From IMG/VR virus record IMGVR_UViG_3300045995_000378: a DNA stretch of 64,000 bases. One strand, given 5' to 3'. Source of the stretch: a virus. Under the pieces are notes generated by a model. That model searched no databases. It saw nothing but the letters and a program-made list of their open reading frames with translations, and had not been told where the DNA came from. The position numbers and the translations under genes are program-made. Every line of letters begins with the position of its first letter. Position 1 is the stretch's first letter. This document shows positions 1 through 64,000 of this stretch, piece after piece.

Positions 1-55
1 GTTACGTGGGTTGTCTGGATAGAAAGTATCCCCCTCCCCCCCACTATATGTAATG

Positions 56-69
56 ATATTATATAGTTA
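56..69 (+). repeat. copy 1 of 14-mer ATATTATATAGTTA in the 600-bp non-coding leader
   Basis: exact 14-mer repeated at 329..342; AT-rich, TATA-like. Confidence 0.5.
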
Positions 70-328
70 CAGGTGGTACGTGGTGGGGGAATAGCTGAAT
101 CCTGTCCTCTGCACATACAATGTGTCAAATACGCGTACTTTGGGGAATAGGTTAATGAATATAGGCAGTTGCGTTTTTCACGTGGTTTACATAAGTCGGA
201 AATCGGCATTATACGAGGGCAATATGAGAAAATGGATTGCCTCTGACCTGTGAGAATGACCGGAAATTTTGACCTGGCAGAAGGGTGCCGAGCTATAACA
301 ATAAGGGGAGAAAAATATATTGTGTACA

Positions 329-342
329 ATATTATATAGTTA
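329..342 (+). repeat. copy 2 of 14-mer ATATTATATAGTTA; possible -10 region or operator upstream of early plus-strand genes
   Basis: exact repeat of 56..69; TTGTGT-N17-TAAATT context. Confidence 0.4.
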
Positions 343-600
343 TAAATTATTATCGATTATCGTGGCGGGTGGCATGGATCATGCTCTAGATATAGCAGAC
401 AAGCAGGCAACTAAACCACTAACAGGAGGGCAGGCAAATGAAATTAAGCGAGATAGCAATCAACCAGTGTAAAACAGGGACCACCTGCCAGGGATGCCCG
501 GCGCATAACACGCCACAGTGTAACACCATAGCAGTATTGGCAATGATAAGACGTACTAATGATAAATGATAGCACTACTTAATAATAGGAGGCAAGTATC

Positions 601-798
601 ATGGATACAATGATCATCATGGCAGAGCGACAGGATAACGGTAAGTACATAATGACAGCCGATAACGGCGAGTTGCCGCAAGAGGGTAATGAGCACAACA
701 GCAAGCAGTCTGTATATAAGGATTGCAAGGCAATGTATGAGGGCGCAACATGGCAAGGGCGCAAAGTACATAGTGGATATCGGATAGTGATAGATTAG
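601..798 (+). CDS. hypothetical early protein (65 aa)
   Basis: ORF with AGGAGG SD 8 nt upstream. Confidence 0.55.
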   Translation: MDTMIIMAERQDNGKYIMTADNGELPQEGNEHNSKQSVYKDCKAMYEGATWQGRKVHSGYRIVID

Positions 799-847
799 CT
801 TAATCCTTTTACCCTGCTCTATCGCAAGGGCATAACTTGAAAGGGGT

Positions 848-1030
848 ATGATTATGAAATGCAATCAATGCGAAGCTGCTATGATTAACGGGATTTTTTG
901 TCATGAGCACGGATGTCCGAACTCAAGAAAAATCTACTCAGAGGAATCAGGACAATGGGAAAGAACCTTTACGTGCTCTTACTGTGGATATGAATATCCA
1001 GAGGATGAAACTTGTTGCGAGAAAGATTAA
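848..1030 (+). CDS. Cys-rich zinc-ribbon protein (60 aa)
   Basis: CxxC...HEHGC...CxxC pattern; GAAAGGGG SD. Confidence 0.55.
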   Translation: MIMKCNQCEAAMINGIFCHEHGCPNSRKIYSEESGQWERTFTCSYCGYEYPEDETCCEKD

Positions 1031-1131
1031 CATACTATCAACAAGATGCAAGCGATTAAATAAGTAGACATACTGGCGGGCATACCGGGAACGAGGGCAT
1101 ACCATCAACTGAACTATAGGAGGGCATACCA

Positions 1132-1329
1132 ATGAGGCAGACAATTAGTAATGATTTCCATAACATGAAAATTACCATTAACAAAACAGACAAGCAGTTA
1201 GACGCTATCTCATACCGGATATATAGTGGCACTGCAAGCAAGGCAGATAAGGCATACCGGCGAAAATTGCATAATGCCTTATGCGGGAGTGATGAGTGTA
1301 CCTGTGGCGATGATTTTGGCAGGCGGTAA
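1132..1329 (+). CDS. hypothetical early protein (65 aa)
   Basis: AGGAGGGCATACCA-ATG context. Confidence 0.5.
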   Translation: MRQTISNDFHNMKITINKTDKQLDAISYRIYSGTASKADKAYRRKLHNALCGSDECTCGDDFGRR

Positions 1330-1382
1330 TAGCGGTAATAGCTAACATACCAACAACTTTAATTAATTGAAAGGAGAACAAT

Positions 1383-1637
1383 ATGAAAAGGAACTATCAG
1401 GAACTAATCACACGAAAACAGCGGGAACATGGGGCAAAGTTTGACACTTCGGATCTTAACCAAGAATTTATTAAGCACTACGAATCAGGGGAAAGGGTAA
1501 CAGTAAACTTTGGATATGAGAAAAAACGGGGGACAATAGGAGTCACTACCGGGTGGAAACCTTGTTTTTTGCTTATGCTGAGGAGTAACTCCAGAGGGTC
1601 CAGTTATACTATCGGGAAAAATGACAAGGTTGTTTAA
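1383..1637 (+). CDS. hypothetical early protein (84 aa)
   Basis: AAAGGAGAACAAT-ATG SD. Confidence 0.55.
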   Translation: MKRNYQELITRKQREHGAKFDTSDLNQEFIKHYESGERVTVNFGYEKKRGTIGVTTGWKPCFLLMLRSNSRGSSYTIGKNDKVV

Positions 1638-1671
1638 TAGCATACCAACAACGATGAAAGGGGTACATACC

Positions 1672-1881
1672 ATGACTAACAATGAAGCAAAAAAGATCAT
1701 AAGCAACAAACTTAATGAACTTAACCTCCCAGCTTTTAAACTTACCGCAAAAACGATTGACTTTACGGACCTGGCGAGAGCAAGCAAGCTGTTCGTCAAA
1801 ATTCACGGTTGGAAACCATCGCCATTATGGGTTGACCTCCAGAAAACAGCAAAGGAAAACGGGTTTTTAATCCAAGATTAA
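1672..1881 (+). CDS. hypothetical early protein (start trimmed to the ATG after GAAAGGGG SD)
   Basis: SD GAAAGGGGTACATACC-ATG; track ORF 1621..1881 is extended upstream. Confidence 0.5.
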   Translation: MTNNEAKKIISNKLNELNLPAFKLTAKTIDFTDLARASKLFVKIHGWKPSPLWVDLQKTAKENGFLIQD

Positions 1882-1912
1882 ACATACCATCAACCATAAA
1901 GGAGTGCATACC

Positions 1913-2233
1913 ATGACAAAGCAAGAAAGAATTGATTCATTACTACCTGAGGGCATACCAAAGTGGATCAGAGCATTTGACAATGGCGGGAAAACTTTTG
2001 ACCGTTATACGGTAATATTTTCACATACTCACAGCTTTGGACTGAGAGGCTATACGGTGGGTGTGGGAATGTCGGAAAATCCCTTTCATCCGCAGGGGTT
2101 CGGTCAACACTTCGAGTATAAACGCCAGGACTATAACGGGCGGAGTGGCGGAAAGAGAATCACGTTTCAGGAATTGCCGGAAAAGTGCCGGGAACTGGTT
2201 TTATCGGATTATAAGGATTATTGGAAATTGTAA
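1913..2233 (+). CDS. hypothetical early protein (106 aa)
   Basis: AAAGGAGTGCATACC-ATG; track ORF starts 9 nt earlier. Confidence 0.55.
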   Translation: MTKQERIDSLLPEGIPKWIRAFDNGGKTFDRYTVIFSHTHSFGLRGYTVGVGMSENPFHPQGFGQHFEYKRQDYNGRSGGKRITFQELPEKCRELVLSDYKDYWKL

Positions 2234-2272
2234 AATATCAACATACCATCAAACTTAACAGGAGGTTACAAA

Positions 2273-2419
2273 ATAGAATTTCTAAAATGTAAGCGGTGTA
2301 CTTATGAATGGTTGCCGAGGCCGAGGTTCAAGGGGGAGAAGCCTAAGCAGTGCCCGAGGTGTAAACAATTGACCTGGGAAACGGGACTATTACCACGGAT
2401 TAAACGGGAAAAGGAATAA
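2273..2419 (+). CDS. candidate zinc-ribbon protein (CKRC...CPRC); no ATG/GTG/TTG start, in frame directly after the TAA of the upstream gene
   Basis: AGGAGG SD 7 nt before an ATA codon; paralogous to the minus-strand zinc ribbon at 14753..14896. Confidence 0.35.
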   Translation: MEFLKCKRCTYEWLPRPRFKGEKPKQCPRCKQLTWETGLLPRIKREKE

Positions 2420-2462
2420 TTAAGCATACCATCAACAGACATACCATAGGAGGAATTGAAAA

Positions 2463-2690
2463 ATGGAAATCATTGGATATTATGATCTTGACGGGTATAG
2501 GATAGAAGACAACCTTGACGGTGAAATATTATATGAGGCCGGGAATAATCCGCTTGAGAGTACAAGCCACGTTGACCATGCAGACGGATTGCCGATTGAA
2601 AAGATTATTGAATACTGCATATTGACAGGGCAGGAAATGGCAGAGGAATTGAAAGCGGAGTTTAAAGGAGCGTATTTGATTGAGGAATAA
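2463..2690 (+). CDS. hypothetical early protein (75 aa, acidic)
   Basis: ATAGGAGGAATTGAAAA-ATG. Confidence 0.55.
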   Translation: MEIIGYYDLDGYRIEDNLDGEILYEAGNNPLESTSHVDHADGLPIEKIIEYCILTGQEMAEELKAEFKGAYLIEE

Positions 2691-2751
2691 ACAAGCATAC
2701 CAGAGGCGGGAATATATCAACATACCATCAACAAATCGAAAGGGGTTTATT

Positions 2752-2940
2752 ATGAAAATCACGGTTACAGTACCACCGACAAATGAGCAGGGAAGTTATA
2801 AAACCATAGTCAAGGGTTCGTATTTGCAGACATACCGGGCAGAGGCTTTGCAAGATTATAATTCAGCACGCGCTCATGATGGACTTGAACCACTGCGGAG
2901 AATGCCAAAGGGGACGACATACCAGAGAGCGGCTTTATAA
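2752..2940 (+). CDS. hypothetical early protein (start trimmed)
   Basis: GAAAGGGGTTTATT-ATG. Confidence 0.5.
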   Translation: MKITVTVPPTNEQGSYKTIVKGSYLQTYRAEALQDYNSARAHDGLEPLRRMPKGTTYQRAAL

Positions 2941-2986
2941 CATACCGGATTTTATAACATACCAGACGACGAAAGGGGAATAAATC

Positions 2987-5227
2987 ATGGTTTACAATAT
3001 CAATTTCGCAACGGGGAAATTAGAGGCTATAGATTGCAGCGATAAGAATAATTTGCCAGTGGGGACGGTACTTCACATGCACGGGTATAATGAGCCGGAG
3101 TATGTGATCGTTGAGAAGGTGGGTATTGATACCAAATACGGGACCGGCGCGAAATATCGGACTTTAAATATTGATGATCTAATCTATAGCCAAAAAGAGG
3201 CAAGCGGCCTTATGTGGCTGAAGGATAAGAAAAGCGATATGATTCAGACCTATATCACGGAAAGGGTATTGACGGTTGAACAGGTCCGGGAACTGGTTAG
3301 CAAGGCGGATGTTAAAAAGTTAGCGTCTGACACATACCGGGCCAATGCTGAGATTGAACGGGCACGGCTGGAAACCATAGGCAGGGAACTGTTCAAGAAG
3401 CACATACCAGAAAGTGCACAGGCTCTAATTGTTGCGGAATGTCATAAGGACGAAAGTAACATGATGGAGGATTACCACGGGCATACCACGAAAGCCACTG
3501 TGATTATCGGGTATAGTATGCACAAAAAAGACCTATTTTCCGAAATGAGAAAGGCAGCGGCTCGCATACCGGAAACGGCACACCTGGGGCCGGGGAAGGG
3601 GCACTTTGAGCCACGGGTAATAATTGGACAGGATTTCCAGAGCAACGGGTCGTTTTATCACAAGGGGTCATATTCGCATTGGCACCAGAAATTGACAGAG
3701 GATGAAAGCCGGGCCGGATATAACAGGGGCTTTGTATTCCCTACAATGGCGGAGGCTCAGGCTTTTATTGATAGCAAGGGGCCTGCATACCCGATATCAT
3801 TTGACGGTGTGAGCATACTCTTTGAATGGGATATAGTGGAAAGTAAGATCGAACATCGGGAGAAGTATTCAATGGGGGCGGGGTATTACCTGAAAGATGG
3901 GCATAGTAATTCCAGCGGGTGGGCTGTGTCAAAGGAAACAAGGTATCGGGACCAGTGGCCGAGCAACTTCTATGTGGCTATGGCTGAAAGGTGCATATTT
4001 GAGACAGCCGCACCCATACCGCCAACACCCACCAAGAAGCAGGATCTAGAGCATACGACCGACACGACCACGACCGCACCGGCGACACATACCGAGGGCG
4101 TAACCGTAACCAAAAATGTTGAGAAGTCCGGGATTGAAATCAGGTTCCCGAATAAACCAGCCGTTACAATTCTTAATAATCTCAAAGCTCACGGGTGGAG
4201 GTGGACTAATTACGGCGGGTGCTGGTATCATAAGGACACGCCGGACAATTGGACTTTTGCGCAGACCTTCACGGGTCAGGATATATCGGAAAGCATACCG
4301 ACCGACACGACAGCGGAACCCATACCGGCCACCATACTGCAACGGACAACCTCAGACATCCCCGCTAAACTCCGCACCTTAGCCGATGAGATGGAAAAGA
4401 CTATTGATGGAAAAATGAACAGTGCAACCAGTCAACAGAATCCGACACGGCGACGATTAGCAATGGCGGAGGGTATGCGTAAAGATGGGGAGAATTTGCA
4501 AAAGGTGCAGTTTTTGCTTAGGGCATTGGCAGATATGCACGAGGCCGGGACCGTGCCGCTTGAACTGGCAAAGGTCACATCAAAGGCCGCCGCCCAGGTT
4601 GCCTTGACTGGTTGGGGCGGGGATAAAATCCAGGCCGCTGTTGACATTGCCAATGGTAAGCCGCCCGAAGATGCAAAGGCTAAGACGCTAAGGGACTTGG
4701 ACCGGGAGCTTATAGGGTGCAAGATACCGGGGTTTTTCATCACGCCGAAAAATGTTGCCGCTCAGGTGATTGAACTGGCAGACATACGGGAAGGCATGGA
4801 GGTCTTGGAACCATCAGCAGGCCGAGGCGATATTGCCGAGCTTGTCAACCACGGTTCACATTTAACCTGCATTGAGTACCAGCAGAAATTGGCGGGCATA
4901 CTGGATCTGAAGGGGTTTAATACGATTTGTGGGGACTTTTTGGAGCATACCGGGAGTTATGACCGCATCTGCCAAAATCCACCCTTCGAGAATTTTCAAG
5001 ACATTTCCCATGTCCGCCATGCCTTTGATTGCCTTAAACCTGGGGGCCGTCTGGTTTCAATCATGGGTGAAAGTGCCTTCTTCCGTCAAGACCGCATACC
5101 GACCGAGTTCAGAGAATGGCTTGACGATAAGGGGGCCGAGGTCATTGATTTACCAGCGGGGAGCTTTCAAGGAACTATCACCAGCACAGGAGTTAAGGCA
5201 CGTATAGTGATTATTGACAAGGATTAG
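2987..5227 (+). CDS. 746-aa multidomain early protein; N-terminal and central regions unknown with Thr/Pro-rich linkers; C-terminal gamma-class N6-adenine DNA methyltransferase domain
   Basis: motif I VLEPSAGRGDI followed ~50 aa later by motif IV NPPFE; SD GAAAGGGGAATAAATC-ATG; 11 internal CATACC copies. Confidence 0.6.
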   Translation: MVYNINFATGKLEAIDCSDKNNLPVGTVLHMHGYNEPEYVIVEKVGIDTKYGTGAKYRTLNIDDLIYSQKEASGLMWLKDKKSDMIQTYITERVLTVEQVRELVSKADVKKLASDTYRANAEIERARLETIGRELFKKHIPESAQALIVAECHKDESNMMEDYHGHTTKATVIIGYSMHKKDLFSEMRKAAARIPETAHLGPGKGHFEPRVIIGQDFQSNGSFYHKGSYSHWHQKLTEDESRAGYNRGFVFPTMAEAQAFIDSKGPAYPISFDGVSILFEWDIVESKIEHREKYSMGAGYYLKDGHSNSSGWAVSKETRYRDQWPSNFYVAMAERCIFETAAPIPPTPTKKQDLEHTTDTTTTAPATHTEGVTVTKNVEKSGIEIRFPNKPAVTILNNLKAHGWRWTNYGGCWYHKDTPDNWTFAQTFTGQDISESIPTDTTAEPIPATILQRTTSDIPAKLRTLADEMEKTIDGKMNSATSQQNPTRRRLAMAEGMRKDGENLQKVQFLLRALADMHEAGTVPLELAKVTSKAAAQVALTGWGGDKIQAAVDIANGKPPEDAKAKTLRDLDRELIGCKIPGFFITPKNVAAQVIELADIREGMEVLEPSAGRGDIAELVNHGSHLTCIEYQQKLAGILDLKGFNTICGDFLEHTGSYDRICQNPPFENFQDISHVRHAFDCLKPGGRLVSIMGESAFFRQDRIPTEFREWLDDKGAEVIDLPAGSFQGTITSTGVKARIVIIDKD

Positions 5228-5277
5228 CATACCGGACATACCGGGAACTTTAACGCATACCATGAAAGGGGCATACC

Positions 5278-5463
5278 ATGATTAAGATAGGCAATGAAAA
5301 ACTGTTCACCATGACGGAGTTACTGGAGAATTTAGTAGAAGATATCAAGACAAGCGAGTTAGATGCTGAGGTGGTAGAGATAGCATTTATCACGGTGGGG
5401 AATATCATCGGAGAATCGGCGGATTTTGTGCGCGGATTCGTAACGAGTAGAAGGGAGGGGTGA
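5278..5463 (+). CDS. hypothetical early protein (61 aa)
   Basis: GAAAGGGGCATACC-ATG. Confidence 0.5.
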   Translation: MIKIGNEKLFTMTELLENLVEDIKTSELDAEVVEIAFITVGNIIGESADFVRGFVTSRREG

Positions 5464-5466
5464 AAA

Positions 5467-5721
5467 ATGGAAAATGTAGGATGCAAAAAAATCATAGGTG
5501 GCTATCCAAAGTATATCGTGTTACATGAGGACGGATGCTGCGGACATAAACACCGGAGCTTAAACAATGCCATGAAATGCTATGACCATTATGACCTGAC
5601 AAGCAATGTCGTGATGGTAACGCTATCGAAAGAATGCAGCAAAGTCGATACGCTGTGGATTGACCATTGCCTGCTGAAACATACCTCGGTGAGGGAGATG
5701 GCGGAAGTATTGGAGGCTTAA
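5467..5721 (+). CDS. Cys/His-rich early protein (84 aa)
   Basis: GGAGGGGGTGAAAA-ATG. Confidence 0.5.
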   Translation: MENVGCKKIIGGYPKYIVLHEDGCCGHKHRSLNNAMKCYDHYDLTSNVVMVTLSKECSKVDTLWIDHCLLKHTSVREMAEVLEA

Positions 5722-5748
5722 TAAACGACATACAAGGAGGTGCATACC

Positions 5749-5958
5749 ATGTTGAATAAGATTAAAGTTTATACTGAGGTTGGCGCAAAGGCGGGACGGG
5801 CAAGAAAGCATCACGACGAAGCGACGGCGCGAAGCCATATTGACTGGTTCAGGCGGGCCGTGAGACTGGAAGCCGATACTGACCTTGCGGAAATAACCGA
5901 GGCTTTTAATGCCGCATACCGGGAGGAGGCCACGCCTTCAGTTAGGGGGATGATATGA
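5749..5958 (+). CDS. hypothetical early protein (69 aa)
   Basis: AAGGAGGTGCATACC-ATG; overlaps the next gene by ATGA. Confidence 0.55.
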   Translation: MLNKIKVYTEVGAKAGRARKHHDEATARSHIDWFRRAVRLEADTDLAEITEAFNAAYREEATPSVRGMI

Positions 5959-6146
5959 GCCGGGCACTGGAAATCAAATATATCGGCGCGGTTGCTTTGC
6001 TCGGCAGGCTATCACCGCAAATCAGGGACGATGACGACCGTTATTGTATAAAGCAGGCGATGGACGACCTGCTGGCTGAGATGCCGGGACGGTTTGAAAT
6101 CTGGAAAGTGTCGGGCGGGTTTTCGCTTGAACCAAAACGGGATTGA
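5955..6146 (+). CDS. hypothetical early protein (63 aa)
   Basis: ATGA overlap with the upstream gene. Confidence 0.5.
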   Translation: MSRALEIKYIGAVALLGRLSPQIRDDDDRYCIKQAMDDLLAEMPGRFEIWKVSGGFSLEPKRD

Positions 6147-6168
6147 CATACCACAGGGGGAAGAGACG

Positions 6169-6429
6169 ATGAATTATGACATAGCTTTCGACAATGAACA
6201 CCTGCGTGAAGACCAGGAAATTGAATGGCACCGAGAAAATGCCGAAACCATACTTCCTCCCTCTCTGATCTCCGCTCTAAAACACTCAAACGAGGTGAGA
6301 CAGGCAAGAATCGATAATCTCATGGACGAGAACATAATATTGACCGCCCTGCTGAGTGACATGTGGGAGCGGCGGTACGGGACAACGGAAGGATTTGATA
6401 GCTGGCTGAAAGGGAGGATTGAAAAATGA
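6169..6429 (+). CDS. hypothetical early protein (86 aa, start trimmed)
   Basis: GGGGGAAGAGACG-ATG. Confidence 0.5.
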   Translation: MNYDIAFDNEHLREDQEIEWHRENAETILPPSLISALKHSNEVRQARIDNLMDENIILTALLSDMWERRYGTTEGFDSWLKGRIEK

Positions 6430-6593
6430 GCAAATTTCATGTTGGAGTAGTCTGCGGAATAATTATTGGTATGCTGATCCAATGGTTTGGATACAGTCTT
6501 GCAGAATTATGGAAGGAGTTGTCGAAAAACAAGAAAGCTAAAAAGAATAGCCTAGCATACCGGCGGGCGCTGAAGGAAAAATATGATTTATAG
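6426..6593 (+). CDS. small membrane protein (55 aa), not in the ORF track
   Basis: ATGA overlap with upstream stop; AGGGAGG SD; one hydrophobic helix then a basic tail. Confidence 0.5.
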   Translation: MSKFHVGVVCGIIIGMLIQWFGYSLAELWKELSKNKKAKKNSLAYRRALKEKYDL

Positions 6594-6626
6594 ACATACT
6601 GCATACCATCAAGAACGGAGATAACT

Positions 6627-6710
6627 ATGGAAGCGTTTGGAATCTGGATAGCGATAATGTCGGTAGCAACTATCTATCTTTTTAGTCGATGGGATGGAAG
6701 TATGTGGTGA
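6627..6710 (+). CDS. 27-aa hydrophobic peptide, not in the ORF track
   Basis: ACGGAGATAACT-ATG; single transmembrane-like segment. Confidence 0.35.
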   Translation: MEAFGIWIAIMSVATIYLFSRWDGSMW

Positions 6711-6791
6711 AAATTTAGACATACCGGAATATCTCGCATACCGGCATACCAGTGGGCTGCGTCACGATAATCGCGGAGAAAGTAGGAAGAA

Positions 6792-7079
6792 ATGGAAAGA
6801 GAACAGGCGATTGCCTTATCAGAAAGTAAGTTTTGGGAGCCAATGTCGTTTCGAGAACGTGCCGTATTCCAGATTAACGAGCATCGTCTATGCATGCCGT
6901 TTGAAGTATTCCATGAAGCGGTGGAAAAGACTCTTGGTAGGCCGGTATTTACTCATGAATTTGGATTGAATTATGAAGGGTTGAAGAATGAAATTAACAA
7001 CGGTGGCCCATCACCAACAATGGAAGAAATAATCAATATGATACCAGAAGATAAAAGAGTGATTGTTGTGGTAGCATAA
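6792..7079 (+). CDS. hypothetical early protein (95 aa), last gene of the plus-strand block
   Basis: protein-like composition; preferred over overlapping ORF 6694..6969. Confidence 0.5.
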   Translation: MEREQAIALSESKFWEPMSFRERAVFQINEHRLCMPFEVFHEAVEKTLGRPVFTHEFGLNYEGLKNEINNGGPSPTMEEIINMIPEDKRVIVVVA

Positions 7080-7093
7080 TCTCGCCCATACCA

Positions 7094-7120
7094 CCCCCGG
7101 ATTGAATGGCGTCTGGGGTA
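7094..7120. terminator. imperfect GC hairpin (CCCCGGA...TCTGGGG) at the convergence point of the two blocks
   Basis: 7-bp stem with one G-U pair, 10-nt loop, no clear U-run. Confidence 0.25.
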
Positions 7121-7138
7121 CATACCAGACATACCACC

Positions 7139-7327
7139 CTAATTAATTCCTATGGCCTCTACACCCTGTTCGATCAGTAACCTGGCCATGGCCGCCTTTT
7201 TGCGTTTGTTCAACTTAGCGATCTGCTCTAACTGGCATACTGTATCATCTGTTAGAACTATAGTCATCACCCTGGATTTGATGGTTGAACGGTCGGTGAA
7301 CTCCGGGCGACCTCGTTTGGTTAACAT
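7139..7327 (-). CDS. ribbon-helix-helix (Arc/CopG-like) DNA-binding protein
   Basis: beta-strand VMTIVL followed by two helices (DDTVCQLEQIAKLNKRKK, AAMARLLIEQGV); GGAGG SD; start trimmed to the ATG at 7325-7327. Confidence 0.5.
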   Translation of the reverse strand: MLTKRGRPEFTDRSTIKSRVMTIVLTDDTVCQLEQIAKLNKRKKAAMARLLIEQGVEAIGIN

Positions 7328-7397
7328 ACCTACCTCCAAAAGTTAATATTGACATACCATCGCATACCACATGCTATAAATATGGCATACCATTGGA

Positions 7398-7429
7398 GGA
7401 TACATATCATAAGATTTAATACCATGTCA
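7398..7429 (-). promoter_or_regulatory. sigma70-like promoter for the RHH gene (TTGACATGGTATTAAATCTTATGATATGT, minus strand)
   Basis: TTGACA -35 box plus conserved TATTAAAT extension shared with three other minus-strand promoters. Confidence 0.45.
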
Positions 7430-7439
7430 AACAATTTTA

Positions 7440-7637
7440 TTATTCATTTTCTAATGCTTCTAGTACCATTTTCCCGTATTCAGATCCGCGCCGGATACGC
7501 TTCACGATATCCAACTTGTCCTTGTAGCATCCGATAATGTCTACCTGATCCTTGTTGATGATAGCCTTGAATGCGATGAACGTCATGCCATTGTGGGAGA
7601 GGATGTGGGTGTTGCCGTATGTCCAAAGCCTTTCCAT
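7440..7637 (-). CDS. hypothetical protein (65 aa)
   Basis: ORF, weak SD. Confidence 0.4.
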   Translation of the reverse strand: MERLWTYGNTHILSHNGMTFIAFKAIINKDQVDIIGCYKDKLDIVKRIRRGSEYGKMVLEALENE

Positions 7638-7743
7638 CTTATTATCTCTTATCTGGTCGCTACATTTACGCTGCGTGCCTTGGCCCGACCTCCCTCCGTT
7701 CCGGGGTCGTGCCGTTCACGCGCTACATTCGCTTGTCTATCAG

Positions 7744-8022
7744 CTACTCATCCCATTCAATAGTAACTTTGGCATCTTCGGGGATATGTCTAACGCTGGG
7801 AAGTTGAAGACCCTTTAATGTTGTTTCGAGTACCTTATGTTCCTTGACAATTTCCCAATCATCGGCAAGGAACCATTCATCATACATATGTCCAACAGTA
7901 TCCGAGAAACTAAATTCATTGGTAAATATTCCTTTAATTTTAATACATTTTTTATCATCGCTACTATTTCTCTTAATTGCCTGCCCGTCCTTTGCCAATT
8001 TCCATGCTTCGATGATGTTCAT
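7744..8022 (-). CDS. hypothetical protein (92 aa)
   Basis: AAAGGAGACTAT-ATG. Confidence 0.5.
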   Translation of the reverse strand: MNIIEAWKLAKDGQAIKRNSSDDKKCIKIKGIFTNEFSFSDTVGHMYDEWFLADDWEIVKEHKVLETTLKGLQLPSVRHIPEDAKVTIEWDE

Positions 8023-8048
8023 GATAGTCTCCTTTTTTGGTTTAGTGG

Positions 8049-8612
8049 CTACTTTTTCACCAACAGCGGCATCACTATAGCAGTGCGGGTTTTAGTGGCA
8101 ATAATCACCGGCTGGTTCTCGCCGTAAATCCGCACGTTCATCAGCTCATTGGAGATAGCGTCTTGGAGTAGCTTGATGTTTACGGGATGATGTTTAAGAA
8201 TCTCAGTGTAGAAGTAAGTAGGATTGGTAATAGCGATTTCATGCTCAGGGGTGTTACCCTCCATGGTTATGACTGGCCTGTTCCAATTGGGAAACAATCT
8301 ATCATCAGAACCATCCGGCTTGGCGATAAGTATTACCTTGGACTGGTTGATAGCGTACACATCATATTCACCACAAGATATACTCGGATAGGGGTTGGTG
8401 ATTAAATGCAGCCTGTGGCCGTCCGTAGCGACTATTTTGGCAGGTTCGACCAGTATGCCGGTTATGGCAGGCCGGGTGATGTCGCGGGATCGAGCCTTGA
8501 ATAGCCATTGGAGGTCGAGAAAGGCGGTGTCGAAACGGGATTTCTTGGTGATTATGTAGAATAGTGCGCCGGGGGTTACAACTTCTTTTGCTGATTCATT
8601 TTCCATTTTCAT
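8049..8612 (-). CDS. DNA polymerase III beta (sliding clamp)-like single-domain protein
   Basis: motif VATDGHRLHLI matches the conserved ATDGHRL of DnaN; only ~187 aa, about one clamp domain. Confidence 0.4.
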   Translation of the reverse strand: MKMENESAKEVVTPGALFYIITKKSRFDTAFLDLQWLFKARSRDITRPAITGILVEPAKIVATDGHRLHLITNPYPSISCGEYDVYAINQSKVILIAKPDGSDDRLFPNWNRPVITMEGNTPEHEIAITNPTYFYTEILKHHPVNIKLLQDAISNELMNVRIYGENQPVIIATKTRTAIVMPLLVKK

Positions 8613-9028
8613 CTCCGCTCTTTGCCAAGGGTAAATATCCCTTCTCGGTCAAAAAGAACTAAATCCATCTTAGATAATTTATCGTGGTCATATATATTGC
8701 CAATCACCTCAAGGTTGCAATCGTGGTCATCAAGGGGGATAGATTGGCTACCAGAATCTAGCCAGAAAGAAGTATATTGAAAAGTTATTACGCCTATCCG
8801 CTCGTTCCATTCACAACCAAATCCAGGCAATTGATTAAGAATATCCCCTTCGTAAATATCAATTCCATTTTTATCCTTCAACCCTGTAAATTCCATGAGT
8901 TCAAAATGAGTGTCAAAAATACCAACACTTTCCCAAAAACCAGTATCGCCGCTTGACGCAGACCAATCTAACATTTTTTTATTGTTTTTATCCCATGCGC
9001 GAAATTTAATTTCTCTTTGCTTAGCCAT
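8609..9028 (-). CDS. YopX family protein
   Basis: N-terminal KFRAWDK..KM motif and overall YopX-like layout. Confidence 0.6.
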   Translation of the reverse strand: MAKQREIKFRAWDKNNKKMLDWSASSGDTGFWESVGIFDTHFELMEFTGLKDKNGIDIYEGDILNQLPGFGCEWNERIGVITFQYTSFWLDSGSQSIPLDDHDCNLEVIGNIYDHDKLSKMDLVLFDREGIFTLGKERR

Positions 9029-9224
9029 TTGAGTCTCCTGTTTTAATTAAATAGTTATTTTATGATTTCGCTCAGACTCAACACCTTTTAAAAAGCTGAT
9101 ATAAAGAGGAAAGTCGTCGTGTGCTTTAATCATTTCACTCCACACGTCCCAAGTCTCCCAATCTACTTCTTCCTCAAGCCATGTAAGGAAATAATCTTTT
9201 ATATCTAACTTTTCATTTTCCATA

Positions 9225-9542
9225 TTATTCTCCTTTCATTAATTTGTACAATTTCTGGATACATTCAAAGCATAACCATACGGTATTGCTTTCATAATCA
9301 GGTTCCTCGCCAATCTCAATAACAGGGATTGACTGTTTCCCACACTCAGAACAAGACATAGTTGTCCATGTGTCATTTCCAATAATATCTGCTATTTGTT
9401 TTGATGTGGCTATCTCAGCGTCTAAGGCGTTGAGTTGGATCATCTTGTCAAGTTTATCTTTCCCATATTTACCATCTTCATACATCCCCTGCCATCTTTG
9501 CGGAACTTCTCTAATTTTATCGCGTTCAGTTATCAGTTTCAT
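9225..9542 (-). CDS. hypothetical protein with C-terminal zinc ribbon (CSECGK...CFEC)
   Basis: four Cys in two CxxC pairs. Confidence 0.45.
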   Translation of the reverse strand: MKLITERDKIREVPQRWQGMYEDGKYGKDKLDKMIQLNALDAEIATSKQIADIIGNDTWTTMSCSECGKQSIPVIEIGEEPDYESNTVWLCFECIQKLYKLMKGE

Positions 9543-9593
9543 GGTTCATTCTCCTTTTCAATTTCAGGTTCGGGTTGGATCGTGTTTTGGTAT

Positions 9594-9622
9594 CTGATAC
9601 ACCTTATTTAATATGTTGTCAA
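9594..9622 (-). promoter_or_regulatory. sigma70-like promoter GCTTGACAACATATTAAATAAGGTGTATCAG (minus strand)
   Basis: TTGACA-N17-TATCAG; conserved with the promoters at 29858..29886 and 30382..30409. Confidence 0.55.
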
Positions 9623-9643
9623 GCGTTATGTTAATTAGTCGGA

Positions 9644-10051
9644 TTACTCCTTTTTTCTTACAACCTCATTCTTTTTTATAATAAACTTGCCACTATCCAA
9701 CAAATCAGAAAAGGATTCCCGTAATTCATCCAAAGGTACGCTTTTTTCGTATGTATGTGTTTCTTGGTGTACGCTTAATCCCATGCTTATTACTGGCGGC
9801 ATTTCGTGAAATTTTTCAAATAGCTCTTCTTCCATCGTTAAACCCTTACACCAGCACTCTTTGTCACCACAATGATGATATTCATCTCTTTTTTTCTTGC
9901 GGTAATTATCTTCATTGTCCCAAGGGTCGATACTTAGTTTTATTGCTTTTCTTATCAACGAGTCCTTGTTGAGGCTTCTCTCTGATTTTGGGGTGAGTCC
10001 ATTTCTTACCCAAAGCAATGTCCAAACAGTAAATGTATGCGTTCTTTCCAT
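9644..10051 (-). CDS. hypothetical protein (135 aa, HHCGDKECWC)
   Basis: ORF. Confidence 0.45.
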   Translation of the reverse strand: MERTHTFTVWTLLWVRNGLTPKSERSLNKDSLIRKAIKLSIDPWDNEDNYRKKKRDEYHHCGDKECWCKGLTMEEELFEKFHEMPPVISMGLSVHQETHTYEKSVPLDELRESFSDLLDSGKFIIKKNEVVRKKE

Positions 10052-10084
10052 GATAATGATTCCCCTTTCTTGTTGGAATGTTAA

Positions 10085-11671
10085 TCAATCAATAGCCTGA
10101 ACCCACCACTTCGGCATCGCGGAGATGTTCTCTGTTAGTGCCTTGAACACTTGCTTATCGCCTATGTAGGATTTTCCATGGTCATTCTTAGAGCGAACAA
10201 TTCTGCCCGTCATCTGGACGACATCAAGCAGCATGGTGTTAGTGTACCATTTCTGCCCTATTGCACCACTATACAATCTTTTGGACGTAGAAGCCTCACC
10301 AAGCGATAAGAAGGGCGCTTTGGCAATGTAACACCATCTGGCCTTATCGTCTTCGCAGGATACCCCACGAACCATTGCAGGGGATATTATGACCAAGGGT
10401 TTATCCGACGCTAACCATTTGGTGACAACTTCTTCCCGGTCTTGCGATGTATGGGTAACTATCCGTGGTGAATTTAGAGCCTCAGCAATCTTCTTTGATA
10501 GCAGGTATGAGGTTGCGTGAATGATACCCTTTTCGTTTTTGTGGATCTCCATGACCTTTTTTATATCCTCAATCAACAGCGGCAATTCAGCATCGGTTGT
10601 TTTAGCTGTCATGTTGGCAACATCACGAAAGTAAATAGGCCGGTTCTCAACGGGGAAATTGGAAGGGACTTGAAAATACTCCATGTCGTCGGGGTCAAGG
10701 CCGAGGGTTTTTGAAAGCAGAAGCCGGGGAAGTAGCGTCCCTGACATCAAGATAAAATTATCTGCGTGTTTCCACAACGCTTCTTCGCTAAGCGCAGGGG
10801 AGAGCCATAGAGGTTTAAACTTAGTAACCGCTTGCCGTGAACCCTGCCGTTCGGTAAACTCCATGATCCAGTCACGGTCAACGGAGGCTAAAAACGTCTG
10901 GCATCGTTCCCATAGGTGCTTGTAGAAATCACGTTCTCGTAACTTGGAAAACTGCTGGTCGTCTTCTATGCTATCCCATGATTCTATTTCTGATTCCAAC
11001 TTTACCCAGACTTCTTTAGAACGGTGCAATGCCTCAGCACCAAAATCCTTCCATGATGATAACCCATCCTGAGACGTAACAGTTTTTCGTGATGGGCCAG
11101 CGTCTAAACCTAAACGGTATAGAGCACGTTCAGTGAAGGATAATTCAATGGCAGATAGTAACGAACCCTCCAAGGCATCTGCCTCATCAATAATGGTCAA
11201 GGGTGTGCCGCTGAACCTACCGGCAAATTTTAATTCACTTAACAGATAACTATAATTTACGATTCTTAGCGACGAATCCAGTACCTTTGCCTTGGCAACC
11301 TTGTATAGACATCTGCTAAGAAATTCGCATGGATTGGCTTTGGTAGTTACGCATTGCTCACAGGTTTTATCACTATCAAGCAAACACTCGTAGTTATTTC
11401 TTCCGTACAGAATCATTCCGTTTGGAAAATCAGAGGCAAGTTGTGCCTGTAATTGCTTTGTCGAGCATGTATAGTTGGCCTCGCCTGCCATAATACCGCA
11501 GATAATTCCTATCAGGCTCTTCCCCGATCCAGTGGGCGCATCAATGACCTTTATTCGCTTATTTGACTCCATTACCGCCGTGATTGTTTCGAGTTGCGAT
11601 TGCCGCCACGGTTTATCCCTGAAGTTGCTGAGTTTACTTTTCGCTAATTCAGCCGTCATGATTGTGTGCAT
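10085..11671 (-). CDS. SF2 DNA helicase, DinG/Rad3-like
   Basis: Walker A DAPTGSGKS, box II IIDEADAL, Cys cluster CEQC...C...C, motif VI GRIVRS. Confidence 0.6.
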   Translation of the reverse strand: MHTIMTAELAKSKLSNFRDKPWRQSQLETITAVMESNKRIKVIDAPTGSGKSLIGIICGIMAGEANYTCSTKQLQAQLASDFPNGMILYGRNNYECLLDSDKTCEQCVTTKANPCEFLSRCLYKVAKAKVLDSSLRIVNYSYLLSELKFAGRFSGTPLTIIDEADALEGSLLSAIELSFTERALYRLGLDAGPSRKTVTSQDGLSSWKDFGAEALHRSKEVWVKLESEIESWDSIEDDQQFSKLRERDFYKHLWERCQTFLASVDRDWIMEFTERQGSRQAVTKFKPLWLSPALSEEALWKHADNFILMSGTLLPRLLLSKTLGLDPDDMEYFQVPSNFPVENRPIYFRDVANMTAKTTDAELPLLIEDIKKVMEIHKNEKGIIHATSYLLSKKIAEALNSPRIVTHTSQDREEVVTKWLASDKPLVIISPAMVRGVSCEDDKARWCYIAKAPFLSLGEASTSKRLYSGAIGQKWYTNTMLLDVVQMTGRIVRSKNDHGKSYIGDKQVFKALTENISAMPKWWVQAID

Positions 11672-11868
11672 GATTTACCCTTCCTTGTTTCCCATTATCA
11701 ATTTACGTTCTTTTTTAGTTATTGGAGCGTAATCTACATATACACCCTTGCTTGATACGTCGATAAAAGTGTCCTCGCTAACCTCGCAGGTTTCATTTTC
11801 TGACGAATAGTGGAGGCAAGTAGTAGCGTTGCATTCGATAAATACTTTTCTCATGATTCACCTTTCCT

Positions 11869-12117
11869 TTACAATTCACCTTGAGCTGTTAGATATGTCA
11901 ACACCCCTCGCATCTGGTCGCTTAATGTTTCGATAATTACACTTTCCAGTTCGTTGGATACGAATTCATCGGATAGGTGGATGATCTGATATCGTTTGCC
12001 TCTGGAATAGGATTTCTTGGTGACTACCTTGAATGAATGGTAGCCGTCTGATTCTCGGCGGTCATAATAGATATCAAATTCATCCGTTTCAACGTGATAG
12101 TAGTTTTGATATTCCAT
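11869..12117 (-). CDS. hypothetical protein (82 aa)
   Basis: ORF. Confidence 0.4.
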   Translation of the reverse strand: MEYQNYYHVETDEFDIYYDRRESDGYHSFKVVTKKSYSRGKRYQIIHLSDEFVSNELESVIIETLSDQMRGVLTYLTAQGEL

Positions 12118-12146
12118 AATCCCTTTACCTTTCCTGTTTCCTGTTC

Positions 12147-12287
12147 TGGTTATCGTCTAATATCAATTCTAAGCCGCTCTGGTATGGTAGCCTTGCCAAC
12201 TACCTTTTTAACCTGATCGTTGAACCTATGGCCTATTCTGTGACTTTTTTGGCATATTGCGAAGGGTAGTGTGACGGCATATAACAT
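12147..12287 (-). CDS. small basic protein (~46 aa), not in the ORF track; approximate coordinates
   Basis: AGGAGG SD; MLYAVTLPFAICQKSHRIGHRF... Confidence 0.3.
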
Positions 12288-12314
12288 TTTCAATCCTCCT
12301 TCTGCGGGTTGAGG

Positions 12315-13061
12315 TTAACTAAAATCAAATACCGATTGCGATAATCGCTTGACGGCTATCTCGCAGTATTTCTCTTCGATCTCAATACCGATTGCTTTTC
12401 GTCCTAATTGCTTAGCAGCGAAAAGTGTAGTCCCAACACCCATAAATGGGTCAAGAACAACATCCTTATCTTTGGTAAAATAACCTATGAAATAATTACA
12501 CATTGCAATTGGAAAAGTTGCATGGTGCTCTTTGAATGATTCTTTTTTATACCATGTCTTGATATTAGGAACATAACCATTAGAAGGGAAATTGGAATAT
12601 GAGAATACTTTACTTTTATTTTCACCAAGTAAAAAGACAAATTCAAAGCCATTTGCCATTATGGGCGACCCTTGCATGGCGATTTGTTGTGCTACTGCTT
12701 GCTTCTGCCAGATAAAAATATCCTTTATGTTTCCATCAAAGTAGGAAAATATTTTATGTATCACATCTTTGGTGCTCACAATATATTGCATATTCCAAAA
12801 CACATATCGTGATTTCAATAAACATGATTCTATCGCGGCAATAATCATATCCATGTATTGAATTTGGTTAATATTATCTTTATATTCATTGTAATAATTA
12901 TTACCTATTTTAGTTTTGGGATGATATCCTAAATTTTTCTTGCTACTAATGTTATAAGGCGGTGAGGTAAGTACCAAATCCACTGGGGCAAGTTCCGGCA
13001 ATATCTCCCTGCAATCACCATGATAAATTGTAATATTGTCAGATTCGTAATACGGCTTCAT
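12315..13061 (-). CDS. DNA methyltransferase (N4-cytosine/N6-adenine family, pfam01555-like)
   Basis: TSPPYN catalytic motif and C-terminal DPFMGVGTT SAM-binding motif. Confidence 0.8.
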   Translation of the reverse strand: MKPYYESDNITIYHGDCREILPELAPVDLVLTSPPYNISSKKNLGYHPKTKIGNNYYNEYKDNINQIQYMDMIIAAIESCLLKSRYVFWNMQYIVSTKDVIHKIFSYFDGNIKDIFIWQKQAVAQQIAMQGSPIMANGFEFVFLLGENKSKVFSYSNFPSNGYVPNIKTWYKKESFKEHHATFPIAMCNYFIGYFTKDKDVVLDPFMGVGTTLFAAKQLGRKAIGIEIEEKYCEIAVKRLSQSVFDFS

Positions 13062-13078
13062 GCTATCTCTCCTGTTAT

Positions 13079-13114
13079 CTGCTACCTGCTACCTGCTACC
13101 TGCTACCTACCTAC
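13079..13114. repeat. (CTGCTAC)x4 + (CTAC)x2 heptanucleotide microsatellite in the 5' leader of the methyltransferase gene
   Basis: perfect tandem copies starting 18 nt upstream of the start codon, immediately 5' of the SD. Confidence 0.8.
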
Positions 13115-13155
13115 CCCTCCTTTCAAGCCAAGAGGTTCAAGGGGGGGCTACTACT

Positions 13156-13413
13156 TTACTCTTCCACCGGTGCCACAAAAAATATTTGGTCGAGTTCTTT
13201 TGTGTACAATTCATTCAAGTCAATCCCCATTTCTTCGGCTTCCAGTTTTCCCGGCCAGTACCCCGACCATCGTGCGAAGACTCGGTTATGACCTTCGCAA
13301 CCACATTGAATAAATTGGCCACCACAAACAGAACATCGTTCCACGTCACAATTATAACGGTGAACGAATCCGGGTAGAACTTCACAATCTGGACAAATAG
13401 TTGGTAATGACAT
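13156..13413 (-). CDS. Cys-rich zinc-binding protein (85 aa)
   Basis: CPDC, CDVERCSVCGG, CGCEGH. Confidence 0.5.
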   Translation of the reverse strand: MSLPTICPDCEVLPGFVHRYNCDVERCSVCGGQFIQCGCEGHNRVFARWSGYWPGKLEAEEMGIDLNELYTKELDQIFFVAPVEE

Positions 13414-13454
13414 TTTGAATCTCCTTAGTGATTGAATTATTTTGGGTTAACATA

Positions 13455-13823
13455 TTACGATAGGCAAACACTACTTGCTCGTTGTTCCGCCACTCGCTTT
13501 AACTGTTCCACATAAAATTTTTCCTCTCCGTGATTCATGGCCCAATGTTGATTTCTTATTTTATCGCGGGCGGGGTTTTTATATATTTTATTATGCAATG
13601 GTTTTTCATTTTCAATTGCTAATTTTTCAGCTTCCTCAGCCAACCGTCTTAATGTAAATCTCTGGATAGTAATATTGCAAATTTCAGCAAACCATTTTGA
13701 GTTTCTTTTGTGCTGAGAAATTCGGTGGAGGACAGAAACGGATATCCCAATATAAAGCAGGTTGCCATCCTTATCAAAGTGACGGTATAGGTGACAAAAT
13801 CGGTTAGATTTGTTTGTGTTCAT
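13455..13823 (-). CDS. GIY-YIG nuclease domain protein
   Basis: LYRHFDKDGNLLYIGIS...LHRISQHK matches GIY-(10)-YIG...R..H. Confidence 0.5.
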   Translation of the reverse strand: MNTNKSNRFCHLYRHFDKDGNLLYIGISVSVLHRISQHKRNSKWFAEICNITIQRFTLRRLAEEAEKLAIENEKPLHNKIYKNPARDKIRNQHWAMNHGEEKFYVEQLKRVAEQRASSVCLS

Positions 13824-13980
13824 TTCGTTTCTCCTATTAAAAGAAGTTCTAATAAGATCTTGTATACTAAGAGTCTTCTACAGGGGGGTAGACGACTTGC
13901 AAAATTGCATAATTCCATAACTGCATAATCCCCTATGGTGTAGATGAAAAGCAAAAAAGCAAATAAGCATAAAAGCATTA

Positions 13981-14679
13981 TCACCCAACCTCGTGTATTC
14001 CATGCTCTTTTTGTTTTTGCTTCATCGCGTAGAGCTTCTTCTGCCTGATACGTTCAGCAGCTCTAACTTCCTCACCCTTGTTTATCATCAAATCCAAAAC
14101 CTCGGCCATCTTGATTCTGTCATTTGCGTTCTCGAAAGTTGCGATATATTTATCTACTTTTCCGTCCATTTCTTCGTCTGTCATAAACCCTTCTGCCTTC
14201 TTTTCGCAAAAGGAAGCGAACAATTCCTTCACAGATTTCATCTGATCCCAGATAATAAATTGAGCTTCCTGATCTTCGAGAAGTTGAGATAATGGATATT
14301 TTTTCTGATTTTTTTTGACAATATAAACTTGTTCAAGGATTCTTGCTCCAATATAATGAGACAATAAATCTACTTGAACCCGGAACCGAAAGAATGATTT
14401 ATTGCACTCGAATATCTGCTGGCAAACCTTCCCGATTTCATCAAAGGTTGTGATGCTAATCTTGGTTTTTGCTCCCCTTAAATATCTTAGCATAGGTAGA
14501 TCATCGACAAATTTGCCATAAGGTAGCCTGTTGTACCACTTAATTTTGCCTTTGCCATCAAGGTCGCCATCTTGCTTGACGTTTTTATTTGGTTTTGTTT
14601 TAGGCCAGTTTTCATCATCATTAAGCTGGTCTTCATCGGACACTTCCCATGCCCCACTTTCCCTACCTTGTGCCTTCAT
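13981..14679 (-). CDS. hypothetical protein (232 aa)
   Basis: ORF. Confidence 0.45.
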   Translation of the reverse strand: MKAQGRESGAWEVSDEDQLNDDENWPKTKPNKNVKQDGDLDGKGKIKWYNRLPYGKFVDDLPMLRYLRGAKTKISITTFDEIGKVCQQIFECNKSFFRFRVQVDLLSHYIGARILEQVYIVKKNQKKYPLSQLLEDQEAQFIIWDQMKSVKELFASFCEKKAEGFMTDEEMDGKVDKYIATFENANDRIKMAEVLDLMINKGEEVRAAERIRQKKLYAMKQKQKEHGIHEVG

Positions 14680-14752
14680 AACACTAACCTCCTCAAATGA
14701 AATAGTTTAGTAAAATTGCTCATCCGCGTGTAACCCGTTGTCATTTCCCATT

Positions 14753-14896
14753 TCATTTATCGGTTCTGGTACTTTTCTTTTCCTTATCCCAATACGCTGA
14801 TTTGCAATGGGGGCAGATTCGGATTTCAACGATTCTTGGATTCCACTCATAGCCACACCTCCTGCACTTTAGTTGCTTATTTATTATAATTTTCAT
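14753..14896 (-). CDS. zinc-ribbon protein (47 aa; LKCRRCGYEW...CPHCKS), not in the ORF track
   Basis: AGGAGGTG SD; paralog of the plus-strand candidate at 2273..2419. Confidence 0.45.
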   Translation of the reverse strand: MKIIINKQLKCRRCGYEWNPRIVEIRICPHCKSAYWDKEKKSTRTDK

Positions 14897-14941
14897 GGCT
14901 ATTAAGTATCACCTCCTAAGTAAATTGTCAAGGGGTTATTT

Positions 14942-15112
14942 ATCATTCAACAGGTTTCCTATAAGCCTGATACCCATTATCCTTCGGTTTGGTTGGCTTA
15001 GTTTCGATCTCCTTGGTTCTCACGCCGAATTCCTTGCCATCTTTATCGGTACGAGAACACACGGTTGAGATTGCGTAAGTACGCGAACAAACGTAGCATT
15101 TGAATAGCCTCA
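14942..15112 (-). CDS. zinc-ribbon protein (~56 aa; CYVCSRTY...CSRTD), not in the ORF track; approximate end
   Basis: GGAAGGTG SD before the ATG. Confidence 0.35.
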
Positions 15113-15264
15113 TTTATTCACCTTCCCATCATAGTGCAAATACGCCTTGTAAGCCATGCCACCCCAAAACATCAATAACGGTGTCCACCATCCGGGGTAG
15201 TGATTACCAATGGCAAATGGGATTGCATAGCAAGCAGCACACAAAAATAAAATGTAAAGATATC

Positions 15265-15561
15265 TCATTTATGGTCATCCTCTATATAGGTAAAATCACC
15301 ACACCTCATGATATCCATATTCTTAACTGTACGGGTATGCAATAAACAGTAATGTCTACCCTCCTGATACACGCAATCATCGCAGGTTGGTTCATTAGGT
15401 TCAGCGCGGCGAAGGTCAAATTTCTCCCACTTTACAAACTTACCACATTGGCATCGAAGGGGGAATTTTCCATGTCCATGTATATAGCAATCCTCATTGG
15501 GCTCATCCGCCAATATAGAACAGATACAATAATCTATTCGCTTACAGATATGTTTTTCCAT
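15265..15561 (-). CDS. Cys/His-rich protein (98 aa)
   Basis: multiple CxxC/HGHG motifs. Confidence 0.5.
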   Translation of the reverse strand: MEKHICKRIDYCICSILADEPNEDCYIHGHGKFPLRCQCGKFVKWEKFDLRRAEPNEPTCDDCVYQEGRHYCLLHTRTVKNMDIMRCGDFTYIEDDHK

Positions 15562-15791
15562 TAAACCTCCTCTACGTTTGAGTACAATTTCTCATTGCGT
15601 ACCTGCCATTTAATAAGTGCCACGTCTTCGTCTACGTCACTGGCATAGCGGAAGCAAGCATTGGATAACGCTGCCTCTTCGTTGTAGGCGTAAGTGGTAA
15701 AATGGCTGTCCTCAATTACAACCTCATATTGGTTTTTTCTTTGTGATGGATTTTTGCCTATCTTTGTCGGTTTGAATTTCATATCATCCAC
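15561..15791 (-). CDS. hypothetical protein (76 aa)
   Basis: ORF, ATGA-type overlap with the flanking gene. Confidence 0.45.
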   Translation of the reverse strand: MDDMKFKPTKIGKNPSQRKNQYEVVIEDSHFTTYAYNEEAALSNACFRYASDVDEDVALIKWQVRNEKLYSNVEEV

Positions 15792-16117
15792 CCCTTAACC
15801 CATTCTATGATATCATCGTCAATGGTTTCAAGGGTTATCATCCCATCTTCATATTTAATTCTAACCCTTGCCTCGCGATACTCATCGTCATGATTGTAAA
15901 TGTTGACTGTGATTATATCTTGTCCTTTTATTTGTAATGCTTTGAAATATCTTCCTACTTCATCAACTTCAATAGGGTCAAAAATGCCATTGAACGTGAT
16001 TGATTCGGTAGGCATATCTACTTCTTCCACTGGGTATCCAAGAAGTGTCCATGGTTTAACCTTTCCGACTCCCTTGTCACCAATAAACATCTTTGGATTT
16101 TTACCTGATATTTTCAT
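15779..16117 (-). CDS. hypothetical protein (112 aa)
   Basis: ORF. Confidence 0.45.
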   Translation of the reverse strand: MKISGKNPKMFIGDKGVGKVKPWTLLGYPVEEVDMPTESITFNGIFDPIEVDEVGRYFKALQIKGQDIITVNIYNHDDEYREARVRIKYEDGMITLETIDDDIIEWVKGWMI

Positions 16118-16341
16118 ATATCCTCTCCAAATAAATTAGGTTGCTTACTATTCACCTTATCCCGTTGAAATTGTTTAATCTCTTGCCGTAATTTAGCCTC
16201 CTGCTTCTTCGATAAGCCTTCGGAATGTTGGGACATACAATTCTCTACGCGTTTATCATCAACTCTATGAGCGGTCTTCCGTCCACAATGTTCGCACCAC
16301 TTGAAGATACTTATTACGTTGCGTTGATAGTGCTGAGCCAC
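16114..16341 (-). CDS. zinc-finger protein (CEHCGRK)
   Basis: ORF with a Cys pair. Confidence 0.45.
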   Translation of the reverse strand: MAQHYQRNVISIFKWCEHCGRKTAHRVDDKRVENCMSQHSEGLSKKQEAKLRQEIKQFQRDKVNSKQPNLFGEDI

Positions 16342-16342
16342 C

Positions 16343-16885
16343 CTACAACTCCTTCATTATTTCCCACCATTTAGTAGCAGAATCCAGTATAAACCTTGTG
16401 GCGTGTTCCTTTGTAGGAGCGAAGTAGATATGTACGCCGTAGCGCATTCTCACACTGTTTAACGCACCACGGATACACTCAGGGTGAACTTTAGTATGCT
16501 CTTGCCACTTGAAGATGTCTGATTCCCGATTGTCGATCAAGAGGCCGCACCAACCACCAGAGGCTATAATTCGCTTGAACCGTTCAAGTTTCGGGCGTGT
16601 CTTTGATTCCCATTCAGTAGATAGATACGGGTACAAGTCGCCATAATACTTTTTTTCTATGCAGAAATTATTTATCCCACGTATCTGATAGTCGCCATCC
16701 CTACAACAATCACGCACTACTGTTAGTCCCTTCGGTGGTTTATCTAATAATAACGGGGAGTTCTGTTCCCTCGTGTCAATTATCAAGACCATATCTGGCG
16801 GAATTATGGTATCCTTGAACTTGAACGGGGTAAGGTATTTCAGGTTAGGTTGGATAACACCGCATGTCCGGGGGGTAGCTTTCAC
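16343..16885 (-). CDS. ERCC4 (XPF/Mus81/Hef)-type nuclease domain protein
   Basis: LIIDTRE (D-x-R-E), GDYQI (GDY) and IEKKYYGDL (ERK-like) in canonical order and spacing. Confidence 0.55.
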   Translation of the reverse strand: MKATPRTCGVIQPNLKYLTPFKFKDTIIPPDMVLIIDTREQNSPLLLDKPPKGLTVVRDCCRDGDYQIRGINNFCIEKKYYGDLYPYLSTEWESKTRPKLERFKRIIASGGWCGLLIDNRESDIFKWQEHTKVHPECIRGALNSVRMRYGVHIYFAPTKEHATRFILDSATKWWEIMKEL

Positions 16886-17076
16886 TGTACCTCCATCAAT
16901 TCAAAGGCGTACCCTACCGGCAATGGTTTGGGTATGGTAAATTGGATATTCTTAATTGACCTTGTTTCTTTTTCTGGATTGGGTACAAACGCCTTGCCGG
17001 TGAATGTGCAAATTGTTCCATCTGATAGAGTTATAATGATATTTTGATACATAGGTATAATGGGTTTGGTTCTCAT
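16882..17076 (-). CDS. hypothetical protein (64 aa)
   Basis: ORF. Confidence 0.4.
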   Translation of the reverse strand: MRTKPIIPMYQNIIITLSDGTICTFTGKAFVPNPEKETRSIKNIQFTIPKPLPVGYAFELMEVQ

Positions 17077-17107
17077 TCAATGTTCGCCCCTCTTGAATTG
17101 TTAGATA

Positions 17108-17302
17108 TCATTTCGCCCTCTCGAATTTTGCTATATAATAACTTGTGCATTCCTGCAATTCTTGAACGCCGTGCCATGCGATAACTATCCCATACAAAAT
17201 CAATATAACAACAATCGTATTGATTACTATGTGTAGAAAATGGACACGGCGGAAATTTCGCAATGTGTCACGGTGGACAAGGATGTAGTTTTCACGAATC
17301 AT
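17108..17302 (-). CDS. small membrane protein (64 aa)
   Basis: hydrophobic core VVILILYGIVIAW. Confidence 0.4.
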   Translation of the reverse strand: MIRENYILVHRDTLRNFRRVHFLHIVINTIVVILILYGIVIAWHGVQELQECTSYYIAKFERAK

Positions 17303-17528
17303 TTCTTCCCTTAAAAATATCAGTTAACCCGCCCAGCATCTTAATTCTCTTAATATCGTGATTGTAGGTATCCTTCGTTACCCGATCCCCGCAATTCGGA
17401 CATTCTCCGCGTTTACAATCCATCCGATCGCCGAACCAGCCACAGTCACACTTTACAGGGTAAACTTGCTCCATCTCTTCCGCTGCCTGTCTCTCGTCCT
17501 CTGTGTACATCGCCGACCTTCCCTCCAT
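17292..17528 (-). CDS. zinc-ribbon protein (CDCGW...CPNCGD)
   Basis: ORF; 5' end overlaps 17446..17637. Confidence 0.45.
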   Translation of the reverse strand: MEGRSAMYTEDERQAAEEMEQVYPVKCDCGWFGDRMDCKRGECPNCGDRVTKDTYNHDIKRIKMLGGLTDIFKGRNDS

Positions 17529-17637
17529 GTATTAGATAAAACAACCGCAGCCTTCCGCTAAAACAGTCGTGGCACAGGCCCTCAATCAGGTATGCAACTT
17601 CCCGCCCGCATCTGCCGCATCTAAACATTGCCTTCAT
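17446..17637 (-). CDS. zinc-ribbon protein (CGRCGRE...CHDC); 3' part overlaps the previous gene
   Basis: N-terminal Cys4; C-terminal part looks out of frame. Confidence 0.3.
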   Translation of the reverse strand: MKAMFRCGRCGREVAYLIEGLCHDCFSGRLRLFYLIHGGKVGDVHRGRETGSGRDGASLPCKV

Positions 17638-17706
17638 GCCGCCACCTTAAAAAACGGGGTACAGTTTACCCTTAAAAAGCGTGTTACGTATAATAATTGT
17701 TATGTA

Positions 17707-18063
17707 CTAATCATTTCCGCCACAAGATGATGAACCGCTGTCACTACTAAAATCGGAAGAAGGAGATGGATCAAAGTCTCGGATGGCCCCACCGCCACCA
17801 GATTCACCGCCGCTGAAACCGTCAAACTGAGACGGAGAATCGTTAGACTGTACGGGCGAGTCAAAACTTCCCCCCATTGCCCCCATCACGATGAGGGTTG
17901 TCAGTAAATAGTCATCATTCTCATACCGCACATGCCCACGTTCTCCACAGTAATGGTTTCTCAGTTCAGAAACGTTCCCCTTCTTTTTGCAATTCCTACA
18001 TTGATAAATCATACGCTTCTCCTTTCTCTGGTTAAAAAAGTTAATAAAAGCATAACAATTCAC
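17707..18063 (-). CDS. zinc-ribbon protein with Gly/Ser-rich acidic tail
   Basis: CRNC...C..H; low-complexity C-terminus. Confidence 0.45.
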   Translation of the reverse strand: MNCYAFINFFNQRKEKRMIYQCRNCKKKGNVSELRNHYCGERGHVRYENDDYLLTTLIVMGAMGGSFDSPVQSNDSPSQFDGFSGGESGGGGAIRDFDPSPSSDFSSDSGSSSCGGND

Positions 18064-18354
18064 TACAGCGGACGGCTACGCCGCCGCTGACCTTTGCGTT
18101 AGGTGACGGCTTTAGACGGTTTTGTGTATGGTTTTCAGATTGCTCCTGGTGGACGACTGCGCTCCGACATCCCGTGTTAACCCGTACTGCCACCGCCAAC
18201 GCTTTTCGCCCAGCAACCATACTACTCTTTGATAAAGCCATTAAAACACCTAACAATTAATTAGGTGACGGGGATTTACTCCGTCGCAGACTTGGCACAT
18301 TCACGGCCCGCGCCTTATTACTGCGTTATCAAATCATTTCAACTTGACAATACC

Positions 18355-18525
18355 ATCATACCGCCACCTTTTTTCTAGGGTTCAGGTGCACGTGTTTCCC
18401 ATCGCGGTGCAAATATCGTTCGATAACCTGCATATAATCGCCCTCGTAATCCATGATTGTCTCCACGATGTCCCGGCGCGCCGGCCAGGGCAGCCGCTTT
18501 ATTGCCCATATGAGACATGCTTTCA
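18355..18525 (-). CDS. hypothetical protein (56 aa; MKACLIWAIKRLPWP...), not in the ORF track
   Basis: ATGA overlap with the upstream gene stop; GGAGGG SD; more protein-like than the overlapping track ORFs. Confidence 0.4.
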
Positions 18526-18705
18526 TGCCGCCCTCCGTTTCTTCTCCTCAACGAATACCGCTTTGAAGCCCTTGCCTTCGATGCGCCCCTTCCGTTCGAC
18601 AACTCTTGCTACCATATTCTCGTTGCTCAGAGTTCCCGCAAGCAAGGGATGCTCCGGCGGTGGCATTACCTGGCTCAACCTGTACGATGGGATTTCTTGC
18701 GTCAT
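18523..18705 (-). CDS. hypothetical basic protein (60 aa, start trimmed)
   Basis: AGGAGGTTAAA-ATG. Confidence 0.45.
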   Translation of the reverse strand: MTQEIPSYRLSQVMPPPEHPLLAGTLSNENMVARVVERKGRIEGKGFKAVFVEEKKRRAA

Positions 18706-18715
18706 TTTAACCTCC

Positions 18716-18940
18716 TTAATTGTCCAATCCAAGGCTATTTCTAAATTCATCGAAGTGACCCCTTGCGTCTGATTCCCTCATTTCCATATGCCGTGCGTAA
18801 TTGTGCATAACCTCATCCAGTTCTTTTTTCGTTTTGGCTTTCTTGATACGATCCGTTTCAAAAATATCCGCTCCGTAAAAATCCTCCCAGGATAGCATCT
18901 TCTTTTTTATCTCTGAAAGTTTCATTGCACCCCCCTTCAA
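18716..18940 (-). CDS. hypothetical protein (74 aa)
   Basis: ORF. Confidence 0.45.
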   Translation of the reverse strand: MKGGAMKLSEIKKKMLSWEDFYGADIFETDRIKKAKTKKELDEVMHNYARHMEMRESDARGHFDEFRNSLGLDN

Positions 18941-19079
18941 TCCATTAAATGGCGCTCAACTTCTTCCCCATAGTCCTCCGGGAAGTCCAAGTATACGGCG
19001 TAGAAGCAACTATCGGCGTGTTTGCAGTCCTCACAGTGCCCGTCGCATTCTTTGTAGGGGTCGGCGGTCATGGCATCAC

Positions 19080-19268
19080 CTAAAAATAAAGATTCACAAC
19101 CCCGGTCAACAGTAAGGCCAGGATCACCAGTAAGATAATCCCGGCGATGAAATCACCAATACCCCGCTCAAACACCTCTTCCTCGCGCTCCATTTCCTCT
19201 GGAGTGACCTTCGCCTGCAACTTGGCAAGGGAGGCGATTCTCTGGTCTTGTATCTGATTGCCTGTCAT
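19080..19268 (-). CDS. small membrane protein (62 aa)
   Basis: C-terminal transmembrane helix IAGIILLVILALLLTGVV. Confidence 0.45.
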   Translation of the reverse strand: MTGNQIQDQRIASLAKLQAKVTPEEMEREEEVFERGIGDFIAGIILLVILALLLTGVVNLYF

Positions 19269-19299
19269 GTGTTAATCCTCCGTTTTCTTAGATTACCTT

Positions 19300-19632
19300 C
19301 TACCAACTTAAATATAAAGCGTTACCACCATCGAATTCCCGCAGTCCAATATGATTATGACAGAAAATCCACAGCTTTCCCATTGGGGGTGCGGGGCGCG
19401 ATACTTGGTGTTCTTTTCGGCATTTGGGACAGGTTGCCATATAGGGTTTATCCGTTGCGCTTGTCCGGTGCCCGCACACATCCCCATCCCCAACTCTGGG
19501 CTTGGCCCGTTTGTTCTCCTTCCGGTTCCACCACCTGGCCGCACATTGTTTATCATAAAACTTCTGCGCCTTCTGGCCCCGGGGCCTGTCCGGTAATTCC
19601 CTCAAACATCCGCACTGGCATAAGTTTAACAT
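19300..19632 (-). CDS. Cys-rich zinc-binding protein (110 aa)
   Basis: CQCGC, CPKC, CHNH. Confidence 0.5.
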   Translation of the reverse strand: MLNLCQCGCLRELPDRPRGQKAQKFYDKQCAARWWNRKENKRAKPRVGDGDVCGHRTSATDKPYMATCPKCRKEHQVSRPAPPMGKLWIFCHNHIGLREFDGGNALYLSW

Positions 19633-19814
19633 TTCTCCTCCGCTCTCTTGATCCAGTCAAGCAATCTATCGTACAACTCCCCTGATCCCATTGCCGGGCT
19701 GCCGTATATCAATGTTGCGGCTCCCCTGATATGGGGTACGGCCTCGGCAACCAGGGCTTCGAGCCTCCGGTTCTTCTCATCCAGTTTCTGCAATTTTTGT
19801 ATCCAACCGTTCAT
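19626..19814 (-). CDS. hypothetical protein (62 aa)
   Basis: ORF. Confidence 0.45.
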   Translation of the reverse strand: MNGWIQKLQKLDEKNRRLEALVAEAVPHIRGAATLIYGSPAMGSGELYDRLLDWIKRAEEKC

Positions 19815-19977
19815 TTCTCCTCCATCATTGTTTCAAATAATTTCTTGATTATAGTATTTTCCACACTTAGCCTGTCGACATGGATATAATGCCTCCCCCC
19901 ATTAGCTTCTGCTATAGAGGTGGTGACGATAATTAAATACCCATCACCGGACTTTTCAATAGTGGCATGTACCATCA
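19813..19977 (-). CDS. hypothetical protein (~51 aa), not in the ORF track; approximate
   Basis: ACGGAGG SD; ATGA overlap with the next gene. Confidence 0.3.
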
Positions 19978-20258
19978 CTAAGCCTCCGTATCCGTTTACT
20001 TAATTCCCAAGCCAGATAGCACAACTGCGAGCCTTGCAGCCTTCGACGCCGTGGACATCACACTTCATTTTCACCACTTTTATCATCCTCTTGCTCAATT
20101 CCCAATCCAATGCCTGATAATCCTGTCATCCTGCCATGTCGACTCACTATATTCATCAGCCTCGATAGCGGCTATAGCAAACAGTGCGTTGAGGATGGTG
20201 GTATCGTCCATGTTTTGTAGGTTTTGCATGTTAGCTCCTTTATTTATCACTTGTTATT

Positions 20259-20335
20259 TGGCGAAGGGCTAAGGAATCGAACCTTACACAGTCAAATTTG
20301 GAGTCTGACTCGCCAGCCTTGGAACATGGCCCCCC
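20259..20335 (-). tRNA. tRNA-Trp(CCA)-like gene with encoded 3' CCA
   Basis: reverse complement reads GGGGGGC...T-arm TAAGG-TTCGATT-CCTTA...GCCCTTC-G-CCA; anticodon loop CTCCAAA (U33, CCA, A37); G18G19 in D-loop; weak D-stem and two G-U pairs in the acceptor. Confidence 0.5.
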
Positions 20336-20346
20336 TTGATTATTGC

Positions 20347-21759
20347 TTACCAATCCGGTTCGGTTACGATTGACGGTGCGGGTTTACTGGTTGACTTGGT
20401 TGCGGGCTTAGGTGCTGGTTTGATTTCCTTTTCTACTACTACGCCCTCTATCGCCGCGATTTCACCCTCTTCGATATAGAACCCTACGCCCGGCACATTA
20501 CCATCTTTGTCTCGCTCGGCAACACCCTCAAAGAACATTTGGAACTTCTTATCCTTAATCATTTCTTTGATAATCGCACGGTTCTTGGAGTCTATCAAGC
20601 TACCCCTCCGTGTCCAAATAACTCTTAATTCCGGCTTCTGCGCCATTGCAATTCCCAATCCAACCCGCAACCTATCTCCATCGGATACTTGGTCAAGAGG
20701 GATATCATTGTAGAATAATTCCCCTTCAGAATACGAAAACCCAGGGATAGGCCACTCAGCATTTTTGAGGATGGCAGCACGTTCATTGGCTATGGATTCT
20801 ATATTGGCGGTGAATGTATCGTAAGTTGATTTAGCATCATCAAACTCAGCCTGTGCTTTCTTACGACTAACATTGGCGCGAATTTTAGAATTAGTAATTT
20901 CAATAGACTGGATTTCAGCGTTGATAGCAGAAATATCAATAGGCTCAAGTTCAGCGATTGCTTCTCTTTCTGCCACAAACTCTTTCTTTTGGTTGGCAAG
21001 TAGAATCTCAAGATGTCCCATCTCTGTTTGCAGATTAGCTATTTTTTCCTTGATATCTTCAATCTTCCCCCTGGTCGCAACACCTGCATTCTTCAACTTC
21101 TCATTTGCCGATTCGCGGTTTTTGATATCCTGGTTCCAATTCATAGCCTTGGTCAACTTCTGGGATAATTCACTAATTTTGACTTCTTCTGTCCCCTTGA
21201 TGGCAGGATAGTATTCAATAGCCTTGTAAACTGCCTCCGCCTTTTTCATGTCTCGGCCTACCGATTCCCGTTGCTGCCTCAAGTCCTTTTCTTTCTTATC
21301 TAATTCATCAAGATTGATACCGAGCACATTGAATAGGATTTTCTTCAATTCGTTCTTGTCTGTTTTCTCAATCAAGTCAAGCGGGTCAAATGATATACGC
21401 GACCGGATTTTATCAAGAAATGACTGCGGTGATTCGTTAATAGCATTCCCGGAAGCATCTTCGATTTTCAGGATGCCTTTGAGATTCTTCTTGGTAAAGG
21501 TTTTTGATATCCAGTATTCAATCCGGTCATCACCTTCACCAATTGCCATTCGCATCTTTCCTTTTTCTTCTCCAATTCGGATAGGCATTCCGGGGACTTC
21601 AGATGCACCACCAGTTAGAGCAGGGATACAATCAATAAGGCTACTTTTGCCGGCTCCGTTAGGGCCGGTGATTTCATTGAGGTCTTTAGTTGGCGTGATG
21701 TCTATTGCGATTAGTTTCTTGAAGTTCTCGGCTTGTAAAGTTATAATTCTCATGTTCAT
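20347..21759 (-). CDS. SMC/SbcC/RecF-like ABC-type ATPase with central coiled coil
   Basis: Walker A GPNGAGKSS; long coiled-coil middle; C-terminal signature/D-loop region (DGDRLRVGLGIAMAQ). Confidence 0.6.
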   Translation of the reverse strand: MNMRIITLQAENFKKLIAIDITPTKDLNEITGPNGAGKSSLIDCIPALTGGASEVPGMPIRIGEEKGKMRMAIGEGDDRIEYWISKTFTKKNLKGILKIEDASGNAINESPQSFLDKIRSRISFDPLDLIEKTDKNELKKILFNVLGINLDELDKKEKDLRQQRESVGRDMKKAEAVYKAIEYYPAIKGTEEVKISELSQKLTKAMNWNQDIKNRESANEKLKNAGVATRGKIEDIKEKIANLQTEMGHLEILLANQKKEFVAEREAIAELEPIDISAINAEIQSIEITNSKIRANVSRKKAQAEFDDAKSTYDTFTANIESIANERAAILKNAEWPIPGFSYSEGELFYNDIPLDQVSDGDRLRVGLGIAMAQKPELRVIWTRRGSLIDSKNRAIIKEMIKDKKFQMFFEGVAERDKDGNVPGVGFYIEEGEIAAIEGVVVEKEIKPAPKPATKSTSKPAPSIVTEPDW

Positions 21760-21962
21760 TCCCCTTTCATTTCCCCTGGTTCGTGGTCGTTAAATTTCAT
21801 TATTTTTAGATAGCAATCATCACAAACTCGCGCCATTGTTTTGTGATCCATATCACCCCAACCATTTGATTCTTTTTCCTTCAAGGCATCTGATTCACTC
21901 CAATCGGCTATGAATATATTGCCACACCCATCACATTGGTATTCTCTCTCTTTCATTTTCAT
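21756..21962 (-). CDS. zinc-ribbon protein (CDGCG...CDDC)
   Basis: Cys4. Confidence 0.45.
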   Translation of the reverse strand: MKMKEREYQCDGCGNIFIADWSESDALKEKESNGWGDMDHKTMARVCDDCYLKIMKFNDHEPGEMKGE

Positions 21963-21973
21963 TCCCCTTTCTG

Positions 21974-22720
21974 TTATTCTTCAAGTCCTGCGTTGCTTAC
22001 CTTTCCCATTCCTAACAAACCGATTACATTTTCTAATGATAAACAGTCTTTGCATCCGGTTTGACTATCCGGTGGCTTCTCCATCTCGTAAATCTCACGG
22101 GTTGTGGTCAGAGCTTGCCGTACCACCGCCCGATCATTTACCACCGGCACCACAACCGCTGAAAATGCCATCTTGAATCCAGCAACAGTAATGTTATCAC
22201 AGGCCGCAACTTTCTCCGTCCACGGTTCCATGTAGACAAGGCAAAGGTCGGTGTTGACATCGCCGTTCAGAATCGCATAGACGTTCAATTGTACCTGATA
22301 CAATGGCAAAAGTTGATCTTGAGTATCCGTGTGCTTGGCTGTCTTCCAATCCGGGATAACCTTACTACCATCAGTACGAATCAGGATATCATCTGGTGCA
22401 CCTGACAATACAATATTTGATTTGGTATCTTCAAACTTATTCTTACTCCAATGAGGGACAGATTTGTAAGATGTAATATTCCCTATTTCCTTCATCCACA
22501 TAGGAAGTGCGTTCATTACATCTCCGGTCCTGCCTTCCTTACAATCAATTATGTGGTGAATACAATGCTTTGTGTAGGCGTCTATCGAACTGAAAATGCC
22601 GGGGAACGTCTGCCACGGTAACTTGTGCGATGTCTTTAGCTTAATCCAATAACACCGTGGGCAGAAGTCGGCCAAGGCTGTATATCCTAAATTTTTAGCA
22701 CTTATCTTTATCTGATTCAT
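21974..22720 (-). CDS. PD-(D/E)XK nuclease, Cas4/RecB-like with Fe-S cysteines
   Basis: N-terminal CPRC, QLNVYAIL (Q..Y motif), acidic/K core, C-terminal CKDC; adjacent to the SbcC-like ATPase. Confidence 0.5.
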   Translation of the reverse strand: MNQIKISAKNLGYTALADFCPRCYWIKLKTSHKLPWQTFPGIFSSIDAYTKHCIHHIIDCKEGRTGDVMNALPMWMKEIGNITSYKSVPHWSKNKFEDTKSNIVLSGAPDDILIRTDGSKVIPDWKTAKHTDTQDQLLPLYQVQLNVYAILNGDVNTDLCLVYMEPWTEKVAACDNITVAGFKMAFSAVVVPVVNDRAVVRQALTTTREIYEMEKPPDSQTGCKDCLSLENVIGLLGMGKVSNAGLEE

Positions 22721-22726
22721 TGATTG

Positions 22727-22960
22727 TTACCTCGCTTTCAACAAAAAACCATAAGCTGTATCTAATAACTTTCTCATATCGCTGATTATGGAACTTTGCA
22801 AATCAAATTCAAAATCAGGATAATCTTCTTTCATCCAATTAAACAATACAGTTTGCCCTGCTATAGTTGTGAAATCGGGAATATTGGCTTCTTCAAGTCC
22901 TAACTTTTTACCAACAAATAAATGCGTTTCATCTCTTAAATGTATTTCATCTCTTAACAT
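22727..22960 (-). CDS. hypothetical protein (77 aa) with an 18-nt internal tandem duplication
   Basis: LRDEIHL/RDETHL from duplicated ttaagagatgaaa..cattta. Confidence 0.35.
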   Translation of the reverse strand: MLRDEIHLRDETHLFVGKKLGLEEANIPDFTTIAGQTVLFNWMKEDYPDFEFDLQSSIISDMRKLLDTAYGFLLKAR

Positions 22961-22967
22961 GATTTAA

Positions 22968-23042
22968 TCATCCAATTCGTGGGCAGAAATCAGCAAGCGC
23001 AGTGTAGCCAAGGTTTTTTGCTGAAATTCGTAAAGTTTCCAT
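22968..23042 (-). pseudogene. 24-aa ORF duplicating the N-terminus (ISAKNLGYTALADFCPR) of the Cas4-like nuclease
   Basis: 17 identical residues encoded with different synonymous codons. Confidence 0.4.
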
Positions 23043-23044
23043 AA

Positions 23045-23140
23045 TCATCTCCTTGTTCCAATTAAACAAAGACAAATAGAAAGAACTCCAATAGATATTA
23101 TAATCGTAAGAAATCTAATTGCATTTGCTATTTCTTCCAC
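23045..23140 (-). CDS. 31-aa hydrophobic peptide (GTG start), approximate
   Basis: GGAGG SD; single transmembrane-like segment. Confidence 0.25.
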   Translation of the reverse strand: MEEIANAIRFLTIIISIGVLSICLCLIGTRR

Positions 23141-23217
23141 GTTTAATCCTCCATTATCAGTTAATTAAATCTCAATCCGCTTTACCTCTCCCTTGTCGCA
23201 CGCCTGAATGATGTCCC

Positions 23218-24132
23218 CTATTTCTTCTTAATCATGTCGGGACTAAGAATGAAGCTCTGACCGGCGGGAAGTATCATCACCTCGATCTTGTCAGACAGCT
23301 TACTAATCATGGTGTATTGGATCAATTCTGCCGATAGTGATTCAGATAGCTTCTTGTTTGCCGCCGCTTGCCGTTCCGCGTTGATGTAGATTGATTCCGC
23401 ACTTCCCCGTGCCGTCTCTACCGCCTGAGCCGCCAGCGCCTTTTTGACCTTGATATTCTGTTCCTCTTCCAATGCCTTTTGTGTCGCCACCTGCTTGTTC
23501 TCGATTGATTGTTGAAAGGCGGGCTGGAAGGATATGTTATCGAGGAGCAAGTCTTTCACCTCGATGGAATAGGATGCCAGTTCGGTTTCGAGCCGCTTAC
23601 TGACAGTCTTGCGGATTGCTTCTCGATTCGGGGCAATATCAACAGAATTATATTTGACCGTTTCATCCTTGAAGGTCTGGGCAACACGGGGTGCGACAAG
23701 AACATCAAAATAGCCATGCCCGACCCGACGATATAAATCCTGAATTGTTTGCGGCGACACGTTGATGTTTAGTGTGGCATCAACAAAGACATCCTGCGTT
23801 TCCTTGGAGAAAGACGACAAATCCTTGAACTTATAGCTCTGTATTTGGACGCTGGCCACAATCACATTACTCCACGGGGCAATCATAGTGAATCCTTCTG
23901 TTATCTGTCCGGTGATTTTGCCGAATGTATAGACGACGCCAACGCGCCCCGCTTTTATGATGTTGATGGAATATCCGACAGATACCGCCAAGAATGAGAA
24001 AATTAGCACTCCACCAATACCCTGCATGATAGTTCTGAAAAGTTTCATATCGGTATTAATAATTCTCTTAGCGATCAAAAAGCAAATCCCCGCTATGATT
24101 AACAAAAACACAGAAATCACAATGTACGTCAT
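23218..24132 (-). CDS. SPFH/band-7 (stomatin/HflK/C-like) membrane protein
   Basis: N-terminal transmembrane segment then GRVGVVYTFGK..., typical SPFH core, coiled-coil C-terminus. Confidence 0.6.
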   Translation of the reverse strand: MTYIVISVFLLIIAGICFLIAKRIINTDMKLFRTIMQGIGGVLIFSFLAVSVGYSINIIKAGRVGVVYTFGKITGQITEGFTMIAPWSNVIVASVQIQSYKFKDLSSFSKETQDVFVDATLNINVSPQTIQDLYRRVGHGYFDVLVAPRVAQTFKDETVKYNSVDIAPNREAIRKTVSKRLETELASYSIEVKDLLLDNISFQPAFQQSIENKQVATQKALEEEQNIKVKKALAAQAVETARGSAESIYINAERQAAANKKLSESLSAELIQYTMISKLSDKIEVMILPAGQSFILSPDMIKKK

Positions 24133-24165
24133 AATATTCCCCCCTTCCTTCTTGTTTATGGGCTA

Positions 24166-24669
24166 TCAGATTTCAATCCTTTTCACTTCGCCACCATTAA
24201 CCGCTTGGATAATGTCATGCAGCAGGCCACCGCACTTCCTTACACGCTGAACGAATCCACAGTAGGCTTTCTTAGGGAAAACGTCCCCGATACATACGGT
24301 ATCATTGTAACCAAAATGCACTCGAACCACGCCGAATGTATCAAAAACTTTTACCATCTTATCGGGGTACTTTGTGTACGTGTCAGCGATAACCTCACCG
24401 TATTTCTTCTCCAATTCAACTACTGACAGGAAATTCTCGAACCCGGTAATCAGGATCATGTCATCCGGCAACTTCTTGTAGAGGATGGTGGCGGGCTTGC
24501 AATAAGCCACATCTTTGAACGCAAGGACACCCTCTGGTGGTTTGCATCCTGTTCCGCTTATATGTCGTGGATTTACAATTTTCTTGTGGTGACTTCGTTT
24601 TGGAGCTGGGATAATCTTCGCATTCTTACCGCTGAATATGTTCTTTGATTTCGTTACTTTTGCTGTCAT
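24166..24669 (-). CDS. hypothetical protein upstream of the SPFH gene; possible NfeD-like partner
   Basis: beta-rich C-terminus; position mirrors bacterial nfeD-stomatin operons; no clear transmembrane segment. Confidence 0.25.
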   Translation of the reverse strand: MTAKVTKSKNIFSGKNAKIIPAPKRSHHKKIVNPRHISGTGCKPPEGVLAFKDVAYCKPATILYKKLPDDMILITGFENFLSVVELEKKYGEVIADTYTKYPDKMVKVFDTFGVVRVHFGYNDTVCIGDVFPKKAYCGFVQRVRKCGGLLHDIIQAVNGGEVKRIEI

Positions 24670-24926
24670 GTTATGTTCCCCTTTCAGTTAATTATTTTAC
24701 CAATATTTGTTTATGAAATGGAAGGTTACGTAAACCATCCAGCCAAACGCCACGCTAGTGTAGGCATTACTTCCAAGCAATCCCCCAAGATTTCCTGATT
24801 CATTACGATACCTTCCTACAAGTTAATTCCCCACTCGATAGCACAGGTTCGGGTGCGATTATCCCTGCTTTTGAGTTGATTCAGCCACTCCCTCAAGCTG
24901 CGTCGCTGCTACCAAGTGGGAAAGTG

Positions 24927-25118
24927 TTATGTAAAATTATCATTGAGCATATATGTTTCAGTTTCACAATATGATTGGATAACATCCGGGATTGCTCTAC
25001 TAATAAGCATGGATATCTTTGGTGTAATATCATCATCTACCCAATCAATAATCCCATCATGCTGTTTCATAAACTCAATAATTACTGAATGTTTTTGTTT
25101 TAATTCTAATGTTTTCAT
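24927..25118 (-). CDS. hypothetical protein (63 aa)
   Basis: ORF. Confidence 0.4.
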   Translation of the reverse strand: MKTLELKQKHSVIIEFMKQHDGIIDWVDDDITPKISMLISRAIPDVIQSYCETETYMLNDNFT

Positions 25119-25259
25119 AATAAAAACCTAAAAACTGGATAGGGTAGAATTCGATATCTACATGGGCTATATTGCCGTTCGCGCCCTTACGGTATTAGCG
25201 TCTATTGTGTCCAGATGACCTTATCGCCATCATTGCTTCCGCCACCTATCCAATTATTC

Positions 25260-25841
25260 CTACGCGAACGGGTCAGCCTCATCCACTTCCGGCTTATCCG
25301 CTGCCTTGCCTGCCGATTTACCCACTGATTTGCCCTTCTTATCCGGGAACAATGCCGAATCCAAACTCGCTATAGTATCCGACACCTTGCCAAAGCCTAC
25401 AATGTTAATATAAGGCTGATCCGGGTCTTTCTTGTTGGCGACGTGCTTGACCTTGAACCGCCAGAACTGGTTCGGCAACTGAGTCATAATCAACTTGATA
25501 ACTTCCGGGTCGAACACTGATTCATCATTCTTGAACTTCTTGGTGAACTTCTCAAACAGGCCTGTGCACCCCAGGATGTCAGCGACCATCTGTTCACCAC
25601 GCTTGTTTTCGGCAACGATGATGTCATGCTTGATCTCGTTGTTATCATCGTCCTCATCCTCAATCACCATAGGGAATTTCCAGTTTTTGTCACCCTGCTT
25701 GTTAGCCGATACGGTTTCCTCGCCGTCTTTCTTGGTTTTCAGGTAATCAATACCTTCGAGAAATTTCCCAATATGCCATCCCTCATCGGGGCGGCGGAAT
25801 CCTGTTTCCCATGTTCCACGTTCGTTTGCTGTTGCTCTCAT
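25260..25841 (-). CDS. putative ssDNA-binding protein (gp2.5-like?)
   Basis: acidic C-terminal tail ending DEADPFA, reminiscent of SSB/gp2.5 acidic-Phe tails; next to a recombinase-like ATPase. Confidence 0.3.
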   Translation of the reverse strand: MRATANERGTWETGFRRPDEGWHIGKFLEGIDYLKTKKDGEETVSANKQGDKNWKFPMVIEDEDDDNNEIKHDIIVAENKRGEQMVADILGCTGLFEKFTKKFKNDESVFDPEVIKLIMTQLPNQFWRFKVKHVANKKDPDQPYINIVGFGKVSDTIASLDSALFPDKKGKSVGKSAGKAADKPEVDEADPFA

Positions 25842-25847
25842 ACTTTC

Positions 25848-26192
25848 TTAATCCTCCTTGTTAGTTGTTCCCATGTTTCTCATGGTATATAAATCTGTTC
25901 TCATTTCCTTGAGCGATCTGACGAAATCCCGAACACCGATACTAGCATTGCCATAATATTCCCGTCTTGCCTTCTCGACATTCTCGCCTTGGACATCCCA
26001 AACCACTCGTGGTAATTCACCTTCTTTGGATTCTTTCATGTAGGGGATTGCTATAAACCCCCTTGAAACTAGATAGGCTACTAAATTAACATCTTCAACT
26101 CCTTCCAATGTTTGTCCATTTTCTAACTCGTTCTGTGCCACATATTGCCTCCTTTTAGTAGATTTGATGGTGGTATGGTTGGCTGGCATCAC
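25848..26192 (-). CDS. hypothetical protein (114 aa)
   Basis: ORF. Confidence 0.45.
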   Translation of the reverse strand: MMPANHTTIKSTKRRQYVAQNELENGQTLEGVEDVNLVAYLVSRGFIAIPYMKESKEGELPRVVWDVQGENVEKARREYYGNASIGVRDFVRSLKEMRTDLYTMRNMGTTNKED

Positions 26193-26755
26193 ACTCCTTT
26201 CGATTCAATTACTATATCACTCTCAACTTCATTACCCCATACATCCCAACCTTCTGTTTTCTGCCGAGCAAAGAGTTCAATGCGATGTAAGTCTCCTGCA
26301 ATTTCTACTATTTTATCTCTGATAATACTTGGTTTTTTGCTATGTTCTTCAATGGGACTTTCAAATACACAATGAATACTCCGAGATTGTCTTGCCATTT
26401 TCCCCTTTAATCCTATCAAGCAAATCTCTGGATTTTGTCGTGTATAATAACCCATCCCCCAAAACAATGAATCAGCACACTTGTTTTTCTTTATCCAAGT
26501 AAAACCTAATGATTTATATTTGAATCCCCATGCCTTCATCAATTCCAACCCTTCCTGCAACCGGGGGAATGTTACCCAGAGGAATAAAATACAATTTACA
26601 TCGCAAATACTCTCAATAGGCAAATTGCATAATTCTTCTATCGAAAGCACACCATTATATCTATCCCCAAGGTTTGCTGTTCCTCTAATGCCAGTACCAC
26701 TTTCAGTTGCTTTCCACGGAGGATCGGCATAAATGATCTGATATTTTCTGTTCAT
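26189..26755 (-). CDS. MT-A70-type N6-adenine DNA methyltransferase
   Basis: IIYADPPW catalytic motif. Confidence 0.7.
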   Translation of the reverse strand: MNRKYQIIYADPPWKATESGTGIRGTANLGDRYNGVLSIEELCNLPIESICDVNCILFLWVTFPRLQEGLELMKAWGFKYKSLGFTWIKKNKCADSLFWGMGYYTRQNPEICLIGLKGKMARQSRSIHCVFESPIEEHSKKPSIIRDKIVEIAGDLHRIELFARQKTEGWDVWGNEVESDIVIESKGV

Positions 26756-27582
26756 TTCGCCCCCAAACCATTCGCTTCCTTAAACATCTGCGCCACGTGG
26801 AATTTCCTATGCACAATCCCCTGCGGTGGCATACAACCCGTGAATTTTGCTAAGTAATCATCATTGGGATTCCATGAGGCATAGGGTGCGTAGTATTTCC
26901 AAGTATCCAATAATGATGCGCCGACACCGGGAGGCTCAACCCCTTCTGGTAATTCAGGTGCTTCCCATGGCTCCAGATATCCAATCAGATCAAAGAACCC
27001 GTCCATTGATTTGCTAAACGCCTTTCCCATTAATGCTGGGGCGCAGGACAATGACCGGTTCCATTTAGGCCGATCTTCAGTACGAGCGGTACAGACCACA
27101 TCGTAACCAGCCAAGGTCAACCCTTGCAAGGCTCTCATTAGGCGGTTCATCTGTCCCGCTAATGTTCCGTAGGCTTCCTCTGACATCTTGACCTGCATGG
27201 TGAGCGCCTTCGCAATTTGCGCTTGTTCTTCTAATGTTTTGGAAGAGAAGTTTTCATGTAGGATTTCCAAGGATAGATGGACAACCATTAAGTGAGTCAG
27301 GGAATCAAGGATGATGGTCTTGGCACTTCCGAATTTACCCTTTGTCATGCAGGTTTCAATCAGGTCATCGAAATTCTCATATATCCCAACCACCATCTTG
27401 AGGTCAGGACGGTTGATGGGCTTAATGCTGGTTTCCACTTTCCGGCCCTCAGCGGTGAGGTAGACGATGGGCATCTCGCTGGTCTGGATTGCCGTGCAGG
27501 TCTTATGTCCACCGGCAAGTGCATAGATCAACATTAGGTTCCCTTGGTGCTCGGCTAAATTGTGGTAATTGACTAAGTTCAT
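26752..27582 (-). CDS. RecA-fold ATPase, Sak4-like (pfam13479-like)
   Basis: degenerate P-loop LAGGHKTCTA, Walker B TIILDS; next to the SSB-like gene. Confidence 0.35.
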   Translation of the reverse strand: MNLVNYHNLAEHQGNLMLIYALAGGHKTCTAIQTSEMPIVYLTAEGRKVETSIKPINRPDLKMVVGIYENFDDLIETCMTKGKFGSAKTIILDSLTHLMVVHLSLEILHENFSSKTLEEQAQIAKALTMQVKMSEEAYGTLAGQMNRLMRALQGLTLAGYDVVCTARTEDRPKWNRSLSCAPALMGKAFSKSMDGFFDLIGYLEPWEAPELPEGVEPPGVGASLLDTWKYYAPYASWNPNDDYLAKFTGCMPPQGIVHRKFHVAQMFKEANGLGAK

Positions 27583-27584
27583 TC

Positions 27585-27818
27585 TTAATCCTCCCCTTTT
27601 TCTATACTATCCATGAATTGAGTTAAAATACTTTTCGGGTTGCTTGCCATTGGACAGCCACCACAAGGGGCCAAGTCACACCTAATAAAATGATGAAATG
27701 CCAAAAACCATGTTCCACACTTAGGACACTTTTCGTCTTTGTATCCTTCAAGGATAGCTTTTTCGTAACGATTAACATCATCCAAAGATAATTCCGACAG
27801 CAAATCAGCCAATTCCAT
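27585..27818 (-). CDS. zinc-ribbon protein (CPKCG...CGGC)
   Basis: Cys4. Confidence 0.45.
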   Translation of the reverse strand: MELADLLSELSLDDVNRYEKAILEGYKDEKCPKCGTWFLAFHHFIRCDLAPCGGCPMASNPKSILTQFMDSIEKGED

Positions 27819-27828
27819 TGTTTCCTCC

Positions 27829-28410
27829 CTATAAGTTACTTCCCCAGTATTTTACCATTGCCATTGCTACACCCTCAAATGTTCTACTTCTGTCCCTTTT
27901 CCGTGTTGGGCTTGGTGGCATTCTAAAAACACGATGTTCTCTACCAACAACCTTATTCGTTGGTTGCAATGGGGGAAGATTATAAAGTGCAAATCCCGTT
28001 TTTTTAGTTTCCCCATGTCCAAAATCATAAGGTTGAATGTAATGAACATTTGGAATATGCTTAAAAAGAACACTTACCGGATTTTCCAATGCAACTTTGT
28101 TGCTGTATTTTTTAGCTAATTCCCATAGTTCAAGTGTCCACAAAATTGCCTCATCTCTTTTATGGTTAAGCGGCATTCCTTTACCGTACCACCGGTTTCC
28201 ACTAACTGCCATTGCTGTGCAATCTGGATGCAGAATAATTAAATCCCATTGTCTTGTAGGAATTACTTGCATTATATCTTGCTGGAAATGCCATTCCGCT
28301 CTCCCACGAGTAGGCTGGAGATCACAAAAGTATGCTAAAAACCCAGCATCTCTAAATGCCTTACAGACAACTTGACTTTCTTCACAACCAATAAGCACTG
28401 TTTTTTTCAT
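27829..28410 (-). CDS. 193-aa protein with degenerate C5-cytosine methyltransferase-like motifs
   Basis: LIGCEES (motif I-like), HPDC (PCQ-like Cys), ENP (ENV-like), C-terminal GSN; no target-recognition domain. Confidence 0.3.
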   Translation of the reverse strand: MKKTVLIGCEESQVVCKAFRDAGFLAYFCDLQPTRGRAEWHFQQDIMQVIPTRQWDLIILHPDCTAMAVSGNRWYGKGMPLNHKRDEAILWTLELWELAKKYSNKVALENPVSVLFKHIPNVHYIQPYDFGHGETKKTGFALYNLPPLQPTNKVVGREHRVFRMPPSPTRKRDRSRTFEGVAMAMVKYWGSNL

Positions 28411-29546
28411 TATGGTTTCTGCCTGATACTAAATTTAGTTTCACTCATATTCTCATTGGCACAAATGGATAAATAAGGGCAAGGTTGACCGTATTGAAAA
28501 TTACACGCCTTCCGATTCTTGTACCAGTTATTTGACCATCTAGCCGATAGGATTTCGATGACGATCTGTTTATATGAGTCAGCGATTTCTTCTAAGCAAA
28601 ATTCTCCGCGAAAAAACTTCTTGCCCATTTTCTTGGATTCACGGTTATATCCGATGAAGTAATTTGATGGCCGTGATAATATTTCGTTGTAAACCCGCTC
28701 GTATAGTTGATCGGGCGTTTCTGCCTCGGTACGCTTTTTTGTTTCCTTGAGAATCTTTTGGCCGGGGAATTGAACCACCTCCATAATTACGTGCTCAAGG
28801 TTCGGATCAGCAAGGAAATACGTCCCGATCTGGCTGGTTAAGGGGTACACTTCCGTATAATACTCCGGCCTACTACTCAATTTATCTTCAGTAAAATACC
28901 CTTGATATTTCCGGTCATAGAACCCGGTTATCTTCAGCGGGAATATCCATTTTCTATCATCTTCTGCTTGATTCTTAGCTTCCTTCCATAAATTGACTAC
29001 TTCCTTAGCATGGTTATCGCCTACAGCTATCGACGGTACGAATTGGCTTGGCGGCAGGATGATATCGTAGGTCATGTCGATCTTGGCCTGTAACTCATAT
29101 CCGGGGTCAACTTCGATTTCGAGGTATTTGTAGGCGGAGTAGATAGCCTTGACCTTCGCTACGGTGTAATCATCGATTTCGTATTTGTTGATAATATCGC
29201 GGAGTGATTTCTTCTCGCCTAAATGGAGCTGCTTGGTGGAATCCCAGAGTTGACCGGCTTTGAGAGCGGATGATAGAAATGGTGGCCGGACTTCGATACC
29301 TAATATCTTCTTTAAATAGTACAAATAATGGCAAGTGCAAAAGTCATTAACTGCACTAAATGACAACGGGATTATCCTGCAAACATCGGCCACACACCGG
29401 AATGCTTTTGGTTGCTTGCAATACCCGCATTCACCGCTGATGGGTTCCATGTTATCATCTTGCGCGGGGATGTAGTAATCGCATTCAAGGTTATCGAATG
29501 ATGGTTGAAACTTTGGGCACAAGGAGGTAGACAAAAGATTTCTCAC
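28410..29546 (-). CDS. Cys-cluster protein, possibly a second Cas4/AddB-like PD-(D/E)XK nuclease
   Basis: N-terminal CGYCKQ..C..C and C-terminal C-x7-C-x5-C. Confidence 0.3.
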   Translation of the reverse strand: MRNLLSTSLCPKFQPSFDNLECDYYIPAQDDNMEPISGECGYCKQPKAFRCVADVCRIIPLSFSAVNDFCTCHYLYYLKKILGIEVRPPFLSSALKAGQLWDSTKQLHLGEKKSLRDIINKYEIDDYTVAKVKAIYSAYKYLEIEVDPGYELQAKIDMTYDIILPPSQFVPSIAVGDNHAKEVVNLWKEAKNQAEDDRKWIFPLKITGFYDRKYQGYFTEDKLSSRPEYYTEVYPLTSQIGTYFLADPNLEHVIMEVVQFPGQKILKETKKRTEAETPDQLYERVYNEILSRPSNYFIGYNRESKKMGKKFFRGEFCLEEIADSYKQIVIEILSARWSNNWYKNRKACNFQYGQPCPYLSICANENMSETKFSIRQKP

Positions 29547-29776
29547 TATCTTAGCGCCCCTTCCATTGCTTTCTTTAAATTTTCACCACGGTCATCAATG
29601 ATTATCGTCCGAGTCTGCCGGTTAGTAGGAAAAAGAAACGAATCGAACGCGCCACCAATTATTAACATACAAATTGCTATTAATAAAATTGCGACAATGC
29701 ATAGTTTCGGGTGGTCTTGTTGGTTTGGGTTGCAAGAAAAAAAGATATCGGAAAACTTCGATTTTGTTTTTTGCAT
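29546..29776 (-). CDS. small membrane protein (76 aa)
   Basis: transmembrane helix IVAILLIAICMLIIGGAF. Confidence 0.45.
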   Translation of the reverse strand: MQKTKSKFSDIFFSCNPNQQDHPKLCIVAILLIAICMLIIGGAFDSFLFPTNRQTRTIIIDDRGENLKKAMEGALR

Positions 29777-29793
29777 ATCATTCTCACTTTCAT

Positions 29794-29845
29794 TTTTCAG
29801 TTTCAGTTCAATTTCAATTTCGTTTGCAATTTCAGTGTCAATCTA
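29794..29845. repeat. degenerate 6-bp periodic repeat (TTTCAG/TTCAAT...) in the 5' leader of gene 29546..29776
   Basis: eight consecutive TTYMRN hexamers between the promoter and the start codon. Confidence 0.6.
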
Positions 29846-29857
29846 TTGTTGAATACG

Positions 29858-29886
29858 CTTATACGGAATATTTATCATGTTGTCAA
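29858..29886 (-). promoter_or_regulatory. sigma70-like promoter GCTTGACAACATGATAAATATTCCGTATAAG (minus strand)
   Basis: TTGACA-N17-TATAAG. Confidence 0.65.
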
Positions 29887-29899
29887 GCATTATTTTATA

Positions 29900-30148
29900 T
29901 CATTTCTTGTGCTTTGTTTTCTTCCGCATTTCAAGAAGCATCTTGACAATATGCTCACCAGTAAATTTTGTTGAAATTTCAAGTGTAAACGTACCGGTCA
30001 TATTAATATTCAATCTACGCAATATGTTATCCACCACTTTAGTAGCTTCTTGCTCGGCGTACATATCCATCGCCATCTTTAGCATTTTAGTAATACCTTT
30101 GATAATAGCCTTCCGTTCTTTCTCCGTTTCAATTCTTATGTGTTCCAT
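29900..30148 (-). CDS. hypothetical protein (82 aa)
   Basis: AGGAGATAGAAT-ATG. Confidence 0.5.
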   Translation of the reverse strand: MEHIRIETEKERKAIIKGITKMLKMAMDMYAEQEATKVVDNILRRLNINMTGTFTLEISTKFTGEHIVKMLLEMRKKTKHKK

Positions 30149-30151
30149 ATT

Positions 30152-30355
30152 CTATCTCCTATGCACCAACCCGCAATATCCTAATTTATCACGGTCTTTA
30201 ATCCCATGGGCAGCCTTCTCGGTCATGTTGATAGTTGGTGGAATATAATATTCCCAGCCCATACAATTGGTTGTGGTACAATTTCCGATTCCTTTTACGC
30301 ATTCCTTTTCTAGTGCATCGGCGGTTCGTACAATCATGGTTAATCTCCTTTTCAA
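30152..30355 (-). CDS. Cys-rich small protein (67 aa)
   Basis: ORF. Confidence 0.45.
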   Translation of the reverse strand: MKRRLTMIVRTADALEKECVKGIGNCTTTNCMGWEYYIPPTINMTEKAAHGIKDRDKLGYCGLVHRR

Positions 30356-30381
30356 TAGGGTTGGTTGGTTACATTGATTGC

Positions 30382-30409
30382 AGAATACACCTATTTACTA
30401 TGTTGTCAA
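30382..30409 (-). promoter_or_regulatory. sigma70-like promoter GCTTGACAACATAGTAAATAGGTGTATTCT (minus strand)
   Basis: TTGACA-N16-TATTCT; same extended consensus as the two above. Confidence 0.5.
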
Positions 30410-30424
30410 GCATGATTATAATTA

Positions 30425-30955
30425 TTATTTCGGCATAGGATACGCTGTCTGCTCAAAAGATAAACTTGTTCCTTCTACATTTACAACCGATGATGTGTCC
30501 CCCATTTCCTGAATACCAACCGAACATGCTGTTGATTTAAATCCAACATTTGTAATCTTTCCTTTTGTAGTTCCCGTTCCCACAATACGAATCAAACAAG
30601 AATCTGTATATGCTTTATCAATATTACGGTTTACAAGACCAATGCTTGTTATCAGGAAAGCCTTATCGAATTGCATTTCAACATCAATAACATCTCCTCC
30701 AATTGGGGTTTTATCGACAAGGATCGTCCTCGCCTTCCCTGTCCCCTTAACTGTTATTGCTTTATTCGCCCAATAAATAGTTTCCGATATATCACAGGTC
30801 ATCGCCGAGATAGAAACAATGTCTCCGTCTACAGCCCTATCTATAGCAGGCTGAATTTCTGCACATGTTCTTGCATATAAGGTGAGGGCGGAAGCGAGAG
30901 TGGCATGGGATAAGAACAATAGGATCGTTAAAAATAATGCTATCTTGAGTTTCAT
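30425..30955 (-). CDS. secreted protein with signal peptide, possibly beta-helix
   Basis: MKLKIALFLTILLFLSHATLASA signal peptide. Confidence 0.5.
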   Translation of the reverse strand: MKLKIALFLTILLFLSHATLASALTLYARTCAEIQPAIDRAVDGDIVSISAMTCDISETIYWANKAITVKGTGKARTILVDKTPIGGDVIDVEMQFDKAFLITSIGLVNRNIDKAYTDSCLIRIVGTGTTKGKITNVGFKSTACSVGIQEMGDTSSVVNVEGTSLSFEQTAYPMPK

Positions 30956-31092
30956 CTTGTCTCCTTCGCAATGTATTTAATGGTCAAAATTCCAAATTAT
31001 TTTACACTCACAATATTCTCTTGCGTCTCAAATACAGCCACCCGGCGATTATCGCTGCGACTATCAGCAGAAAACTGTCCATCCTCCTCACC

Positions 31093-31782
31093 TCAATCAA
31101 TCGCCGAGAAGTCCATTGAAATCGCGTAAGTCACCGTCAACTGCGCCCCGTTGGCTACTGGAACTGTGGGGGAGAGGACGGAACGTTCCATCATAAATGA
31201 GCCATTTGCAGCGTAGAAAAGCTGGAAGTAGCTATAAATTCCGGTTTCTTTAACTGTGATGCTAGCCCCGGAATTATTATTGAAAATCCTGGCTACGCTA
31301 GCAGTCCATACTTTTGTACCCACATTATAAGTGGCCGTGACGGCAGGACAGGCCTGATACGAAAAAGTACCGGAGCCTGTCCCACTCCCTATTAGGCCAG
31401 CAAGCACATATTGTCCAACACCAAATGCTGTGTCAACCGTCCCAACCACAATACCAGAAGCAACGCTACCTACGGCAGCAGCCCAGATCCCATTTGTTGG
31501 GGCAACCAAACTTTGAGCTGATACGTAACCAGCTGTGTTCCTCGAACATAAATAACCAGCGCTGAAATTTGCGGTTGTAGGGAGTGAACCAGCCCCTATA
31601 GCAAACATCATATTCCAGTAATTCCTCGTCCAACTATGCCCCCTCTGCACATCATCAAAAGTCAGTACCCCGCCCTCATGCACCTGTAATCCGATCATGA
31701 TTTCCGGTGGAGCGGGGACTTTGAGTTCCCGGCACATGGATTTTAACTCGTCAAATTTTGCTTCTTCTTTTGGGTCTAACAT
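31093..31782 (-). CDS. tail fibre/tip-associated protein
   Basis: position in the tail distal module; Gly/Thr-rich. Confidence 0.3.
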   Translation of the reverse strand: MLDPKEEAKFDELKSMCRELKVPAPPEIMIGLQVHEGGVLTFDDVQRGHSWTRNYWNMMFAIGAGSLPTTANFSAGYLCSRNTAGYVSAQSLVAPTNGIWAAAVGSVASGIVVGTVDTAFGVGQYVLAGLIGSGTGSGTFSYQACPAVTATYNVGTKVWTASVARIFNNNSGASITVKETGIYSYFQLFYAANGSFMMERSVLSPTVPVANGAQLTVTYAISMDFSAID

Positions 31783-31796
31783 TGTATCCTCCTACA

Positions 31797-32732
31797 TTAC
31801 ATTATCATTATGATTCTTGGCGTAAAAGTACTTGGTGGTGGTGGTGCTTCCTCTTCCGCGCCCCACGATCCCCATGCTGGTTCAGTTCCAAGGAATTGAC
31901 TGATAAATACCCATTCGCTGTAAACAGTCTGACTCTGGGCATGGATGTCTGCATATAAACTATTTGATGAAAGATTTGTCGTAGTGGTCTGTACATTAGT
32001 GCCGTTAATTTCAAATTGAACATTTGTTGAATTATTTCTCTTAACCTCAAATATATTATAGGCGTTATGTCCCACATTTCCAAGTGCGACAAATGTTGCG
32101 CTGCCATTATGTTTAGTTTCAGCATTTAATTGTGATCCTGTGGTATGATTAGCGTAATAATTTGCTGCGGAATTACCAGCAGTTTCAAGATAGAATCCAA
32201 ATTTCATATAACTGCTGTTCGTGCCATACTTCATCAATCCCCGAAACCGAGTATTCGTTCCAACTGTTGTTTTGCCCGTAATTTCACCGGAAGTAAGCGT
32301 AAGCAGAGATGACCCGACAGAACCGCTCCCGTTCCATTTGGTTCCATCCAGTGCCGATCCGGGGAAATCATCGAAGAAGAGAAATGTATTGTCACCATTA
32401 CTCGCTGCGCTTGCCCCTGCGTTTCCATAATACATATAGAACGTAGTCGCACCTGTCCCAATAGAATCAAACTCAATCCAGATTGTCGCGAGTTGATTTG
32501 GAGTTGCCCCGGAAACAGATTCGATCCAGTAATCGAGCAAAGTTGTGCCATCTGATTTAGTGAAACGGATATCGTTGAAAGAAGAAAGGCACAAACCGCC
32601 AGCATCAACGTCCTCACCCGTTGCGCCAGATGATTCACCAAGTAGGAGTTTCATCTGGTAATTAGTAACAGTACCGGAGGCCCTGCTTAAAGAGATTTCC
32701 TTCCTATATGTCCATCCGCTCAACCACGCCAT
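31797..32732 (-). CDS. tail fibre protein with ConA/LamG-like lectin domain
   Basis: FDDFPGSALDGTKW motif typical of concanavalin-like lectin/glucanase folds. Confidence 0.4.
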   Translation of the reverse strand: MAWLSGWTYRKEISLSRASGTVTNYQMKLLLGESSGATGEDVDAGGLCLSSFNDIRFTKSDGTTLLDYWIESVSGATPNQLATIWIEFDSIGTGATTFYMYYGNAGASAASNGDNTFLFFDDFPGSALDGTKWNGSGSVGSSLLTLTSGEITGKTTVGTNTRFRGLMKYGTNSSYMKFGFYLETAGNSAANYYANHTTGSQLNAETKHNGSATFVALGNVGHNAYNIFEVKRNNSTNVQFEINGTNVQTTTTNLSSNSLYADIHAQSQTVYSEWVFISQFLGTEPAWGSWGAEEEAPPPPSTFTPRIIMIM

Positions 32733-32740
32733 AATAATCC

Positions 32741-33646
32741 TTACGGTAAAGCAAAAACGAGTTCCGCTATAAGGCCGAGAGGGGCTGTTGTCGAAACGGC
32801 ACTCACATCAATCCGCAAAATATCTCCTGTCACAACATCATCTTTCGTTACATCAATAGTCCCCGGTGTGGCTGATGTTCGGGTACTAGTTTCTCCGGTT
32901 TCAATATTCATTGAAGTGGAAAGCATTTGCTGCGCGTCTGTAAGATTGTAAATCCCGATGGTTGTGCTGCCCGTCGTGCCTGCGGTGATGACAGTCGCGG
33001 CTACCCGAACGAGGTTCATCCCGGTCATTTCATCGGGTACGACAAAATAGGATTTCCCGTTTCCTGTGGTAATATCTGTTGTAAAATCAAAAATTACAAG
33101 TTCAATTCCTTTTGTACCAAAGTTACTGCCAGCCAACGAATCAGGGGTAACAGCTCTTGTGGCATCTGATCCGGCATTTACCTCTGTGTTGATTGCCAAT
33201 TCTACTATCCCAGCGACCGTTGTGGAGGCTGCTGAGTTATCACCTGAATTTGTCCCTGTTAATCCTAGATCAGTTTTCAACGTTGCAAGGGTGTTAACTT
33301 CAGGCACCCCCGTGCCTGCTGTTTTCCGATAGTACAATGAAGCAGTCGCCATATCTGCGAGTTTCGCCAATGTTATGGAAGCATCGGCAATAGTTGAAGC
33401 CACTCCTTGCAACATCCACCTGAAATCACCTGCATTGGTGTCAGGTCTGATAATATCAGGATCAGATTCCGCCAGTCCATTTGCTATACCGATGTAGGGA
33501 TAAAAAGTATCGTCGATCATCACAAATGCAGCATCAAGCTCTTGCAGCGGATTTCCGTCGCCCCTGTCCGTACCATCAATCCCGTCAAGAGCGGTGGCAG
33601 TTCCGCCTGTGCGCGTTGTCCTGAAAAATACCATCCTGTCAGCCAT
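32741..33646 (-). CDS. tail fibre/baseplate protein
   Basis: position; Thr/Gly-rich beta composition. Confidence 0.3.
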   Translation of the reverse strand: MADRMVFFRTTRTGGTATALDGIDGTDRGDGNPLQELDAAFVMIDDTFYPYIGIANGLAESDPDIIRPDTNAGDFRWMLQGVASTIADASITLAKLADMATASLYYRKTAGTGVPEVNTLATLKTDLGLTGTNSGDNSAASTTVAGIVELAINTEVNAGSDATRAVTPDSLAGSNFGTKGIELVIFDFTTDITTGNGKSYFVVPDEMTGMNLVRVAATVITAGTTGSTTIGIYNLTDAQQMLSTSMNIETGETSTRTSATPGTIDVTKDDVVTGDILRIDVSAVSTTAPLGLIAELVFALP

Positions 33647-33648
33647 GC

Positions 33649-35085
33649 TTACACCTTCCCTAAAACCTTATGTGTTCCTGAACCCGCATTGGTTGTATCG
33701 ATATTTGAACCGCCCGCCGTCAGTGTCACATTAAAACTTCCTGCATCAATAGCAGAAACAAAGTAATGAGTCCCAGCTACCAATGGTGCGGGCAAGGCTC
33801 CTGATGTCTGGAAGAATATTTCCTGATTATCTGACAACCCGTGACTTGCGATGGAAACGATTGCCGGGGATGCTTGTGAAATTGTGCAAACACCGTCGGT
33901 ATCAGCTACTTCATAAAGCCCAAATGAAACTGCAATTGTCGGAACCGAGGGAACTGTCAATGTGTCAGGCGTTGCGCTCACGGGGGCTTCCTCAATCAAA
34001 GTCGTGGTCAAATCAATAACAGGAATGCCGGGAACTGTCAACTCAATCGTTCCATCCCACGGTGATATCCATGTGTCTACCGTAGCGGTTGTAGTAGAAA
34101 CAAAGTCAGCACCCAATCCCTCAATATTCACCGAACCTTCAGCACGAATGGGATTGATAATCGAAATTTGTAAATCCCGATAAAAACCATAGGCAATAGT
34201 TGTCGAATAAAGATTGCTAATAATCCAGACAAGCGGTGTAGCACGGTATTTTTCTAATAGAGACAATATTGCTGAATGAGTAAGGGTTGACATAAAAAAT
34301 TGACAATTGATCTTTTTGGAATAGGATCGTTCTAAAACGGAGAAGTTTCCATAATCATCGGCTTCCTTTTGACTATAATCTGTAATGCCAACATCAATAC
34401 CATATTTAGCACTTCCAATATCTCGTAATCTGCCAAAAATAATCTCCCCGATAGCTAAATCTCCAACATTATTCCTGGCAGATACTGATACTGTAGCGTT
34501 CGGATAAGAAGGCAGTCCAGAGAAAACTCCGTTATATTCGGTCATAATTGTGGAAACTTTTGTCTCGTTATAAACTTCCCCCTCAACAGGATCAGTCATT
34601 ATAACTTGCATATTGGTAAGGTCAGCATTCATTATGGCTATAGAATCAATTTGACCAGGGAGAACATCAAGGCGCATTGCAGCATAATTCCCTGTTGACC
34701 ACGATGTTCCTGGTTCCCACGAAACCCCTGATTCCCAAACGGTGGTAAATACATTAGCCTCAACAACTGCCCGATCGGGTGCCACAATCTGATCAAAGAG
34801 TCGCCATCTGTTTGTTGCCGAAATTCTTAACCACCAGATATAACCTCCACTGACGGCAAGATTATCAGGAGGATAGAGATCAATGTTACCATCTCCATGC
34901 CACATACATTCATAAATTTTATGGACACCAGGAGTAATGCCATCTATTTCATAATTCACCGACACTCGTTGTCCAGTAATATAGGAAACAGTATCATCCC
35001 ATTCCGGATATTTATCACTTATTGCGGAAATATCACAAGAAACAAGGTTGGAATCAGTAATATATGAAGGTGCGATTATTTGCAT
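33649..35085 (-). CDS. tail-associated protein (Tal-like position)
   Basis: second gene after the tape measure protein. Confidence 0.3.
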   Translation of the reverse strand: MQIIAPSYITDSNLVSCDISAISDKYPEWDDTVSYITGQRVSVNYEIDGITPGVHKIYECMWHGDGNIDLYPPDNLAVSGGYIWWLRISATNRWRLFDQIVAPDRAVVEANVFTTVWESGVSWEPGTSWSTGNYAAMRLDVLPGQIDSIAIMNADLTNMQVIMTDPVEGEVYNETKVSTIMTEYNGVFSGLPSYPNATVSVSARNNVGDLAIGEIIFGRLRDIGSAKYGIDVGITDYSQKEADDYGNFSVLERSYSKKINCQFFMSTLTHSAILSLLEKYRATPLVWIISNLYSTTIAYGFYRDLQISIINPIRAEGSVNIEGLGADFVSTTTATVDTWISPWDGTIELTVPGIPVIDLTTTLIEEAPVSATPDTLTVPSVPTIAVSFGLYEVADTDGVCTISQASPAIVSIASHGLSDNQEIFFQTSGALPAPLVAGTHYFVSAIDAGSFNVTLTAGGSNIDTTNAGSGTHKVLGKV

Positions 35086-35993
35086 TAAACCAACCCCTCA
35101 ATTTCCAATTCACATATACTAATTGTCTTGTAAGAAAGAACAATCGAAAAATCTTTATAAAATCCATACACTATCATAGAGGGATAATCCACTGAACCTA
35201 CCCAAACCGTCGGCAAGGCTCTACGACCAGCAAGAATATTATATGTCAGGTCAAGTGCGGTATTCTGAACTCTGGTAGTACAAGTTAATCGTTTGGAATA
35301 GGCCCTTTCGGTAATAGTATAATTTCCAAAAGAATCAATTTCTTTTACTGAATAATCAATAATGCCTATGGTTGGTGTATAAAGCGTGTCTCCTATAGAT
35401 TCCTTGTTCCCTATGACAATTTCTCCTACCTTAGCGGCAGTTAAGTGATTGCGTATCGTGATAGTAAAATAAGGATTATTGTCAGCGCCAAAATCAGTCT
35501 TGACAATATCCGAAACATATAGTTCGTTGACCTCATCATACGTGTCTGCATTCCACGTTTCATCGGCAACATCCCCGGCAAACGTTCCGTGTCGCCTTTC
35601 AACCATTACTGACTCAGCTTCAATGTTTAGCAGTACCACGCTGTCGATTGACATTCCGGGAGTAAACCGGTAAACAATGTCGGCGCCCCCTACTGCCTCA
35701 GCCTGCCCGGTAACTTGTTTATCAAAAGGGAGCCATGCCTCCGTCGCGCCGAAGATTAACCAATAAGCATCATTGCCTGTTCCCCCAGGAGTAAAACCTT
35801 CATTCGGGGTTATCAACGAAACATAAAGCCTATGGTCGGCGACAACCATGACCATGTCATCCACGGCATAATTTGTCCCTGCTGACCATTCGCCCTGATA
35901 GTGGTCTTGTGCAATATCAAAACCCGATGGCTCTGAAATCGACGAGGAGTAAAATATAGCGTCTGTTACGGTTATGGGAGGTATTATCTCCAT
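35085..35993 (-). CDS. distal tail protein (Dit-like position)
   Basis: immediately downstream of the tape measure protein; start trimmed to the ATGA overlap. Confidence 0.3.
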   Translation of the reverse strand: MEIIPPITVTDAIFYSSSISEPSGFDIAQDHYQGEWSAGTNYAVDDMVMVVADHRLYVSLITPNEGFTPGGTGNDAYWLIFGATEAWLPFDKQVTGQAEAVGGADIVYRFTPGMSIDSVVLLNIEAESVMVERRHGTFAGDVADETWNADTYDEVNELYVSDIVKTDFGADNNPYFTITIRNHLTAAKVGEIVIGNKESIGDTLYTPTIGIIDYSVKEIDSFGNYTITERAYSKRLTCTTRVQNTALDLTYNILAGRRALPTVWVGSVDYPSMIVYGFYKDFSIVLSYKTISICELEIEGLV

Positions 35994-38900
35994 TATGCCC
36001 TCGTCGCAGGAAGCCCTTCGGTATCCCACTTTGAGACGATGCCAGCCCTATCAGGTGGCAATCCGTCTTGATCCCAGCGGTCGAATATTTTTGTGGCTTT
36101 CAGGGTATTCTTGGATACGGCATATCCAATAGTTTTTAGTTCTTCTTTTAGGTCATTAATGGCCGCGACCATATCGCTGTTATCAAGAAATGCCTTGCTA
36201 CCAGAATTGCTTATTATAGTACTTGGTTGCGTGTATTCAAGTTCAGGCCCTTGTTCTCCTACTACCCGCCATCCACCCGAAAAATCGCCACCAGAAGCGT
36301 ACCCTTGAACCCTTAGAGATTCTATCATTGTATCGCTATTAGGAAGTAATGTTCCAAGAGGAAACCCATTAGGATAAAAAACTTTGTAATAAAGTTCTGT
36401 CAAAGCCGCAACTGTCCATGATTCAGATACCTTACTTGTTGCCACTGTTGAAGTTGTTGCTGCTGTGTCTGATATGGTTGTCGCCGCTGCCGCTGCTGTA
36501 TCAGAAGCAATAGTTGCTGCCGTAGTAGCAGAAGTAGTAGTAGCTGTGGTAGTAGAAGTATTCGCGGCAATCTCCTGCAAAACCGATAATGATGAAGTTT
36601 GAACAACAAGTGATTTCTCTTCGGTTGTAGTAGTGCCGCCAACGAGGTCTTCTAGCTGGGTAAGGGAATTGTAGGTTTTCCAATAGTTCGCTTGATACTC
36701 TTCCCGGGTGGCAAATCCAGAGGTTGAGCTTGCATTTGATGCGATGGTGGATAAATCCAGGTCGCTGACATTGGTAAAGTTTCCCAGTTTAGCTTCGGCC
36801 AAAACAGTTTTCAGAGCAAGGTATGCCGTAGTCGCTTGCGATTCTGCATATGTCAAACCTTCTAATTCCATAGAATCTTTTGCATCCGATATTGCGGAAA
36901 CCATGTCGTCGAGCATGGTATAAAAAGAATCGGCTGTATCCGCAAGAAGCATCATTGAAACATAGGTACTTTGTCCTGCTTCAGTTGTTAAATCCAGACT
37001 TTCCACCAGCGCTTTATATGCCTCTCGTGTAGCTGGCATGGTCACATCCATGCTGGCAAAAACATCGGTCAGGCTACTTAACAAGTAAGTATATTTTTCC
37101 CCATCCGAGAAAAATTTATCGTAGTAACTCGAAACAGCAGTTGTAAGGGTATCAAGATCGCCCGCAAGCGTAATAAGACTTTCGCTGAAGGCTATCAATT
37201 CAACAGTAGTTCCCGAAAAAGCTTGATTTGTCATATCTAGAGCGTTCAAAATAGCATTTTTATCTGATACAATTCTGACGGCTGTTTCAAGCAGACCTTC
37301 ATCCAGTTCTTGATATTGACTTAATATATCCCCAAAAAGAGCCTCAACGGCGGTATCTGCCAAATTAGAGAAGTATTCACTAATAGCCGTATTCATTTCG
37401 TCTGTTGTCATTCCTTGAAGGCTTAATGTAGCAGCCTCAAAAGTATAATTCAAGGCATCTGTTGTACTTGTTCCTAATTCTCCAGCTAAAGAAACAAGGG
37501 TATCGCCCATGCCTGTAAAAACTTTAGTCAATAATTTATTTACTTCAGCAGATAAGGCTATTCCCTCTTGCCATGTTGTTGTGTCTGTTCCTCCACCAAA
37601 AAGCCAACCTTTATCTGTTTCTGTTTTCATGTCTCGGTATCCGCTAAAAGTCTGCGAACCAGCCTTTCCTGCACCAAACGAGATTCCAGAACCAGTTGAT
37701 GTTGTTGTTGAATCACCACCAGCAAACCAATTAGCGATTGAACCAAAGCCACTCATTGATAAATCCGATAAATAGGAAAACACAGGATCAACTATTTTTG
37801 CGATTGTATTACCAAATATCTGAGTGGCTGCATCACTAACAAAATTATCATCAAAAAATTTAGCCGCAGAACCTTCTAAGTTCGTTTCAGCCGCTGCCCC
37901 AAAAGTTGTCAAACCCATTTTCACAATCCCTGTTACTAATCCTGTGATATTTGTGTTCAGGTCTTTCATCTCATTGTATATTCCAGTTAGTTTTGTGTCC
38001 TCCATATCGTAGGTATCTTTAAGGAGTTCATAGGATCTTGATATAGACTCACTCCCGGTCTGATCCGACGCACCAAGAACGGTGCTGGTTCCGGTATATG
38101 TTTCCGTGTTTGCTGTTGAACCTGCTGAACTGCTACTACCAAATCCGCCAGCTACACCAACTGCGCCCAATACACCCGCAACAATAGCCATCATTGCAGC
38201 TATACGTGCAAAAGCTGTGTATGGTTCCCCCTCTCCTTGAGTTAAAATCGCCTCTGCCGCAGTCAATTCCAAGGAGGCCACCTTCTTGGCCATTGCCGCC
38301 CCGTATGCAGCATTTTGGGCTATCATGTTGGCAAGTAAAGCCACATTCTTGGCTGCTTCCATCGCCATTTCAGCGATTAGAATGCCTTTCTTTAAATCAG
38401 CCAATCTCTTGTATTCAGAGGAGTCCGTATCATACATGGTCATCGCGGCATCGAGAACTTTGCCTGTACCCGCAATTACATCATTCTGTTCTTTATGTTT
38501 GAGATCCCAGACTTCTCCAATGAGTTTTAATTGTTCTTGTGCAGCCTTAGCATTAGCAGCGCCAACGTCCATCAGTGCACCAATTTCCATCTGACGAGTT
38601 TTTTCAATCAAATCCATTTTTTTGGTATAATAGGTATCTGCGTACTTGGTAAGATTAGCGTACTGTTTAGCTACATCAGAAGCATCCTTAGCTAATTCCT
38701 CTGCGGTCTGCTGGCCGGTGATACCCGCAATCTTTGTCTTATCTAATTCAGCTTGTGCGGGAGATATCTTACCACTCAATACTTGTAAGTCAATGAGGGC
38801 TTGTTCGGCCTTAGCCTTAGCATTGATACGATTCATCGCACGTTGGTGGTCGGAAAGTGCTAAGTCTTCATTCGCATCCATCATACGTTGATAAGCTTCA

Positions 38901-41458
38901 AATGATTTTTTCTGTTCCTCGAACTCCTTCTTGTTCGTAGCAACGGCTAATTTCCCAATCTCATCCCATTTTTTCTTTTGTGCATCGTAATTTGCAATGG
39001 TAGCTTTATTTTCTTCTTGCTTATTCCATTCATTGAATTTAGCTACTGCCGTTTGTCGTTCTGGTATAGCTGCTTTCTCTGCTTGAGAAACTGACCATCC
39101 AGCAGTAATATGTGCTTGTTTCTCGGATTCAATAGTTAATAAATCTTGCTCATAGACAGACTTGCCAATTTTTTCACGTTCTAACTGGTTCTTGCGAATG
39201 ATTTCGGTGATTTGCTTTTGGATATCCTCAGCTTTTTTAAGTGCTGCCTCGTCGCCTTTTCCAGGAGATACTCCGGGAACATAACCTGATCCAGCCGCTT
39301 TCTTTGCCGCCTGATATTGTTTATCATATCCAACTATCGCATCAGCAATCCCATCAACAAGAATCTTTCTATTCGCTATGCTTAATTTTTCTACTTCGGA
39401 GAAATTCTTCTTAGCCTCTTCCCATGCCGTTTTCGCAACACTTGTATTCCCAGTTGCAAATGCGCCGATTGCGAGGGTAGCATTGCCAATCATTTTCAAA
39501 AGATTATAAGTAAGAGAAATTGAATTACCTAAAAATTCGCCAATAGGTTTTAAAACAGCAAGGACTCCGCCCCATCCGTAAGCAATAGCACTGACCAACG
39601 GTGGAATATCTTTTAGCAGTGGGCCAAATCCTTTGAGAACACCCCACACTGCTCCAATAGCATCAGCAATAGCACTTATAGATGCTCTAAAATACACACC
39701 TATCAATGGTGCATTTTCCCTTGCCCATCCAACTAATTCCTGCCCACTGGTAACTAACCCCTTATAGAAATCAGCAAATATTTCTGTTTGTAAAATCATC
39801 CATGTTGTTTTAAGTGAAGAACTTGTAGCTTCCCATGTTTTTTGAATATCACCAGAAGCAGCCGCAATACCAACCAAGTATGGGCTTATCCTTTCCAACC
39901 AATCGTTATGCTTTGCAGCTTCAATATTCAACCCAGCAAGCCCATCCTTATAATCACCTTGCCGCCTAATTTGTGTGTCAACCATTTTGGCAATTTTGTT
40001 CCGAGTGGATACTGTACCATCCAATAACGCATTAGTTTCTTGCGATGATTGTTGCTCTTTGCTTTGACCAGCAGTGTACATAGCAATTGCATTAGAAAGA
40101 GCGGTTGCAGCTACCACCTGTTTCTTATTGCTACCATCAAGAATAACGCCATGCATCGCAAGGGCATTATTCATATTGTTGACCTGTTCAAGGTTCATCA
40201 ACGAAGCGGCATCTATTTGCATTAAAACAGGAACAAGGGCTTTTGCGTAGCCAAGGTTATTCTTATAATTCTCTGCTATATTGCCAGTAGTACCTTGCAA
40301 ATTTGTTATTGTTGCAGCAACAGTCACAGCAGATAATTGCATTTTATCAATGGTTTCTACCCCAGACATGAACGCTCTGCCAACTACTCCAACAACAGTA
40401 GATATAACATAATACGCCGCATAGAATCTCAGCACCGCACGAGTCATCGATGCCATCGACATCTCATGCTGGCCGGTCATCTCCCTGTTCAATTCCTTCA
40501 ATTTCTCATTCTTGGCGCGTTCGATTCTAACCCAGTCATCCGAGCTTTTGCCGACTATGGCTTGCTGTGCGGTGGCGGCATTCTGGACATCGGATATGCG
40601 TTGCTTGACATCAGCGGCGGATTTCATGCCGAGGGTGTTATAATGTTCATTGGTAGCTGCAATCTTGTCCGATGTCGCCTTCTTGGTACGTTCAACATCA
40701 TCCTTGGTAGCCTGAATCTGCATCAAACCTTGTTCTCTGGTACGCTTGGCATTTTCAGCCCATGCTTCCGATTTGGTGGCTTCCATCTTCTTCTGCCATT
40801 CCATTTCGGTCATTATACCTTGGGCTTGAGCCTCTTGGAGGGTTTTGGTTTCTTTAGCACGCATTGCAGAAGCTTCAAGTTGCATTAAGCCTTGTGCCCG
40901 TATCTTTTCCTGTGCGGCTATTATTTCATTTGCAGCATTCTTGGCAGAAGCAACCGCCTTCGCATCATTGGCTATTTTTACCGCCATGTACTCGTTATCC
41001 AAAGCGGTTAGTTTAGCAGTTGTAGCTACTTCAATGGCTTCAATATCACGAGCATTGCCCGCAGCCGCAGCTCTTTCCATCTTATAGACTTCCATGATAG
41101 CAAGCCGTTCTTGGTTAAGCTGTTCTGTCGAACGGATACCCAACATAGATAATCCGGGGGATGCAGCCATTTGTTGATTAAGTGCATTAATTTTGGCAAC
41201 CATTGAGGCTTGAGCACGATATTGTTCAGCAGCAGAGGCATTGGCAGAGGCAGATATTTTCTCGTAAGCCTTGATAGCTAAGTTAGCCATCATTTGGTAG
41301 GTCTGGTCAGCAGTGACACCAAGTTTCTGAAAACTGTACTGTAGAGCTTTATCAGCCTTAGAACCGATTAATTCAATATCCTTGAGAATGGTTTCTTGCT
41401 TGGATTTGAATTTACTGAGGTCGATGTCAAGTTCCGTAAAAATTGAGGCTACAGCCAT
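35993..41458 (-). CDS. tail length tape measure protein (1821 aa)
   Basis: very long Ala/Lys/Glu-rich coiled-coil protein with hydrophobic central segments, downstream of chaperone-like genes. Confidence 0.75.
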   Translation of the reverse strand: MAVASIFTELDIDLSKFKSKQETILKDIELIGSKADKALQYSFQKLGVTADQTYQMMANLAIKAYEKISASANASAAEQYRAQASMVAKINALNQQMAASPGLSMLGIRSTEQLNQERLAIMEVYKMERAAAAGNARDIEAIEVATTAKLTALDNEYMAVKIANDAKAVASAKNAANEIIAAQEKIRAQGLMQLEASAMRAKETKTLQEAQAQGIMTEMEWQKKMEATKSEAWAENAKRTREQGLMQIQATKDDVERTKKATSDKIAATNEHYNTLGMKSAADVKQRISDVQNAATAQQAIVGKSSDDWVRIERAKNEKLKELNREMTGQHEMSMASMTRAVLRFYAAYYVISTVVGVVGRAFMSGVETIDKMQLSAVTVAATITNLQGTTGNIAENYKNNLGYAKALVPVLMQIDAASLMNLEQVNNMNNALAMHGVILDGSNKKQVVAATALSNAIAMYTAGQSKEQQSSQETNALLDGTVSTRNKIAKMVDTQIRRQGDYKDGLAGLNIEAAKHNDWLERISPYLVGIAAASGDIQKTWEATSSSLKTTWMILQTEIFADFYKGLVTSGQELVGWARENAPLIGVYFRASISAIADAIGAVWGVLKGFGPLLKDIPPLVSAIAYGWGGVLAVLKPIGEFLGNSISLTYNLLKMIGNATLAIGAFATGNTSVAKTAWEEAKKNFSEVEKLSIANRKILVDGIADAIVGYDKQYQAAKKAAGSGYVPGVSPGKGDEAALKKAEDIQKQITEIIRKNQLEREKIGKSVYEQDLLTIESEKQAHITAGWSVSQAEKAAIPERQTAVAKFNEWNKQEENKATIANYDAQKKKWDEIGKLAVATNKKEFEEQKKSFEAYQRMMDANEDLALSDHQRAMNRINAKAKAEQALIDLQVLSGKISPAQAELDKTKIAGITGQQTAEELAKDASDVAKQYANLTKYADTYYTKKMDLIEKTRQMEIGALMDVGAANAKAAQEQLKLIGEVWDLKHKEQNDVIAGTGKVLDAAMTMYDTDSSEYKRLADLKKGILIAEMAMEAAKNVALLANMIAQNAAYGAAMAKKVASLELTAAEAILTQGEGEPYTAFARIAAMMAIVAGVLGAVGVAGGFGSSSSAGSTANTETYTGTSTVLGASDQTGSESISRSYELLKDTYDMEDTKLTGIYNEMKDLNTNITGLVTGIVKMGLTTFGAAAETNLEGSAAKFFDDNFVSDAATQIFGNTIAKIVDPVFSYLSDLSMSGFGSIANWFAGGDSTTTSTGSGISFGAGKAGSQTFSGYRDMKTETDKGWLFGGGTDTTTWQEGIALSAEVNKLLTKVFTGMGDTLVSLAGELGTSTTDALNYTFEAATLSLQGMTTDEMNTAISEYFSNLADTAVEALFGDILSQYQELDEGLLETAVRIVSDKNAILNALDMTNQAFSGTTVELIAFSESLITLAGDLDTLTTAVSSYYDKFFSDGEKYTYLLSSLTDVFASMDVTMPATREAYKALVESLDLTTEAGQSTYVSMMLLADTADSFYTMLDDMVSAISDAKDSMELEGLTYAESQATTAYLALKTVLAEAKLGNFTNVSDLDLSTIASNASSTSGFATREEYQANYWKTYNSLTQLEDLVGGTTTTEEKSLVVQTSSLSVLQEIAANTSTTTATTTSATTAATIASDTAAAAATTISDTAATTSTVATSKVSESWTVAALTELYYKVFYPNGFPLGTLLPNSDTMIESLRVQGYASGGDFSGGWRVVGEQGPELEYTQPSTIISNSGSKAFLDNSDMVAAINDLKEELKTIGYAVSKNTLKATKIFDRWDQDGLPPDRAGIVSKWDTEGLPATRA

Positions 41459-41462
41459 TTTG

Positions 41463-42959
41463 CTACCTCTTCATCTCAGGTTCTTTAAGCATCTCTTCTT
41501 CGATCCGCGCCTGGGCAGTACCTTTGATTGCCAAAAAAGCTGGCCTCATGAATGGTTGCTTCTTTGAATGAGAAGTTCCGAACTCAACAAAAGAATTTGA
41601 CACAACAATACCGCTTGCAATGAAAGAATGAACATCTTTTATAGAAAGATCATATAGGCTTATGTCGCTTTCGCTGGCATCAACAATCTCTTTTTTCACA
41701 ATCTTTCTGGCCTCAAAATAGGTCATATCAACAAAACTATTCATTGAATTATTGCATTGCATATAACGCACACCAGGAATCGGGGACGGATTAATGGATT
41801 TACTGAATCGCCTGTCTGTAAAATGAATATGAACGATATCCCACCCCGGAAGAAGGTTAATGATTTCTTTATCCCTCTCAATATCTATTGCCTGATTTGA
41901 ATGCCAGAATGCACCATCGGCCTCAATAAGCATTTTCTTTTCTGGAATAGCGAAGTCTGCAAAATGATTGCCGACCTTAAATTGACGTTCATATTGCAAG
42001 CCAGTTAATCCAATCCATTCCTCAACCTGCTTTTCGGAACTCGTTTGGAACCCACGTTGAGACATGATTCTGTTGGGATGTGTTTCAGGTCTTGCTACCA
42101 TCCTTGCTGTCGTTACTTCATGCATTAGCTGCCTTGTTGAATCCGTTCTTTTTGAGCCAATATGGGGATTATTTCCTTTCACCCAATATTCATCCCTGCA
42201 TTGCACGGAGCAATATTTCTTCCCTTGGCTATCTTGCCGAGTAAACTCTTTTTGGCAATTAACACAAACTCTTTTCTTCCCTTTCCCCTTATCAGGCGAA
42301 ATCTTTTTAGGACAAAATACATAATCGCCTTCTTGTAATTCACCAGCTTTTACCCAAAATGAAACACCGTCTTTTATGGTTAATATTTTATGGTCATCAG
42401 TTACAGTTAAAGTGTGTTTTCTATCTGATCGCCACTCCACAGTTAGTCGAACAAGGTTCGGTTTTTGCTTCGCAGGAAATGAACTTTTCAAGAGAACTTC
42501 GTGTGGCATCCCGTCTTGTCCAATTACAAGATCACCTTCTTTTATTGAACTTATTGCCTTGAATCCACAGGATGTCTTGATTGTTGTCCCTGGCCCATAA
42601 ATACAAGCGTAAAATCGCGTCGCCGATCCTGCATAAACTCGAATATTCCCTGGCCGGTCGTTCTTCTCAACCTTACGAATAGTATCTCGTAGACTTCCAG
42701 CAGTACGGCCCATCTCTGTTTTTGCGATAAAGTTGACATGCTTCCCACGACCTCTACCAGTTTTGGGAGTGAACATAACATCTCGCATTACGGTCCCATA
42801 GCCTCGATAAGTAGTGCCAATTGCTACATCTTTTTTAGTGGGGCATCGCCTATAAGCATCGGCGGCGACATCGGCCATAACCTTATTCGCACCAATGATA
42901 GCAAGGTCGGCTATGTTCTGGAAGACTTCTTTAATTTTCAGGCCAACTACCCGTGCCAT
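41463..42959 (-). CDS. HK97 gp10-like tail/neck protein interrupted by an intein
   Basis: exteins join to ...TIKTS/SFVEFGTSHSKKQPFMRPAF (gp10-family vEfGT..PflrPAf motif). Confidence 0.6.
   Translation of the reverse strand: MARVVGLKIKEVFQNIADLAIIGANKVMADVAADAYRRCPTKKDVAIGTTYRGYGTVMRDVMFTPKTGRGRGKHVNFIAKTEMGRTAGSLRDTIRKVEKNDRPGNIRVYAGSATRFYACIYGPGTTIKTSCGFKAISSIKEGDLVIGQDGMPHEVLLKSSFPAKQKPNLVRLTVEWRSDRKHTLTVTDDHKILTIKDGVSFWVKAGELQEGDYVFCPKKISPDKGKGKKRVCVNCQKEFTRQDSQGKKYCSVQCRDEYWVKGNNPHIGSKRTDSTRQLMHEVTTARMVARPETHPNRIMSQRGFQTSSEKQVEEWIGLTGLQYERQFKVGNHFADFAIPEKKMLIEADGAFWHSNQAIDIERDKEIINLLPGWDIVHIHFTDRRFSKSINPSPIPGVRYMQCNNSMNSFVDMTYFEARKIVKKEIVDASESDISLYDLSIKDVHSFIASGIVVSNSFVEFGTSHSKKQPFMRPAFLAIKGTAQARIEEEMLKEPEMKR
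41595..42569 (-). mobile_element. intein (~325 aa) with embedded endonuclease domain
   Basis: Cys1 (CGFKAISS), block B TVTDDHKILT (TxxH), blocks F/G LYDLSIKDVHSFIASGIVVSN followed by Ser; internal zinc finger and GNHFADF...IEADGAFWH endonuclease-like motif. Confidence 0.7.
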
Positions 42960-42961
42960 CG

Positions 42962-43309
42962 TTAACCCTCGCTATCCCTCTTCAACTGTTGTGAAGTGTG
43001 CCATGCTCTGAGTACCCGGTTGAATGTTCCCCACTCATCCTGAATCCCCCCCGGAAACTTCTTAATCGCTTTCCAGAGTGATGGATGGTGGAGGTCGATT
43101 TCAACATCCTTTTCACCATCCCAACGAACTTCGCACTGGCTACGGGTCATCAGGAATATCTTAGCTGCAACCTCATTCTCCTGTAACAACCCTACCCGAG
43201 CCCGCTTGCGTTCGTCGGTACAGGTATCACATATCGCCTCTTGCGGCGGGTTACGGGCTGCAAACATTGCCGTGCATTGAGTGGGACAGTAGGGGTTATT
43301 GCCCCCCAC
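42962..43309 (-). CDS. hypothetical protein (115 aa) between major tail protein and tape measure protein
   Basis: position. Confidence 0.35.
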   Translation of the reverse strand: MGGNNPYCPTQCTAMFAARNPPQEAICDTCTDERKRARVGLLQENEVAAKIFLMTRSQCEVRWDGEKDVEIDLHHPSLWKAIKKFPGGIQDEWGTFNRVLRAWHTSQQLKRDSEG

Positions 43310-43311
43310 GA

Positions 43312-43782
43312 CTATATAACTGCACCACTCACAGAGTTTTTTTCAACTTGCTCCTTAACCCCGGAACTCGAAAGAAGCTGCTGGCACCGGGCAAAGAACC
43401 TGTCGAATACCGGAACCTTCATTAAAGCCAACTTATTCTCGCGAGTGCAAATAATAATCTTTCCAGTCTTGGAATCTTTGATCCCCTCAATACCGGTGAT
43501 AGCGAAATCAAAGGCATCGTCACGTTCGGCCCTGGATTCCTCAACTGACAATTCAGCGTAGAAAGATATCCTTTCCATCTGCCGAGTTTTGGGGTTCATA
43601 ACGTGTTCAGCCTGGCGCTTACGTTTGGCTATCCGAACCTCGAAAAACGGTGTCATAGATCGAATCTGAACCCTACCATCTGTATCAGGATCATCAAACA
43701 CCGGCTCCCCGGTTAAGGGGTCTATTTTGGAATTCTGAAAAGGAAACCATTCACCCTGTGTGGCATCAAGATCAATGAACAT
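43312..43782 (-). CDS. putative tail assembly chaperone
   Basis: acidic protein immediately downstream of the major tail protein. Confidence 0.35.
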   Translation of the reverse strand: MFIDLDATQGEWFPFQNSKIDPLTGEPVFDDPDTDGRVQIRSMTPFFEVRIAKRKRQAEHVMNPKTRQMERISFYAELSVEESRAERDDAFDFAITGIEGIKDSKTGKIIICTRENKLALMKVPVFDRFFARCQQLLSSSGVKEQVEKNSVSGAVI

Positions 43783-43872
43783 AACTCACCCATCTGTTCT
43801 TTCTGGCAATCAAGCCCACTAAAGGAGACCATGCACAATTACATGGTCTCCCGAGTTAAGGTACTATTACTA

Positions 43873-44301
43873 CTACGTTCCCGTGCCAACCTGCTCCATT
43901 GCCTGACTGGACACCTGTCCGCTGAAGGAAATGGTGCCGAAGTTATTCCGGGGAAGGGTGACAGCGTTAGCCTTGGTAACGATGATGTACCCACCAGATG
44001 CTACCCGCCAGAACGTCGAGGTATTGGCATAGAGGTAGAGATTGGTCAGGTGCGTACCTGCCTGGCAAAGAGTAGAAAGAGCAAGCTGTCCCGTGGTATC
44101 GGTAGGATCATAGTTGCCATTGAACTCCATCGTCCCTGCTTCGCCTAACTCCGCCACTTCATAAACTTTAGTTCCCGTGTCGCCAAACGCGGTGGGTGCC
44201 GAAGTTACTGGTAGACTAAATCCACTCATTGACCACGACACCATATTGGCTACCACCGTGCTACCATACATAACTTTTCCATTAACTCCTGAAATTTTCA
44301 T
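43873..44301 (-). CDS. major tail protein (gpV/TP901-like N-terminal domain)
   Basis: MKISGVNGKVMYGSTVVANMVSWSMSGFS pattern; GGAGG SD; upstream of chaperone-like genes and the tape measure protein. Confidence 0.5.
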   Translation of the reverse strand: MKISGVNGKVMYGSTVVANMVSWSMSGFSLPVTSAPTAFGDTGTKVYEVAELGEAGTMEFNGNYDPTDTTGQLALSTLCQAGTHLTNLYLYANTSTFWRVASGGYIIVTKANAVTLPRNNFGTISFSGQVSSQAMEQVGTGT

Positions 44302-44334
44302 TTTGAAATCCTCCTTGTTTACCGAGGACAATAA

Positions 44335-44398
44335 AAAATGCCCCGGAAATTGAATTATTACCAATTTCAGCGGGGCATGTGCGCGGCTGACTATCAGA
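44335..44398 (-). terminator. stable hairpin plus T-run on the minus strand, 35 nt upstream of the major tail protein start
   Basis: ATGCCCCG-CT-GAAATTG-loop-CAATTTC-CGGGGCAT followed by TTTTTTATT on the minus strand. Confidence 0.5.
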
Positions 44399-44530
44399 CT
44401 ATGCGTCTTTCGAGGGATAGCCTGAGTATTTGATTGCTATCTTACTTTTTTTCTAAAAAATCTTCAAGTAATTTTACAAACATTTTCACACATCGTACAA
44501 ATATTTGCAATAATTCTTTTGCGTCATCAC

Positions 44531-45877
44531 TCATGTTACTTGTTCCTCGTCAAATGGTGCTGCTGAAGTCATAAATTCTCGTATCTGTTCTAACCGTTCC
44601 TCAGCATCGGGGGATAAGCCTAATGCGGTGGAATCTAATTTCCATTTTGCGCTAAATCGGTCATGAAGTATCTTGTAATTAGCACAAAATTGTTCTGATG
44701 GACTCCACGTAAACGGTCTCATACAATAATGTTCACAAAAACAATCAATTACCCACGATGTTTGGTTAGCTTCCCATGCCTGCAAGCAACAAAGTGTACC
44801 ATAAAGGTCAAATCCAGTTAATGATTCATCGAACCTAAATCCCTTCTTCATATTGACGATTATCACTGCCTCGTCAAAACAACAAGCTTCGTGGGGAAAG
44901 GAATGGATATCGGAGGTATTGAAATAGTCTGGGATTCGCATGTCGTGAAATTTGCCACAGACCAAACCACTTGCATCTTTACCTATAACTCCCGCAACAA
45001 CCCAGGACTCTGGTAACATTTTGATTTGATAACGTAGCTGGTCTACCCAACCAGATCGAAAATACATATCCTGATGTACCAGCACGCAGATATCGGCACT
45101 TTCCAATTCGGCCTTATCTAATAGTATGTTTAACCCTTTGGTAGCCGATTCAGGATTCTGGATAAACATTAGAGGACTATTGATCTGAGATTGGCGGAGT
45201 ACCATTGAAAACCTTTGGGGATTGTTAATCATGCAACCAAATACTACTTTTGGATGATTGTGATCCCATCGTTCTGGTTCGTAATAATTGAATAAGGCAT
45301 AGAGGTCAGGGCGGTAAACTATCTTCTCGCGAGCGTCTTTATAATCTACCGCTAACTCCCCGTCCCAGCAATGAGAGTTTTCATTGTGGAGGTGCCGTTT
45401 GAATAGTATACCTTTCACAAATGACTGTTGGGCGGAGATGCTACCTAATTCTACATTCTTAGGATCAGCAAATAATGTATCGGTGGGGTAATCTCGTGGT
45501 GGCTTTACCCCCTTTGGTATCCGGTGGCCGCGCTTCATGCTAATAATTACAATGTCGTCATCCATCTTGCGGATCTCGTCCATGACATTCGGTTCGTACA
45601 TATCATCATCATCAACTGTTACATAGTAGTCGTCGTCAATGATACGATAATTATTAATGAACTTATTACGCTTGAAGCATCCCGGCATCATTACCTTACA
45701 ATCAGAAGCCTTGCCGGGGATGGCAACAGGATAAATAAAGTCTTCATTGCTAAAATCAACCAGTTCATCCTCAAACATAATCGGATGCAGGATTACCCCC
45801 ATTGGCCGGTAAGCCTCAATGAGTTTATCCTTGTTCTCGGGGCGACTGAATGGGATGATAAGGTGTATTTGGTGCAT
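44531..45877 (-). CDS. two-domain glycosyltransferase-like protein (448 aa)
   Basis: N-terminal IIPFSRPEN (GT2-like), second half with DXD-like acidic motifs. Confidence 0.4.
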   Translation of the reverse strand: MHQIHLIIPFSRPENKDKLIEAYRPMGVILHPIMFEDELVDFSNEDFIYPVAIPGKASDCKVMMPGCFKRNKFINNYRIIDDDYYVTVDDDDMYEPNVMDEIRKMDDDIVIISMKRGHRIPKGVKPPRDYPTDTLFADPKNVELGSISAQQSFVKGILFKRHLHNENSHCWDGELAVDYKDAREKIVYRPDLYALFNYYEPERWDHNHPKVVFGCMINNPQRFSMVLRQSQINSPLMFIQNPESATKGLNILLDKAELESADICVLVHQDMYFRSGWVDQLRYQIKMLPESWVVAGVIGKDASGLVCGKFHDMRIPDYFNTSDIHSFPHEACCFDEAVIIVNMKKGFRFDESLTGFDLYGTLCCLQAWEANQTSWVIDCFCEHYCMRPFTWSPSEQFCANYKILHDRFSAKWKLDSTALGLSPDAEERLEQIREFMTSAAPFDEEQVT

Positions 45878-45889
45878 GTGTTTCCTTTC

Positions 45890-46684
45890 TTACTCGTTAA
45901 TTGCCTGTAATAAGGGCATGTGACATTCAATTCGTTTTCTGATTATGTCGCAATAGGTGGCATCCTTTTCAATCAGGATGTATTTTCTATTCGTGTTTAG
46001 ACAGGCCACACCGGTTGTGCCGCTACCCGCGAAAGGGTCAAGAACCGTGTCGCCTGCGTTGCTCCATGAAAGAATGTGGTCGGTGGCGAGTCGTTCAGGG
46101 AACATGGCCGGATGCTGATAAGCCTCCTTGCACGTCGTTCCTTTTCCGTATCCGGTGCTATATGCCCATATATTTTTACGCTTCCCGAAAGCCGCTATCA
46201 CCACGGGATTCCTTTTCGATGTGCTCCCGTCCGCGTTTCTGACCGTTTTGCTTGATACTGTTTTCCCTCCTTGAGAGTTTGCCCGGTCACTTATCATATA
46301 TGCCGTTTTTGGTTTTCCTTTACTCAACACAAACATATATTCAAAACACGACCAATATCGGTTATGATTAGGCTTCTGGAAAGAATCTTTTTCAAAAATC
46401 ATCGTATCGTGAAGGTTAAAACCAAACTCCTTGAAGTAAAGTGCCTGTTTGAATGATGTCCCCGTTTCGCTCCCGTTGATTGTGGCATCGCCTACTACCC
46501 AGACCACCACACCGCCGTCTTTCGTAACCCTGTAAAGTTCTTTAGCTATCCCCTCAAAATCAAAGGTAGAATTGCCGTTATAGGTTCGCAGATTGTCATA
46601 GGGCGGAGATGTCACCGTCAGGTCAATGGACTTATCGGGCAAAGTCGGCATTATGGTTAAGCAATCACCTTCGTACAGCATCAC
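45890..46684 (-). CDS. DNA methyltransferase (N4/N6 family, pfam01555-like)
   Basis: VTSPPYD and DPFAGSGTT motifs. Confidence 0.8.
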   Translation of the reverse strand: MMLYEGDCLTIMPTLPDKSIDLTVTSPPYDNLRTYNGNSTFDFEGIAKELYRVTKDGGVVVWVVGDATINGSETGTSFKQALYFKEFGFNLHDTMIFEKDSFQKPNHNRYWSCFEYMFVLSKGKPKTAYMISDRANSQGGKTVSSKTVRNADGSTSKRNPVVIAAFGKRKNIWAYSTGYGKGTTCKEAYQHPAMFPERLATDHILSWSNAGDTVLDPFAGSGTTGVACLNTNRKYILIEKDATYCDIIRKRIECHMPLLQAINE

Positions 46685-47373
46685 TTACTCCGTTGGAAGA
46701 GGGCTATGCCACAAGGATTAGTCACATTGGTTGGCGATATCCACTCATTGATAAACTTGTAATCCGCGTGAGTCTTCATCTCCCTTACTACCCTCTCAAC
46801 CTCGCCGCCATTCCACACTGAATCATGGAGGAAGAGGTATCCACCGGGGGCAATCATGGGCGCGAAGTGTACAATATCCATCATTGTCTCCATGTAGGTA
46901 TGCACAGCATCAAGAATGACAAGATCAAAAGGTGCATATTTCTTGGCACGGCGCACCGCGTTCTCGGATTGCGAATCGTCTATGATTTCAATAGTGTCAA
47001 TTTCGCGTAATATTCTACCACGATGGAAACATTGAGGATGGGAGTTATTGTCTACGATTATAATGGTTTTGGGGTGGAAATAGTGATTGAATAAGAACGT
47101 GGTTCCACCAGCTGCCGCGCCTACTTCAAGGTAGGAATTTATCTGCACATTATTGGATAGAAGGTAATGGATACAGGGACCTATTTCGTCTATAACCTGC
47201 TGGCAAAAGTTTCCACCTACGAACGAACCTTCCATCTGACCGAAGGTGTTGAAATCCTCAGTGCCGTGGGAGATTACAAATTGCTGGATTTCTTCAATAG
47301 TGGGGATAACCTGCTTAGTCGGGTTCGGTTTAAGATCGGCAATCTTGATTTTGGTTTTAACTTCTTCTTCCAT
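46681..47373 (-). CDS. class I SAM-dependent O-methyltransferase, Methyltransf_24 (CmcI/TylF-like)
   Basis: LEVGAAAGGTT motif I, IIIVDNN, DLVILDAVHTY (FIDADH-type motif). Confidence 0.55.
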   Translation of the reverse strand: MEEEVKTKIKIADLKPNPTKQVIPTIEEIQQFVISHGTEDFNTFGQMEGSFVGGNFCQQVIDEIGPCIHYLLSNNVQINSYLEVGAAAGGTTFLFNHYFHPKTIIIVDNNSHPQCFHRGRILREIDTIEIIDDSQSENAVRRAKKYAPFDLVILDAVHTYMETMMDIVHFAPMIAPGGYLFLHDSVWNGGEVERVVREMKTHADYKFINEWISPTNVTNPCGIALFQRSK

Positions 47374-47403
47374 TATTGGATAGCTCCTTTCTTTGGTTCA
47401 GGT

Positions 47404-48018
47404 TCAGCCGAATAATCTTAATTGAGCATGGCTGTCATTATTGCTTTTTATTATATTGCACTGATGGCATAAGCACCGCGTATTTCGCATAGAATGTTCT
47501 CCACCATTACTTAATGATATTATATGGTCAAGATTTGGATATAACATATGATTAACATTTTTGAAATCAGGTCTCGTTTTCTTCTTACAAATTTGGCACC
47601 TATATCCATCTCGTTTAAAAACATCAATAGGATTAAATTGTTCATATCCCACGCCAAACTTCGCAGATTTTCTCTTGTAATTTTTATTCCTCATCACAGA
47701 TTTGCCTTGTTCAGTCTGCCAATATTCCTTTTCCCATGCTGATATTTCTTCTTTGTGTGTTAGCCGATAGATTATTGCGGTCTTCTTTATTTCTTCTTTA
47801 TGTGACTGATTATACTCCTTGCTGTACGCTGCTCTTTTTTCTTTATTAGCATCGCGAAACTTTTTCTCTTGAGCTAATCGTTGTTCTCTGGTTGCTGCAC
47901 GATATGCCTTAGCCCTAACAGCAGCCTCTGCTTTATGTTCATGGTAATGTTTTCTACCATATTCCAACCGCTTCGCTATCGTAGCAGCACTATACACCAG
48001 AAAGCACCTCCGCTGCAA
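47404..48018 (-). CDS. HNH endonuclease
   Basis: CQICKKK...NLDHIISLSNGGEHSMRNTRCLCHQCN. Confidence 0.7.
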   Translation of the reverse strand: MQRRCFLVYSAATIAKRLEYGRKHYHEHKAEAAVRAKAYRAATREQRLAQEKKFRDANKEKRAAYSKEYNQSHKEEIKKTAIIYRLTHKEEISAWEKEYWQTEQGKSVMRNKNYKRKSAKFGVGYEQFNPIDVFKRDGYRCQICKKKTRPDFKNVNHMLYPNLDHIISLSNGGEHSMRNTRCLCHQCNIIKSNNDSHAQLRLFG

Positions 48019-48178
48019 TATCCCACTCTTCTATAGCCAACATCATTTCATCAGGTGTCCTTTTCCCAGCCGACCGGAACATTCTCTCGTCGTCGTTGTC
48101 GTCCATTGTCGGGGGGATTTCAATCCACCGGTAGGCTATCCATTCTTTGCGGGTGATGTCATTTAATTTCTTCTCCAT
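47990..48178 (-). CDS. hypothetical protein (62 aa)
   Basis: ORF. Confidence 0.35.
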   Translation of the reverse strand: MEKKLNDITRKEWIAYRWIEIPPTMDDNDDERMFRSAGKRTPDEMMLAIEEWDIAAEVLSGV

Positions 48179-48179
48179 T

Positions 48180-48368
48180 CTATTCCTCTCCTATCCGTCG
48201 CCACTCGTGGCCGTAATATTTAGTAAATCCAAATAGCCTTGGAATTAAATGCCACAAGGGGCGTGATAGCACCATGTGTTTCCCATTCCAGCCCGGAGGG
48301 GGCCACTTGCCACCCGCTCTTAAATCCTCTTCTAAATCATCAGCGTAAATCCTTGCACTCATAAACAT
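48180..48368 (-). CDS. hypothetical protein (62 aa)
   Basis: ORF. Confidence 0.35.
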   Translation of the reverse strand: MFMSARIYADDLEEDLRAGGKWPPPGWNGKHMVLSRPLWHLIPRLFGFTKYYGHEWRRIGEE

Positions 48369-48404
48369 TCCTTTCTTAAATTAAAATAGGCAGGCAGTGC
48401 CTTG

Positions 48405-48695
48405 TTAAATCTTATCTACCGTCCGTCCTTCATTGTTCAAGATAAAAATTGGCGAATGAGCCATAATATCTATTGGCTTTTTATCACCCCTGAATAACGA
48501 AAGCTCCCATATTTGGTTCTGGTTCGCTGCCTCGGTGAAATCTAACACCGATCTTAGGGAAACGACACCAAATTCCGTAACCGCATCTACCATCTTTGAA
48601 CAAAAACGCGCATTCACACTGTACCTATCTACATCACCAAAAACTTCCCACCGTTCTGTTTCTTTTGTTACTCCATGCGAAAATTTGATTATCAT
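48405..48695 (-). CDS. hypothetical protein (96 aa)
   Basis: ORF. Confidence 0.4.
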   Translation of the reverse strand: MIIKFSHGVTKETERWEVFGDVDRYSVNARFCSKMVDAVTEFGVVSLRSVLDFTEAANQNQIWELSLFRGDKKPIDIMAHSPIFILNNEGRTVDKI

Positions 48696-48965
48696 TTTTC
48701 TGCCTCTCTTCTTTTCTATTGAGACTATCTTCGTTCAAATAGATTTTTTTGCCAAATTGTGTCTTCCAGTAGAGAAAGTTGGAATCACTATTTTCTATTT
48801 GAACTGGATGGTGCATTGTCTCTACCTGCCTTTCTGTCTATGGCCTGCCTGCCTATTTATTTTTTACCAGCAAAATGGAATGCTATTCCTTGTCCTATCG
48901 TCAGCCCGACAAAAAACACCATAATCAAATCGCCTATGAATTCGCTTACAGTTATTTCAAGCATC

Positions 48966-49376
48966 TTACGTCCCTTCCCTTCTAAAGATACACACCATCG
49001 ATGGTCTCATTGAACCATTCTTTGAGAAACCAACAAATTTCACCCTTCCTCGCAAGAACCTAATTTCCGCCTTTCCATAAACATAATCATGGAACCATGC
49101 CGTATCAGTATTTACAAAAACCAAGAAGACAATCGTTTTTGCCTCTTTCTTTAATTCCTCATGTGCCTTTACAAGCCATTTTTTAACTTGTGAATAAGGT
49201 GGATTGACAAAAACATTGCCCCGCCATTCCATGTCAAGTCCGTTCACCATTGATTTCAAAGGGCAGGGATCAAGATCAAAATGAAATTCAGAATCAAGCT
49301 GACGATACAACCATTCAGGGGTTGCCCAATCATCCGTTACTTTTGATCCAAATAAGTCTGTTTGATTTTTATTCAC
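48966..49376 (-). CDS. dam: phage-type DNA N6-adenine methyltransferase (Dam, pfam05869-like)
   Basis: DDWATPEWLYRQL...FDLDPCP N-terminus and NPPYS motif. Confidence 0.7.
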   Translation of the reverse strand: MNKNQTDLFGSKVTDDWATPEWLYRQLDSEFHFDLDPCPLKSMVNGLDMEWRGNVFVNPPYSQVKKWLVKAHEELKKEAKTIVFLVFVNTDTAWFHDYVYGKAEIRFLRGRVKFVGFSKNGSMRPSMVCIFRREGT

Positions 49377-49393
49377 TTATTGCAATTCCTTTC

Positions 49394-49807
49394 TTATGCG
49401 GTTTGATAGACGATTTCGTAATCAATTACCCAGTGAAAAAGTAGCGAACTTCCATCTTGCAACGATGAATTATCCTCAACCATTGTAACAAGATTTTGGC
49501 GCTGAAACTGAACACAATTCTTGCCGGTGATGGTTAGCACACAATCGTCAAGTAAGGTAGTTAAATCAGTATACATTGTGGTGATTTCCACTCTACCCGA
49601 TGTCATTGCGGAGAATAGGTCGAACTGGATTAAGACAGACTCGCCGGTTTTCTGGAATACGTTATCAGGCACACCGGAAACTATTGAGTAGACTAAGTAT
49701 GGCATGTCGGCAGTGTCGGCGGTATCTCGGTAAACTCTTCCACCACAGTCGTTATATATATTGGAATCAAGGAGTTTAGCGTCGATTGCTGAGAAGAGGA
49801 TTTGCAT
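49394..49807 (-). CDS. putative neck/tail completion protein
   Basis: position directly downstream of the head-tail adaptor. Confidence 0.3.
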   Translation of the reverse strand: MQILFSAIDAKLLDSNIYNDCGGRVYRDTADTADMPYLVYSIVSGVPDNVFQKTGESVLIQFDLFSAMTSGRVEITTMYTDLTTLLDDCVLTITGKNCVQFQRQNLVTMVEDNSSLQDGSSLLFHWVIDYEIVYQTA

Positions 49808-50121
49808 TATGCTACCTCACGAATCTGGATTTCCATCCACTCATTCTTACCACTTAAATTGATAGGGGGTGCAGCTATGTTTAGTACCGTAACTCCATTC
49901 ACCAATATGCGCCACGTTACCAATATTCTCACAGGCCGGTAACGGATACGAACCTTGCCGGTGATGGTGCCACCTAATGCGAGGGCTTGGATACGCTCAA
50001 CGGATGTTAATGGCCACCACGCGCCCTTAGCAGTGAAGATGGTCTGCCATCCAACCACTCCGTTAGCATCTTTCGTGGGAGCTTGGAATATCAAGTTACG
50101 ATTTAAGTCACCTAAGCGCAT
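49807..50121 (-). CDS. head-tail adaptor/joining protein (Phage_H_T_join-like)
   Basis: 104 aa; LNRNLIFQ...GAWWPLTSVERIQA...GKVRIRYRP...NIAAPPINLSG pattern typical of the family. Confidence 0.55.
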   Translation of the reverse strand: MRLGDLNRNLIFQAPTKDANGVVGWQTIFTAKGAWWPLTSVERIQALALGGTITGKVRIRYRPVRILVTWRILVNGVTVLNIAAPPINLSGKNEWMEIQIREVA

Positions 50122-50131
50122 GATTCAATTC

Positions 50132-51421
50132 CTAAAAGTCAAAGTCCATATCATTCAGCTTACCACACTGGTTCACGAAACGTCCGTAAGTATCACTTTT
50201 AATAACCGTCTGACCTGTAGTCTTGTCGCCCTTATCGGTAAAATTATCCGCACAGTGACATTTAATTGCTCTTTTGAAACTTACAGGGACTTCCGCCGCC
50301 GTAGCCCAACCACAAACATATCGAATTGTAATCGGATTATGAGGATAAAGTTCTCCACTTGGCCACGAACCGCCGTACAGAAGTCCGACAAATCCGCATT
50401 GAGTCCCATTTATCACTACAACATAATCGGTATTTTCAACAAGGGTTGTAACTGTTCCGGCTGAATCTATCCACGTCACGGATGTCACGCTGACAAGATT
50501 TCCCCATGGTAATTTAATCCTATTTCCAGAAGGCCATTTCTTTGGGCAATAATCCCAAACCTGCTGCATGATACGCTTAGAAGTATCGTTTTCAACTGAT
50601 AGTCTACCCGCTGCAATCAATTCGATAAGGTTGGTATCTTCGGAGACATTCGGTTCCCAGACCATGATTGAAGTTCCGAAATCACATGATGCTACGAGTG
50701 TTTTGGCTACAGTTCGGATATATTGCTTAGTGCCGGTATAGGTTTTCTCCTGAATGACCGTATCGTTTAATTCCGTTACCTGCGTAAACGCCCCTGTCGC
50801 CCAATCGGTATAGGGCCCGGCAAGAACATCGGCTTCCTGAATCTTGACATCCACCGTCCCGCTAGCTCCGTTATTCACCGGGGTCAGATAGACGACTGCT
50901 GCACGACCTAAGACATTCACCGCTGTCCCTAAGAGGGTGTATGCAGTCACGACCCCATGAGATCCGGATGCAATAGAGGTGTATAGGGTCGAATCCGTCG
51001 CCATCGTGCCTGAATCTATACCTAATGCTGTGCGAAGTTCTGCAATTGTCACGGGTTCTAAGGTAGGTTCGGTAACACATCTTGTCCCCCCACCTGAAGA
51101 TGATACCGAACTGGGGATCTCAAGAACCGACAAGATTCCATCTAATTCATAAGTCGAAGCAGGAGTGCCATCACCGATAATCGTGCAGGTTAATAAATAA
51201 TTCCGGCCACTTGTACCATTCTGCACCCATCCATATACAATCTTAGTTGAAAAAGTTTGGTTGCCGACCTCCAGAATTGTTGTGGAAACATCAAGACCGG
51301 TAGTTTGATCTATTGCGGTTATGATTGCCGATGCTATGTTTTCAGTGCCTAACGGCAGAGTGAAATCAAAACTAATCGCATAGGCTTCGGAGGGCTGCTT
51401 GGACGAAAATTGAGTTGACAT
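50132..51421 (-). CDS. structural protein with gp6-like head-tail connector motif in the middle
   Basis: VTIAELRTALGIDSGTMATDSTLYTSIASGS resembles the gp6 connector signature; N- and C-terminal extensions. Confidence 0.3.
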   Translation of the reverse strand: MSTQFSSKQPSEAYAISFDFTLPLGTENIASAIITAIDQTTGLDVSTTILEVGNQTFSTKIVYGWVQNGTSGRNYLLTCTIIGDGTPASTYELDGILSVLEIPSSVSSSGGGTRCVTEPTLEPVTIAELRTALGIDSGTMATDSTLYTSIASGSHGVVTAYTLLGTAVNVLGRAAVVYLTPVNNGASGTVDVKIQEADVLAGPYTDWATGAFTQVTELNDTVIQEKTYTGTKQYIRTVAKTLVASCDFGTSIMVWEPNVSEDTNLIELIAAGRLSVENDTSKRIMQQVWDYCPKKWPSGNRIKLPWGNLVSVTSVTWIDSAGTVTTLVENTDYVVVINGTQCGFVGLLYGGSWPSGELYPHNPITIRYVCGWATAAEVPVSFKRAIKCHCADNFTDKGDKTTGQTVIKSDTYGRFVNQCGKLNDMDFDF

Positions 51422-51424
51422 AAT

Positions 51425-54091
51425 TTATGCTCCCGTTATCCGCGAACCGGCAGATATGTCTTTTACCCGTTCCGGCGATGATAACCCGGATGTTGTTGAT
51501 GGACTTATTATATTACTATTTTTAGTTGTTGCAAATATTACTTTTGAATTGAATGGTGATGTCGCTTGATCGGCTGATCGTATCTCCGGGTACGTGCGTG
51601 TGATGTAGAATGTGTCGCGAATAGATGTAAGATCAACATTGCTCAATGTGCCAAACATATCAATGACTAACAATAAAAATTGATCAGTTACAGTGTTGAT
51701 ATCGGATTGGATAGAATTGAACCGGTCAAAAAGAACTGAAAACTGGTCGTAGGTTAATAAAGTTTCGACTCGATTGATTAGATAAACGTCCTGCTGAATC
51801 GTGGGAATATCGGAAATGGTTAATGATTCAGATTGAGATTTGTTTATAACGTCCATCATTATTGTGATTGAATCTTGGATGGTGGACAATTCCTGCTTGA
51901 AAACTCCATAGCTTCCAAATGGAATTGAAATAGTAAAGGTATCGGAAATAGTTGAAGATTCTGATATGAAGGTATTGAATAAATCTAACATTACGGCAAT
52001 TGAATCTTTAAGTGTAGATAGTTCATGTAAAAGTAATTCAGAACTCCTCCACGATGAACTAATAGCAAATGAATCCCCAACCGTAGCGGAATCGGAATAC
52101 GAGATATTGAACAAATTTAACATTGCAGAGAAGGAATCAGACACAGTTGCATAATCTGACTTAATTGCATTATAGGCATCAAATATTATAGATAATCGTT
52201 CGGCCAATGAGGTGCTTTCAGATATTGACTGGATTAGTTGTTCATATTGAATAATTGCGGCATCCGCAGTTGTTGTCATTTCTGATTGATGTTTGACAAT
52301 TAAATCAACCATAATAGTAACAAAGTCGGTAATCGTGGCTTTATCAATATTGCTTAATTCAAATCCACCATATAAAATTGCTATGGTGAGTATATCAGCA
52401 AAAGTTGTGCGGTCTATTAAAGAAACATTGTATTGGTCAAGCATTAAACTAGCTATGTCTTGAATCGTTGAACTATCTAAAGCTGATAAATTCAAAGTAT
52501 CAAGCATTATGGCAAGCGTGTCTCGAATAGTGATTTGCTCTGTATTAGAAATATTATAAATATCCAATTGGAGGGAAAGAATATCTCGCAAGGTTAAAGA
52601 CTCTGACCTACTACTTACCAGAACATCAAACATCACGCTGAAGGTATCTTTAATTGTTGCTGTGTCAACGGAAGCTATTACGAACTGGTCAAACATTACC
52701 AATGCTATATCCCGAAGTGTGGCTTTATCTACTAATAAGGGGACAAAGGCATCTAAAATAATACTAATTACATCTTTGATAGTTGCGCGATCTGATAACG
52801 AAAGGTTAAAATCTACAAGAAATATTTCTAATTCAATTGCCAGAATATCCTTAGCTGTGGCCACTTCTATATTGTTGGCATTAAGAACATCAAGAATAAT
52901 AAATAGGGTGTCCTGGGTAGTTAACCTGTCTATGCCAACAATTATGAGTTTATCTAAAATAAGGGAAAGAACGTCGCTAACGGTAGCACTATCTATGCTT
53001 GATACGTTTAATGTATCAAGGATCAGGCTGAAAATGTCCCGGGTAGTAGCATTGTCTACATTGCTGACATTTAATTTATCGAGGATTGCAATAAAGGTAT
53101 CACTAACTGTAGCATTATCTGCCGCCGACACATTTAATTTATCAAGAATTACAGCCAAAATGTCTTGAGTAGTTGCTATGTCTTGGTTAGAAACATTGAG
53201 AATGTCAAGAATGATAGTCAATGTTTCACGAATGGTTGCTGTATCCGCATTGGCTGTAATTAGTGTATCGAACATTACTGTCAAGATGTCTTGAACAGTA
53301 GTTTTATCAACCTGAGCCGAACAAAGTACATCAAGAATCAATATGAAGATTTCTTTGATTGTTGTTTTTTCAGGCGAAACTCCCGCAGTGCTTTCCTGTA
53401 CAAAAGTGTCACCATCTTCGGTTAATAAAGAAAAGCCGTCTTCCATCAACAACTTTCCGCCCACAACACTAGAATTTATATAAATGTCAACAATAGAAGA
53501 GATTAAAGATAGAGTTGCTGTTTCAGACAAGGTTGCTTGGTCAAGATTGGATTGGTTAATAATATTGAAAAACAAAGTTGCCATATCCCGAATTGTCGCG
53601 ATATCTTGATTTGATGTTACAAGAATATCGAAAAGTAAGGTAGCCACATCTTGGATGGTAAAGTTTTCAGTACCAGATGAATTAAGTTGATCTAAGATTA
53701 GGGTGATAACATCCCGCGTTGTTACCGTGCTTGCGATTTGTGCGTTAAGAGTATCAAGGACGATCGAACTGACATCACTAATAGTAGCAGCATCAATGTT
53801 GTTAGCCTTCATAGCGTCAATGATTATGGAAACTATGTCTTGGACTGTTGCTGAATCTAATCGGGAAAGGGGGATGTCTGTAATGATTGACTGTAGGGAT
53901 ATGGTAATTATTTCCTGAATAGTGGCAAACTCATCATTATTAGCAATGTTAAGTTTATCTAAAATCAAGGTAACAATATCTTGATTCGTAATAGTCTCAT
54001 TATCTGCCACATTCAAGACATTAAGAATGACGGTTTTAATGTCTTGAATGGTTGCTTTCTCTGATTTTGCTACTGCTCGTGCTGTCGTCAT
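51425..54091 (-). CDS. 888-aa protein composed of ~35 degenerate ~20-aa tandem repeats (ATIQDIxTLILDxLNxSNxD); fibrous structural protein?
   Basis: continuous ORF; repeat visible along nearly the whole protein and as ~60-bp periodicity in the DNA. Confidence 0.6.
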   Translation of the reverse strand: MTTARAVAKSEKATIQDIKTVILNVLNVADNETITNQDIVTLILDKLNIANNDEFATIQEIITISLQSIITDIPLSRLDSATVQDIVSIIIDAMKANNIDAATISDVSSIVLDTLNAQIASTVTTRDVITLILDQLNSSGTENFTIQDVATLLFDILVTSNQDIATIRDMATLFFNIINQSNLDQATLSETATLSLISSIVDIYINSSVVGGKLLMEDGFSLLTEDGDTFVQESTAGVSPEKTTIKEIFILILDVLCSAQVDKTTVQDILTVMFDTLITANADTATIRETLTIILDILNVSNQDIATTQDILAVILDKLNVSAADNATVSDTFIAILDKLNVSNVDNATTRDIFSLILDTLNVSSIDSATVSDVLSLILDKLIIVGIDRLTTQDTLFIILDVLNANNIEVATAKDILAIELEIFLVDFNLSLSDRATIKDVISIILDAFVPLLVDKATLRDIALVMFDQFVIASVDTATIKDTFSVMFDVLVSSRSESLTLRDILSLQLDIYNISNTEQITIRDTLAIMLDTLNLSALDSSTIQDIASLMLDQYNVSLIDRTTFADILTIAILYGGFELSNIDKATITDFVTIMVDLIVKHQSEMTTTADAAIIQYEQLIQSISESTSLAERLSIIFDAYNAIKSDYATVSDSFSAMLNLFNISYSDSATVGDSFAISSSWRSSELLLHELSTLKDSIAVMLDLFNTFISESSTISDTFTISIPFGSYGVFKQELSTIQDSITIMMDVINKSQSESLTISDIPTIQQDVYLINRVETLLTYDQFSVLFDRFNSIQSDINTVTDQFLLLVIDMFGTLSNVDLTSIRDTFYITRTYPEIRSADQATSPFNSKVIFATTKNSNIISPSTTSGLSSPERVKDISAGSRITGA

Positions 54092-54092
54092 T

Positions 54093-54428
54093 TCACATCA
54101 TCCGTTCTCGTGATCCAACTTTTTCGGCTACATGAATCCTTAACACACCATCATCAATTGCTATTGGGATGTCCTCTTGGTACTTACAGCCTAGTTCTTT
54201 TAATTCGGCATAATGGGTCTCGTATCCTGACTTACAGAAACGTGGTCTACTCTCATATATCTTACATTTCCCATCTTCAGCTAATTCCTTACAAGGATGA
54301 TTAAAAAACACTGTCTGCCCTATCATCCGGCCACCCCGAACCGCAATGTGCTTTATATCATAAGCAAAACTTGAAACTGGTAAGGTTAAAAATCTGCAAC
54401 ATATCCCACATTTGGCGCAAGTACCCAT
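54093..54428 (-). CDS. YkgJ-like CxxCxxCC zinc/iron-chelating domain protein
   Basis: CAKCGICCRF motif. Confidence 0.5.
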   Translation of the reverse strand: MGTCAKCGICCRFLTLPVSSFAYDIKHIAVRGGRMIGQTVFFNHPCKELAEDGKCKIYESRPRFCKSGYETHYAELKELGCKYQEDIPIAIDDGVLRIHVAEKVGSRERMM

Positions 54429-55027
54429 TATCCTACCATCCCAAATATGTCACCCGTAGTAACATCATCTACAAACCCAAATACATTAGAAGGAATGTTG
54501 CCACCTTCCCAGTCATCGGCTGTAGAATTCAGGTAATAAATGGCGAACCCTGCGCTACCAGATGTAATGTCACTATCAACTGCTGTCACTCGTAATATAC
54601 CATTTTGAAGCAATGTGAGATTAGTTCCTACAACTCGTAATTCCCAAATATCACCAACTACCGCAGTAAGTCCGGAAGTACTTCCAATAGTAGTTTGTGT
54701 CCCGGTAATAAATTTCTGAATTAAAAAAGTGGTTCCATCATCACATCCACCCAGATAACAAGTTTTTTCTGACGCAGACTGTCTGACAATTAGCTTATGA
54801 CTCCATTCCGTCTCACTATTTTGTGCAGTAATTTTTATTTTGCTATATTGATTGTTCTCAAATACATCTAACCCCCAATACGCACCACATTCACCATTAA
54901 CTCCCAAAGAATTTCTTACTACTCCTGATAATTTTTTTAGTGGATCTGATGGGAAAGGATTAGTAACCCAATTTGTGTTTAAAGGATTCTCGTCTCCAAT
55001 AAAAGAATCAATTGCTGGTAATGTCAT
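54428..55027 (-). CDS. tail fibre/receptor-binding-like protein (start trimmed to ATG)
   Basis: track start is a TTG; beta-rich, Thr/Gly-rich. Confidence 0.35.
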   Translation of the reverse strand: MTLPAIDSFIGDENPLNTNWVTNPFPSDPLKKLSGVVRNSLGVNGECGAYWGLDVFENNQYSKIKITAQNSETEWSHKLIVRQSASEKTCYLGGCDDGTTFLIQKFITGTQTTIGSTSGLTAVVGDIWELRVVGTNLTLLQNGILRVTAVDSDITSGSAGFAIYYLNSTADDWEGGNIPSNVFGFVDDVTTGDIFGMVG

Positions 55028-55140
55028 AATTTTATCTCTCGAATAATTGCTTGTTGATAACCATTCTTTAAGATTTTGGCACTTTCTTTTTACTGAACCC
55101 AAAAAACACTAGATAAAAAGCGAATAAAATTACCATCAAA

Positions 55141-55602
55141 TTAAGCTACTACATACTCAAAGGTAATAATCGCCCGTGTTATGGTTCCATCTACGCTTGT
55201 CGTCTTCCAGCCTATGTAATTGCCAGCCGCTATACTGGCGTTCGATAATGCACCATCATCATTTGTATTAGTATCTGCTGCACCAACAATATCAGAACCG
55301 TCCACAACAGCACCGTTTAAACCATTGGAATCATATTCATACATCTGACCTGTAATAGAAATTCCACCTATACACAAAACATGAATAGCGGTAATTGTTA
55401 AATTTACAGGCGCACGCCATAAAGGACTATCTGCCGTAGCGGTTGGAGAAGTAATTACAAAGGATTTGGATAGCGCCAATGCTTTACTGAGACTAGCTAC
55501 GGACACCTTCTTGTTTGCGCCCCCAGCATCAACTTCAACTAACATATTAGTCGAAACGAGAGCGGTATCTTCAGTTAATTGACTTATTTTTTGATCAGCC
55601 AT
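55141..55602 (-). CDS. tail fibre N-terminal domain protein
   Basis: MADQKISQLTE N-terminus. Confidence 0.35.
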   Translation of the reverse strand: MADQKISQLTEDTALVSTNMLVEVDAGGANKKVSVASLSKALALSKSFVITSPTATADSPLWRAPVNLTITAIHVLCIGGISITGQMYEYDSNGLNGAVVDGSDIVGAADTNTNDDGALSNASIAAGNYIGWKTTSVDGTITRAIITFEYVVA

Positions 55603-56409
55603 TTATTTCACCTTCGCGTACTGCAATTCTTCACCGGCAATCGGGTATTGTTGACCATCCATCGCAATGTGACGGCAGAAGATATTAGTGTCACAGAGTA
55701 CCGACCACTTCTTTTTCTGGATATCCGGCCACCCAGCACGTTCGTAAATCTTCTCTTTCTTCAAGCGATTATAGAAAAAGATATCCTCTGTCCCGCCTTC
55801 GGTTTTCCACTCATTCTTTTCGGAATCATAATAGGTCCGGCTGGGAGTCTCGAATATCCGCCGGACTGTTTGCGTTCCCATCTTATATTCTTCAGAATCC
55901 TTGTAAATCACCTCAAGAATCGAACGATGGATAAGGTTGCAACCAAGCCCCATTGCCTGTAACCAAACCAAGTCTCCCATCTTCCAGTCCATGAAGTAGG
56001 ATGATCCATATTCACGGTACATTAGGGGCTCTGCTGGAACACCTTTAGTGAAGTATAACCCACCAAGAACGGGTACTGTCCCCTTCATCATCCAAGTATT
56101 AAGACGGCTAAAGGTATCATAAGGAAGAATTACATCGTGATCGAGGAACAGGAGCCATTCGAAGTCCCCTTTAATAAATGCATCAACTGCTGAATTCCGG
56201 GCATCAGCAACAAGGAATCCCATTGGAGAATACTGATCCATCCACTGGATTATTTCTACCTGAGACCAGTTTGTAGGGATACCTTGACCATAGCGTGAGA
56301 GCATCCATTCAGCACGAACAAGACCGGTAAGAGGAACGGAGATTAAAAGTCTCTTGCCATATTTAACCTGGGCATTGACTATCGTTGAATTACGCTTTAG
56401 GAGTTTCAT
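55603..56409 (-). CDS. GT-A fold glycosyltransferase (GT2-like)
   Basis: N-terminal RLLISVPLTG..., DXD motif in LFLDHDVILPYD. Confidence 0.5.
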   Translation of the reverse strand: MKLLKRNSTIVNAQVKYGKRLLISVPLTGLVRAEWMLSRYGQGIPTNWSQVEIIQWMDQYSPMGFLVADARNSAVDAFIKGDFEWLLFLDHDVILPYDTFSRLNTWMMKGTVPVLGGLYFTKGVPAEPLMYREYGSSYFMDWKMGDLVWLQAMGLGCNLIHRSILEVIYKDSEEYKMGTQTVRRIFETPSRTYYDSEKNEWKTEGGTEDIFFYNRLKKEKIYERAGWPDIQKKKWSVLCDTNIFCRHIAMDGQQYPIAGEELQYAKVK

Positions 56410-57530
56410 TAGGCACCACCCTTCCCACGAGCAATTGTCAACCCTTTTGCTTTAGGGGGAGTGTCTAATTTCTTTCTAATCACGCCAATTCCGCCCCAAC
56501 TGATATCCCGTGGATCAATGAACTCCCAGTGTTCGTATTGAGATTTGAGTTCAGCCCATAACTGGTCTACTTTGCAAGTTGGATGAGCAGGATGAAAACA
56601 AATGTCATGGAAGGCAATCAGACCACCATTACGAACTAAAGGTGAATACATGTCGAAATCAGCCTTTACGCCTTCATAAGTGTGATCACCGTCTATAAAG
56701 AGGAGGTCTATTTTATCCCCATTCAAATCCTGTTTAACACGATTCAAAGTAGATAGCTTGTGGGAATCAAATCTTAAAAAATAAAGCTTCTGTTTCCCTT
56801 TTGCAAATGATCGGAACCTTTTTTGATCCTCAATCATATACCCCCCACCAAACTCACCACCAGGAAGGTCAATGCTAAGTAATTTAGCGGCGGCAGAAGC
56901 TAACTGGCAAAGAACATAAAACACCCCACCACGAGCCGTTCCTATTTCAACAACTGTTTTTAATTCAAGCCCTCGGATGAACTCAATGAAGGCGGATAAC
57001 TCTACAGGTTTCTGCAATGCACCGATCAGCATTGCCTTTTGTGCCAAGTCGATATTAACAATTACTGTGATGTCTCGTTTCCGTAATATCGCCTCTATGT
57101 TCCCACCCCACTGCCATGAAGCATATTCAATCTTCCATGGTTTAGGTTCATACTGCTTATACATGGGGTAGGTAGGATCAAGGTGCTGAAAGGTCGCCTC
57201 GTTGATGTAGGTGATATGGGTGGGATCGCTAAAAAACCCCTGGCTATTGGCAAAAGGAGCGGATACTACTAACTGACCACCGGGAGTAAGTAGTCTCCAC
57301 ATCTCATTAAACCAGTCAAAGGTTAGCCACGGCTTGATATGCTCGATAACATGGGCGGCCTTGATCGTCAAACAAGAATCGTCGGCAAAGGGATATGGGA
57401 AGGATTCGAGGTCATGAACTATGTCCACTCCCTCGCGATGACGATAATCAATCCCAGTGAAGTTTGATTCCTTCCTGTCTCGTGCGCCAACGTCAAGCAG
57501 GATTCCGGACTTTAATTTCTTAACCGCCAT
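56409..57530 (-). CDS. two-domain SAM-dependent methyltransferase (Methyltransf_11-like plus Methyltransf_24/CmcI-like)
   Basis: N-terminal ILLDVGARDR...IEHI; C-terminal VVEIGTARGG and LLFIDGDHTYEGV. Confidence 0.5.
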   Translation of the reverse strand: MAVKKLKSGILLDVGARDRKESNFTGIDYRHREGVDIVHDLESFPYPFADDSCLTIKAAHVIEHIKPWLTFDWFNEMWRLLTPGGQLVVSAPFANSQGFFSDPTHITYINEATFQHLDPTYPMYKQYEPKPWKIEYASWQWGGNIEAILRKRDITVIVNIDLAQKAMLIGALQKPVELSAFIEFIRGLELKTVVEIGTARGGVFYVLCQLASAAAKLLSIDLPGGEFGGGYMIEDQKRFRSFAKGKQKLYFLRFDSHKLSTLNRVKQDLNGDKIDLLFIDGDHTYEGVKADFDMYSPLVRNGGLIAFHDICFHPAHPTCKVDQLWAELKSQYEHWEFIDPRDISWGGIGVIRKKLDTPPKAKGLTIARGKGGA

Positions 57531-57754
57531 TAGTTCGACCGCCCTTCTACCAATGCTGGCCGCTGTCCAGAGTAAAGGGGATCTGGTTGAGCATCCTTAA
57601 CCATAGCACCCATCTCTTTGACAAACTCAACCATCGTTTCAATTTTACAATGAACAGACAGGTCGATATTATCATTCTTGTGGATACCAATGATTATCTC
57701 CGCATCCTCACCTTCGGCCTGTCTAATCTTGTCTAACCATTGCTCTGATGTCAT
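57530..57754 (-). CDS. hypothetical protein (74 aa)
   Basis: ORF, ATGA-type coupling. Confidence 0.4.
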   Translation of the reverse strand: MTSEQWLDKIRQAEGEDAEIIIGIHKNDNIDLSVHCKIETMVEFVKEMGAMVKDAQPDPLYSGQRPALVEGRSN

Positions 57755-57767
57755 AAACTCCCTTTCT

Positions 57768-58367
57768 TTAATGGTTTAATTGGCTAACTTCTAATTCAAG
57801 TTTTTGTATCCGCGCTTCAAATGAATGTACAGATTCTTTTAAAACTCTATTTTCTTCTTCTAATCTCATAACATTCTTGCCCTTAGCAAAGTGGTTGTGG
57901 ACATGTAAGGAACGAGAAATCACTTCAAGGTTCTCTATACGATTGTCTTTTGGATCACCATTGATGTGATGAACAATTTCTTTTGGTTCCAAATATCGTC
58001 CTAATTTTTCTTCCATCACAAGACGATGTTCCATAACATAACCATGATTGCTTGCATAGGGATGATTAGGACGTTGAAGCATAGTATAATTTCCTCCGCC
58101 TCCTCCCTTACATTGTCCCCCTTGCCAATGGCTTGCTAATTCGCCAACCCACTCTTTTCTTGGTCTAATACGAATCCCATTCTTTCGCAAAATTGCCGGA
58201 ATAGAATTCCTATTTATTCTCAATTCATGTGCAACCGCTGTCATTGACATTGTTTCATACAATTTTGCTACCTGTTTGCCATCTATCACTTTTTTAACTG
58301 TTGTTACCATATATAGACCTCCTAAATTATTTTCAGAAAGTCTATCTCTATAATGCAACAAAGTCAA
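57768..58367 (-). CDS. HNH homing endonuclease with N-terminal HTH
   Basis: HGYVMEHRLVMEEKLGRYL...VHHINGDPKDNRIENLEV. Confidence 0.7.
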   Translation of the reverse strand: MTLLHYRDRLSENNLGGLYMVTTVKKVIDGKQVAKLYETMSMTAVAHELRINRNSIPAILRKNGIRIRPRKEWVGELASHWQGGQCKGGGGGNYTMLQRPNHPYASNHGYVMEHRLVMEEKLGRYLEPKEIVHHINGDPKDNRIENLEVISRSLHVHNHFAKGKNVMRLEEENRVLKESVHSFEARIQKLELEVSQLNH

Positions 58368-58393
58368 GTAGTATTTATAACTACTTGAAATTA

Positions 58394-58906
58394 TTAAGAA
58401 GTTGACGCTAAAAAAATTACGTCATACGTCAGGTTGACCGCTTGGTTACTCGCAATTGAACTTGACGCATAAGTCCCGCCGCAGAATATATGGTCAGTCG
58501 CAACACCGTACAATCCAACATTGGAAATGAGTGCAGTGGATGTTCCAGACACCCAAGTCGCCAAATATCGAGCTGTATCCCCATCGGTTGACGCTGCACG
58601 AGTAATGTAGGTTTTAGATACCGTCTTATGCAATGTAGTGGCAAGCGAGCCGGGGAGGATCGTAGCATTAGATGCGACTAATGAGGCTGACCCCAATGCC
58701 GCCAAATTGATTACCTGCGACCCTGCTGAAGATGCGAATACATAGGTCATATATTCAGTTATGCCCATCGAGGTAATCAGGTTATGCTTGTACCCACTAT
58801 CTCCCACAACTTCCCCATCTTCTACAATGTTTATCCTGAACATTCCATGCATTCCGACACTCACTGTGGGATGGGCACTTTCTACTTTTTTAGTTCTTGG
58901 CATCAT
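58394..58906 (-). CDS. hypothetical structural protein (170 aa)
   Basis: Ser/Thr/Ala-rich beta composition. Confidence 0.35.
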   Translation of the reverse strand: MMPRTKKVESAHPTVSVGMHGMFRINIVEDGEVVGDSGYKHNLITSMGITEYMTYVFASSAGSQVINLAALGSASLVASNATILPGSLATTLHKTVSKTYITRAASTDGDTARYLATWVSGTSTALISNVGLYGVATDHIFCGGTYASSSIASNQAVNLTYDVIFLASTS

Positions 58907-59236
58907 ACACCTCCGTTAATTACTTCTTGTTGGTTATAGTTGAAGTTTCCATTACTTACGTTCCTTACGTGTCGGCGCGTCATGCCGCCTTTGGCGTCCG
59001 CCGCCACTACAGTCTCTTTTCACCTTACATCTACACTATTCTTATAGATTTTTCATCTATTTATTTTAAGAACCCGCCATTTGCACATCATCTTTATTTG
59101 CCTCCTGGCGCGGCATTAAATGTTCCGAGAGAGGTGGGCGGGTATCCGTAAATTTAATCTTACTTTTTCTTCTTACCTTTAGCCTTCTGCTTCTTTAATT
59201 TCTTATCATTTGCGATTTGGTTGACCCTACCTGTTT

Positions 59237-59866
59237 TCATTTCTTATCCCCCGCCTTCTCGATCACGCCCGCCTTGGTATCCCTGAGGTCACTGGTGACC
59301 TTCTGGCTTGCCTCAACCATTTCCGGCTTACCTTCTACCCCTGCCGGTACATCTTTGATTGCATCCGTAGCCTGTTCGCTCTGGACGATTGCCGCATCCA
59401 GCTTCTCAACGGTAACGTACCTATCCCCATCAAATCCGTATAGTTCCTTGCAGGTTGCCTTAACAGACCGCTTATGGAAGAACCCAGGCCAGACATAAAC
59501 CACAGACCACTTTGCCCATCGGCGGGTGAAGTCCTTTGCATGAGCGTAATAACTCCTCCCGGCGTCGATATCGTCGCAGTAAGCATTGATTTCTAGGTAC
59601 ACATTGGCGGCGAGGGATTGAGTGAGACAGACAGGATCAGAATCATAGCAGGAAAGATAATCATGAACCGCCCCACCCCTGACATTCCTTCCCCTGACTA
59701 TCGGAACTGATTCGCCATCCATCACAAAGCCTGCGGGGATAGTTACCCTTGCTTTCAATCCAGCTTTCGCCAGCTCGTCACTCTCGAAGCGGAACGGCGC
59801 CGTCATTTGAACAAATCTGTCATTGTCCAGGTGACGGGTTTCAAATTCTGAAAGGATTCGAGTCAT
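59237..59866 (-). CDS. hypothetical protein (209 aa)
   Basis: ORF. Confidence 0.4.
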   Translation of the reverse strand: MTRILSEFETRHLDNDRFVQMTAPFRFESDELAKAGLKARVTIPAGFVMDGESVPIVRGRNVRGGAVHDYLSCYDSDPVCLTQSLAANVYLEINAYCDDIDAGRSYYAHAKDFTRRWAKWSVVYVWPGFFHKRSVKATCKELYGFDGDRYVTVEKLDAAIVQSEQATDAIKDVPAGVEGKPEMVEASQKVTSDLRDTKAGVIEKAGDKK

Positions 59867-59879
59867 TTCGTGGCTCCTG

Positions 59880-60053
59880 CCCTTAATATTTAGAGGGAAT
59901 CAATCCTCTTTCGAGAAGGTAAAGATTCCAATTTGCCTTGCGTAACTGCATATTCAATGCTTGGATTTCGTGTCTACCTGCATTAACATCAACAAAGTCA
60001 TCATCTTTAGACAAGACTGTGTTTTTCCTTGTTCGCGCCCTTCGTGTCATTTC
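59880..60053 (-). CDS. small basic protein (~57 aa), not in the ORF track; approximate
   Basis: GGGGCGGGG SD then ATG. Confidence 0.25.
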
Positions 60054-60268
60054 CCCGCCCCTGCCGCCGTGAGTATGTTGGATAACGTCACCGCATCGAT
60101 CCCCTGCCCCTTGCTCGTAACTTTCGCATCACCTACGGACGCGGTAAGCTCCGTAGAGGTCGTCAGGAATCGGGTGTAGGATACCGTCACAGTGCCGTCT
60201 GGCTTCTTTTCAAAGGTGGCCGTGGCGCATCCGGTAAGCAGCAGAACTATTAAAAGTAATCGCTTCAT
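60047..60268 (-). CDS. lipoprotein (lipobox LLTGC), possible o-spanin-like component
   Basis: MKRLLLIVLLLTGCATA. Confidence 0.5.
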   Translation of the reverse strand: MKRLLLIVLLLTGCATATFEKKPDGTVTVSYTRFLTTSTELTASVGDAKVTSKGQGIDAVTLSNILTAAGAGK

Positions 60269-60276
60269 ATTCCCCC

Positions 60277-60468
60277 CTATATCGCTCCAACAAGCAAAAG
60301 CACCACAAGGATAACCAAAATCAGGCCAAAGCCGCCAAAAGGAGCGTATCCCCAGTTATGAGAATAACTGTATCCAGGATAAGAACCAAAGAGCATGACC
60401 AACAGAACGACAACGAGGATCAAACCGATTGCGCTAATTCCCTTATTATTTGATAGCCACTTCTTCAT
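60277..60468 (-). CDS. small two-transmembrane-helix membrane protein (holin/antiholin-like)
   Basis: two hydrophobic helices; adjacent to the lysozyme. Confidence 0.45.
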   Translation of the reverse strand: MKKWLSNNKGISAIGLILVVVLLVMLFGSYPGYSYSHNWGYAPFGGFGLILVILVVLLLVGAI

Positions 60469-60479
60469 AGCACACCTCC

Positions 60480-60923
60480 TTATCCTACCCTCACCATCCC
60501 CACAATTTCGGAACCACGTTCACCAACTTGTCGAAACCAGAGAGAGTCAGCCATCTTGTCAGCCGCCTTCTGCCAGTTCCCCTCTTTAATGGCCGACAGC
60601 ATCTTCTTAAACTTCCTGGCACCACCTGCCCCAATGTTCAGGACAAAATCCACGAGAGCAAACCGCCGCGCCTCTGGGTACCCGTCGAAACCGGGGTACA
60701 GGTCGCGGCACTGCCACGTTGCAGACTCAATAGACCGATCAAGCAGTTCCTCTGCCATCTCCTCGGTTATCCGCCCATAAAGGTGCATGAATGAGAGGAT
60801 TTCGGGCGGCAGGGTATTGTCATCGAAGTTGTACCCGTATCCCACTGTCTGTTTCCCCGCAGGGCAAAGGTACGGTTTCAGCCGTTTTCCCTCGTGACGG
60901 CGGATCATTTCTTTAAGATCCAT
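60480..60923 (-). CDS. endolysin, GH24 phage lysozyme
   Basis: RHEGKRLKPYLCPAGKQTVGYGYN matches the T4-lysozyme-family catalytic region. Confidence 0.7.
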   Translation of the reverse strand: MDLKEMIRRHEGKRLKPYLCPAGKQTVGYGYNFDDNTLPPEILSFMHLYGRITEEMAEELLDRSIESATWQCRDLYPGFDGYPEARRFALVDFVLNIGAGGARKFKKMLSAIKEGNWQKAADKMADSLWFRQVGERGSEIVGMVRVG

Positions 60924-60980
60924 TTACTTCACCTCGTCCCCGACCTTTTTTCCCATATGGTAAAAAGGGTAATCATTACT

Positions 60981-61550
60981 TCACCTCTTGCCATCCTCTG
61001 TTCTCATTGTAGGAGCCTTCTCCCATAAATTTATTAGTGGATTGAATATATAAGCAGGAGTCTTTGGATCACCTGTATGAAATAAAGTTCTTCCATCAGC
61101 CAACGCATGTGTATGATAACCACTCAACAAAGATTGAATATCTGTGGTTTTCTGCATAATTCCCCGTTGCTGTCCAGCAGTCTCCTGGGAATATCTCTCT
61201 TTTAAATATAATCCTACTCCACCATTAACAAATGAATTGGCAATAATGAAGATGACAATGTACCCTATTATCTTGGTTACACTTCCTGTTACTATCCGTG
61301 TAAACCAATTCTCGGCATCGTTCTTAGCTTGCCGAGAAACACGTTCCGTATTTTCTTTCTCATCTTTCACGCCCGTTGCGGCAATAAAATCAGCAAGTGC
61401 TTTTTCAACAGAGTACAATTCCCCCGATACCTTGCTAAGTTCTGTAGATAATCCATTATCCACCTTCTTCCGGATATGGCTAACATCTGAAGCCATCATT
61501 CCTAACACGCCTTCATGTTTTATGACGAGTTCACAGGGTATCTCGCTCAT
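60981..61550 (-). CDS. membrane protein upstream of the lysozyme (holin candidate)
   Basis: central transmembrane segment IIGYIVIFIIANSFV. Confidence 0.35.
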   Translation of the reverse strand: MSEIPCELVIKHEGVLGMMASDVSHIRKKVDNGLSTELSKVSGELYSVEKALADFIAATGVKDEKENTERVSRQAKNDAENWFTRIVTGSVTKIIGYIVIFIIANSFVNGGVGLYLKERYSQETAGQQRGIMQKTTDIQSLLSGYHTHALADGRTLFHTGDPKTPAYIFNPLINLWEKAPTMRTEDGKR

Positions 61551-61644
61551 CTGGCAATCCTCCTCAATTTAATTGGCCTAACTCAAATCATTGTATCGTC
61601 CCACCTGAGTTCATGGTGCCGGTTATCACCCTAATCAGTTTAAT

Positions 61645-62454
61645 TTAATAAACAATCTCAAGTTCAGATGCGACAACGGTAGAGACAGTTCCCACCGCTA
61701 AATTCGCAGCACATCCAATCCTGACCACACCATCGGGGATAGAAAGACCACTTGGCATGTATTCACGAACAGGTGCTTCAGATAAGGTGGTAATCCCTCT
61801 CCATGAAGTAAGTGGAATACCAACATAAACACGTCTGGCAAGTCCTGCTGTAGTCCCTGCTGCACTTGAGGAATAACGTAAATTGTATTTTGTCTGGCTG
61901 ACTCCTGTGCCTGTCCCGCCTACCGCCCAGTCAATTGGAGGATTGAACATGATGATTAATTCACCCAATGCCCACTGAACACCAGCAGCACGGGGGATAT
62001 CAACAAGCATTTGAGCAGCGGAAATAGCTATCCACGCTCCATTCCAATATTCGATGATTCCTTCTAATGCCGCACCAATGGTAGCCGTGGTGATGTCGTA
62101 GGAAACTAATCCGAAGGGATATGTACACCCGATTATATGACCATCGTTTATTGTTGTAGTATTGATTGGGAAGTCGTTTGTGCCTGCATCCTGAGCATCT
62201 GTAGTATCGTCGGTTAATGTTGTTCCTACCGCTACCCATTGACCTGCTGTCCATGCGGAATCGGGGAATAAACCAGCAACACACATAGACACGGTTCCGG
62301 CTGAAATGTTTTGCAAATAGACTCTCATAATTACTGAGGTTGACACCGCCACGCCCGCCGATGCCGGAATAGTATTTGCAGCAGTCGCCGGTTGACCAAG
62401 CCAATGATAATTATTTGATACCCGGTATCGTGATGGATTAATATTGCTTATCAT
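61645..62454 (-). CDS. hypothetical structural protein (269 aa)
   Basis: Ala/Gly/Thr-rich. Confidence 0.35.
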   Translation of the reverse strand: MISNINPSRYRVSNNYHWLGQPATAANTIPASAGVAVSTSVIMRVYLQNISAGTVSMCVAGLFPDSAWTAGQWVAVGTTLTDDTTDAQDAGTNDFPINTTTINDGHIIGCTYPFGLVSYDITTATIGAALEGIIEYWNGAWIAISAAQMLVDIPRAAGVQWALGELIIMFNPPIDWAVGGTGTGVSQTKYNLRYSSSAAGTTAGLARRVYVGIPLTSWRGITTLSEAPVREYMPSGLSIPDGVVRIGCAANLAVGTVSTVVASELEIVY

Positions 62455-62530
62455 AATTCAGTCCTCTAAGAAAAGGCGGGGCCGCGAAGGGGAGGGAAAA
62501 CGGACACCCGCCTGGAAGGGGTTAGGTTAA

Positions 62531-63034
62531 TTAAATCAGCGACTCCACGTAGGCTCCGTCTGACAATGGCACCCACAAGCATGTTACTTTTGAAGTTCCG
62601 CTTGTCTGAGCAGCCGCAGCACCGGTGATGTATAATACGCCTAGCCCATTGGCAGTACCAATATCAACTGGATTAGTTAAGAGGGATATGCCAGGGGAAG
62701 CAGCTTCCAGTGCACCAGTAGCCAATGCATCGCCAAGAACTGCCACTCGCTTTCCTACAGCTAGTGAAGTCAAGGCACCTGAAGCAGCACAAATGTCAAC
62801 TGCGCCAGTAGCCGGAACACTGGGGTCGTAGCCAAATTTAATAGTAGTCGCATCCGCAGACCATACGGTGATGGCTTCAATGCCGAGGTACAAAAGCCGA
62901 ATCAGGCCCGACACAGTAAATAGTGATTTCTGGGAGATCACAACATAGGTAGCATTGGCGAATACGGCGGTTTCCGTTTTAAGACCACGGATGATATCTC
63001 CTGCAACTTGCATGGTGGATGGTGAGTAATTCAT
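62531..63034 (-). CDS. hypothetical structural protein (167 aa)
   Basis: ORF. Confidence 0.35.
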   Translation of the reverse strand: MNYSPSTMQVAGDIIRGLKTETAVFANATYVVISQKSLFTVSGLIRLLYLGIEAITVWSADATTIKFGYDPSVPATGAVDICAASGALTSLAVGKRVAVLGDALATGALEAASPGISLLTNPVDIGTANGLGVLYITGAAAAQTSGTSKVTCLWVPLSDGAYVESLI

Positions 63035-63261
63035 GGTTTATTTCTCCTTCATCCCCTTTTTAGGGGCTTCGGCATGGACTTCCTCAACTGCCGGTTCAGG
63101 GGTTTCAATTTTTACTTTAGCCGTGGGTTTAATTGTCTCCATAGCCGCTGCGATTTCCTCTTTTACAATCTGCCGAACTTGTTCTATCTCTTCTTTAAGC
63201 ATTTTGAACTCCTTTCGTAATCGGGGAGCCGGTCACAAGCACTCCCCTATGATATTAAAGG

Positions 63262-63759
63262 TTAGATAACCGCCATCGAGGTCAGGTTAGCATCCTGGAA
63301 CCGGCCACCGGACAACAGTACGCTCACACAACCAACAGAAGCAGCACCGGGATCAGCAACACAAACCCGGAATCCGATATGATTGGCAAGCAACATAGCC
63401 GCTTTGATTTCGATTATGTAGCAAGCAGGGGTTGTGGTTGCAACCGGAATCAATCCCGCAGAAGCCGAGGTCGTCCAGGTACGCGCGCCATGCACATCGC
63501 CATTCGCCAAGATAGAGCTGGTTTCATAGCGATAATACGGGAACATGATCGCCGTTGCAGTGGTAGGAACCACATCGTCACACGACTCAATGGTAACAAC
63601 CGCAGCAGCTTTCGGAACGCCCCAATTAATGATAACCATTGCCTGATCGAAACTCCTCATCAGGACAACCAGCGGGGCTTTGGCACCCTGCAAGGTGTCA
63701 ATGTCAATCGGGGTGTAAACATTGGGAATGAAATGAACATCTTCGAGTTTAACTTTCAT
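63262..63759 (-). CDS. hypothetical structural protein (165 aa)
   Basis: ORF. Confidence 0.35.
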   Translation of the reverse strand: MKVKLEDVHFIPNVYTPIDIDTLQGAKAPLVVLMRSFDQAMVIINWGVPKAAAVVTIESCDDVVPTTATAIMFPYYRYETSSILANGDVHGARTWTTSASAGLIPVATTTPACYIIEIKAAMLLANHIGFRVCVADPGAASVGCVSVLLSGGRFQDANLTSMAVI

Positions 63760-63829
63760 GATAATTCTCCTTTTTTGTTCTTGTTATGGGGAGGATCACC
63801 CCCCCCGGTTATGAGACTAAATAAACTAT

Positions 63830-64000
63830 TAACGGGCGGCCAAAACGACGAAATCGCTTTGAGTTGCCGCGCTTCCCTTATAGGGAGTTAACGGAGTAGC
63901 ACGCACCGGTTGTCCATCGACACGATACACAAACCGGAACGTAGATTCATCGAAAACGAAACGAACATGGATACTTACGTCTGCCTGGATGCCACCTTTC
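63830..64000 (-). CDS. 3' end of a gene continuing beyond the window (partial)
   Basis: open frame to the window edge, stop at 63830-63832. Confidence 0.3.

Follow-up and report, generated by a model that had tools for sequence, protein, structure and literature searches.

Known short asymmetric signals

Short, asymmetric signals are known from phages and from their hosts. The cosQ site of phage lambda is a short polar signal for the translocating terminase, and the known Chi sites are short, G/T-rich and asymmetric. Six-base-pair, non-palindromic, adenine-containing sites are typical of BREX or Type III-like enzymes and of asymmetric N6-adenine methyltransferases. The omega repressor places ribbon-helix-helix (RHH) dimers on consecutive heptads, and the NikR half-site, TCATAC, indicates that the RHH fold is able to read a CATAC core. 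For the stoperators of mycobacteriophages, blocking by an asymmetric repressor site has been reported to depend on the orientation of the site (PMC9283540). The locus described here, an array of CATACC confined to one strand of the early region of an uncultured phage, presents a direction-sensitive pattern that matches no described system.

The CATACC array

The window analysed is a 64,000-nt stretch of viral DNA (IMG/VR record IMGVR_UViG_3300045995_000378). Between positions 1081 and 7391 it carries 51 copies of CATACC, all on the plus strand, with the consensus R-CATAC[C/T]-R. For the block 1040-7420 the expected number is 1.07 under a zero-order model, 0.92 under first- and second-order Markov models with the motif masked, and 1.59 ± 1.23 in 1000 dinucleotide shuffles, whose maximum was 6. 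The reverse complement is found twice in the block, a single minus-strand copy lies to its left at 845, and the whole window holds 53 copies on the plus and 12 on the minus strand. An earlier note made from the same DNA had counted about 50 plus-strand copies by hand where about 1.5 were expected, and about one plus-strand and eight minus-strand copies in the remainder; counting on both strands against shuffled and Markov backgrounds upholds the enrichment, and the remainder (7441-64000), with 2 and 9 copies, is close to those figures. Spacing is irregular, from 7 nt upward (median gap 76 nt, largest 625 nt), and shows no helical phasing.

The signal is longer than its six-base core. A purine precedes the core in 47/51 window copies (position -1) and follows it in 48/51 (position +7), and when the window is pooled with five relatives a purine stands at -1 in 167 of the 183 sites; CATACT is the sole enriched one-mismatch variant. 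The motif is best written as the eight bases RCATACCR. Of the two extended forms previously proposed, the one found mostly inside genes, CATACCGG, occurs 15 times in the window, just as estimated. The other, said to lie upstream of the Shine-Dalgarno sequence (SD) of almost every early gene, survives as the looser form CATACCAYYAAC, about 8-15 nt upstream of the SD and not at the greater distance first given; the exact 12-mer CATACCATCAAC is rare, the ATCAAC continuation being present in 5/183 pooled sites. Neither a second conserved element alongside the motif nor a fixed downstream start context was found in the aligned copies.

Non-coding DNA, about 950 nt in all, holds 32 of the window copies and coding DNA the other 19, which corresponds to 34 versus 3.5 copies per kb, and many copies fall within SD-ATG spacers or genes. 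Those in coding DNA use frames 0, 1 and 2 (n = 4, 8 and 7), where they encode HT, xYR/xYQ/xYP and xIP, respectively. Moreover, sites have come and gone through synonymous changes, and amino-acid replacements have also created some of them. The proposal that the motif is read in at least three frames, and is therefore a strand-specific signal of the nucleic acid and not of the protein, is in full agreement with these data.

On the plus strand, the physical left end and the array are separated by a leader (438..1030) of three small genes encoding 43, 65 and 58 aa, the last a zinc ribbon, in which plus-strand CATACC is absent; two CATACT copies, starting at about 1032 and 1069, bridge leader and array. 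The gene of a 746-aa protein (2987..5227, plus strand, stop codon at 5225-5227) contains 11 copies irrespective of frame; its homologues contain 18 in the relative L122 and 0-1 in genomes without an array, and some of its sites were made by amino-acid replacement, for example RIP where others have KVV or RKA. The densest intergenic cluster, four plus-strand copies in 50 nt (5228..5277), lies between this gene and a 61-aa gene conserved in L122, L137, L139 and L140, and its last copy occupies the SD-ATG spacer. Family searches gave no significant match for the conserved small proteins (two zinc ribbons, the 61-aa and the 65-aa protein).

Depletion outside the array

Beyond the array the same orientation has been removed. 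From 7441 to 64000 the plus strand carries only 2 copies (17922 and 18357, neither of them R...R-flanked) versus 19.9 expected from a second-order Markov model, and the opposite orientation is at chance, with 9 minus-strand copies observed and 10.6 expected. The rest of the genome had been described as near or below expectation, which holds for the minus strand but missed the plus-strand depletion; orientation-specific removal is a new result. On the late coding strand the depleted motif reads GGTATG, the fifth most depleted of the 4096 hexamers and the sole non-palindromic one among the first five. Shuffling of synonymous codons gives an expectation of 10.6 ± 2.9 for the 2 observed (p about 0.002), GGT is used in none of the 21 Gly-Met pairs encoded in this zone, and the late modules of the relatives L149 and L150 hold 0 copies versus 9.0 expected. 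Early genes show no avoidance of GGTATG on their own coding strand (10 versus 7.6 expected), so the rule is not that GGUAUG is harmful in any mRNA. The next most depleted hexamer, GGACCA, contains an AvaII-type GGWCC site.

Relatives and genome layout

Sequence comparison indicates that a group of uncultured phages of about 71 kb shares the one-strand array. The motif was looked for in related phage genomes, as had been advised, and conservation of the array extends to at least six metagenomic phages, sampled at several sites; the relatives bearing it are L122, L137, L139, L140, L144, L145 and L148, and no relatives were found in the genome collection. The orientation is sense to the early operon for 51/53 copies in the window and 61/65 in L122, a motif-poor leader recurs in L122 (about 2.9 kb) and L137 (about 1.4 kb), and the motif itself is identical in phages whose early genes are otherwise almost wholly different.

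The C-terminal part of the 746-aa protein resembles an N6-adenine methyltransferase, as in large polyvalent phage or plasmid proteins. The motif might be the target of the block's own asymmetric methyltransferase, as was once suggested, or of a host BREX or Type III-like enzyme, with the array serving as a methylation-timed switch or decoy; a non-palindromic, adenine-containing 6-bp core and an early protein carrying such a domain are what this proposal would predict. It is nevertheless highly improbable. L140 has an array even though its version of the gene stops short of the methyltransferase domain, and L123, L126 and L130 encode homologues with 37-53% identity and have no array. Since a duplex site is recognised in the same way in both directions, the removal of one orientation with neutrality of the other would go unexplained, and a Type III-like enzyme could still cut a genome with sites in both orientations.

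At 71,223 bp, the genome is linear and of the cos type. The contigs of the window and of L137 both start with GTTAC at a homologous position, and that of L122 extends 31 nt further. The array lies 1.1-7.4 kb from the genome end opposite the one that carries HNH, TerS and TerL; TerL shares about 55% identity with large terminases of cultured phages, and the gene order suggests the HK97-like type, whose members work with an HNH protein. The late genes all occupy one strand.

This layout bears on two proposals at the DNA level. According to the first, a machine travelling leftward along the whole genome would read the motif as a polar signal. The most likely machines would be the terminase motor as packaging draws to a close, with the array ahead of cos as a brake or zone of pre-termination, and a replication fork that meets a one-way barrier; the signal would be concentrated in the last-packaged 10% of the genome and its orientation forbidden elsewhere. 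Terminase genes opposite the array on a linear molecule agree with this, and packaging from the terminase end to window position 1, by analogy with lambda and HK97, would make the array the last 1.5-10.4% to be packaged. Polarity of the entire genome would explain the single orientation, its continuation across the repressor gene at the right boundary and its removal from the remaining 64 kb, and lambda cosQ shows that a translocating terminase can respond to a short polar signal. The packaging direction is, however, itself drawn from that analogy, we know of no packaging motor or replisome that responds to a dispersed 6-8 bp motif, the preference for SD-ATG spacers would be explained by free space alone, and there would be no reason for the L140 array to end exactly where its plus-strand operon ends. 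We regard this proposal as unlikely, while noting that polar DNA-level processes account for the same statistics equally well: with all late genes on one strand, polarity of the whole genome and of local transcription are inseparable.

The second proposal, a Chi-like shield, had been put forward as a decoy array facing an exonuclease. Host RecBCD or AddAB would enter by the left physical end, which would be exposed while the DNA is injected and once cos has first been cut, and would recognise the minus-strand 5'-YGGTATGY-3'. Numerous weak sites would together make attenuation of the nuclease nearly certain and would also limit CRISPR spacer acquisition from that end. The geometry is right for an enzyme moving rightward from position 1, where the minus strand ends 3' and GGTATG is met from its 3' side. 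In addition, selection for copies within genes in all frames would follow if total number matters, and an identical motif in phages with differing early genes would be expected if a host enzyme defines it. The first 1.1 kb in the window, 1.4 kb in L137 and 2.9 kb in L122 are free of copies, however, which would leave the first genes unprotected, and later sites are irrelevant once Chi has been recognised, so that removal from the late region finds no explanation. We consider such a shield rather improbable.

The right boundary and the repressor gene

A 62-aa Arc-like RHH repressor is encoded at 7139..7327 on the minus strand, convergent with the early operon. It matches the PHROG family phrog_3431 ('Arc-like repressor', E=1e-7), and Pfam RHH_5 with E=0.007, below the family cut-off. 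Homologues with 68-77% identity are present in every array-bearing relative whose contig extends that far, and in 6/7 phages the gene is found where the array ends on the right, with clusters to either side of it and just downstream of its own promoter. Its start codon sits within a motif copy (GGTATG on the minus strand). Directly beyond its stop codon, three plus-strand copies (7087..7135) adjoin an imperfect hairpin, CCCCGGA...TCTGGGG, which lacks a T-run; for 7000-7500 the prediction gave no intrinsic terminator on either strand, nor did it give one within or at the end of the window's early operon.

The array ends at 7328..7440 with three R...R-flanked plus-strand copies at 7353, 7363 and 7386, which would be enclosed by pairing of CCTCCAA (7333-7339) with TTGGAGG (7393-7399). 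The predicted leftward, sigma-70-like promoter of the RHH gene consists of TTGACA (7430-7425) and TATGTA (7406-7401). In minimum-free-energy folds of this boundary from 7 phages, with TTGACA read by eye, the hexamer is complete in five phages, is TTGATA in L145, and is truncated in L122 and L144, whose extracted segments start (5') inside it; the long boundary stem is absent from the alignment-based consensus fold. L140 has its repressor gene 3.8 kb away, with no flanked sites in the vicinity of that gene, and even so its array stops at the hairpin that closes the plus-strand operon; in the other phages the array crosses the oppositely oriented repressor gene and stops in a hairpin-forming region. 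The extent of the array thus follows the rightward early operon, and its end coincides with a hairpin-forming region rather than with a particular gene.

It had been suggested that the adjacent RHH protein binds the motif, and this is a serious competitor, with the Arc-like family match in its favour, although not the best reading. Each duplex RCATACCR would bind one dimer of a stoperator-like operator array, and the asymmetric complexes would act as direction-dependent roadblocks for RNA polymerase, shutting off the early operon or stopping leftward transcription that enters it. Conservation of the gene at the array edge supports this, as does the minimum spacing of 7 bp, which is compatible with RHH dimers on consecutive heptads. 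A repressor that accumulates late and blocks polymerase from the CC end would explain the removal of plus-strand sites from leftward genes and the neutrality of minus-strand sites in leftward and in early genes. Against it, most sites are isolated and irregularly spaced, and Arc-type proteins normally need paired subsites. If sense sites block, as in the natural stoperator reading, late genes should avoid them, and none are avoided (9 versus 10.6); if the polarity is reversed, sites away from the junction should be of no consequence, and yet those 2-6 kb inside the operon are kept, even through amino-acid changes. The L140 arrangement also speaks against it. An operator array is thus possible, though we would not expect it.

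Each small early gene cassette might instead carry its own start signal: much like the 8-bp late promoter of T4, the motif would serve a phage-modified RNA polymerase as minimal promoter or initiator, and antisense copies would be selected against in late genes. A stand-alone 8-bp element about 30 nt upstream of many start codons would fit this, removal of the antisense orientation is expected for promoters, and the motif-free leader genes could encode a specificity factor. The missing second element and start context argue against it, and no sigma-like or polymerase gene was found; transcripts from copies in SD-ATG spacers or within genes would be without a ribosome-binding site, and the three flanked copies at the boundary are directed into the antisense of the next leftward gene. 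Furthermore, consensus sigma-70 promoters (TTGACA, 17-18 nt, TATATT) stand at the left end of L122 and of L137 (L137r) and at the start of the L137 array; none of host type was found in the window. The early-promoter or PeSL-like module envisaged in the earlier note is therefore disfavoured, and very unlikely.

A possible sense mark on the early operon

We tentatively favour RCATACCR as a positive sense mark, read on the nascent early RNA or on the non-template strand. The motif is always sense to the early operon, its density peaks in untranslated RNA, and its irregular spacing suits independent single-strand recognition better than cooperative duplex binding. As L140 shows, the array tracks the plus-strand transcription unit and not a gene, only the orientation found in rightward RNA is removed from leftward genes, and relatives have ordinary sigma-70 promoters, with no terminator predicted in the window's operon; all these points argue for a sense mark. 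In the predicted plus-strand RNA the motif is also somewhat more accessible than average, being unpaired at 0.59 where the whole RNA gives 0.49 and composition-matched hexamers give 0.55, a small difference due mostly to base composition. From the pattern, its conservation, its extent and its orientation-specific depletion we infer the reading at the level of transcription or RNA, its positive effect and every property of the recognising factor.

The mark would be read during or just after rightward transcription, as CAUACC in nascent RNA or in the exposed non-template strand, by a putative sequence-specific factor with a footprint of about 7-8 nt. Each copy would locally favour the plus-strand transcript; it might, for example, help RNA polymerase to resist termination, protect the RNA or assist translation initiation. 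With such local action, selection would fill all unconstrained positions (intergenic spacers, SD-ATG spacers, tolerant codons) throughout the 6-9 kb of small genes that make up the operon. If the late region is also transcribed rightward, as is assumed here, that RNA would be antisense to the leftward genes for replication and structural proteins; a mark there would stabilise or extend harmful antisense RNA and be selected against, the opposite orientation being harmless. The motif-free first genes of the same apparent operon argue against a general mark of early mRNA, and it also counts against a sense mark that one copy would be harmful in the late region when the early operon holds many. 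The earlier idea of an RNA-binding protein acting on early mRNA fits the favoured reading, but family searches identified no RNA-binding or polymerase-binding factor among the conserved small proteins. The identity of the motif as an RNA family is disfavoured.

The functional strand might also be the minus-strand RNA, which would act like a sponge and soak up a factor that binds GGUAUG, for instance a host RNase or an RNA-binding defence protein: leftward transcripts continuing past the repressor gene, after which no terminator is predicted, would carry about 50 GGUAUG copies, and true late mRNAs would be cleared of them. Both the array and the clearance of GGUAUG from late mRNAs would then follow from one factor, and the leader of the repressor gene carries GGUAUG copies, as does its start codon. 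We give this little credence: to our knowledge no such factor has been described, avoidance of GGUAUG is absent in early mRNAs, and in L140 neither the repressor gene nor any obvious leftward unit lies upstream of the array, which a hairpin separates from the leftward genes. GGUAUG is, moreover, mostly base-paired in the predicted minus-strand RNA (0.30 unpaired).

Motif counts, consensus and placement

The window contains 53 copies of CATACC on the plus strand and 12 on the minus strand, and 51 of the plus-strand copies fall within 1081-7391, in the rightward early operon. For the block 1040-7420, base composition predicts 1.07 copies and Markov models of first or second order, with the motif masked, predict 0.92, and 1000 dinucleotide-preserving shuffles of the block gave 1.59 ± 1.23 copies, with a maximum of 6. 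The hand count of the earlier note, about 50 plus-strand copies where about 1.5 were expected, is borne out by these figures, and the k-mer count against shuffled and Markov backgrounds that it had proposed for both strands confirms that the enrichment is one-stranded and confined to the block. The motif is by far the most enriched word at each length from 5 to 8. A purine occupies position -1 in 47 of 51 copies and position +7 in 48 of 51, the position matrix has no further conserved positions, and CATACT is the sole enriched one-mismatch variant; the purine flanks and the enrichment of CATACT together define the signal as R-CATAC(C/T)-R.

With gene coordinates checked against an independent gene call, 32 copies lie in about 950 nt of non-coding DNA (34 per kb) and 19 in 5.4 kb of coding sequence (3.5 per kb). 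The coding copies are distributed over frames 0, 1 and 2 as 4, 8 and 7, in agreement with the proposal that a motif read in at least three frames is a signal at the DNA or RNA level. Short intergenic regions carry about one copy after the stop codon, then the Shine-Dalgarno (SD) sequence and often, as had been noticed before, a second copy in the spacer between SD and ATG. No Rfam 15 family matched either strand of the window at the gathering score, and a literature search did not find a CATACC motif in a phage context. Wobble-tolerant RNA-RNA pairing was considered and rejected, since C6-to-T is the one wobble-compatible variant that is enriched; the ATCAAC extension does not fit the consensus sequences of integron attC or IHF sites, and readings of that kind were set aside.

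Genome context and physical ends

The contig is 71,223 bp long, and the window covers its first 64,000 bases. From 438 to 7079 all genes lie on the plus strand and comprise small genes of unknown function and the gene for a 746-aa protein (2987-5227, +), the C-terminal part of which resembles the N6-adenine methyltransferase of large polyvalent phage and plasmid proteins. Pfam and PHROG profile matches identify a 62-aa Arc-like ribbon-helix-helix repressor at 7139-7327 (-), and the remaining genes all run leftward, among them those for a helicase, a Sak4-like protein, an SbcC-like ATPase, several methyltransferases, a tape-measure-like protein of 1821 aa and tail proteins. The 7.2 kb past the window encode a capsid protein, a ClpP-type protease, a portal, TerL, a probable TerS and an HNH endonuclease. 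Large terminases of cultured phages, with hosts in many phyla, show about 55% identity to this TerL, which from the gene order and the general features of such enzymes we take to be of the HK97-like, HNH-associated type. A host search in a genome collection by protein profile and DNA pattern returned no relatives, the lone DNA-pattern match being due to chance.

The window and the independently assembled contig of a related phage, L137, both start with GTTAC at a homologous position, and a third relative, L122, is 31 nt longer; since the same start recurs in independent assemblies, a physical cos end at position 1 is most likely. If packaging proceeds as in lambda and HK97, this end, which lies opposite the terminase genes, would be packaged last and injected first. 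Measured from that end, the array spans 1.5-10.4% of the genome, and the 1.1 kb ahead of it hold three small genes and zero plus-strand copies of CATACC.

Other elements were seen close to the end. A CCCCC...AATATYRYATAGTTA element about 30-70 nt from it is common to the window (1-100), L137 (reversed, 1-70) and L122 (32-100), and the 14-mer ATATTATATAGTTA occurs twice in the window, at 56-69 and 329-342; together with the GTTAC start, these are possible cos, terminase-binding or regulatory elements. The non-coding left end of L122 (157-350) carries about eight (C)TTGACC / TTGACG / CTTGATTGC repeats upstream of a consensus early promoter (628-656), and these repeats could be iteron-like or terminase-binding.

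Conservation among related phages

Related contigs, from several sites, were reached through homologues of the 746-aa protein and of a 187-aa protein (8049-8612). The search for the motif in related phages, which the earlier note had asked for, showed the array to be conserved: a plus-strand array of 14 to 61 copies, with 0-5 on the opposite strand, lies beside the same conserved neighbours in L122, L137, L139, L140, L144, L145 and L148, of which L122 and L139 are near-duplicate assemblies of one phage and L144 and L148 overlap. A weaker array of 12 copies in 4.2 kb is present in L132 (58% identical homologue, 55% G+C), and in the more distant L130, whose architecture is the same and whose homologue is 37% identical, neither an array nor any other enriched word is present. 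Among 183 sites pooled from six phages, a purine is found at -1 in 91% and at +7 in 86%, and start-to-start distances run from 7 nt upward with no preferred value and no helical phasing. Nucleotide comparison with deposited phages gave no match, single-protein scans of IMG/VR found nothing, and a three-copy motif pattern returned from IMG/VR only chance or coding-repeat matches, mostly the antisense of Gly-Met repeats.

The genes that the window and L122 have in common in or beside the block are limited to two zinc-ribbon genes and the 746-aa, 61-aa, repressor, 65-aa and 187-aa genes; all other small block genes differ between the two. Inside the 746-aa gene there are 11 copies in the window and 18 in L122, against 0-1 in homologues from array-less genomes, and about seven positions are common to both phages, the others being lineage-specific. 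Some of these lineage-specific sites reflect a synonymous choice (HTT, the codons of which contain the motif in just one of the two phages), others an amino-acid replacement (RIP against KVV, RKA or RKH in relatives), and repeated xIP and HT units in the variable linker of the protein also supply sites. Sites gained both by synonymous choice and by amino-acid replacement therefore indicate selection on the nucleotide sequence that is still continuing. The array is real, statistically extreme, conserved and under strong continuing selection.

The same comparison bears on the proposal that CATACC is the target of the methyltransferase encoded in the block. The L140 homologue of the 746-aa gene ends before the methyltransferase domain and its phage has the array nonetheless, whereas L123, L126 and L130 have the enzyme and no array; L123, L124, L126, L127 and L128 carry the methyltransferase homologue in unrelated contexts, again without an array. 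Co-occurrence of array and enzyme thus fails, and this explanation is disfavoured.

Two of the conserved neighbours deserve mention in their own right. The 187-aa protein (8049-8612, -) defines the group, with about 40 homologues at 58-78% identity, and its PHROG matches are weak (RusA-like resolvase, 5e-7 over 45 residues; DNA polymerase processivity factor, 0.002). A small zinc-ribbon gene at 2273-2420 (+), conserved in L122 and L137, has ATA in the window where the relatives have ATG at an equal SD distance, and it has either an ATA start codon or been recently inactivated.

Array boundaries and transcription signals

In six phages, copies flanked by purines on both sides (RCATACCR) continue on the plus strand past the last plus-strand gene, on both sides of the opposed repressor gene, and the last of them lies no more than about 70 nt upstream of the repressor start codon. 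Stable hairpins are predicted in the array-end region of every phage, just downstream of a leftward sigma-70-like promoter, and the copies further right, which are without purine flanks, resemble chance occurrences or by-products of coding. The repressor gene of L140 is 3.8 kb distant, with its own promoter and no flanked copy nearby, and the array stops at the hairpin that closes the plus-strand operon. Taken together, L140 and the six other phages therefore show that the array follows the rightward transcription unit, and not the repressor gene or the methyltransferase.

The left ends of L122 and L137 have near-consensus sigma-70 promoters (TTGACA, 17-18 nt, TATATT), and the order in L137 is first gene, canonical terminator, second promoter, array. 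Terminator prediction in the window found none inside the operon or at the convergence point. As for the motif itself acting as a promoter, there is a likeness to PeSL of T4-like phages and to SAS of cluster K mycobacteriophages, short co-oriented elements found near starts at the boundaries of mosaic early genes. However, PeSL are promoter-plus-hairpin units of about 50 bp and SAS are 13-mers that include the SD and occur upstream of starts only, whereas the array has no -35/-10 pair or stem-loop beside the motif, a third of its copies lie in coding sequence, and it is accompanied by a genome-wide depletion of one orientation. Promoter-like matches in 1-9000 number 25, no excess over the 19.2 ± 4.5 of shuffled sequence, and the matrix is flat past -1 and +7. 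The suggestion of an early promoter or PeSL-like module, which would call for a conserved companion element, is disfavoured, and so are a minimal promoter and an RNA sponge on the minus strand; like the methyltransferase target, each is opposed by specific tests.

In the repressor leader (window 7328-7440, with its counterparts in six relatives), the predicted hairpins have energies of -24 to -45 kcal/mol, and in them a CCUCC-like stretch can pair with the SD of the gene and the motif cluster lies in the loop; GGUAUGCC on the minus-strand RNA of this leader is self-complementary through G-U pairs. A conserved SD-sequestering stem was rejected, since it appears in single-sequence folds and is absent from the alignment-based consensus fold; in the window, moreover, the predicted leftward transcript start would leave out the upstream arm.

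Removal of the same orientation from the rest of the genome

Across 7441-64000 the plus orientation occurs 2 times against 19.9 expected under a second-order Markov model, and the opposite orientation 9 times against 10.6. The rest of the genome had been described as near or below expectation, which is right for the minus strand and understates the plus strand, where the depletion is strong. The 7 kb beyond the window hold 0 copies in the plus orientation for 3.0 expected and 1 in the opposite orientation for 1.3; the corresponding values are 0 for 4.7 and 2 for 3.5 in the late module L149, and 0 for 4.3 and 2 for 2.7 in the late module L150. The other loci pooled, which are mainly replication modules adjoining arrays and take in the 7 kb beyond the window, have 16 for 27.8 and 15 for 13.2. 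On the late coding strand the plus orientation reads GGTATG, which in 7441-64000 is the fifth most depleted of 4096 hexamers, the other top-depleted ones being restriction-type palindromes or words containing one (TGATCA, GGATCC, TTCGAA and the AvaII-type GGWCC words TGGACC/GGACCA). Shuffling synonymous codons in 91 late genes gave 10.6 ± 2.9 copies against the 2 observed (p about 0.002), and GGT, though the commonest glycine codon in these genes, is used in 0 of 21 Gly-Met dipeptides. Both surviving plus-orientation copies in 7441-64000 are without purine flanks, and the array-less L130 shows no depletion (6 copies in 13.8 kb). This orientation-specific removal from the rest of the genome is a new result.

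On the coding strand of the early genes themselves GGTATG is not avoided, with 10 copies against 7.6 expected, pooled. The rule is therefore that plus-strand RCATACCR is confined to the array, and not that GGUAUG is harmful in any mRNA; since the opposite orientation is neutral, a reader that merely recognises a duplex site is excluded. Several specific readings of the motif or of its depletion were considered and rejected. Antisense copies of a Rho-loading (rut) site would be beneficial, the opposite of what is seen; if a bulky modification of one strand blocked polymerase wherever that strand is the template, early genes should avoid GGTATG, of which they have the 10 copies for 7.6 expected; Type III or Type ISP restriction avoidance does not agree with the presence of both orientations, in which cleavable pairs remain; and avoidance of internal start sites does not agree with the use of GGA-ATG and GGG-ATG 9 times each.

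The avoided palindromes on the late coding strand of 7441-64000 form an observation of their own: TGATCA occurs 4 times for 27.8 expected, GGATCC 0 for 16.9, TTCGAA 1 for 19.7, AGATCT 1 for 16.5, CTTAAG 0 for 13.0 and GGACC-containing words 0 for about 15. At least three further methyltransferase-like genes are present in the window, at 12315-13061, 45890-46684 and 56409-57530.

Candidate readings and known systems

Six features of the array call for an explanation: its one orientation, which is the sense of the early operon; saturation of unconstrained positions over 6-9 kb, including costly sites inside genes; a footprint of 7-8 nt without fixed spacing; an extent equal to the plus-strand transcription unit; selection against the same orientation in leftward genes, the other orientation being neutral; and a leader free of the motif. 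We tentatively favour, as a possible rather than a probable reading, a positive mark that is read during rightward transcription, on the nascent RNA or on the non-template strand. Such a mark would explain orientation, saturation, footprint, extent and depletion, because its copies would act locally along the rightward transcript and one that lay in the late region would promote antisense RNA. In the predicted plus-strand RNA, accessibility of the motif is somewhat above average. A positive mark does not explain the motif-free leader, except if the leader genes form an immediate-early class of their own, at which the layout of L137 hints, and family scans of the conserved small proteins identified no reader of the motif.

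A bolder form of this idea, which we regard as doubtful, is a short code for transcriptional direction, in which a 6-8 nt mark every ~100 nt on the nascent RNA or the non-template strand would license elongation or survival of rightward early transcripts, and its absence across the remaining 64 kb, enforced by selection, would condemn rightward antisense RNA. There is a likeness here to FtsK KOPS and SpoIIIE SRS and to the U1-PAS axis, in which a motif enriched one way and avoided the other makes a directional machine act differently in its two directions. KOPS and SRS are, however, skewed genome-wide about the replication terminus, and U1-PAS is eukaryotic and acts on RNA processing; to our knowledge neither occurs in phages or as a region-restricted array. 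If true, the direction code would give viruses of prokaryotes an equivalent of the U1-PAS axis that sets direction in eukaryotes and would be a distributed alternative to single-site antitermination (lambda N/nut), with a new sequence-specific reader.

The closest described phenomenon is the stoperator system. The stoperators of cluster A mycobacteriophages are many short asymmetric sites, mostly intergenic, with an orientation that tracks transcription and a function that depends on orientation (PMC9283540). The array shares with these sites, which serve an L5 gp71-type immunity repressor, their number, their asymmetry, their orientation with transcription (sense to the early operon for 51 of the 53 window copies and for 61 of the 65 of L122, and likewise in five further relatives) and their concentration in short intergenic spaces. 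Stoperators are, however, 13-mers, more than twenty per genome, distributed over the early and late operons of temperate phages and bound by a monomeric two-domain HTH repressor, whereas here the site is of 6-8 nt, about 50 copies crowd into 6.4 kb of one operon, and copies also lie inside genes. Moreover, the sense orientation, the one that would block, is neutral in the late genes (9 copies against 10.6 in the 56.5-kb leftward region) and it is the antisense orientation that has been removed. Neither an HTH immunity repressor nor an integrase came up when the larger ORFs, and those small genes that lie in or adjacent to the early block, were scanned against Pfam and PHROG, and the sole nearby DNA-binding protein among them is the Arc-like ribbon-helix-helix protein.

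That the array consists of operators for this Arc-like repressor is the classical expectation, and stoperators provide a documented precedent for orientation-dependent blocking (PMC9283540). The gene stands at the array edge, its fold can read asymmetric subsites of 6-7 bp, as in the operators of Arc/Mnt, omega and NikR, and the NikR half-site contains CATAC; in six phages, though not in L140, flanked copies lie just downstream of the leftward repressor promoter. Known ribbon-helix-helix operators, however, have 2-10 subsites at fixed spacing beside a promoter, whereas the array has 50 irregular copies of a single orientation over 6 kb, with distances of 7 to 34 nt and beyond and most sites isolated rather than paired. 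The polarity that late depletion calls for would leave the copies of the early operon non-blocking for early transcription, and saturation that extends to sites costing amino acids argues against operators, as does the arrangement in L140. We consider this explanation questionable.

Two further readings place the signal on DNA. A polar signal for a leftward-moving machine, either the terminase nearing cos or a replication fork, fits orientation, saturation, footprint and depletion without contradiction, but leaves unexplained why the extent matches the plus-strand transcription unit. We know of no precedent beyond lambda cosQ, and this reading seems unlikely. The earlier note had also raised a Chi-like array directed against an exonuclease entering from this genome end. 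Chi sites and the tandem Chi arrays that protect linear DNA are likewise short, asymmetric, read on one strand by a one-way machine and cumulative in effect with copy number; the geometry is the correct one, GGTATG lying on the minus strand, whose 3' end is at position 1, the probable physical end, and saturation is explained. Chi is, however, host-defined and spread over the host genome, whereas the array is restricted to 9% of the genome of its phage; the end-proximal 1-3 kb have no motif and the same orientation is counter-selected elsewhere. On this depletion and on the motif-free leader a Chi-like shield fails, and although its predicted orientation stands, we think it quite unlikely.

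The array belongs with the known oriented short-motif arrays of phage genomes, and each of the stoperator, Chi, PeSL and Arc-type operator comparisons fails on at least one defining feature or stays incomplete; it may be something categorically new if its reader is transcriptional or RNA-level. Selection on a one-orientation signal of 6-8 nt saturates non-coding DNA, rewrites codons and amino acids and clears the other 90% of the genome, and it does so across phages whose early genes otherwise differ almost entirely. The strength and breadth of this selection imply that something recognises the motif by its sequence and direction and is central to the first minutes of infection. Whichever candidate is right, its form would be new, whether a distributed mark for antitermination or RNA protection, a dense array of polar roadblocks for an Arc-like repressor, a packaging brake or a Chi shield at the end injected first. 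Similar systems could be sought by a simple genomic signature, in which an extreme k-mer array on one strand goes together with depletion of that orientation elsewhere, and a compact 8-nt element of this kind could serve to bias gene expression or DNA handling by direction.

Other observations

A 498-aa protein at 41463-42959 (-) matches intein/Hint splicing domains and a Vsr/DUF559-type endonuclease domain, and its ends resemble a tail-completion or Neck1 protein; these matches probably represent an intein that carries a homing endonuclease and lies within a structural gene. A tRNA-Trp gene (anticodon CCA) lies at 20259-20335 (-), among the genes of the replication module. Repeats of other kinds were seen in two compared contigs. 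In L124, tandem 15-bp repeats (GCGGACCTCCAGnnC) at 20450-20660 lie within a gene and probably encode a pentapeptide-type repeat protein. L126 (JGI 3300072490), an unrelated phage-like contig of high G+C with a 41% identical methyltransferase homologue, has a one-strand repeat of a different sequence, with TGACGATA found 13 times, TTGATTCTGACGAT-type words 7-12 times and zero copies on the opposite strand, which is possibly a phage-specific promoter.

Follow-up and report, generated by a model that had tools for sequence, protein, structure and literature searches.

The region analysed here, part of a 64,000-nucleotide stretch of viral DNA (hereafter the window), has in our judgement about an even chance of being a conserved modular cassette for building glycans, carried by a large clade of uncultivated siphoviruses whose tail tube it would coat with sugars. 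In this phage, as in more than 100 related environmental contigs, genes for sugar-transfer and sugar-methylation enzymes were always found directly upstream of the tail-tube gene. The gene order, kept in at least 84 related contigs, runs head completion protein, tail terminator, small acidic protein, variable tailoring enzyme, glycosyltransferase and tail-tube protein. An earlier annotation made from the letters of the window (the sequence-only reading) had named most of these genes; all of those it named were present on the minus strand at the positions it gave, and Pfam matches supported the names Dam, HNH, CmcI-like methyltransferase and N4/N6 DNA methyltransferase. Its adaptor at 49807 is instead a head completion protein. 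The features of the region are the following.

49807..50121, minus strand: head completion protein (Phage_HCP; PF05521, 6e-12), syntenic in relatives, marking the conserved upstream edge of the module
49394..49807, minus strand: tail terminator or tail completion protein (PF11367, 9.5e-8; phrog_176 'tail terminator', 2.5e-10)
48180..49376, minus strand: insertion 1, a phage Dam (48966-49376; PF05869, 3e-23; NPPY at residue 58) with a 96-aa ORF (48405-48695) and a 62-aa ORF (48180-48368)
47990..48178, minus strand: small acidic protein s62b, with tblastn matches in most loci, preceding the cassette in most relatives
47404..48018, minus strand: insertion 2, HNH endonuclease (PF01844, 3e-6; phrog_8660, 9e-20; GC 0.37)
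46681..47373, minus strand: Methyltransf_24/CmcI-type O-methyltransferase (PF13578, 4.7e-9; PF04989)
45890..46684, minus strand: insertion 3, beta-class N6_N4 DNA methyltransferase of the m4C type (PF01555, 1.6e-42; SPPY at residue 26, FAGSG at residue 218)
44531..45877, minus strand: predicted two-domain GT-A glycosyltransferase, 448 aa (AF2 model and Foldseek)
44442..44534, minus strand: 30-aa micro-ORF overlapping the glycosyltransferase stop codon (ATGA), predicted amphipathic helix
44338..44378, minus strand: terminator-like element, a strong hairpin with a U-run after it (RNA fold -41 kcal/mol, z -3.35)
43873..44301, minus strand: tail-tube (major tail) protein, 142 aa, C-terminus MEQVGTGT, the proposed acceptor

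The cassette genes belong to a late morphogenesis operon on one strand and their junctions overlap or abut. In essentially all of 84 loci, the stretch from the terminator gene to the tail-tube gene contains a homologue of the glycosyltransferase, and this position is shared by the window and all informative relatives. When contigs were retrieved through the tail-tube protein, the homologue lay no more than 1.6 kb upstream of the tail-tube gene in 28 out of 28, and three contigs binned into unrelated MAGs had an identical gene order. L068 has the N-domain of the enzyme and neither a detectable C-domain nor a detectable tail-tube homologue. A Methyltransf_24-family gene stands directly upstream of the glycosyltransferase in 28 of 57 loci and abuts it in L001. 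In relatives the slot also holds GT2/GT92 fusions, class I methyltransferases, a methyltransferase-polysaccharide deacetylase fusion and a radical SAM/SPASM enzyme. The 30-aa peptide is kept directly after the glycosyltransferase in 21 loci (about 14 distinct contigs) with differing glycosyltransferase architectures. Judged by this synteny, the methyltransferase at 46681-47373 and the glycosyltransferase are core genes of the lineage.

The sequence-only reading had taken the whole block for one mosaic insertion. Synteny with relatives resolved it into three small independent insertions inside a conserved methyltransferase-glycosyltransferase module, with boundaries set at the DNA level against L001. 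The Dam, HNH and DNA methyltransferase genes are missing from close relatives, L001 and L086 among them. Insertion 1 has a low GC content (0.38-0.40) and is missing from both contigs; homology with L001 at the DNA level breaks off at the terminator and resumes at 48190, and in L198 a different Dam occupies the slot. Insertion 2 places about 590 nt between s62b and the methyltransferase that are missing from L001, and has replaced the 3' end of s62b; L001 and L086 have no gene at this site, a presence/absence polymorphism at a conserved site, and the HNH enzyme is probably of the homing type. Insertion 3 is a single gene exactly between methyltransferase and glycosyltransferase, where the window has 817 nt and L001 17 nt. 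By this comparison, the window-specific insertions are only the Dam with its 96-aa and 62-aa ORFs, the HNH gene and the SPPY-type methyltransferase, at three separate gene junctions. Both DNA methyltransferases combine a family match with a catalytic (D/N/S)PP(Y/F) motif, as exocyclic-amino enzymes do. Since they and the HNH gene are missing from L001 and L086 and sit at separate junctions, we abandoned the idea that they form one pathway with the other genes; they are later insertions whose products act on DNA, outside the glycan pathway, and would represent unrelated selfish or anti-restriction events.

The 448-aa protein, already called a two-domain glycosyltransferase, had no match in Pfam, PHROG or NCBIfam, hence no place in their curated families, and none by tblastn in 50,697 phage records. 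The name found its support in structure: the AF2 model (pLDDT 87) was aligned by Foldseek over its whole length with multi-GT-A viral proteins. The best viral fold match was an actinophage glycosyltransferase, from Gordonia phage Sixama, and the top structural neighbours include TarP and RmlT. The model has a Rossmann-like alpha/beta/alpha fold with a conserved DxD/HxD-type motif after strand beta4, as in GT-A enzymes. The N-domain (residues 1-205) carries DDDD at 89-92 after strand 84-87 and belongs to no known family: 14 N-domains searched against sequence families gave nothing at E <=5, and an hhalign comparison with the GT2/GT92 domains that relatives carry as fusions stayed under a probability of 10%. 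Its GT-A assignment is therefore a prediction from one AF2 model and from full-length Foldseek alignments that carry no per-domain coordinates. The C-domain (residues about 210-420) resembles majastridin (PDB 2nxv), to which it has sequence and fold homology over the catalytic half, and carries H268-Q-D270 after strand 263-267. D90/D91, H268, D270 and H383 are invariant across 43 sequences, and from such invariant residues the cassette enzymes look functional. Majastridin (PDB 2nxv/2qgi), encoded by ORF6 in the atp operon of Rhodobacter blasticus, is the closest solved relative; to our knowledge no activity has been demonstrated for it. It is a single-domain cellular protein, whereas its counterpart in the window is joined to further GT-A domains and encoded in a phage tail module. 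No transmembrane segment is predicted in the cassette proteins, because their maximum 19-residue Kyte-Doolittle hydropathy is only 1.1-1.6.

The methyltransferase at 46681-47373 scored 37.5 bits against PF13578 (cut-off 26.3) and 25.8 bits against PF04989 (cut-off 23.2), while its NCBIfam equivalog scores were far under their cut-offs. Among PDB structures, its family profile matched TrmR, MycE and O-methyltransferases of the CCoAOMT type, at low similarity (E 1e-5 to 1e-6). D150, D155 and H183-D184 are invariant and in the alignment fall opposite the 'DDGSH' and 'ED' segments of MycE; conserved acidic and histidine positions occur where the metal ligands of the metal-dependent MycE/MycF/TylF, CmcI and CCoAOMT/TrmR enzymes lie. 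The enzyme is probably cation-dependent. MycE, which it resembles at that low level, is a sugar O-methyltransferase, and the window enzyme is probably a glycan O-methylase and the core partner of the glycosyltransferase.

The order HNH, methyltransferase, glycosyltransferase had been said to recur at 55603-58367, and it does, as an HNH_3 gene, a 373-aa double methyltransferase and a weakly matched 268-aa GT-A protein, preceded by a further conserved gene.

58394..58906, minus strand: P170, Ser/Thr/Asn-rich beta-type protein, first gene of a P170-methyltransferase-glycosyltransferase trio
57768..58367, minus strand: HNH_3 endonuclease (PF13392, 2e-13), between P170 and the methyltransferase
56409..57530, minus strand: double methyltransferase, 373 aa (PF13578, 1e-16; PF04989; PF13489)
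55603..56409, minus strand: GT268, probable GT-A protein of 268 aa (phrog_34859 'glycosyltransferase', 2.8e-5; D90-H91-D92 invariant)

P170, the methyltransferase and GT268 are all present in 76 of 83 loci; family searches gave P170 no family assignment, and it may be an acceptor or a fibre component. The HNH_3 site is occupied in 8 of the 83. The N-terminal class I domain of the double methyltransferase accompanies GT268 everywhere, and the C-terminal Methyltransf_24/CmcI domain is confined to the closest relatives. Among the neighbours of GT268 in relatives are RmlD-like, NeuB, CMP-sugar synthetase and MptE/Maf-like genes. The GT268 profile matched STIV A197 weakly (0.035) with the DxD aligned; STIV A197 and PBCV-1-type GT-A enzymes glycosylate capsid proteins, and the likeness to these viruses of other realms is at the level of fold only. 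From gene content and synteny, this cluster is an independent conserved trio split by an HNH gene of its own.

Our best reading of the first region, drawn by analogy and about as probable as its opposite, is that the tail tube is O-glycosylated with methylated sugars in the manner of mycobacteriophages. In the pathway that we infer, from the presence of a glycan to its sugars, the order of the enzymes and the acceptor, the soluble 448-aa enzyme would draw on host nucleotide sugars late in infection. The universally conserved majastridin-like C-domain would put the first sugar on a virion protein, most likely the tail-tube protein encoded immediately downstream and possibly at its C-terminal G-[S/T]; the N-terminal GT-A domain would extend the glycan and the Methyltransf_24 enzyme would O-methylate a sugar hydroxyl. 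In relatives, other glycosyltransferase domains and tailoring enzymes would replace or supplement these parts. The G-[S/T] is kept down to 40% identity in nearly all relatives, a conservation that could also be structural, and the capsid C-terminus (…VVLAAR) has no motif in common with the tail tube. The virion glycosylation suggested by the sequence-only reading fits the linkage of glycosyltransferase and tail tube, the slot in relatives, where glycan-chemistry enzymes alone occur, and the experimental precedent of cluster O mycobacteriophages; for the substrate, gene adjacency is the one guide, and it points to the tail tube as most likely. Counting against this reading as a whole are the terminator-like hairpin, about 30 nt upstream of the AAGGAGG ribosome-binding site of the tail-tube gene, which parts that gene from the cassette; the fact that TarP and RmlT act on cell-wall polymers and not on proteins; the lack of nucleotide-sugar synthesis genes in the window; and L068.

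It is also conceivable, if somewhat unlikely, that the enzymes modify the host envelope (wall teichoic acid, LPS/O-antigen or capsule) on the model of TarP or the Gtr systems, which would block superinfection or keep progeny from adsorbing to debris. Such a role sits poorly with genes that lie in a late morphogenesis operon rather than at a lysogeny or moron locus, that are linked to the tail tube in all 28 loci and whose slot varies as a virion-surface trait would. Moreover, the membrane partners GtrA/GtrB/GtrV of a lysogeny module were not found beside these genes of the late tail operon, whose products have no transmembrane segments. An acceptor other than the tail tube is unlikely in our view, whether a further virion protein (the capsid, the tape measure, the downstream 156-aa protein, s62b, the 30-aa peptide) or some small molecule; the adjacency would then be historical. 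Nothing ties enzyme and tail tube physically, two small conserved proteins (s62b and the 30-aa peptide) flank the cassette, the conserved partner in the second cluster is a different Ser/Thr-rich protein, P170, and mycobacteriophages modify capsid and tail tube alike (PMC12619734). Yet among the large structural genes only the tail-tube gene has an invariant adjacency, the region from capsid to adaptor and the distal tail genes being freely variable across relatives.

The sequence-only reading had offered DNA hypermodification as its alternative, in which the glycosyltransferases would glycosylate hydroxymethylated bases, the O-methyltransferase would tailor the product and the DNA methyltransferases would take part. 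Phage GT-A enzymes that glycosylate 5hmC are indeed known, with TarP as top PDB neighbour and with sequential glycosyltransferases (10.1101/2023.12.21.572611), and the window shares with those clusters sequential GT-A domains, a DDD motif, an environmental phage origin and nearby DNA methyltransferases, four of them in all. The known pathways, however, cluster with a C5-methyltransferase and 5mYOX/TET, or with ThyS-like hydroxymethylases (10.1101/2023.12.21.572611). Pfam searches found none of these among the approximately 85 ORFs of the 64-kb window, many of which have no match and beyond which the genome extends, and because of this we regard hypermodification as very improbable. The methyltransferases of the window are all of exocyclic-amino types (NPPY, SPPY, DPPW) and therefore would provide no hydroxymethyl acceptor. 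Those in the cassette are recent insertions missing from relatives that retain it, and the cassette lies in a structural context, the tail module, not in a replication module.

Glycosylation of the tail tube has its closest parallel in mycobacteriophages, where, according to PMC11600133, PMC12363180 and PMC12619734 (all citing Freeman 2023), capsid and tail-tube subunits bear glycans at their C-termini, with Che8, Corndog/cluster O and Myrna as examples of virion O-glycosylation. Cluster O phages carry an O-methyltransferase gene followed by three glycosyltransferase genes, and the modification reaches the capsid as well as the tail tube (PMC11600133, PMC12619734). Here too, phage-encoded glycosyltransferases stand among the structural genes of a siphovirus, the O-methyltransferase adjoins the glycosyltransferase, parted in the window only by the inserted DNA methyltransferase, and the tail-tube subunit, an acceptor bearing C-terminal glycans there, is the candidate acceptor. 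Unlike in mycobacteriophages, the glycosyltransferase domains have no Pfam family, occur in fused and reshuffled arrangements throughout a large environmental clade, and are fixed in position between the terminator and tail-tube genes. If the cassette reading is true, this slot would be a place where glycans diversify especially often. The GC content is 43% here and 61.3% in one F1 mycobacteriophage (PMC11256854).

Profile searches returned the genes that the sequence-only reading had listed for this region, so its gene list was correct. From 41 to 60 kb every gene is on the minus strand.

Genes from the head-tail adaptor to the tail tube.
50132-51421, minus strand: head-tail adaptor (phrog_442)
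49807-50121, minus strand: head completion protein (PF05521)
49394-49807, minus strand: tail terminator (PF11367, phrog_176)
48966-49376, minus strand: Dam (PF05869, 3e-23)
48405-48695 and 48180-48368, minus strand: two ORFs without a match in profile searches
47990-48178, minus strand: 62-aa ORF (s62b)
47404-48018, minus strand: HNH endonuclease (profile searches)
46681-47373, minus strand: Methyltransf_24/CmcI methyltransferase (37.5 bits, cut-off 26.3)
45890-46684, minus strand: N6_N4 DNA methyltransferase (1.6e-42)
44531-45877, minus strand: 448-aa ORF, no Pfam or PHROG match
43873-44301, minus strand: 142-aa ORF, preceded by a strong AAGGAGG site

One assignment had to be moved: the gene at 49807, previously taken for the adaptor, encodes the head completion protein (PF05521), and the adaptor is the gene at 50132-51421. 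Residues 8-81 of the adaptor, an N-terminal extension, are similar to the fibre-tail adaptor Gp77 of podophage GP4 (PF23148, 3.5e-5, slightly under the cut-off). The first ~115 residues of this protein are absent in most relatives and present only in three related contigs (L044, L063 and L086).

We collected contigs that carry a homologue of the 448-aa protein (GT) and mapped every window protein on 84 loci. The gene order was nearly constant: adaptor, head completion protein, terminator, s62b, a variable slot, GT, tail tube and, after the tail tube, 156-aa, 115-aa and 157-aa proteins followed by the tape measure. When loci were sampled from the tail tube, 28 had at least 1.5 kb of sequence before it, and every one of them carries a GT homologue no more than 1.6 kb upstream; many of these are contigs previously reached through the GT, and four are new and informative, all with the GT. 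Three contigs from MAG bins likewise carry the GT upstream of the tail tube, and in the related contig L001 the Methyltransf_24 enzyme and the GT abut (83% and 78% identity, respectively). The constant order in relatives and in the tail-tube-sampled loci marks both as core genes of this lineage. DNA alignment to L001 revealed three separate window-specific insertions: ~1.19 kb at the terminator/s62b junction (Dam and two ORFs), ~0.59 kb at the s62b/methyltransferase junction (HNH, with the 3' end of s62b replaced) and 0.80 kb at the methyltransferase/GT junction (DNA methyltransferase; 817 nt versus 17 nt in L001). GC content is 0.37-0.40 in Dam, the adjacent gap and HNH, and 0.42-0.51 in their neighbours. 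The term mosaic insertion thus applies to the three DNA-acting genes but not to the Methyltransf_24 enzyme and the GT. HNH endonucleases and DNA methyltransferases repeatedly enter gene junctions of conserved phage operons, and such insertions can give a core module the appearance of a mosaic island.

The inserted DNA methyltransferase (45890-46684) carries the SPPY motif usual in N4-cytosine enzymes, and Dam carries NPPY. Two more DNA methyltransferases are encoded on the minus strand of the window, at 12315-13061 (SPPY) and 26189-26755 (MT-A70, DPPW). Four such enzymes in ~64 kb (two SPPY N6_N4, one MT-A70, one Dam) represent an unusually heavy anti-restriction load, and they look like independent anti-restriction genes outside the pathway proposed below.

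The description of the 448-aa ORF as a two-domain glycosyltransferase found no confirmation in sequence families but was supported by structure. Pfam, PHROG and NCBIfam returned nothing for the whole protein or for its N-domain (residues 1-205), and the PDB profile search of the N-domain gave chance matches only. None of the 369 metagenomic homologues is named; some are fused to Glyco_transf_92 or methyltransferase domains. A profile of 43 homologues matched majastridin alone (PDB 2nxv/2qgi, 5e-8) over residues 261-383. The AlphaFold model built from the homologue alignment was confident (pLDDT 87), and the suggested Foldseek comparison with viral models gave near full-length alignments to multi-domain glycosyltransferases, the top match being the glycosyltransferase of Gordonia phage Sixama (E 2.9e-13, 516 columns). 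From the model and these alignments the protein is predicted to be a double GT-A enzyme, the GT-A assignment of the N-domain coming from structure only. In the N-domain D90-D91 is invariant, inside a DDDD stretch immediately after strand 84-87, and in the majastridin-like C-domain H268-x-D270 and H383 are invariant. Neither domain contains a transmembrane segment. Common ancestry of the GT domains is not demonstrable from sequence: hhalign probabilities stayed below 10% when the N-domain, the C-domain and the additional GT2/GT92 or other N-terminal domains that relatives carry were compared. Neither megablast of 43800-50200 nor tblastn of the 448-aa protein found a match in 50,697 phage records, which left no cultured relative for comparison. 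A 30-aa micro-ORF (44442-44534, minus strand; MSDDAKELLQIFVRCVKMFVKLLEDFLEKK) overlaps the GT stop codon; the peptide is kept immediately after the GT in ~14 distinct contigs irrespective of GT architecture.

We then surveyed the slot between s62b and GT in 57 loci having both terminator and tail tube, some of which are duplicate assemblies of one phage. A majastridin-like C-domain protein was present in all 57, in four architectures: N and C domains (418-467 aa, 15 loci), the same with a further N-terminal domain (672-721 aa, 14 loci), the C-domain fused to unrelated N-terminal regions (455-628 aa, 22 loci) and the C-domain alone (222-276 aa, 6 loci). In some members of the 672-721-aa class the further domain matches Glyco_tranf_2_4 or Glyco_transf_92. 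Immediately upstream of the GT, 28 of the 57 loci have a Methyltransf_24-family gene; in its place stand a methyltransferase-polysaccharide deacetylase fusion (L012, 7535-8578) or a radical SAM/SPASM protein (L079, 1505-2266; L082, 1700-2461). Other occupants are a Methyltransf_25/11 enzyme (L011) and the homing endonucleases NUMOD3 and HNH_3. One exception, L068, has the N-domain, and no C-domain or tail-tube homologue was detected there. A glycan-diversification locus would be expected to look like this: an invariant enzyme beside an invariant structural gene, and accessory carbohydrate enzymes that are shuffled.

The 27-member family profile of the enzyme at 46681-47373 matched TrmR (1.7e-6), a tRNA 5-hydroxyuridine O-methyltransferase, MycE (1.1e-5), a sugar O-methyltransferase, and CCoAOMT-type enzymes in the PDB. 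The invariant residues D150, D155 and H183-D184 fall at the metal-binding positions of these proteins, and the sequence contains no (D/N/S)PP(Y/F) motif. Its prediction as an O-methyltransferase is well supported; its acceptor, sugar or otherwise, we infer from context.

The gene downstream of the GT encodes the tail tube. The 142-aa protein (structure model pLDDT 77) shows 66-94% identity among the best 120 of 299 homologues. Its C-terminus is G-[S/T] in nearly all relatives, in the forms GTGT, GTGS, GVGT, VGS, YGT and AGT, and this pattern persists even at 40% identity. We rejected a C-terminal sequon common to capsid and tail tube: the capsid protein ends in …FVVLAAR, without the tail-tube motif. 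Approximately 30 nt ahead of the tail-tube ribosome-binding site lies a hairpin (44338-44378, minus strand) with a 16-bp stem followed by AUUUUUUAUU; the region folds with a z of -3.35. As a terminator or attenuator it may set the neck/GT transcript apart from the tail-tube gene; alternatively, it may stabilise an mRNA end. Folding revealed the hairpin, which had been missed by the consensus promoter/terminator scan of 43700-50300; that scan gave no more sites than shuffled sequence.

Taken with the slot content, synteny and tail-tube linkage strengthen the earlier idea of virion glycosylation, here a candidate modification. In the mechanism we propose, the C-domain would prime a virion protein (the tail-tube subunit is the likeliest one), the N-domain would lengthen the glycan and the methyltransferase would cap a sugar hydroxyl; we regard these three steps as about an even bet. 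That the same cassette instead modifies the host envelope seems unlikely: TarP and RmlT are structural neighbours of the GT, but the cassette lies in the late operon, has no membrane partners and its GT is obligately linked to the tail tube. It is somewhat less probable still that the enzymes act on a different acceptor. DNA hypermodification, the other earlier suggestion, has become very improbable. Some phage GT-A enzymes do glycosylate 5hmC, but their genes cluster with a C5-methyltransferase and 5mYOX, or with ThyS (10.1101/2023.12.21.572611), and none of these families was found among the window ORFs, many of which are unannotated in a genome that runs past 64000, where the capsid gene is cut.

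The closest known system to the proposed virion glycosylation by this locus is that of cluster O phages, in which, according to PMC11600133, an O-methyltransferase gene followed by three GT genes modifies capsid and tail tube. Mycobacteriophage capsid and tail-tube subunits are described as carrying glycans at their C-termini (PMC12619734, citing Freeman 2023). Here the capsid end (…VVLAAR) and the tail tube have no motif in common. The locus is a testable virion-glycosylation candidate outside mycobacteriophages because the GT is linked to the tail tube as tightly as any structural gene, because over 100 environmental contigs carry it and because it varies through domain swapping, like surface-glycan loci. 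A few mycobacteriophages are, to our knowledge, the only phages in which glycosylated virions have been demonstrated, and the researchers who showed this reportedly saw little evidence elsewhere. The locus is best described as a candidate new form of phage virion glycosylation with GT families unrecognised by current libraries. A fuller and more tentative reading, to which we give clearly less than even chances, is that a large, wholly uncultivated clade of bacterial siphoviruses known from environmental metagenomes carries an obligate, domain-shuffling glycan-diversification locus just upstream of the tail-tube gene, in which the majastridin-like GT-A domain, present throughout, would be a protein O-glycosyltransferase priming the conserved C-terminal G-[S/T] of every tail-tube subunit, and variable GT domains and tailoring enzymes (O-methyltransferases, deacetylase, radical SAM) would build lineage-specific, partly methylated glycans. 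If true, glycan-coated tails would be a widespread, fast-evolving phage trait beyond phages of Actinobacteria, an ecological trait and no mere host-immunity curiosity, and majastridin-type proteins would gain a first function. Confirmation would also define two GT-A families that present profile libraries miss, and two or three genes would then suffice as a simple means of putting methylated O-glycans on a small protein that assembles by itself.

As for the host, the genome matches were three MAG contigs (L085-L087) binned as Syntrophaceae, Ca. Methanoperedens (tail tube 94% identical) and Patescibacteria. We discarded this assignment, the bins being mutually contradictory and probably binning artefacts; the window encodes a phage lysozyme and L001 a GH108 protein, which argues for a bacterial host.

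The recurrence of the HNH, methyltransferase and GT order at 55603-58367 is real, but it belongs to a separate, independently mobile module (55603-58906, minus strand). P170 (58394-58906), a class I methyltransferase (373 aa, 56409-57530) and GT268 (268 aa, 55603-56409; 297 homologues) form a three-gene module across viral contigs of otherwise differing genome context. Among 83 loci (L088-L170), 81 encode a protein homologous to the N-terminal half of this methyltransferase (no more than 1.5 kb upstream of the GT in 77), and P170 precedes the methyltransferase in 76. An HNH_3 gene (57768-58367) lies between P170 and the methyltransferase, and HNH genes occupy the same junction in 8 other loci. 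GT268 is weakly predicted to be a GT-A enzyme from matches to phrog_34859 (2.8e-5) and STIV A197 (0.035), its invariant D-H-D aligning to the D-E-D of A197. P170, a possible acceptor, is rich in Ser, Thr and Asn and has conserved N-x-T motifs; PDB profile and Pfam searches with 23 members gave noise-level matches only (Gp80 fibre, 0.0013; gp37_C, 0.043). In relatives the trio neighbours fibre-like proteins (Beta_helix, Gly_rich) and sugar-nucleotide genes, including RmlD-like, NeuB and CMP-sugar synthetase, which points to possible glycan chemistry on virion appendages. One 67-kb contig with a GT268 homologue, L090 (GCA_041643255.1, contig JBGGGX010000064.1, 1-16000), encodes NeuB, a CMP-sugar synthetase (CTP_transf_3), CmcI and Methyltransf_24 enzymes, and an MptE/Maf-like protein adjoining a 1488-aa fibre-like protein; from this gene content it looks like a phage nonulosonic-acid glycosylation pathway.

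The module is absent from L001 and from L003, another related contig. The capsid-to-adaptor interval that holds it is hypervariable: it spans 12.4 kb in the window (51422-63831) versus ~5.5 kb in L001 (1616-7168) and L003 (1347-6731), and the three have almost no genes in common there. A CxxCxxCC protein recurs in the window (54093-54428), L001 and L091. Directly upstream of the adaptor gene, an 888-aa ORF (51425-54091, minus strand; GC 0.35-0.37) had no PDB, Pfam, PHROG or NCBIfam match; by tblastn it has internal repeats and resembles large proteins beside GT268 homologues (L089-L091, L093), and it may be a neck or head fibre.

Three further observations concern the minus strand of the window. 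Immediately upstream of the tape measure gene, a 498-aa ORF (41463-42959) contains an intein with endonuclease (Intein_splicing, Hint and DUF559/Vsr-like matches); since its residues 3-125 and 442-497 match an uninterrupted 157-aa protein of L001, L086 and L183, the split gene encodes a small tail protein in the tail-assembly-chaperone position. On its other side, the tape measure gene is followed at 33649-36029 by two neighbouring paralogues (314 and 478 aa), both phrog_6278 (unknown function), a duplicated pair also present in L026 and L057. A lone tRNA-Trp (CCA) gene lies at 20259-20335 amid replication and recombination genes.

Follow-up and report, generated by a model that had tools for sequence, protein, structure and literature searches.

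The window, a 64,000-nucleotide stretch of viral DNA (IMG/VR record IMGVR_UViG_3300045995_000378), carries on its minus strand, at 51425..54091, an ATG-initiated gene for a protein of 888 amino acids (aa), as was originally predicted. The gene begins 1 nt past the stop codon of its upstream neighbour, and 3 nt separate it from the ATG of a head-tail adaptor gene, in keeping with tight operon packing; there is no excess of promoter-like or terminator-like sites around it, and the genes for the adaptor, head closure and tail terminator come directly after it. The repeat gene and its neighbours are as follows:

58394..58906, minus strand: 170-aa protein with which the conserved cassette opens; identity 67-88% in loci L015, L022, L023 and L024, and 30% in L035
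56409..57530, minus strand: 373-aa two-domain SAM-dependent methyltransferase; C-terminal domain with matches to Methyltransf_24 and to CmcI/rhamnosyl O-methyltransferase
55603..56409, minus strand: 268-aa GT-A-like putative glycosyltransferase with invariant D90-H-D92 (DxD)
55141..55602, minus strand: 153-aa protein with conserved N-terminus MADQKISQLTEDT..., remainder variable
54428..55102, minus strand: 224-aa protein, variable cassette member; weak 'virion structural protein' match
54093..54428, minus strand: 111-aa CxxCxxCC (PF03692) protein with a conserved C-terminal 'VLRIHxAExVG' motif
51425..54091, minus strand: 888-aa repeat protein, ATG start; predicted right-handed parallel beta-helix with 21-residue coils, ~35 in all
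50132..51421, minus strand: 429-aa head-tail adaptor, unusually long, directly downstream; gp6-like adaptor region at residues 258-386

Some 88% of the 888-aa protein consists of degenerate tandem repeats. Its BLOSUM62 self-similarity, scored against residue shuffles, peaks at lags of 21, 42, 63 and 84 residues (z = 21.0, 16.4, 12.1 and 8.6, respectively), far above chance, and shows no signal at lag 20 (z = -1.4); the anticipated periodicity is therefore real, but its length is 21 residues (63 nt) and not 20. The unit consensus, A1 T2 (94%) I3 x D5 (87%) x h T/S8 h h L11 D12 (81%) x L14 N15 x S17 x x D/E20 (90%) x, agrees with the motif proposed at the outset, except that the latter had 20 positions and missed one variable linker residue. 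A repeat HMM detects 35 units, approximately 29 of them full-length and six truncated or variant (23 or 25 residues), which bears out the expected number, but the array does not run from end to end as had been supposed: residues 1-12, an insert at 207-242 and the last ~60 residues lie outside it. The protein is strongly acidic (119 D+E versus 47 K+R; net charge approximately -72), its N-terminus, MTTARAVAKSEK, has neither a hydrophobic segment nor a signal peptide, and no N-terminal anchoring domain is recognisable, the repeats beginning at residue 13. Its parts are:

53474..54055, minus strand: N-terminal array, residues 13-206; ~9 units, including a 25-residue one
53366..53473, minus strand: non-repeat insert, residues 207-242, with the motif 'LLxEDGxxLLTEDG'
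52340..53365, minus strand: central array, residues 243-584; colinear, unit by unit, with residues 751-1085 of the homologue P0001
51602..52339, minus strand: C-terminal array, residues 585-830; more degenerate, with 23-residue variant units
51428..51601, minus strand: Ser/Thr-rich non-repeat C-terminal tail, residues 831-888, outside the repeats

The 36-residue insert (LLMEDGFSLLTEDG) is shared, at the equivalent place, with the homologues P0002 and that of L022, and the variant 25-residue unit of the central array recurs in P0001. The C-terminal array is present in the L025 homologue and missing from P0001, P0002 and the L022 protein, which terminate at the corresponding point with an 'IPNLPxxGTLxGxIGGR' tail. 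Homologues P0001, P0002, P0003 and that of L025 bear N-terminal globular domains of 190-750 aa, and in some relatives lectin-like or other globular domains are joined to the array.

In the DNA itself, Tandem Repeats Finder reported no array at the repeat gene. Nucleotide identity at lag 63 is 42%, against 29% in codon shuffles; unit-to-unit identity averages 47.5% and reaches at most 67%, and the longest exact stretch common to units is 14 nt, versus no more than 13 nt in shuffles. The copies are thus too diverged to serve at present as a recombination substrate, and the length plasticity through recombination that had been suggested finds no basis in the present sequence. Cross-phage comparison of repeat number, also suggested at that stage, does reveal differences (roughly 7 to 35 units), so that length has evidently changed over evolutionary time. 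Also speaking against recombination of the present copies, individual units of the window protein have their orthologues at the matching places in P0001.

The repeat family is very rare, with 23 representatives among 1.84 billion proteins, and is described in no database. Among 50,697 GenBank phage records, tblastn returned no match to the repeat protein, and megablast and tblastn returned nothing for the region or for the GT-like protein either; on this evidence the protein occurs in no cultured phage. The search with the single repeat protein yielded no viral contig, the protein is absent from 13 phage contigs linked to the window by their adaptor genes, and a keyword search of the literature on phage fibres with 21-residue repeats retrieved nothing relevant. 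A genome scan gave a single distant match on a Nitrospira-binned contig, too weak for host assignment. Within the cassette the repeat protein evolves fastest (dN 0.24, versus 0.03 for the GT-like gene), under purifying selection (dN/dS ~0.13); such rapid evolution fits surface exposure.

Structure prediction points to a right-handed parallel beta-helix. AlphaFold2 (AF2) modelling of residues 285-410, which fall inside the central array, from 34 in-register rows gave an all-beta structure with pLDDT 85.4 and pTM 0.77, these rows being a pseudo-alignment of repeat segments and the five models spanning pLDDT 47 to 85. The model fits the pectate-lyase-like class of beta-helices (stacked three-strand coils of ~20-25 residues, superimposable on known members), and its Foldseek matches, all weak, are beta-solenoids without exception. 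Each 21-residue repeat would form one three-sided coil, whose three corners carry the conserved Asp residues (D5, D12, D/E20) and whose interior is a stack of aliphatic side chains; ~35 coils rising ~4.8 Å each would yield an acidic rod of ~17 nm, broken once by the 36-residue insert. Sequence profiles place the protein in no known family: it has no Pfam match at E<=0.01, Beta_helix (PF13229) and NosD (PF05048) included, and none in PHROGs (tailspike profiles included) or NCBIfam, and the repeat profile retrieves nothing from PDB sequences even at E<=10. Likewise, when hhalign was used to align that profile with the L032 and L011 Beta_helix proteins, probabilities stayed below 0.1%, indicating no relationship. 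A leucine-rich-repeat reading of the unit was set aside because the consensus, judged by eye, does not fit it. A regular 21-residue sequence repeat is unusual for a beta-helix, and the original remark that the protein is unusual for a phage structural protein was fair, in that the fold is common in phage spikes and repeats this regular are very rare.

A helical alternative, in which each unit contributes a short helix capped by the T2-x-x-D5 box or the chain forms a coiled-coil whisker in the manner of T4 fibritin, appears highly unlikely. Full-length AF2 did return one helix of 14-17 residues per unit, and the hydrophobic positions 3, 7, 10 and 14 follow a 3-4 spacing within a unit of three heptads (21 = 3 x 7). 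However, a two-row alignment underlies that model, and its mean pLDDT of 40.6, with not one residue exceeding 70, makes it unreliable, whereas with 34 rows the prediction becomes all-beta (pLDDT 85). Two positions of the supposed heptad core, 17 and 21, are polar, and the continuous heptads or alpha-helix of a fibritin are not seen, the confident AF2 model being all-beta. Insertions in the 23- and 25-residue variant units map to unit positions 12-15, and relatives frequently carry proline, 'NP' or 'DP' at positions 12/13 and proline at 16, where it would break a helix; the insertions and the proline at 12/13 suit a corner, not a helix.

The conserved cassette around the repeat gene is a new finding. 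Its order is the 170-aa protein, the CmcI-like methyltransferase, the GT-A-like glycosyltransferase, the small LRIH/CxxCxxCC protein and the repeat protein. Scoring loci for the methyltransferase, the GT-like gene, the small protein and a 21-residue-repeat protein, we found it in 11 (the window, L001, L015, L016, L022/L026, L023, L025, L029, L030, L033 and L034), on two unrelated phage backbones and always amid head-morphogenesis genes, and the linkage persists down to 53% identity of the GT-like protein. In L022, from an unrelated phage, the cassette is located between the terminase and a T7-type portal, and is therefore a module that passes from one phage lineage to another yet stays bound to the head region. 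The closest relative, L023, is a groundwater contig. In almost all loci the 'VLRIHxAExVG' motif directly precedes the repeat gene, sometimes as a stand-alone gene of 49-58 aa. The remaining members are more fluid: in L015 and L022 a homologue of the 153-aa protein directly follows the repeat gene, in L023 it directly follows the GT-like gene and a 554-aa ORF takes the place of the 224-aa protein, and a domain of the 224-aa type occurs in an 801-aa protein adjoining the distant cassette of L035. PDB sequence searches with the 170-aa and 224-aa neighbours were uninformative, and the N-terminal domain of the adaptor (residues 1-115) gave a sub-threshold match to Gp77, the GP4 fibre-tail adaptor. 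In relatives, spike-like proteins are found at this place: Pfam Beta_helix/NosD proteins fill the slot of the repeat gene in L011/L012 and L009, and in L032 a Pfam Beta_helix protein, non-periodic and with a signal-peptide-like N-terminus, lies downstream of the same enzymes.

The 268-aa GT-like protein is the best conserved product of the cassette (77-96% identity across loci). It matches a PHROG 'glycosyltransferase' family (E 2.8e-5), Pfam GT2 (E 0.031, missing the family cut-off) and STIV A197 (E 0.11), and its family profile retrieves Mnn9 alone from the PDB (E 0.69); all four of these weak GT-A matches span one DxD segment, and D90-H91-D92 is invariant or nearly so in 11 homologues. No heptosyltransferase match was found for it. 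Its family of 1,169 proteins is far larger than the 23 detected for the repeat. The methyltransferase is 53-83% identical in L001, L015, L016, L022-L025 and L029, and its best PHROG family is labelled 'DNA methyltransferase'. Further sugar chemistry appears in relatives: the L034 cassette adds an RmlD-like reductase, and that of L033 an epimerase/dehydratase, DegT, NeuB, a CMP-transferase and a Maf-type transferase (PF01973, the flagellin glycosyltransferase domain), with a 1,488-aa protein of 21-residue repeats adjoining these sugar genes and the GT-like gene. N-glycosylation sequons (N-x-S/T) were considered as acceptors and dropped, because Asn15 is not conserved in the family and their enrichment is mild (17 versus 10.5 +/- 2.8, z 2.3).

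Taken together, we tentatively propose, at a little under an even chance, that the repeat protein is an accessory beta-helix fibre of the virion head or neck, glycosylated by the enzymes of its cassette. The repeat gene closes a mobile five-part cassette; its product, made late from the operon of the head-tail connector proteins, would be displayed as a rod on the head or neck of the particle. The cassette enzymes may glycosylate the rod in the cytoplasm, possibly with O-methylated sugars, at the near-invariant Thr2 or at Ser17 of each coil, giving a glycan-coated fibre for adhesion or shielding. The virion location, oligomeric state, glycosylation and function of the protein are matters that we only infer. 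A fibre such as a whisker or head fibre had been envisaged from the outset, and placement in a late structural operon, or between terminase and portal, makes this plausible, though unproven. T4 fibritin (wac) whiskers and phi29 head fibres (gp8.5) are accessory, non-essential structures attached to neck or head, and their genes lie among head and neck genes; the repeat gene, beside an adaptor or a portal, occupies a similar position. Fibritin and gp8.5 are, however, trimeric alpha-helical coiled coils, whereas the window protein is a predicted beta-helix with no sequence similarity to them. Several points speak against the glycosylated fibre: no N-terminal anchoring domain is recognisable, the best PHROG family of the methyltransferase bears a DNA-methyltransferase label, and L032 pairs the enzymes with a non-periodic beta-helix protein. 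The cassette enzymes might also act on a target other than the repeat protein, the GT-like family being so much the larger of the two.

An unlikely competitor is a beta-helix of the tailspike or depolymerase type that binds or cleaves host polysaccharide, the neighbouring enzymes being unrelated to it and modifying the host surface or phage DNA. Tailspikes, depolymerases and the phi29 pre-neck appendage gp12 share the predicted fold, but they are trimers that bind the virion through an N-terminal domain and usually possess a catalytic groove, and their irregular coils show no detectable repeat, whereas the window protein is 88% regular repeats from residue 13. Enzymatic beta-helices have irregular, groove-forming loops and rarely a sequence repeat; here 35 near-uniform 21-residue coils show no obvious active-site elaboration, and such uniformity would speak against a catalytic or binding groove. 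The protein also lacks an N-terminal particle-binding domain and any Beta_helix or NosD profile match, and a tailspike would leave unexplained its strict co-inheritance with the enzymes in 11 loci on two backbones. Alternatively, the protein could be an acidic rod that acts inside the cell and not in the virion, as a DNA mimic, an anti-defence protein or an assembly scaffold, comparators for the first two roles being the beta-helical pentapeptide-repeat protein MfpA and the elongated acidic proteins Ocr and ArdA. The net charge near -72, three Asp ladders, roughly DNA-like dimensions and the absence of a signal peptide and an anchoring domain would suit such a role, but we consider it most improbable: the gene sits in a late structural operon, tightly coupled to the head-tail adaptor and away from the early genes, the array is joined in homologues to lectin-like or other globular domains of the sort seen in surface proteins, and association with sugar-modifying enzymes is ill-suited to a DNA mimic. 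Length and repetitiveness are the sole support for a measuring element, as once suggested, or for a head decoration or cement protein, which we regard as scarcely credible. The window already encodes a conventional tape measure, an ORF of 1,821 aa at 35993-41458 with PHROG matches (E 2e-38) in the expected tail position, and the repeat protein, a predicted beta-helix, is not the extended alpha-helical protein lying between tail chaperones and distal tail genes that a tape measure is. Further, the gene is missing from close phage relatives, as the gene for an essential structural ruler or cement would not be.

The glycosylated fibre that we favour would have parallels among bacterial surface proteins. 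The beta-helices of TibA and AIDA-I are glycosylated by an adjacent dedicated transferase (PMC4358343), and the proposed rod may be likened to such glycosylated beta-helix adhesins (the self-associating autotransporters AIDA-I, TibA and Ag43, and also Hap and HMW1, with the transferases Aah/TibC and HMW1C). In contrast to these, the window protein has no signal peptide, C-terminal beta-barrel translocator or two-partner secretion domain; it has no autotransporter Pfam domain and no sequence similarity to AIDA-I/TibA/Ag43-type adhesins. The neighbouring enzyme is GT-A-like, unlike Aah/TibC (BAHT heptosyltransferase) and HMW1C (GT41), and is accompanied by an extra O-methyltransferase; the setting is a phage structural operon, and glycosylation is here only proposed. 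The L033 cassette resembles flagellin glycosylation islands, in which a cytoplasmic O-glycosylation toolkit lies beside a polymeric surface protein, but the window lacks nonulosonic-acid genes and a Maf homologue, and its candidate acceptor is not flagellin. Among phages, a precedent comes from mycobacteriophages, whose own enzymes glycosylate their capsid and tail-tube proteins (Freeman et al. 2023, as cited in PMC12619734). Mycobacteriophages and the window alike encode glycosyltransferases (in the window a putative one) among or beside the structural genes, with virion proteins as the proposed targets. As far as the cited account goes, mycobacteriophage sugars are attached at the C-termini of capsid and tail-tube subunits, by enzymes unrelated to those of the cassette, whereas the candidate acceptor here is a dedicated repeat protein that travels with its enzymes.

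Phage surface fibres and spikes determine the cells and surfaces to which a phage adheres, and beta-helices are their commonest building block; this protein departs from the norm both in the unusual regularity of its 21-residue repeat and in being co-inherited, on two phage backbones that are unrelated, with a methyltransferase and a putative sugar transferase. A bolder and rather doubtful interpretation is that the cassette is a self-contained, horizontally mobile phage system for building a glycoprotein fibre, whose dedicated GT-A-type transferase and sugar O-methyltransferase would modify the conserved Thr or Ser in each of the 35 coils to give tens of glycan sites per molecule, with relatives adding nonulosonic-acid, rhamnose-type or acetyl chemistry. 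It would then be the first phage case of a purpose-built acceptor and its enzymes as one module, and a viral counterpart of glycosylated bacterial adhesins and flagellins. Even if undecorated, the repeat protein offers a clean natural case of a beta-solenoid that is both long and uniform. Should the rod prove to be a substrate of the enzymes, virion glycosylation, demonstrated to date mostly in mycobacteriophages, would extend to environmental phages; the compact acceptor-plus-enzyme module would be testable and possibly useful for glyco-engineering, and would provide a functional handle on more than 1,100 unannotated GT-like phage proteins.

The repeat protein is encoded on the minus strand by an 888-aa ORF with an ATG start (51425..54091), exactly where the original prediction had placed it. 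The gene lies 1 nt past the stop codon of its upstream neighbor and 3 nt ahead of the downstream ATG, and promoter- and terminator-like sites across the surrounding 11 kb show no excess over shuffled sequence; it is therefore a single cistron of a tightly packed operon. Relative to shuffles, self-similarity of the protein peaks at lags of 21, 42, 63, and 84 residues (z = 21.0, 16.4, 12.1, and 8.6, respectively), with no signal at lag 20 (z = -1.4), such that the tandem repeats proposed originally are strongly periodic, but recur every 21 rather than every 20 residues. A repeat HMM detects 35 units (~29 full-length), as had been estimated, most of exactly 21 residues and a few of 23 or 25. These do not run from end to end, as had been supposed: repeats are missing from residues 1-12, from an insert of 36 residues (207-242) and from the Ser/Thr-rich C-terminal ~60 residues. 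The unit consensus, A1 T2 I3 x D5 x h T/S8 h h L11 D12 x L14 N15 x S17 x x D/E20 x, agrees with the motif read originally, with T2 present in 94% of units, D/E20 in 90%, D5 in 87%, and D12 in 81%. I, L, S, T, and D are abundant in the protein, which has 119 acidic vs. 47 basic residues, one Cys and one Trp. GC content of the gene is 36.3%, vs. 43.2% for the window, a difference that could stem from the abundance of Ile, Asn, Asp, and Thr or from the cassette being of foreign origin. Rather than a gene, an antisense ORF within it (52662-53168, plus strand, 168 aa) most likely reflects codon usage that recurs with each repeat. Near the 5' end, a near-perfect 15-17-bp mRNA hairpin (54010-54050; codons 14-27) could slow translation or could be a chance occurrence (-21.8 kcal/mol in its 101-nt context, z = -2.5; equalled by 4/200 shuffles).

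At the nucleotide level, Tandem Repeats Finder returned zero arrays in this gene. Identity at lag 63 is 42%, vs. 29% in codon shuffles; the 63-nt units share a mean pairwise identity of 47.5% (maximum 67%), and the longest exact match between any two is 14 nt, where shuffles reach 13 nt at most. Copies so diverged are far too dissimilar to act as substrates for homologous recombination today, and the recombinational length plasticity envisaged in the original prediction is thus not supported. The best alignment to P0001, a homolog from large protein collections, pairs window residues 243-576 with residues 751-1085 in unit-by-unit register, and an odd 25-residue unit occupies the same place in both proteins, which argues that the array is old and that its units diverged in place. 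Repeat number does vary among relatives (roughly 7 to 35 units), and array length has therefore evolved, though by a route other than the one proposed.

The repeat protein is rare. It has zero matches in Pfam, PHROGs, NCBIfam or GenBank phages, and none among PDB sequences, even by profile at E<=10. Among 5.8 billion protein clusters, a word-indexed search recovered a single relative (P0001), and 23 proteins reached E<=0.001 when 1.84 billion representatives were searched exhaustively by HMMER using a profile of three units; at least one of these (P0020) appears spurious. Homologs carry arrays of the same kind of unit (e.g., 'SDSVTVSESxxxLIPELKVSK') behind varied globular N-terminal domains, in one case a ConA-like lectin domain. 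Directly after the array, P0001, a second homolog (P0002) and the 470-aa protein of the related locus L022 share a conserved C-terminal tail of ~30 residues, 'G(Y)LGIPNLPxxGTLxGxIGGRxPxHxH', which might be an attachment or trimerization element; the window protein is without this tail, and a second array continues instead. Neither the repeat family nor its enzyme cassette appears to have been described before.

Structure prediction favors a beta-helix. Full-length AlphaFold2 with a two-row alignment placed one helix in each unit; this model is unreliable (mean pLDDT 40.6, zero residues >70), and is at odds with the relatives, in which Pro, 'NP' or 'DP' occupies unit positions 12-13. We then aligned 34 non-overlapping in-register segments, taken from 16 family members as well as the window protein, with the 21-residue register preserved by MAFFT. 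Using this alignment for residues 285-410 (six units), the best AlphaFold2 model was all-beta (pLDDT 85.4, pTM 0.77); the five models were not unanimous, the remaining four scoring pLDDT 76, 64, 60, and 47. On this basis the repeat protein is predicted, with fair confidence, to form a right-handed parallel beta-helix in which each repeat makes one coil. The acidic positions 5, 12, and 20 are spaced by 7, 8, and 6 residues, as would fit three corners of such a helix; aliphatic high-information positions alternate within each side of the predicted coil, in agreement with it; and variation in unit length maps entirely to positions 12-15, consistent with a corner. Given the usual beta-helix rise of ~4.8 A per coil, 35 coils would form a rod of ~17 nm, interrupted once by the insert. 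The earlier suggestion of a solenoid or fiber is supported; the beta-helix itself is a fold of an already known kind.

The repeat gene travels with a cassette of enzymes, whose principal features, with the adjoining structural gene, are as follows.

58394-58906, minus strand: 170-aa protein, which opens the cassette in L015, L022, L023, and L024
57768-58367, minus strand: HNH endonuclease (Pfam HNH_3, E 2e-13), between the 170-aa and methyltransferase genes
56409-57530: two-domain methyltransferase, 373 aa
55603-56409: glycosyltransferase-like (GT-like) protein, 268 aa
50132-51421, minus strand: head-tail adaptor, 429 aa, directly downstream of the repeat gene

The homologs P0001, P0002, and P0003 each lie downstream of a two-domain methyltransferase (53-64% identical to that of the window), a 265-269-aa protein (77-81% identical to the GT-like protein) and a small protein ending 'LRIHxAExVG', the counterpart of the C-terminal part of the 111-aa CxxCxxCC protein of the window. 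Searching viral and metagenome contigs with the 268-aa protein yielded nine further loci, and wherever downstream DNA sufficed a repeat protein followed the small gene: 470 aa with 16 units in L022 (same contig as L026), at least 1,067 aa and 26 units in L025, 398 aa in L029, and proteins cut by the contig end in L030 and in L023, the closest relative. One exception is L032 (GT 83% identical), in which a non-periodic 539-aa Pfam Beta_helix protein follows the small gene; position and size suggest that this locus likewise opens with a 170-aa-type gene. The pairing holds at lower enzyme identity. In L034 (GT 63% identical), methyltransferase, GT-like and RmlD-like reductase genes precede a 1,342-aa protein (lag-21 z 4.5; repeat-HMM E 1.6e-11), and in L033 (53% identical) a 1,488-aa protein (lag-21 z 5.5; BLAST E = 9e-11 to the window protein) comes directly after the GT-like gene. 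A 153-aa protein is a further module member, before or after the repeat gene depending on locus. As the 170-aa and methyltransferase genes are adjacent in L015, L022, L023, and L024, the HNH gene looks like a homing-endonuclease insertion specific to this phage. A distant module in L035 (6877-9772 and 1235-3637) comprises 170-like, methyltransferase N-domain, GT-like (44% identity) and lysozyme genes, and an 801-aa protein there contains a domain resembling the 224-aa protein of the window; this 58% GC contig, from a Nitrospira sp. BLG_1 assembly, is binned with Nitrospira, a weak host hint that does not extend to the 43% GC window itself.

The cassette enzymes may act on sugars. The C-terminal domain of the methyltransferase matches Methyltransf_24 (E 1e-16) and CmcI/rhamnosyl O-methyltransferase (E 4e-8), with weak NCBIfam matches to sugar O-methyltransferases; its best PHROG family is labeled 'DNA methyltransferase'. 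Four independent weak matches of the 268-aa protein, all within residues ~64-169, are to GT-A glycosyltransferases: PHROG 'glycosyltransferase' (E 2.8e-5), Pfam Glycos_transf_2 (E 0.031, below cut-off), the STIV viral glycosyltransferase A197 (E 0.11) and, when a profile of the GT-like family was used, yeast Mnn9 (E 0.69). D90 and D92 of its 'FLDHDV' motif are invariant in 11 homologs, and it is likely a GT-A glycosyltransferase, from a family of 1,169 members in a large collection, all unannotated. In L033, a sugar-nucleotide island (epimerase/dehydratase, DegT aminotransferase, NeuB, CMP-transferase) surrounds the GT-like gene and repeat protein, with two CmcI/Methyltransf_24 genes and a PF01973 protein, the Maf domain of flagellin nonulosonic-acid glycosyltransferases (10.1101/2020.06.03.131540); L022 adds an acetyltransferase. 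By analogy, such surroundings favor glycosylation of protein over modification of DNA. The phage-like, 67-kb L033 contig (NCBI GCA_041643255.1) encodes a full nonulosonic-acid pathway and Maf-type PF01973 transferase at 1-20831, with another protein of >1,000 aa beside the 1,488-aa repeat protein, and is itself a strong candidate for phage-encoded protein glycosylation.

The window derives from a tailed phage with structural genes on the minus strand; downstream of the repeat gene lie the head-tail adaptor, head-closure protein and tail terminator, and farther on a separate 1,821-aa tape measure, such that a measuring role for the repeat protein is not supported. The adaptor is unusually long, with residues 258-386 as the gp6-like part. 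An N-terminal domain of ~115 residues matches the podophage GP4 fiber-tail adaptor Gp77 below threshold (E 3.5e-5; 24.7 bits, cut-off 27); among relatives only L009 and L010 have this domain, which could be a docking site for a neck fiber. The repeat protein is absent from all 13 viral contigs sharing the adaptor gene. Content varies greatly in these relatives between the adaptor and two conserved head-side genes (homologs of 63262-63759 and 62531-63034): L013 has a single 203-aa gene, L011/L012 a 1,128-aa Pfam Beta_helix/NosD protein, and L009 two proteins, one NosD-like (386 aa) and one (471 aa) that resembles the tail-collar-fiber-like protein of the window at its N-terminus. In L006 the major capsid gene is just upstream of the variable block. 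The slot is thus a hot spot for spike- or fiber-like accessory genes, with head genes on one side and connector genes on the other. In L022, the whole cassette is flanked by the large terminase gene on one side and, on the other, by a T7-type portal and then a protease and the major head protein; the phage backbone is a different one, yet the location is again the head-morphogenesis region. Other features of the window were as follows.

46681-47373, minus strand: second CmcI/Methyltransf_24-like methyltransferase, 230 aa, flanked by the tail terminator and a 448-aa putative major tail protein
41463-42959, minus strand: 498-aa ORF just upstream of the tape measure, with HNH/homing-endonuclease-like matches mid-protein (~216-379) and a tail-completion/Neck1-like match at the C-terminus
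48966-49376, 45890-46684, 12315-13061, and 2987-5227: DNA methyltransferase genes (at least 4, unusually many)
47404-48018: one of several HNH endonucleases
20259-20335, minus strand: the one tRNA-Trp (CCA) gene

The second methyltransferase is paralogous to the C-terminal domain of the cassette enzyme and is kept in L009 and L010, both without the repeat protein, which suggests that this lineage may also modify a tail component. In the 498-aa ORF, a mobile endonuclease may have inserted into, or become fused to, a structural gene, and some of the DNA methyltransferase and HNH genes are interleaved among structural genes.

Compared with their L023 counterparts, the window proteins are 96% (GT-like), 88% (170-aa), 86% (CxxCxxCC), 83% (methyltransferase) and 73% (153-aa) identical in amino-acid sequence, and the N-terminus of the repeat protein 69%; dN rises from 0.03 in the GT-like gene to 0.24 in the repeat gene, with dN/dS of ~0.13 and dS near saturation for the latter. 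The repeat gene is thus real and constrained, and the fastest evolving member of the cassette, which fits a surface-exposed protein.

Beyond the ORF, 21-residue repeat, rarity, cassette and linkage, all computed directly, we infer that the repeat protein is an accessory head or neck fiber, because it belongs to a late operon with a head-side location in two backbones, because relatives hold spike-like proteins in the same slot, and because homologous arrays are fused to lectin-like domains. That no anchoring domain was found in the window protein counts against a fiber, and the chief alternative, a conventional spike that acts as an enzyme or binds a receptor, is disfavored by the extreme regularity of the coils. 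The weakness of the glycosyltransferase matches counts against the proposed sugar chemistry, and the cassette enzymes may act on a target other than the repeat protein. Their strict co-inheritance with it, together with the precedents of TibA/AIDA-I, glycosylated by TibC/Aah (PMC4358343), and of mycobacteriophage virion glycosylation (as cited in PMC12619734), suggests that this putative fiber would be the acceptor for the sugar chemistry of the cassette.
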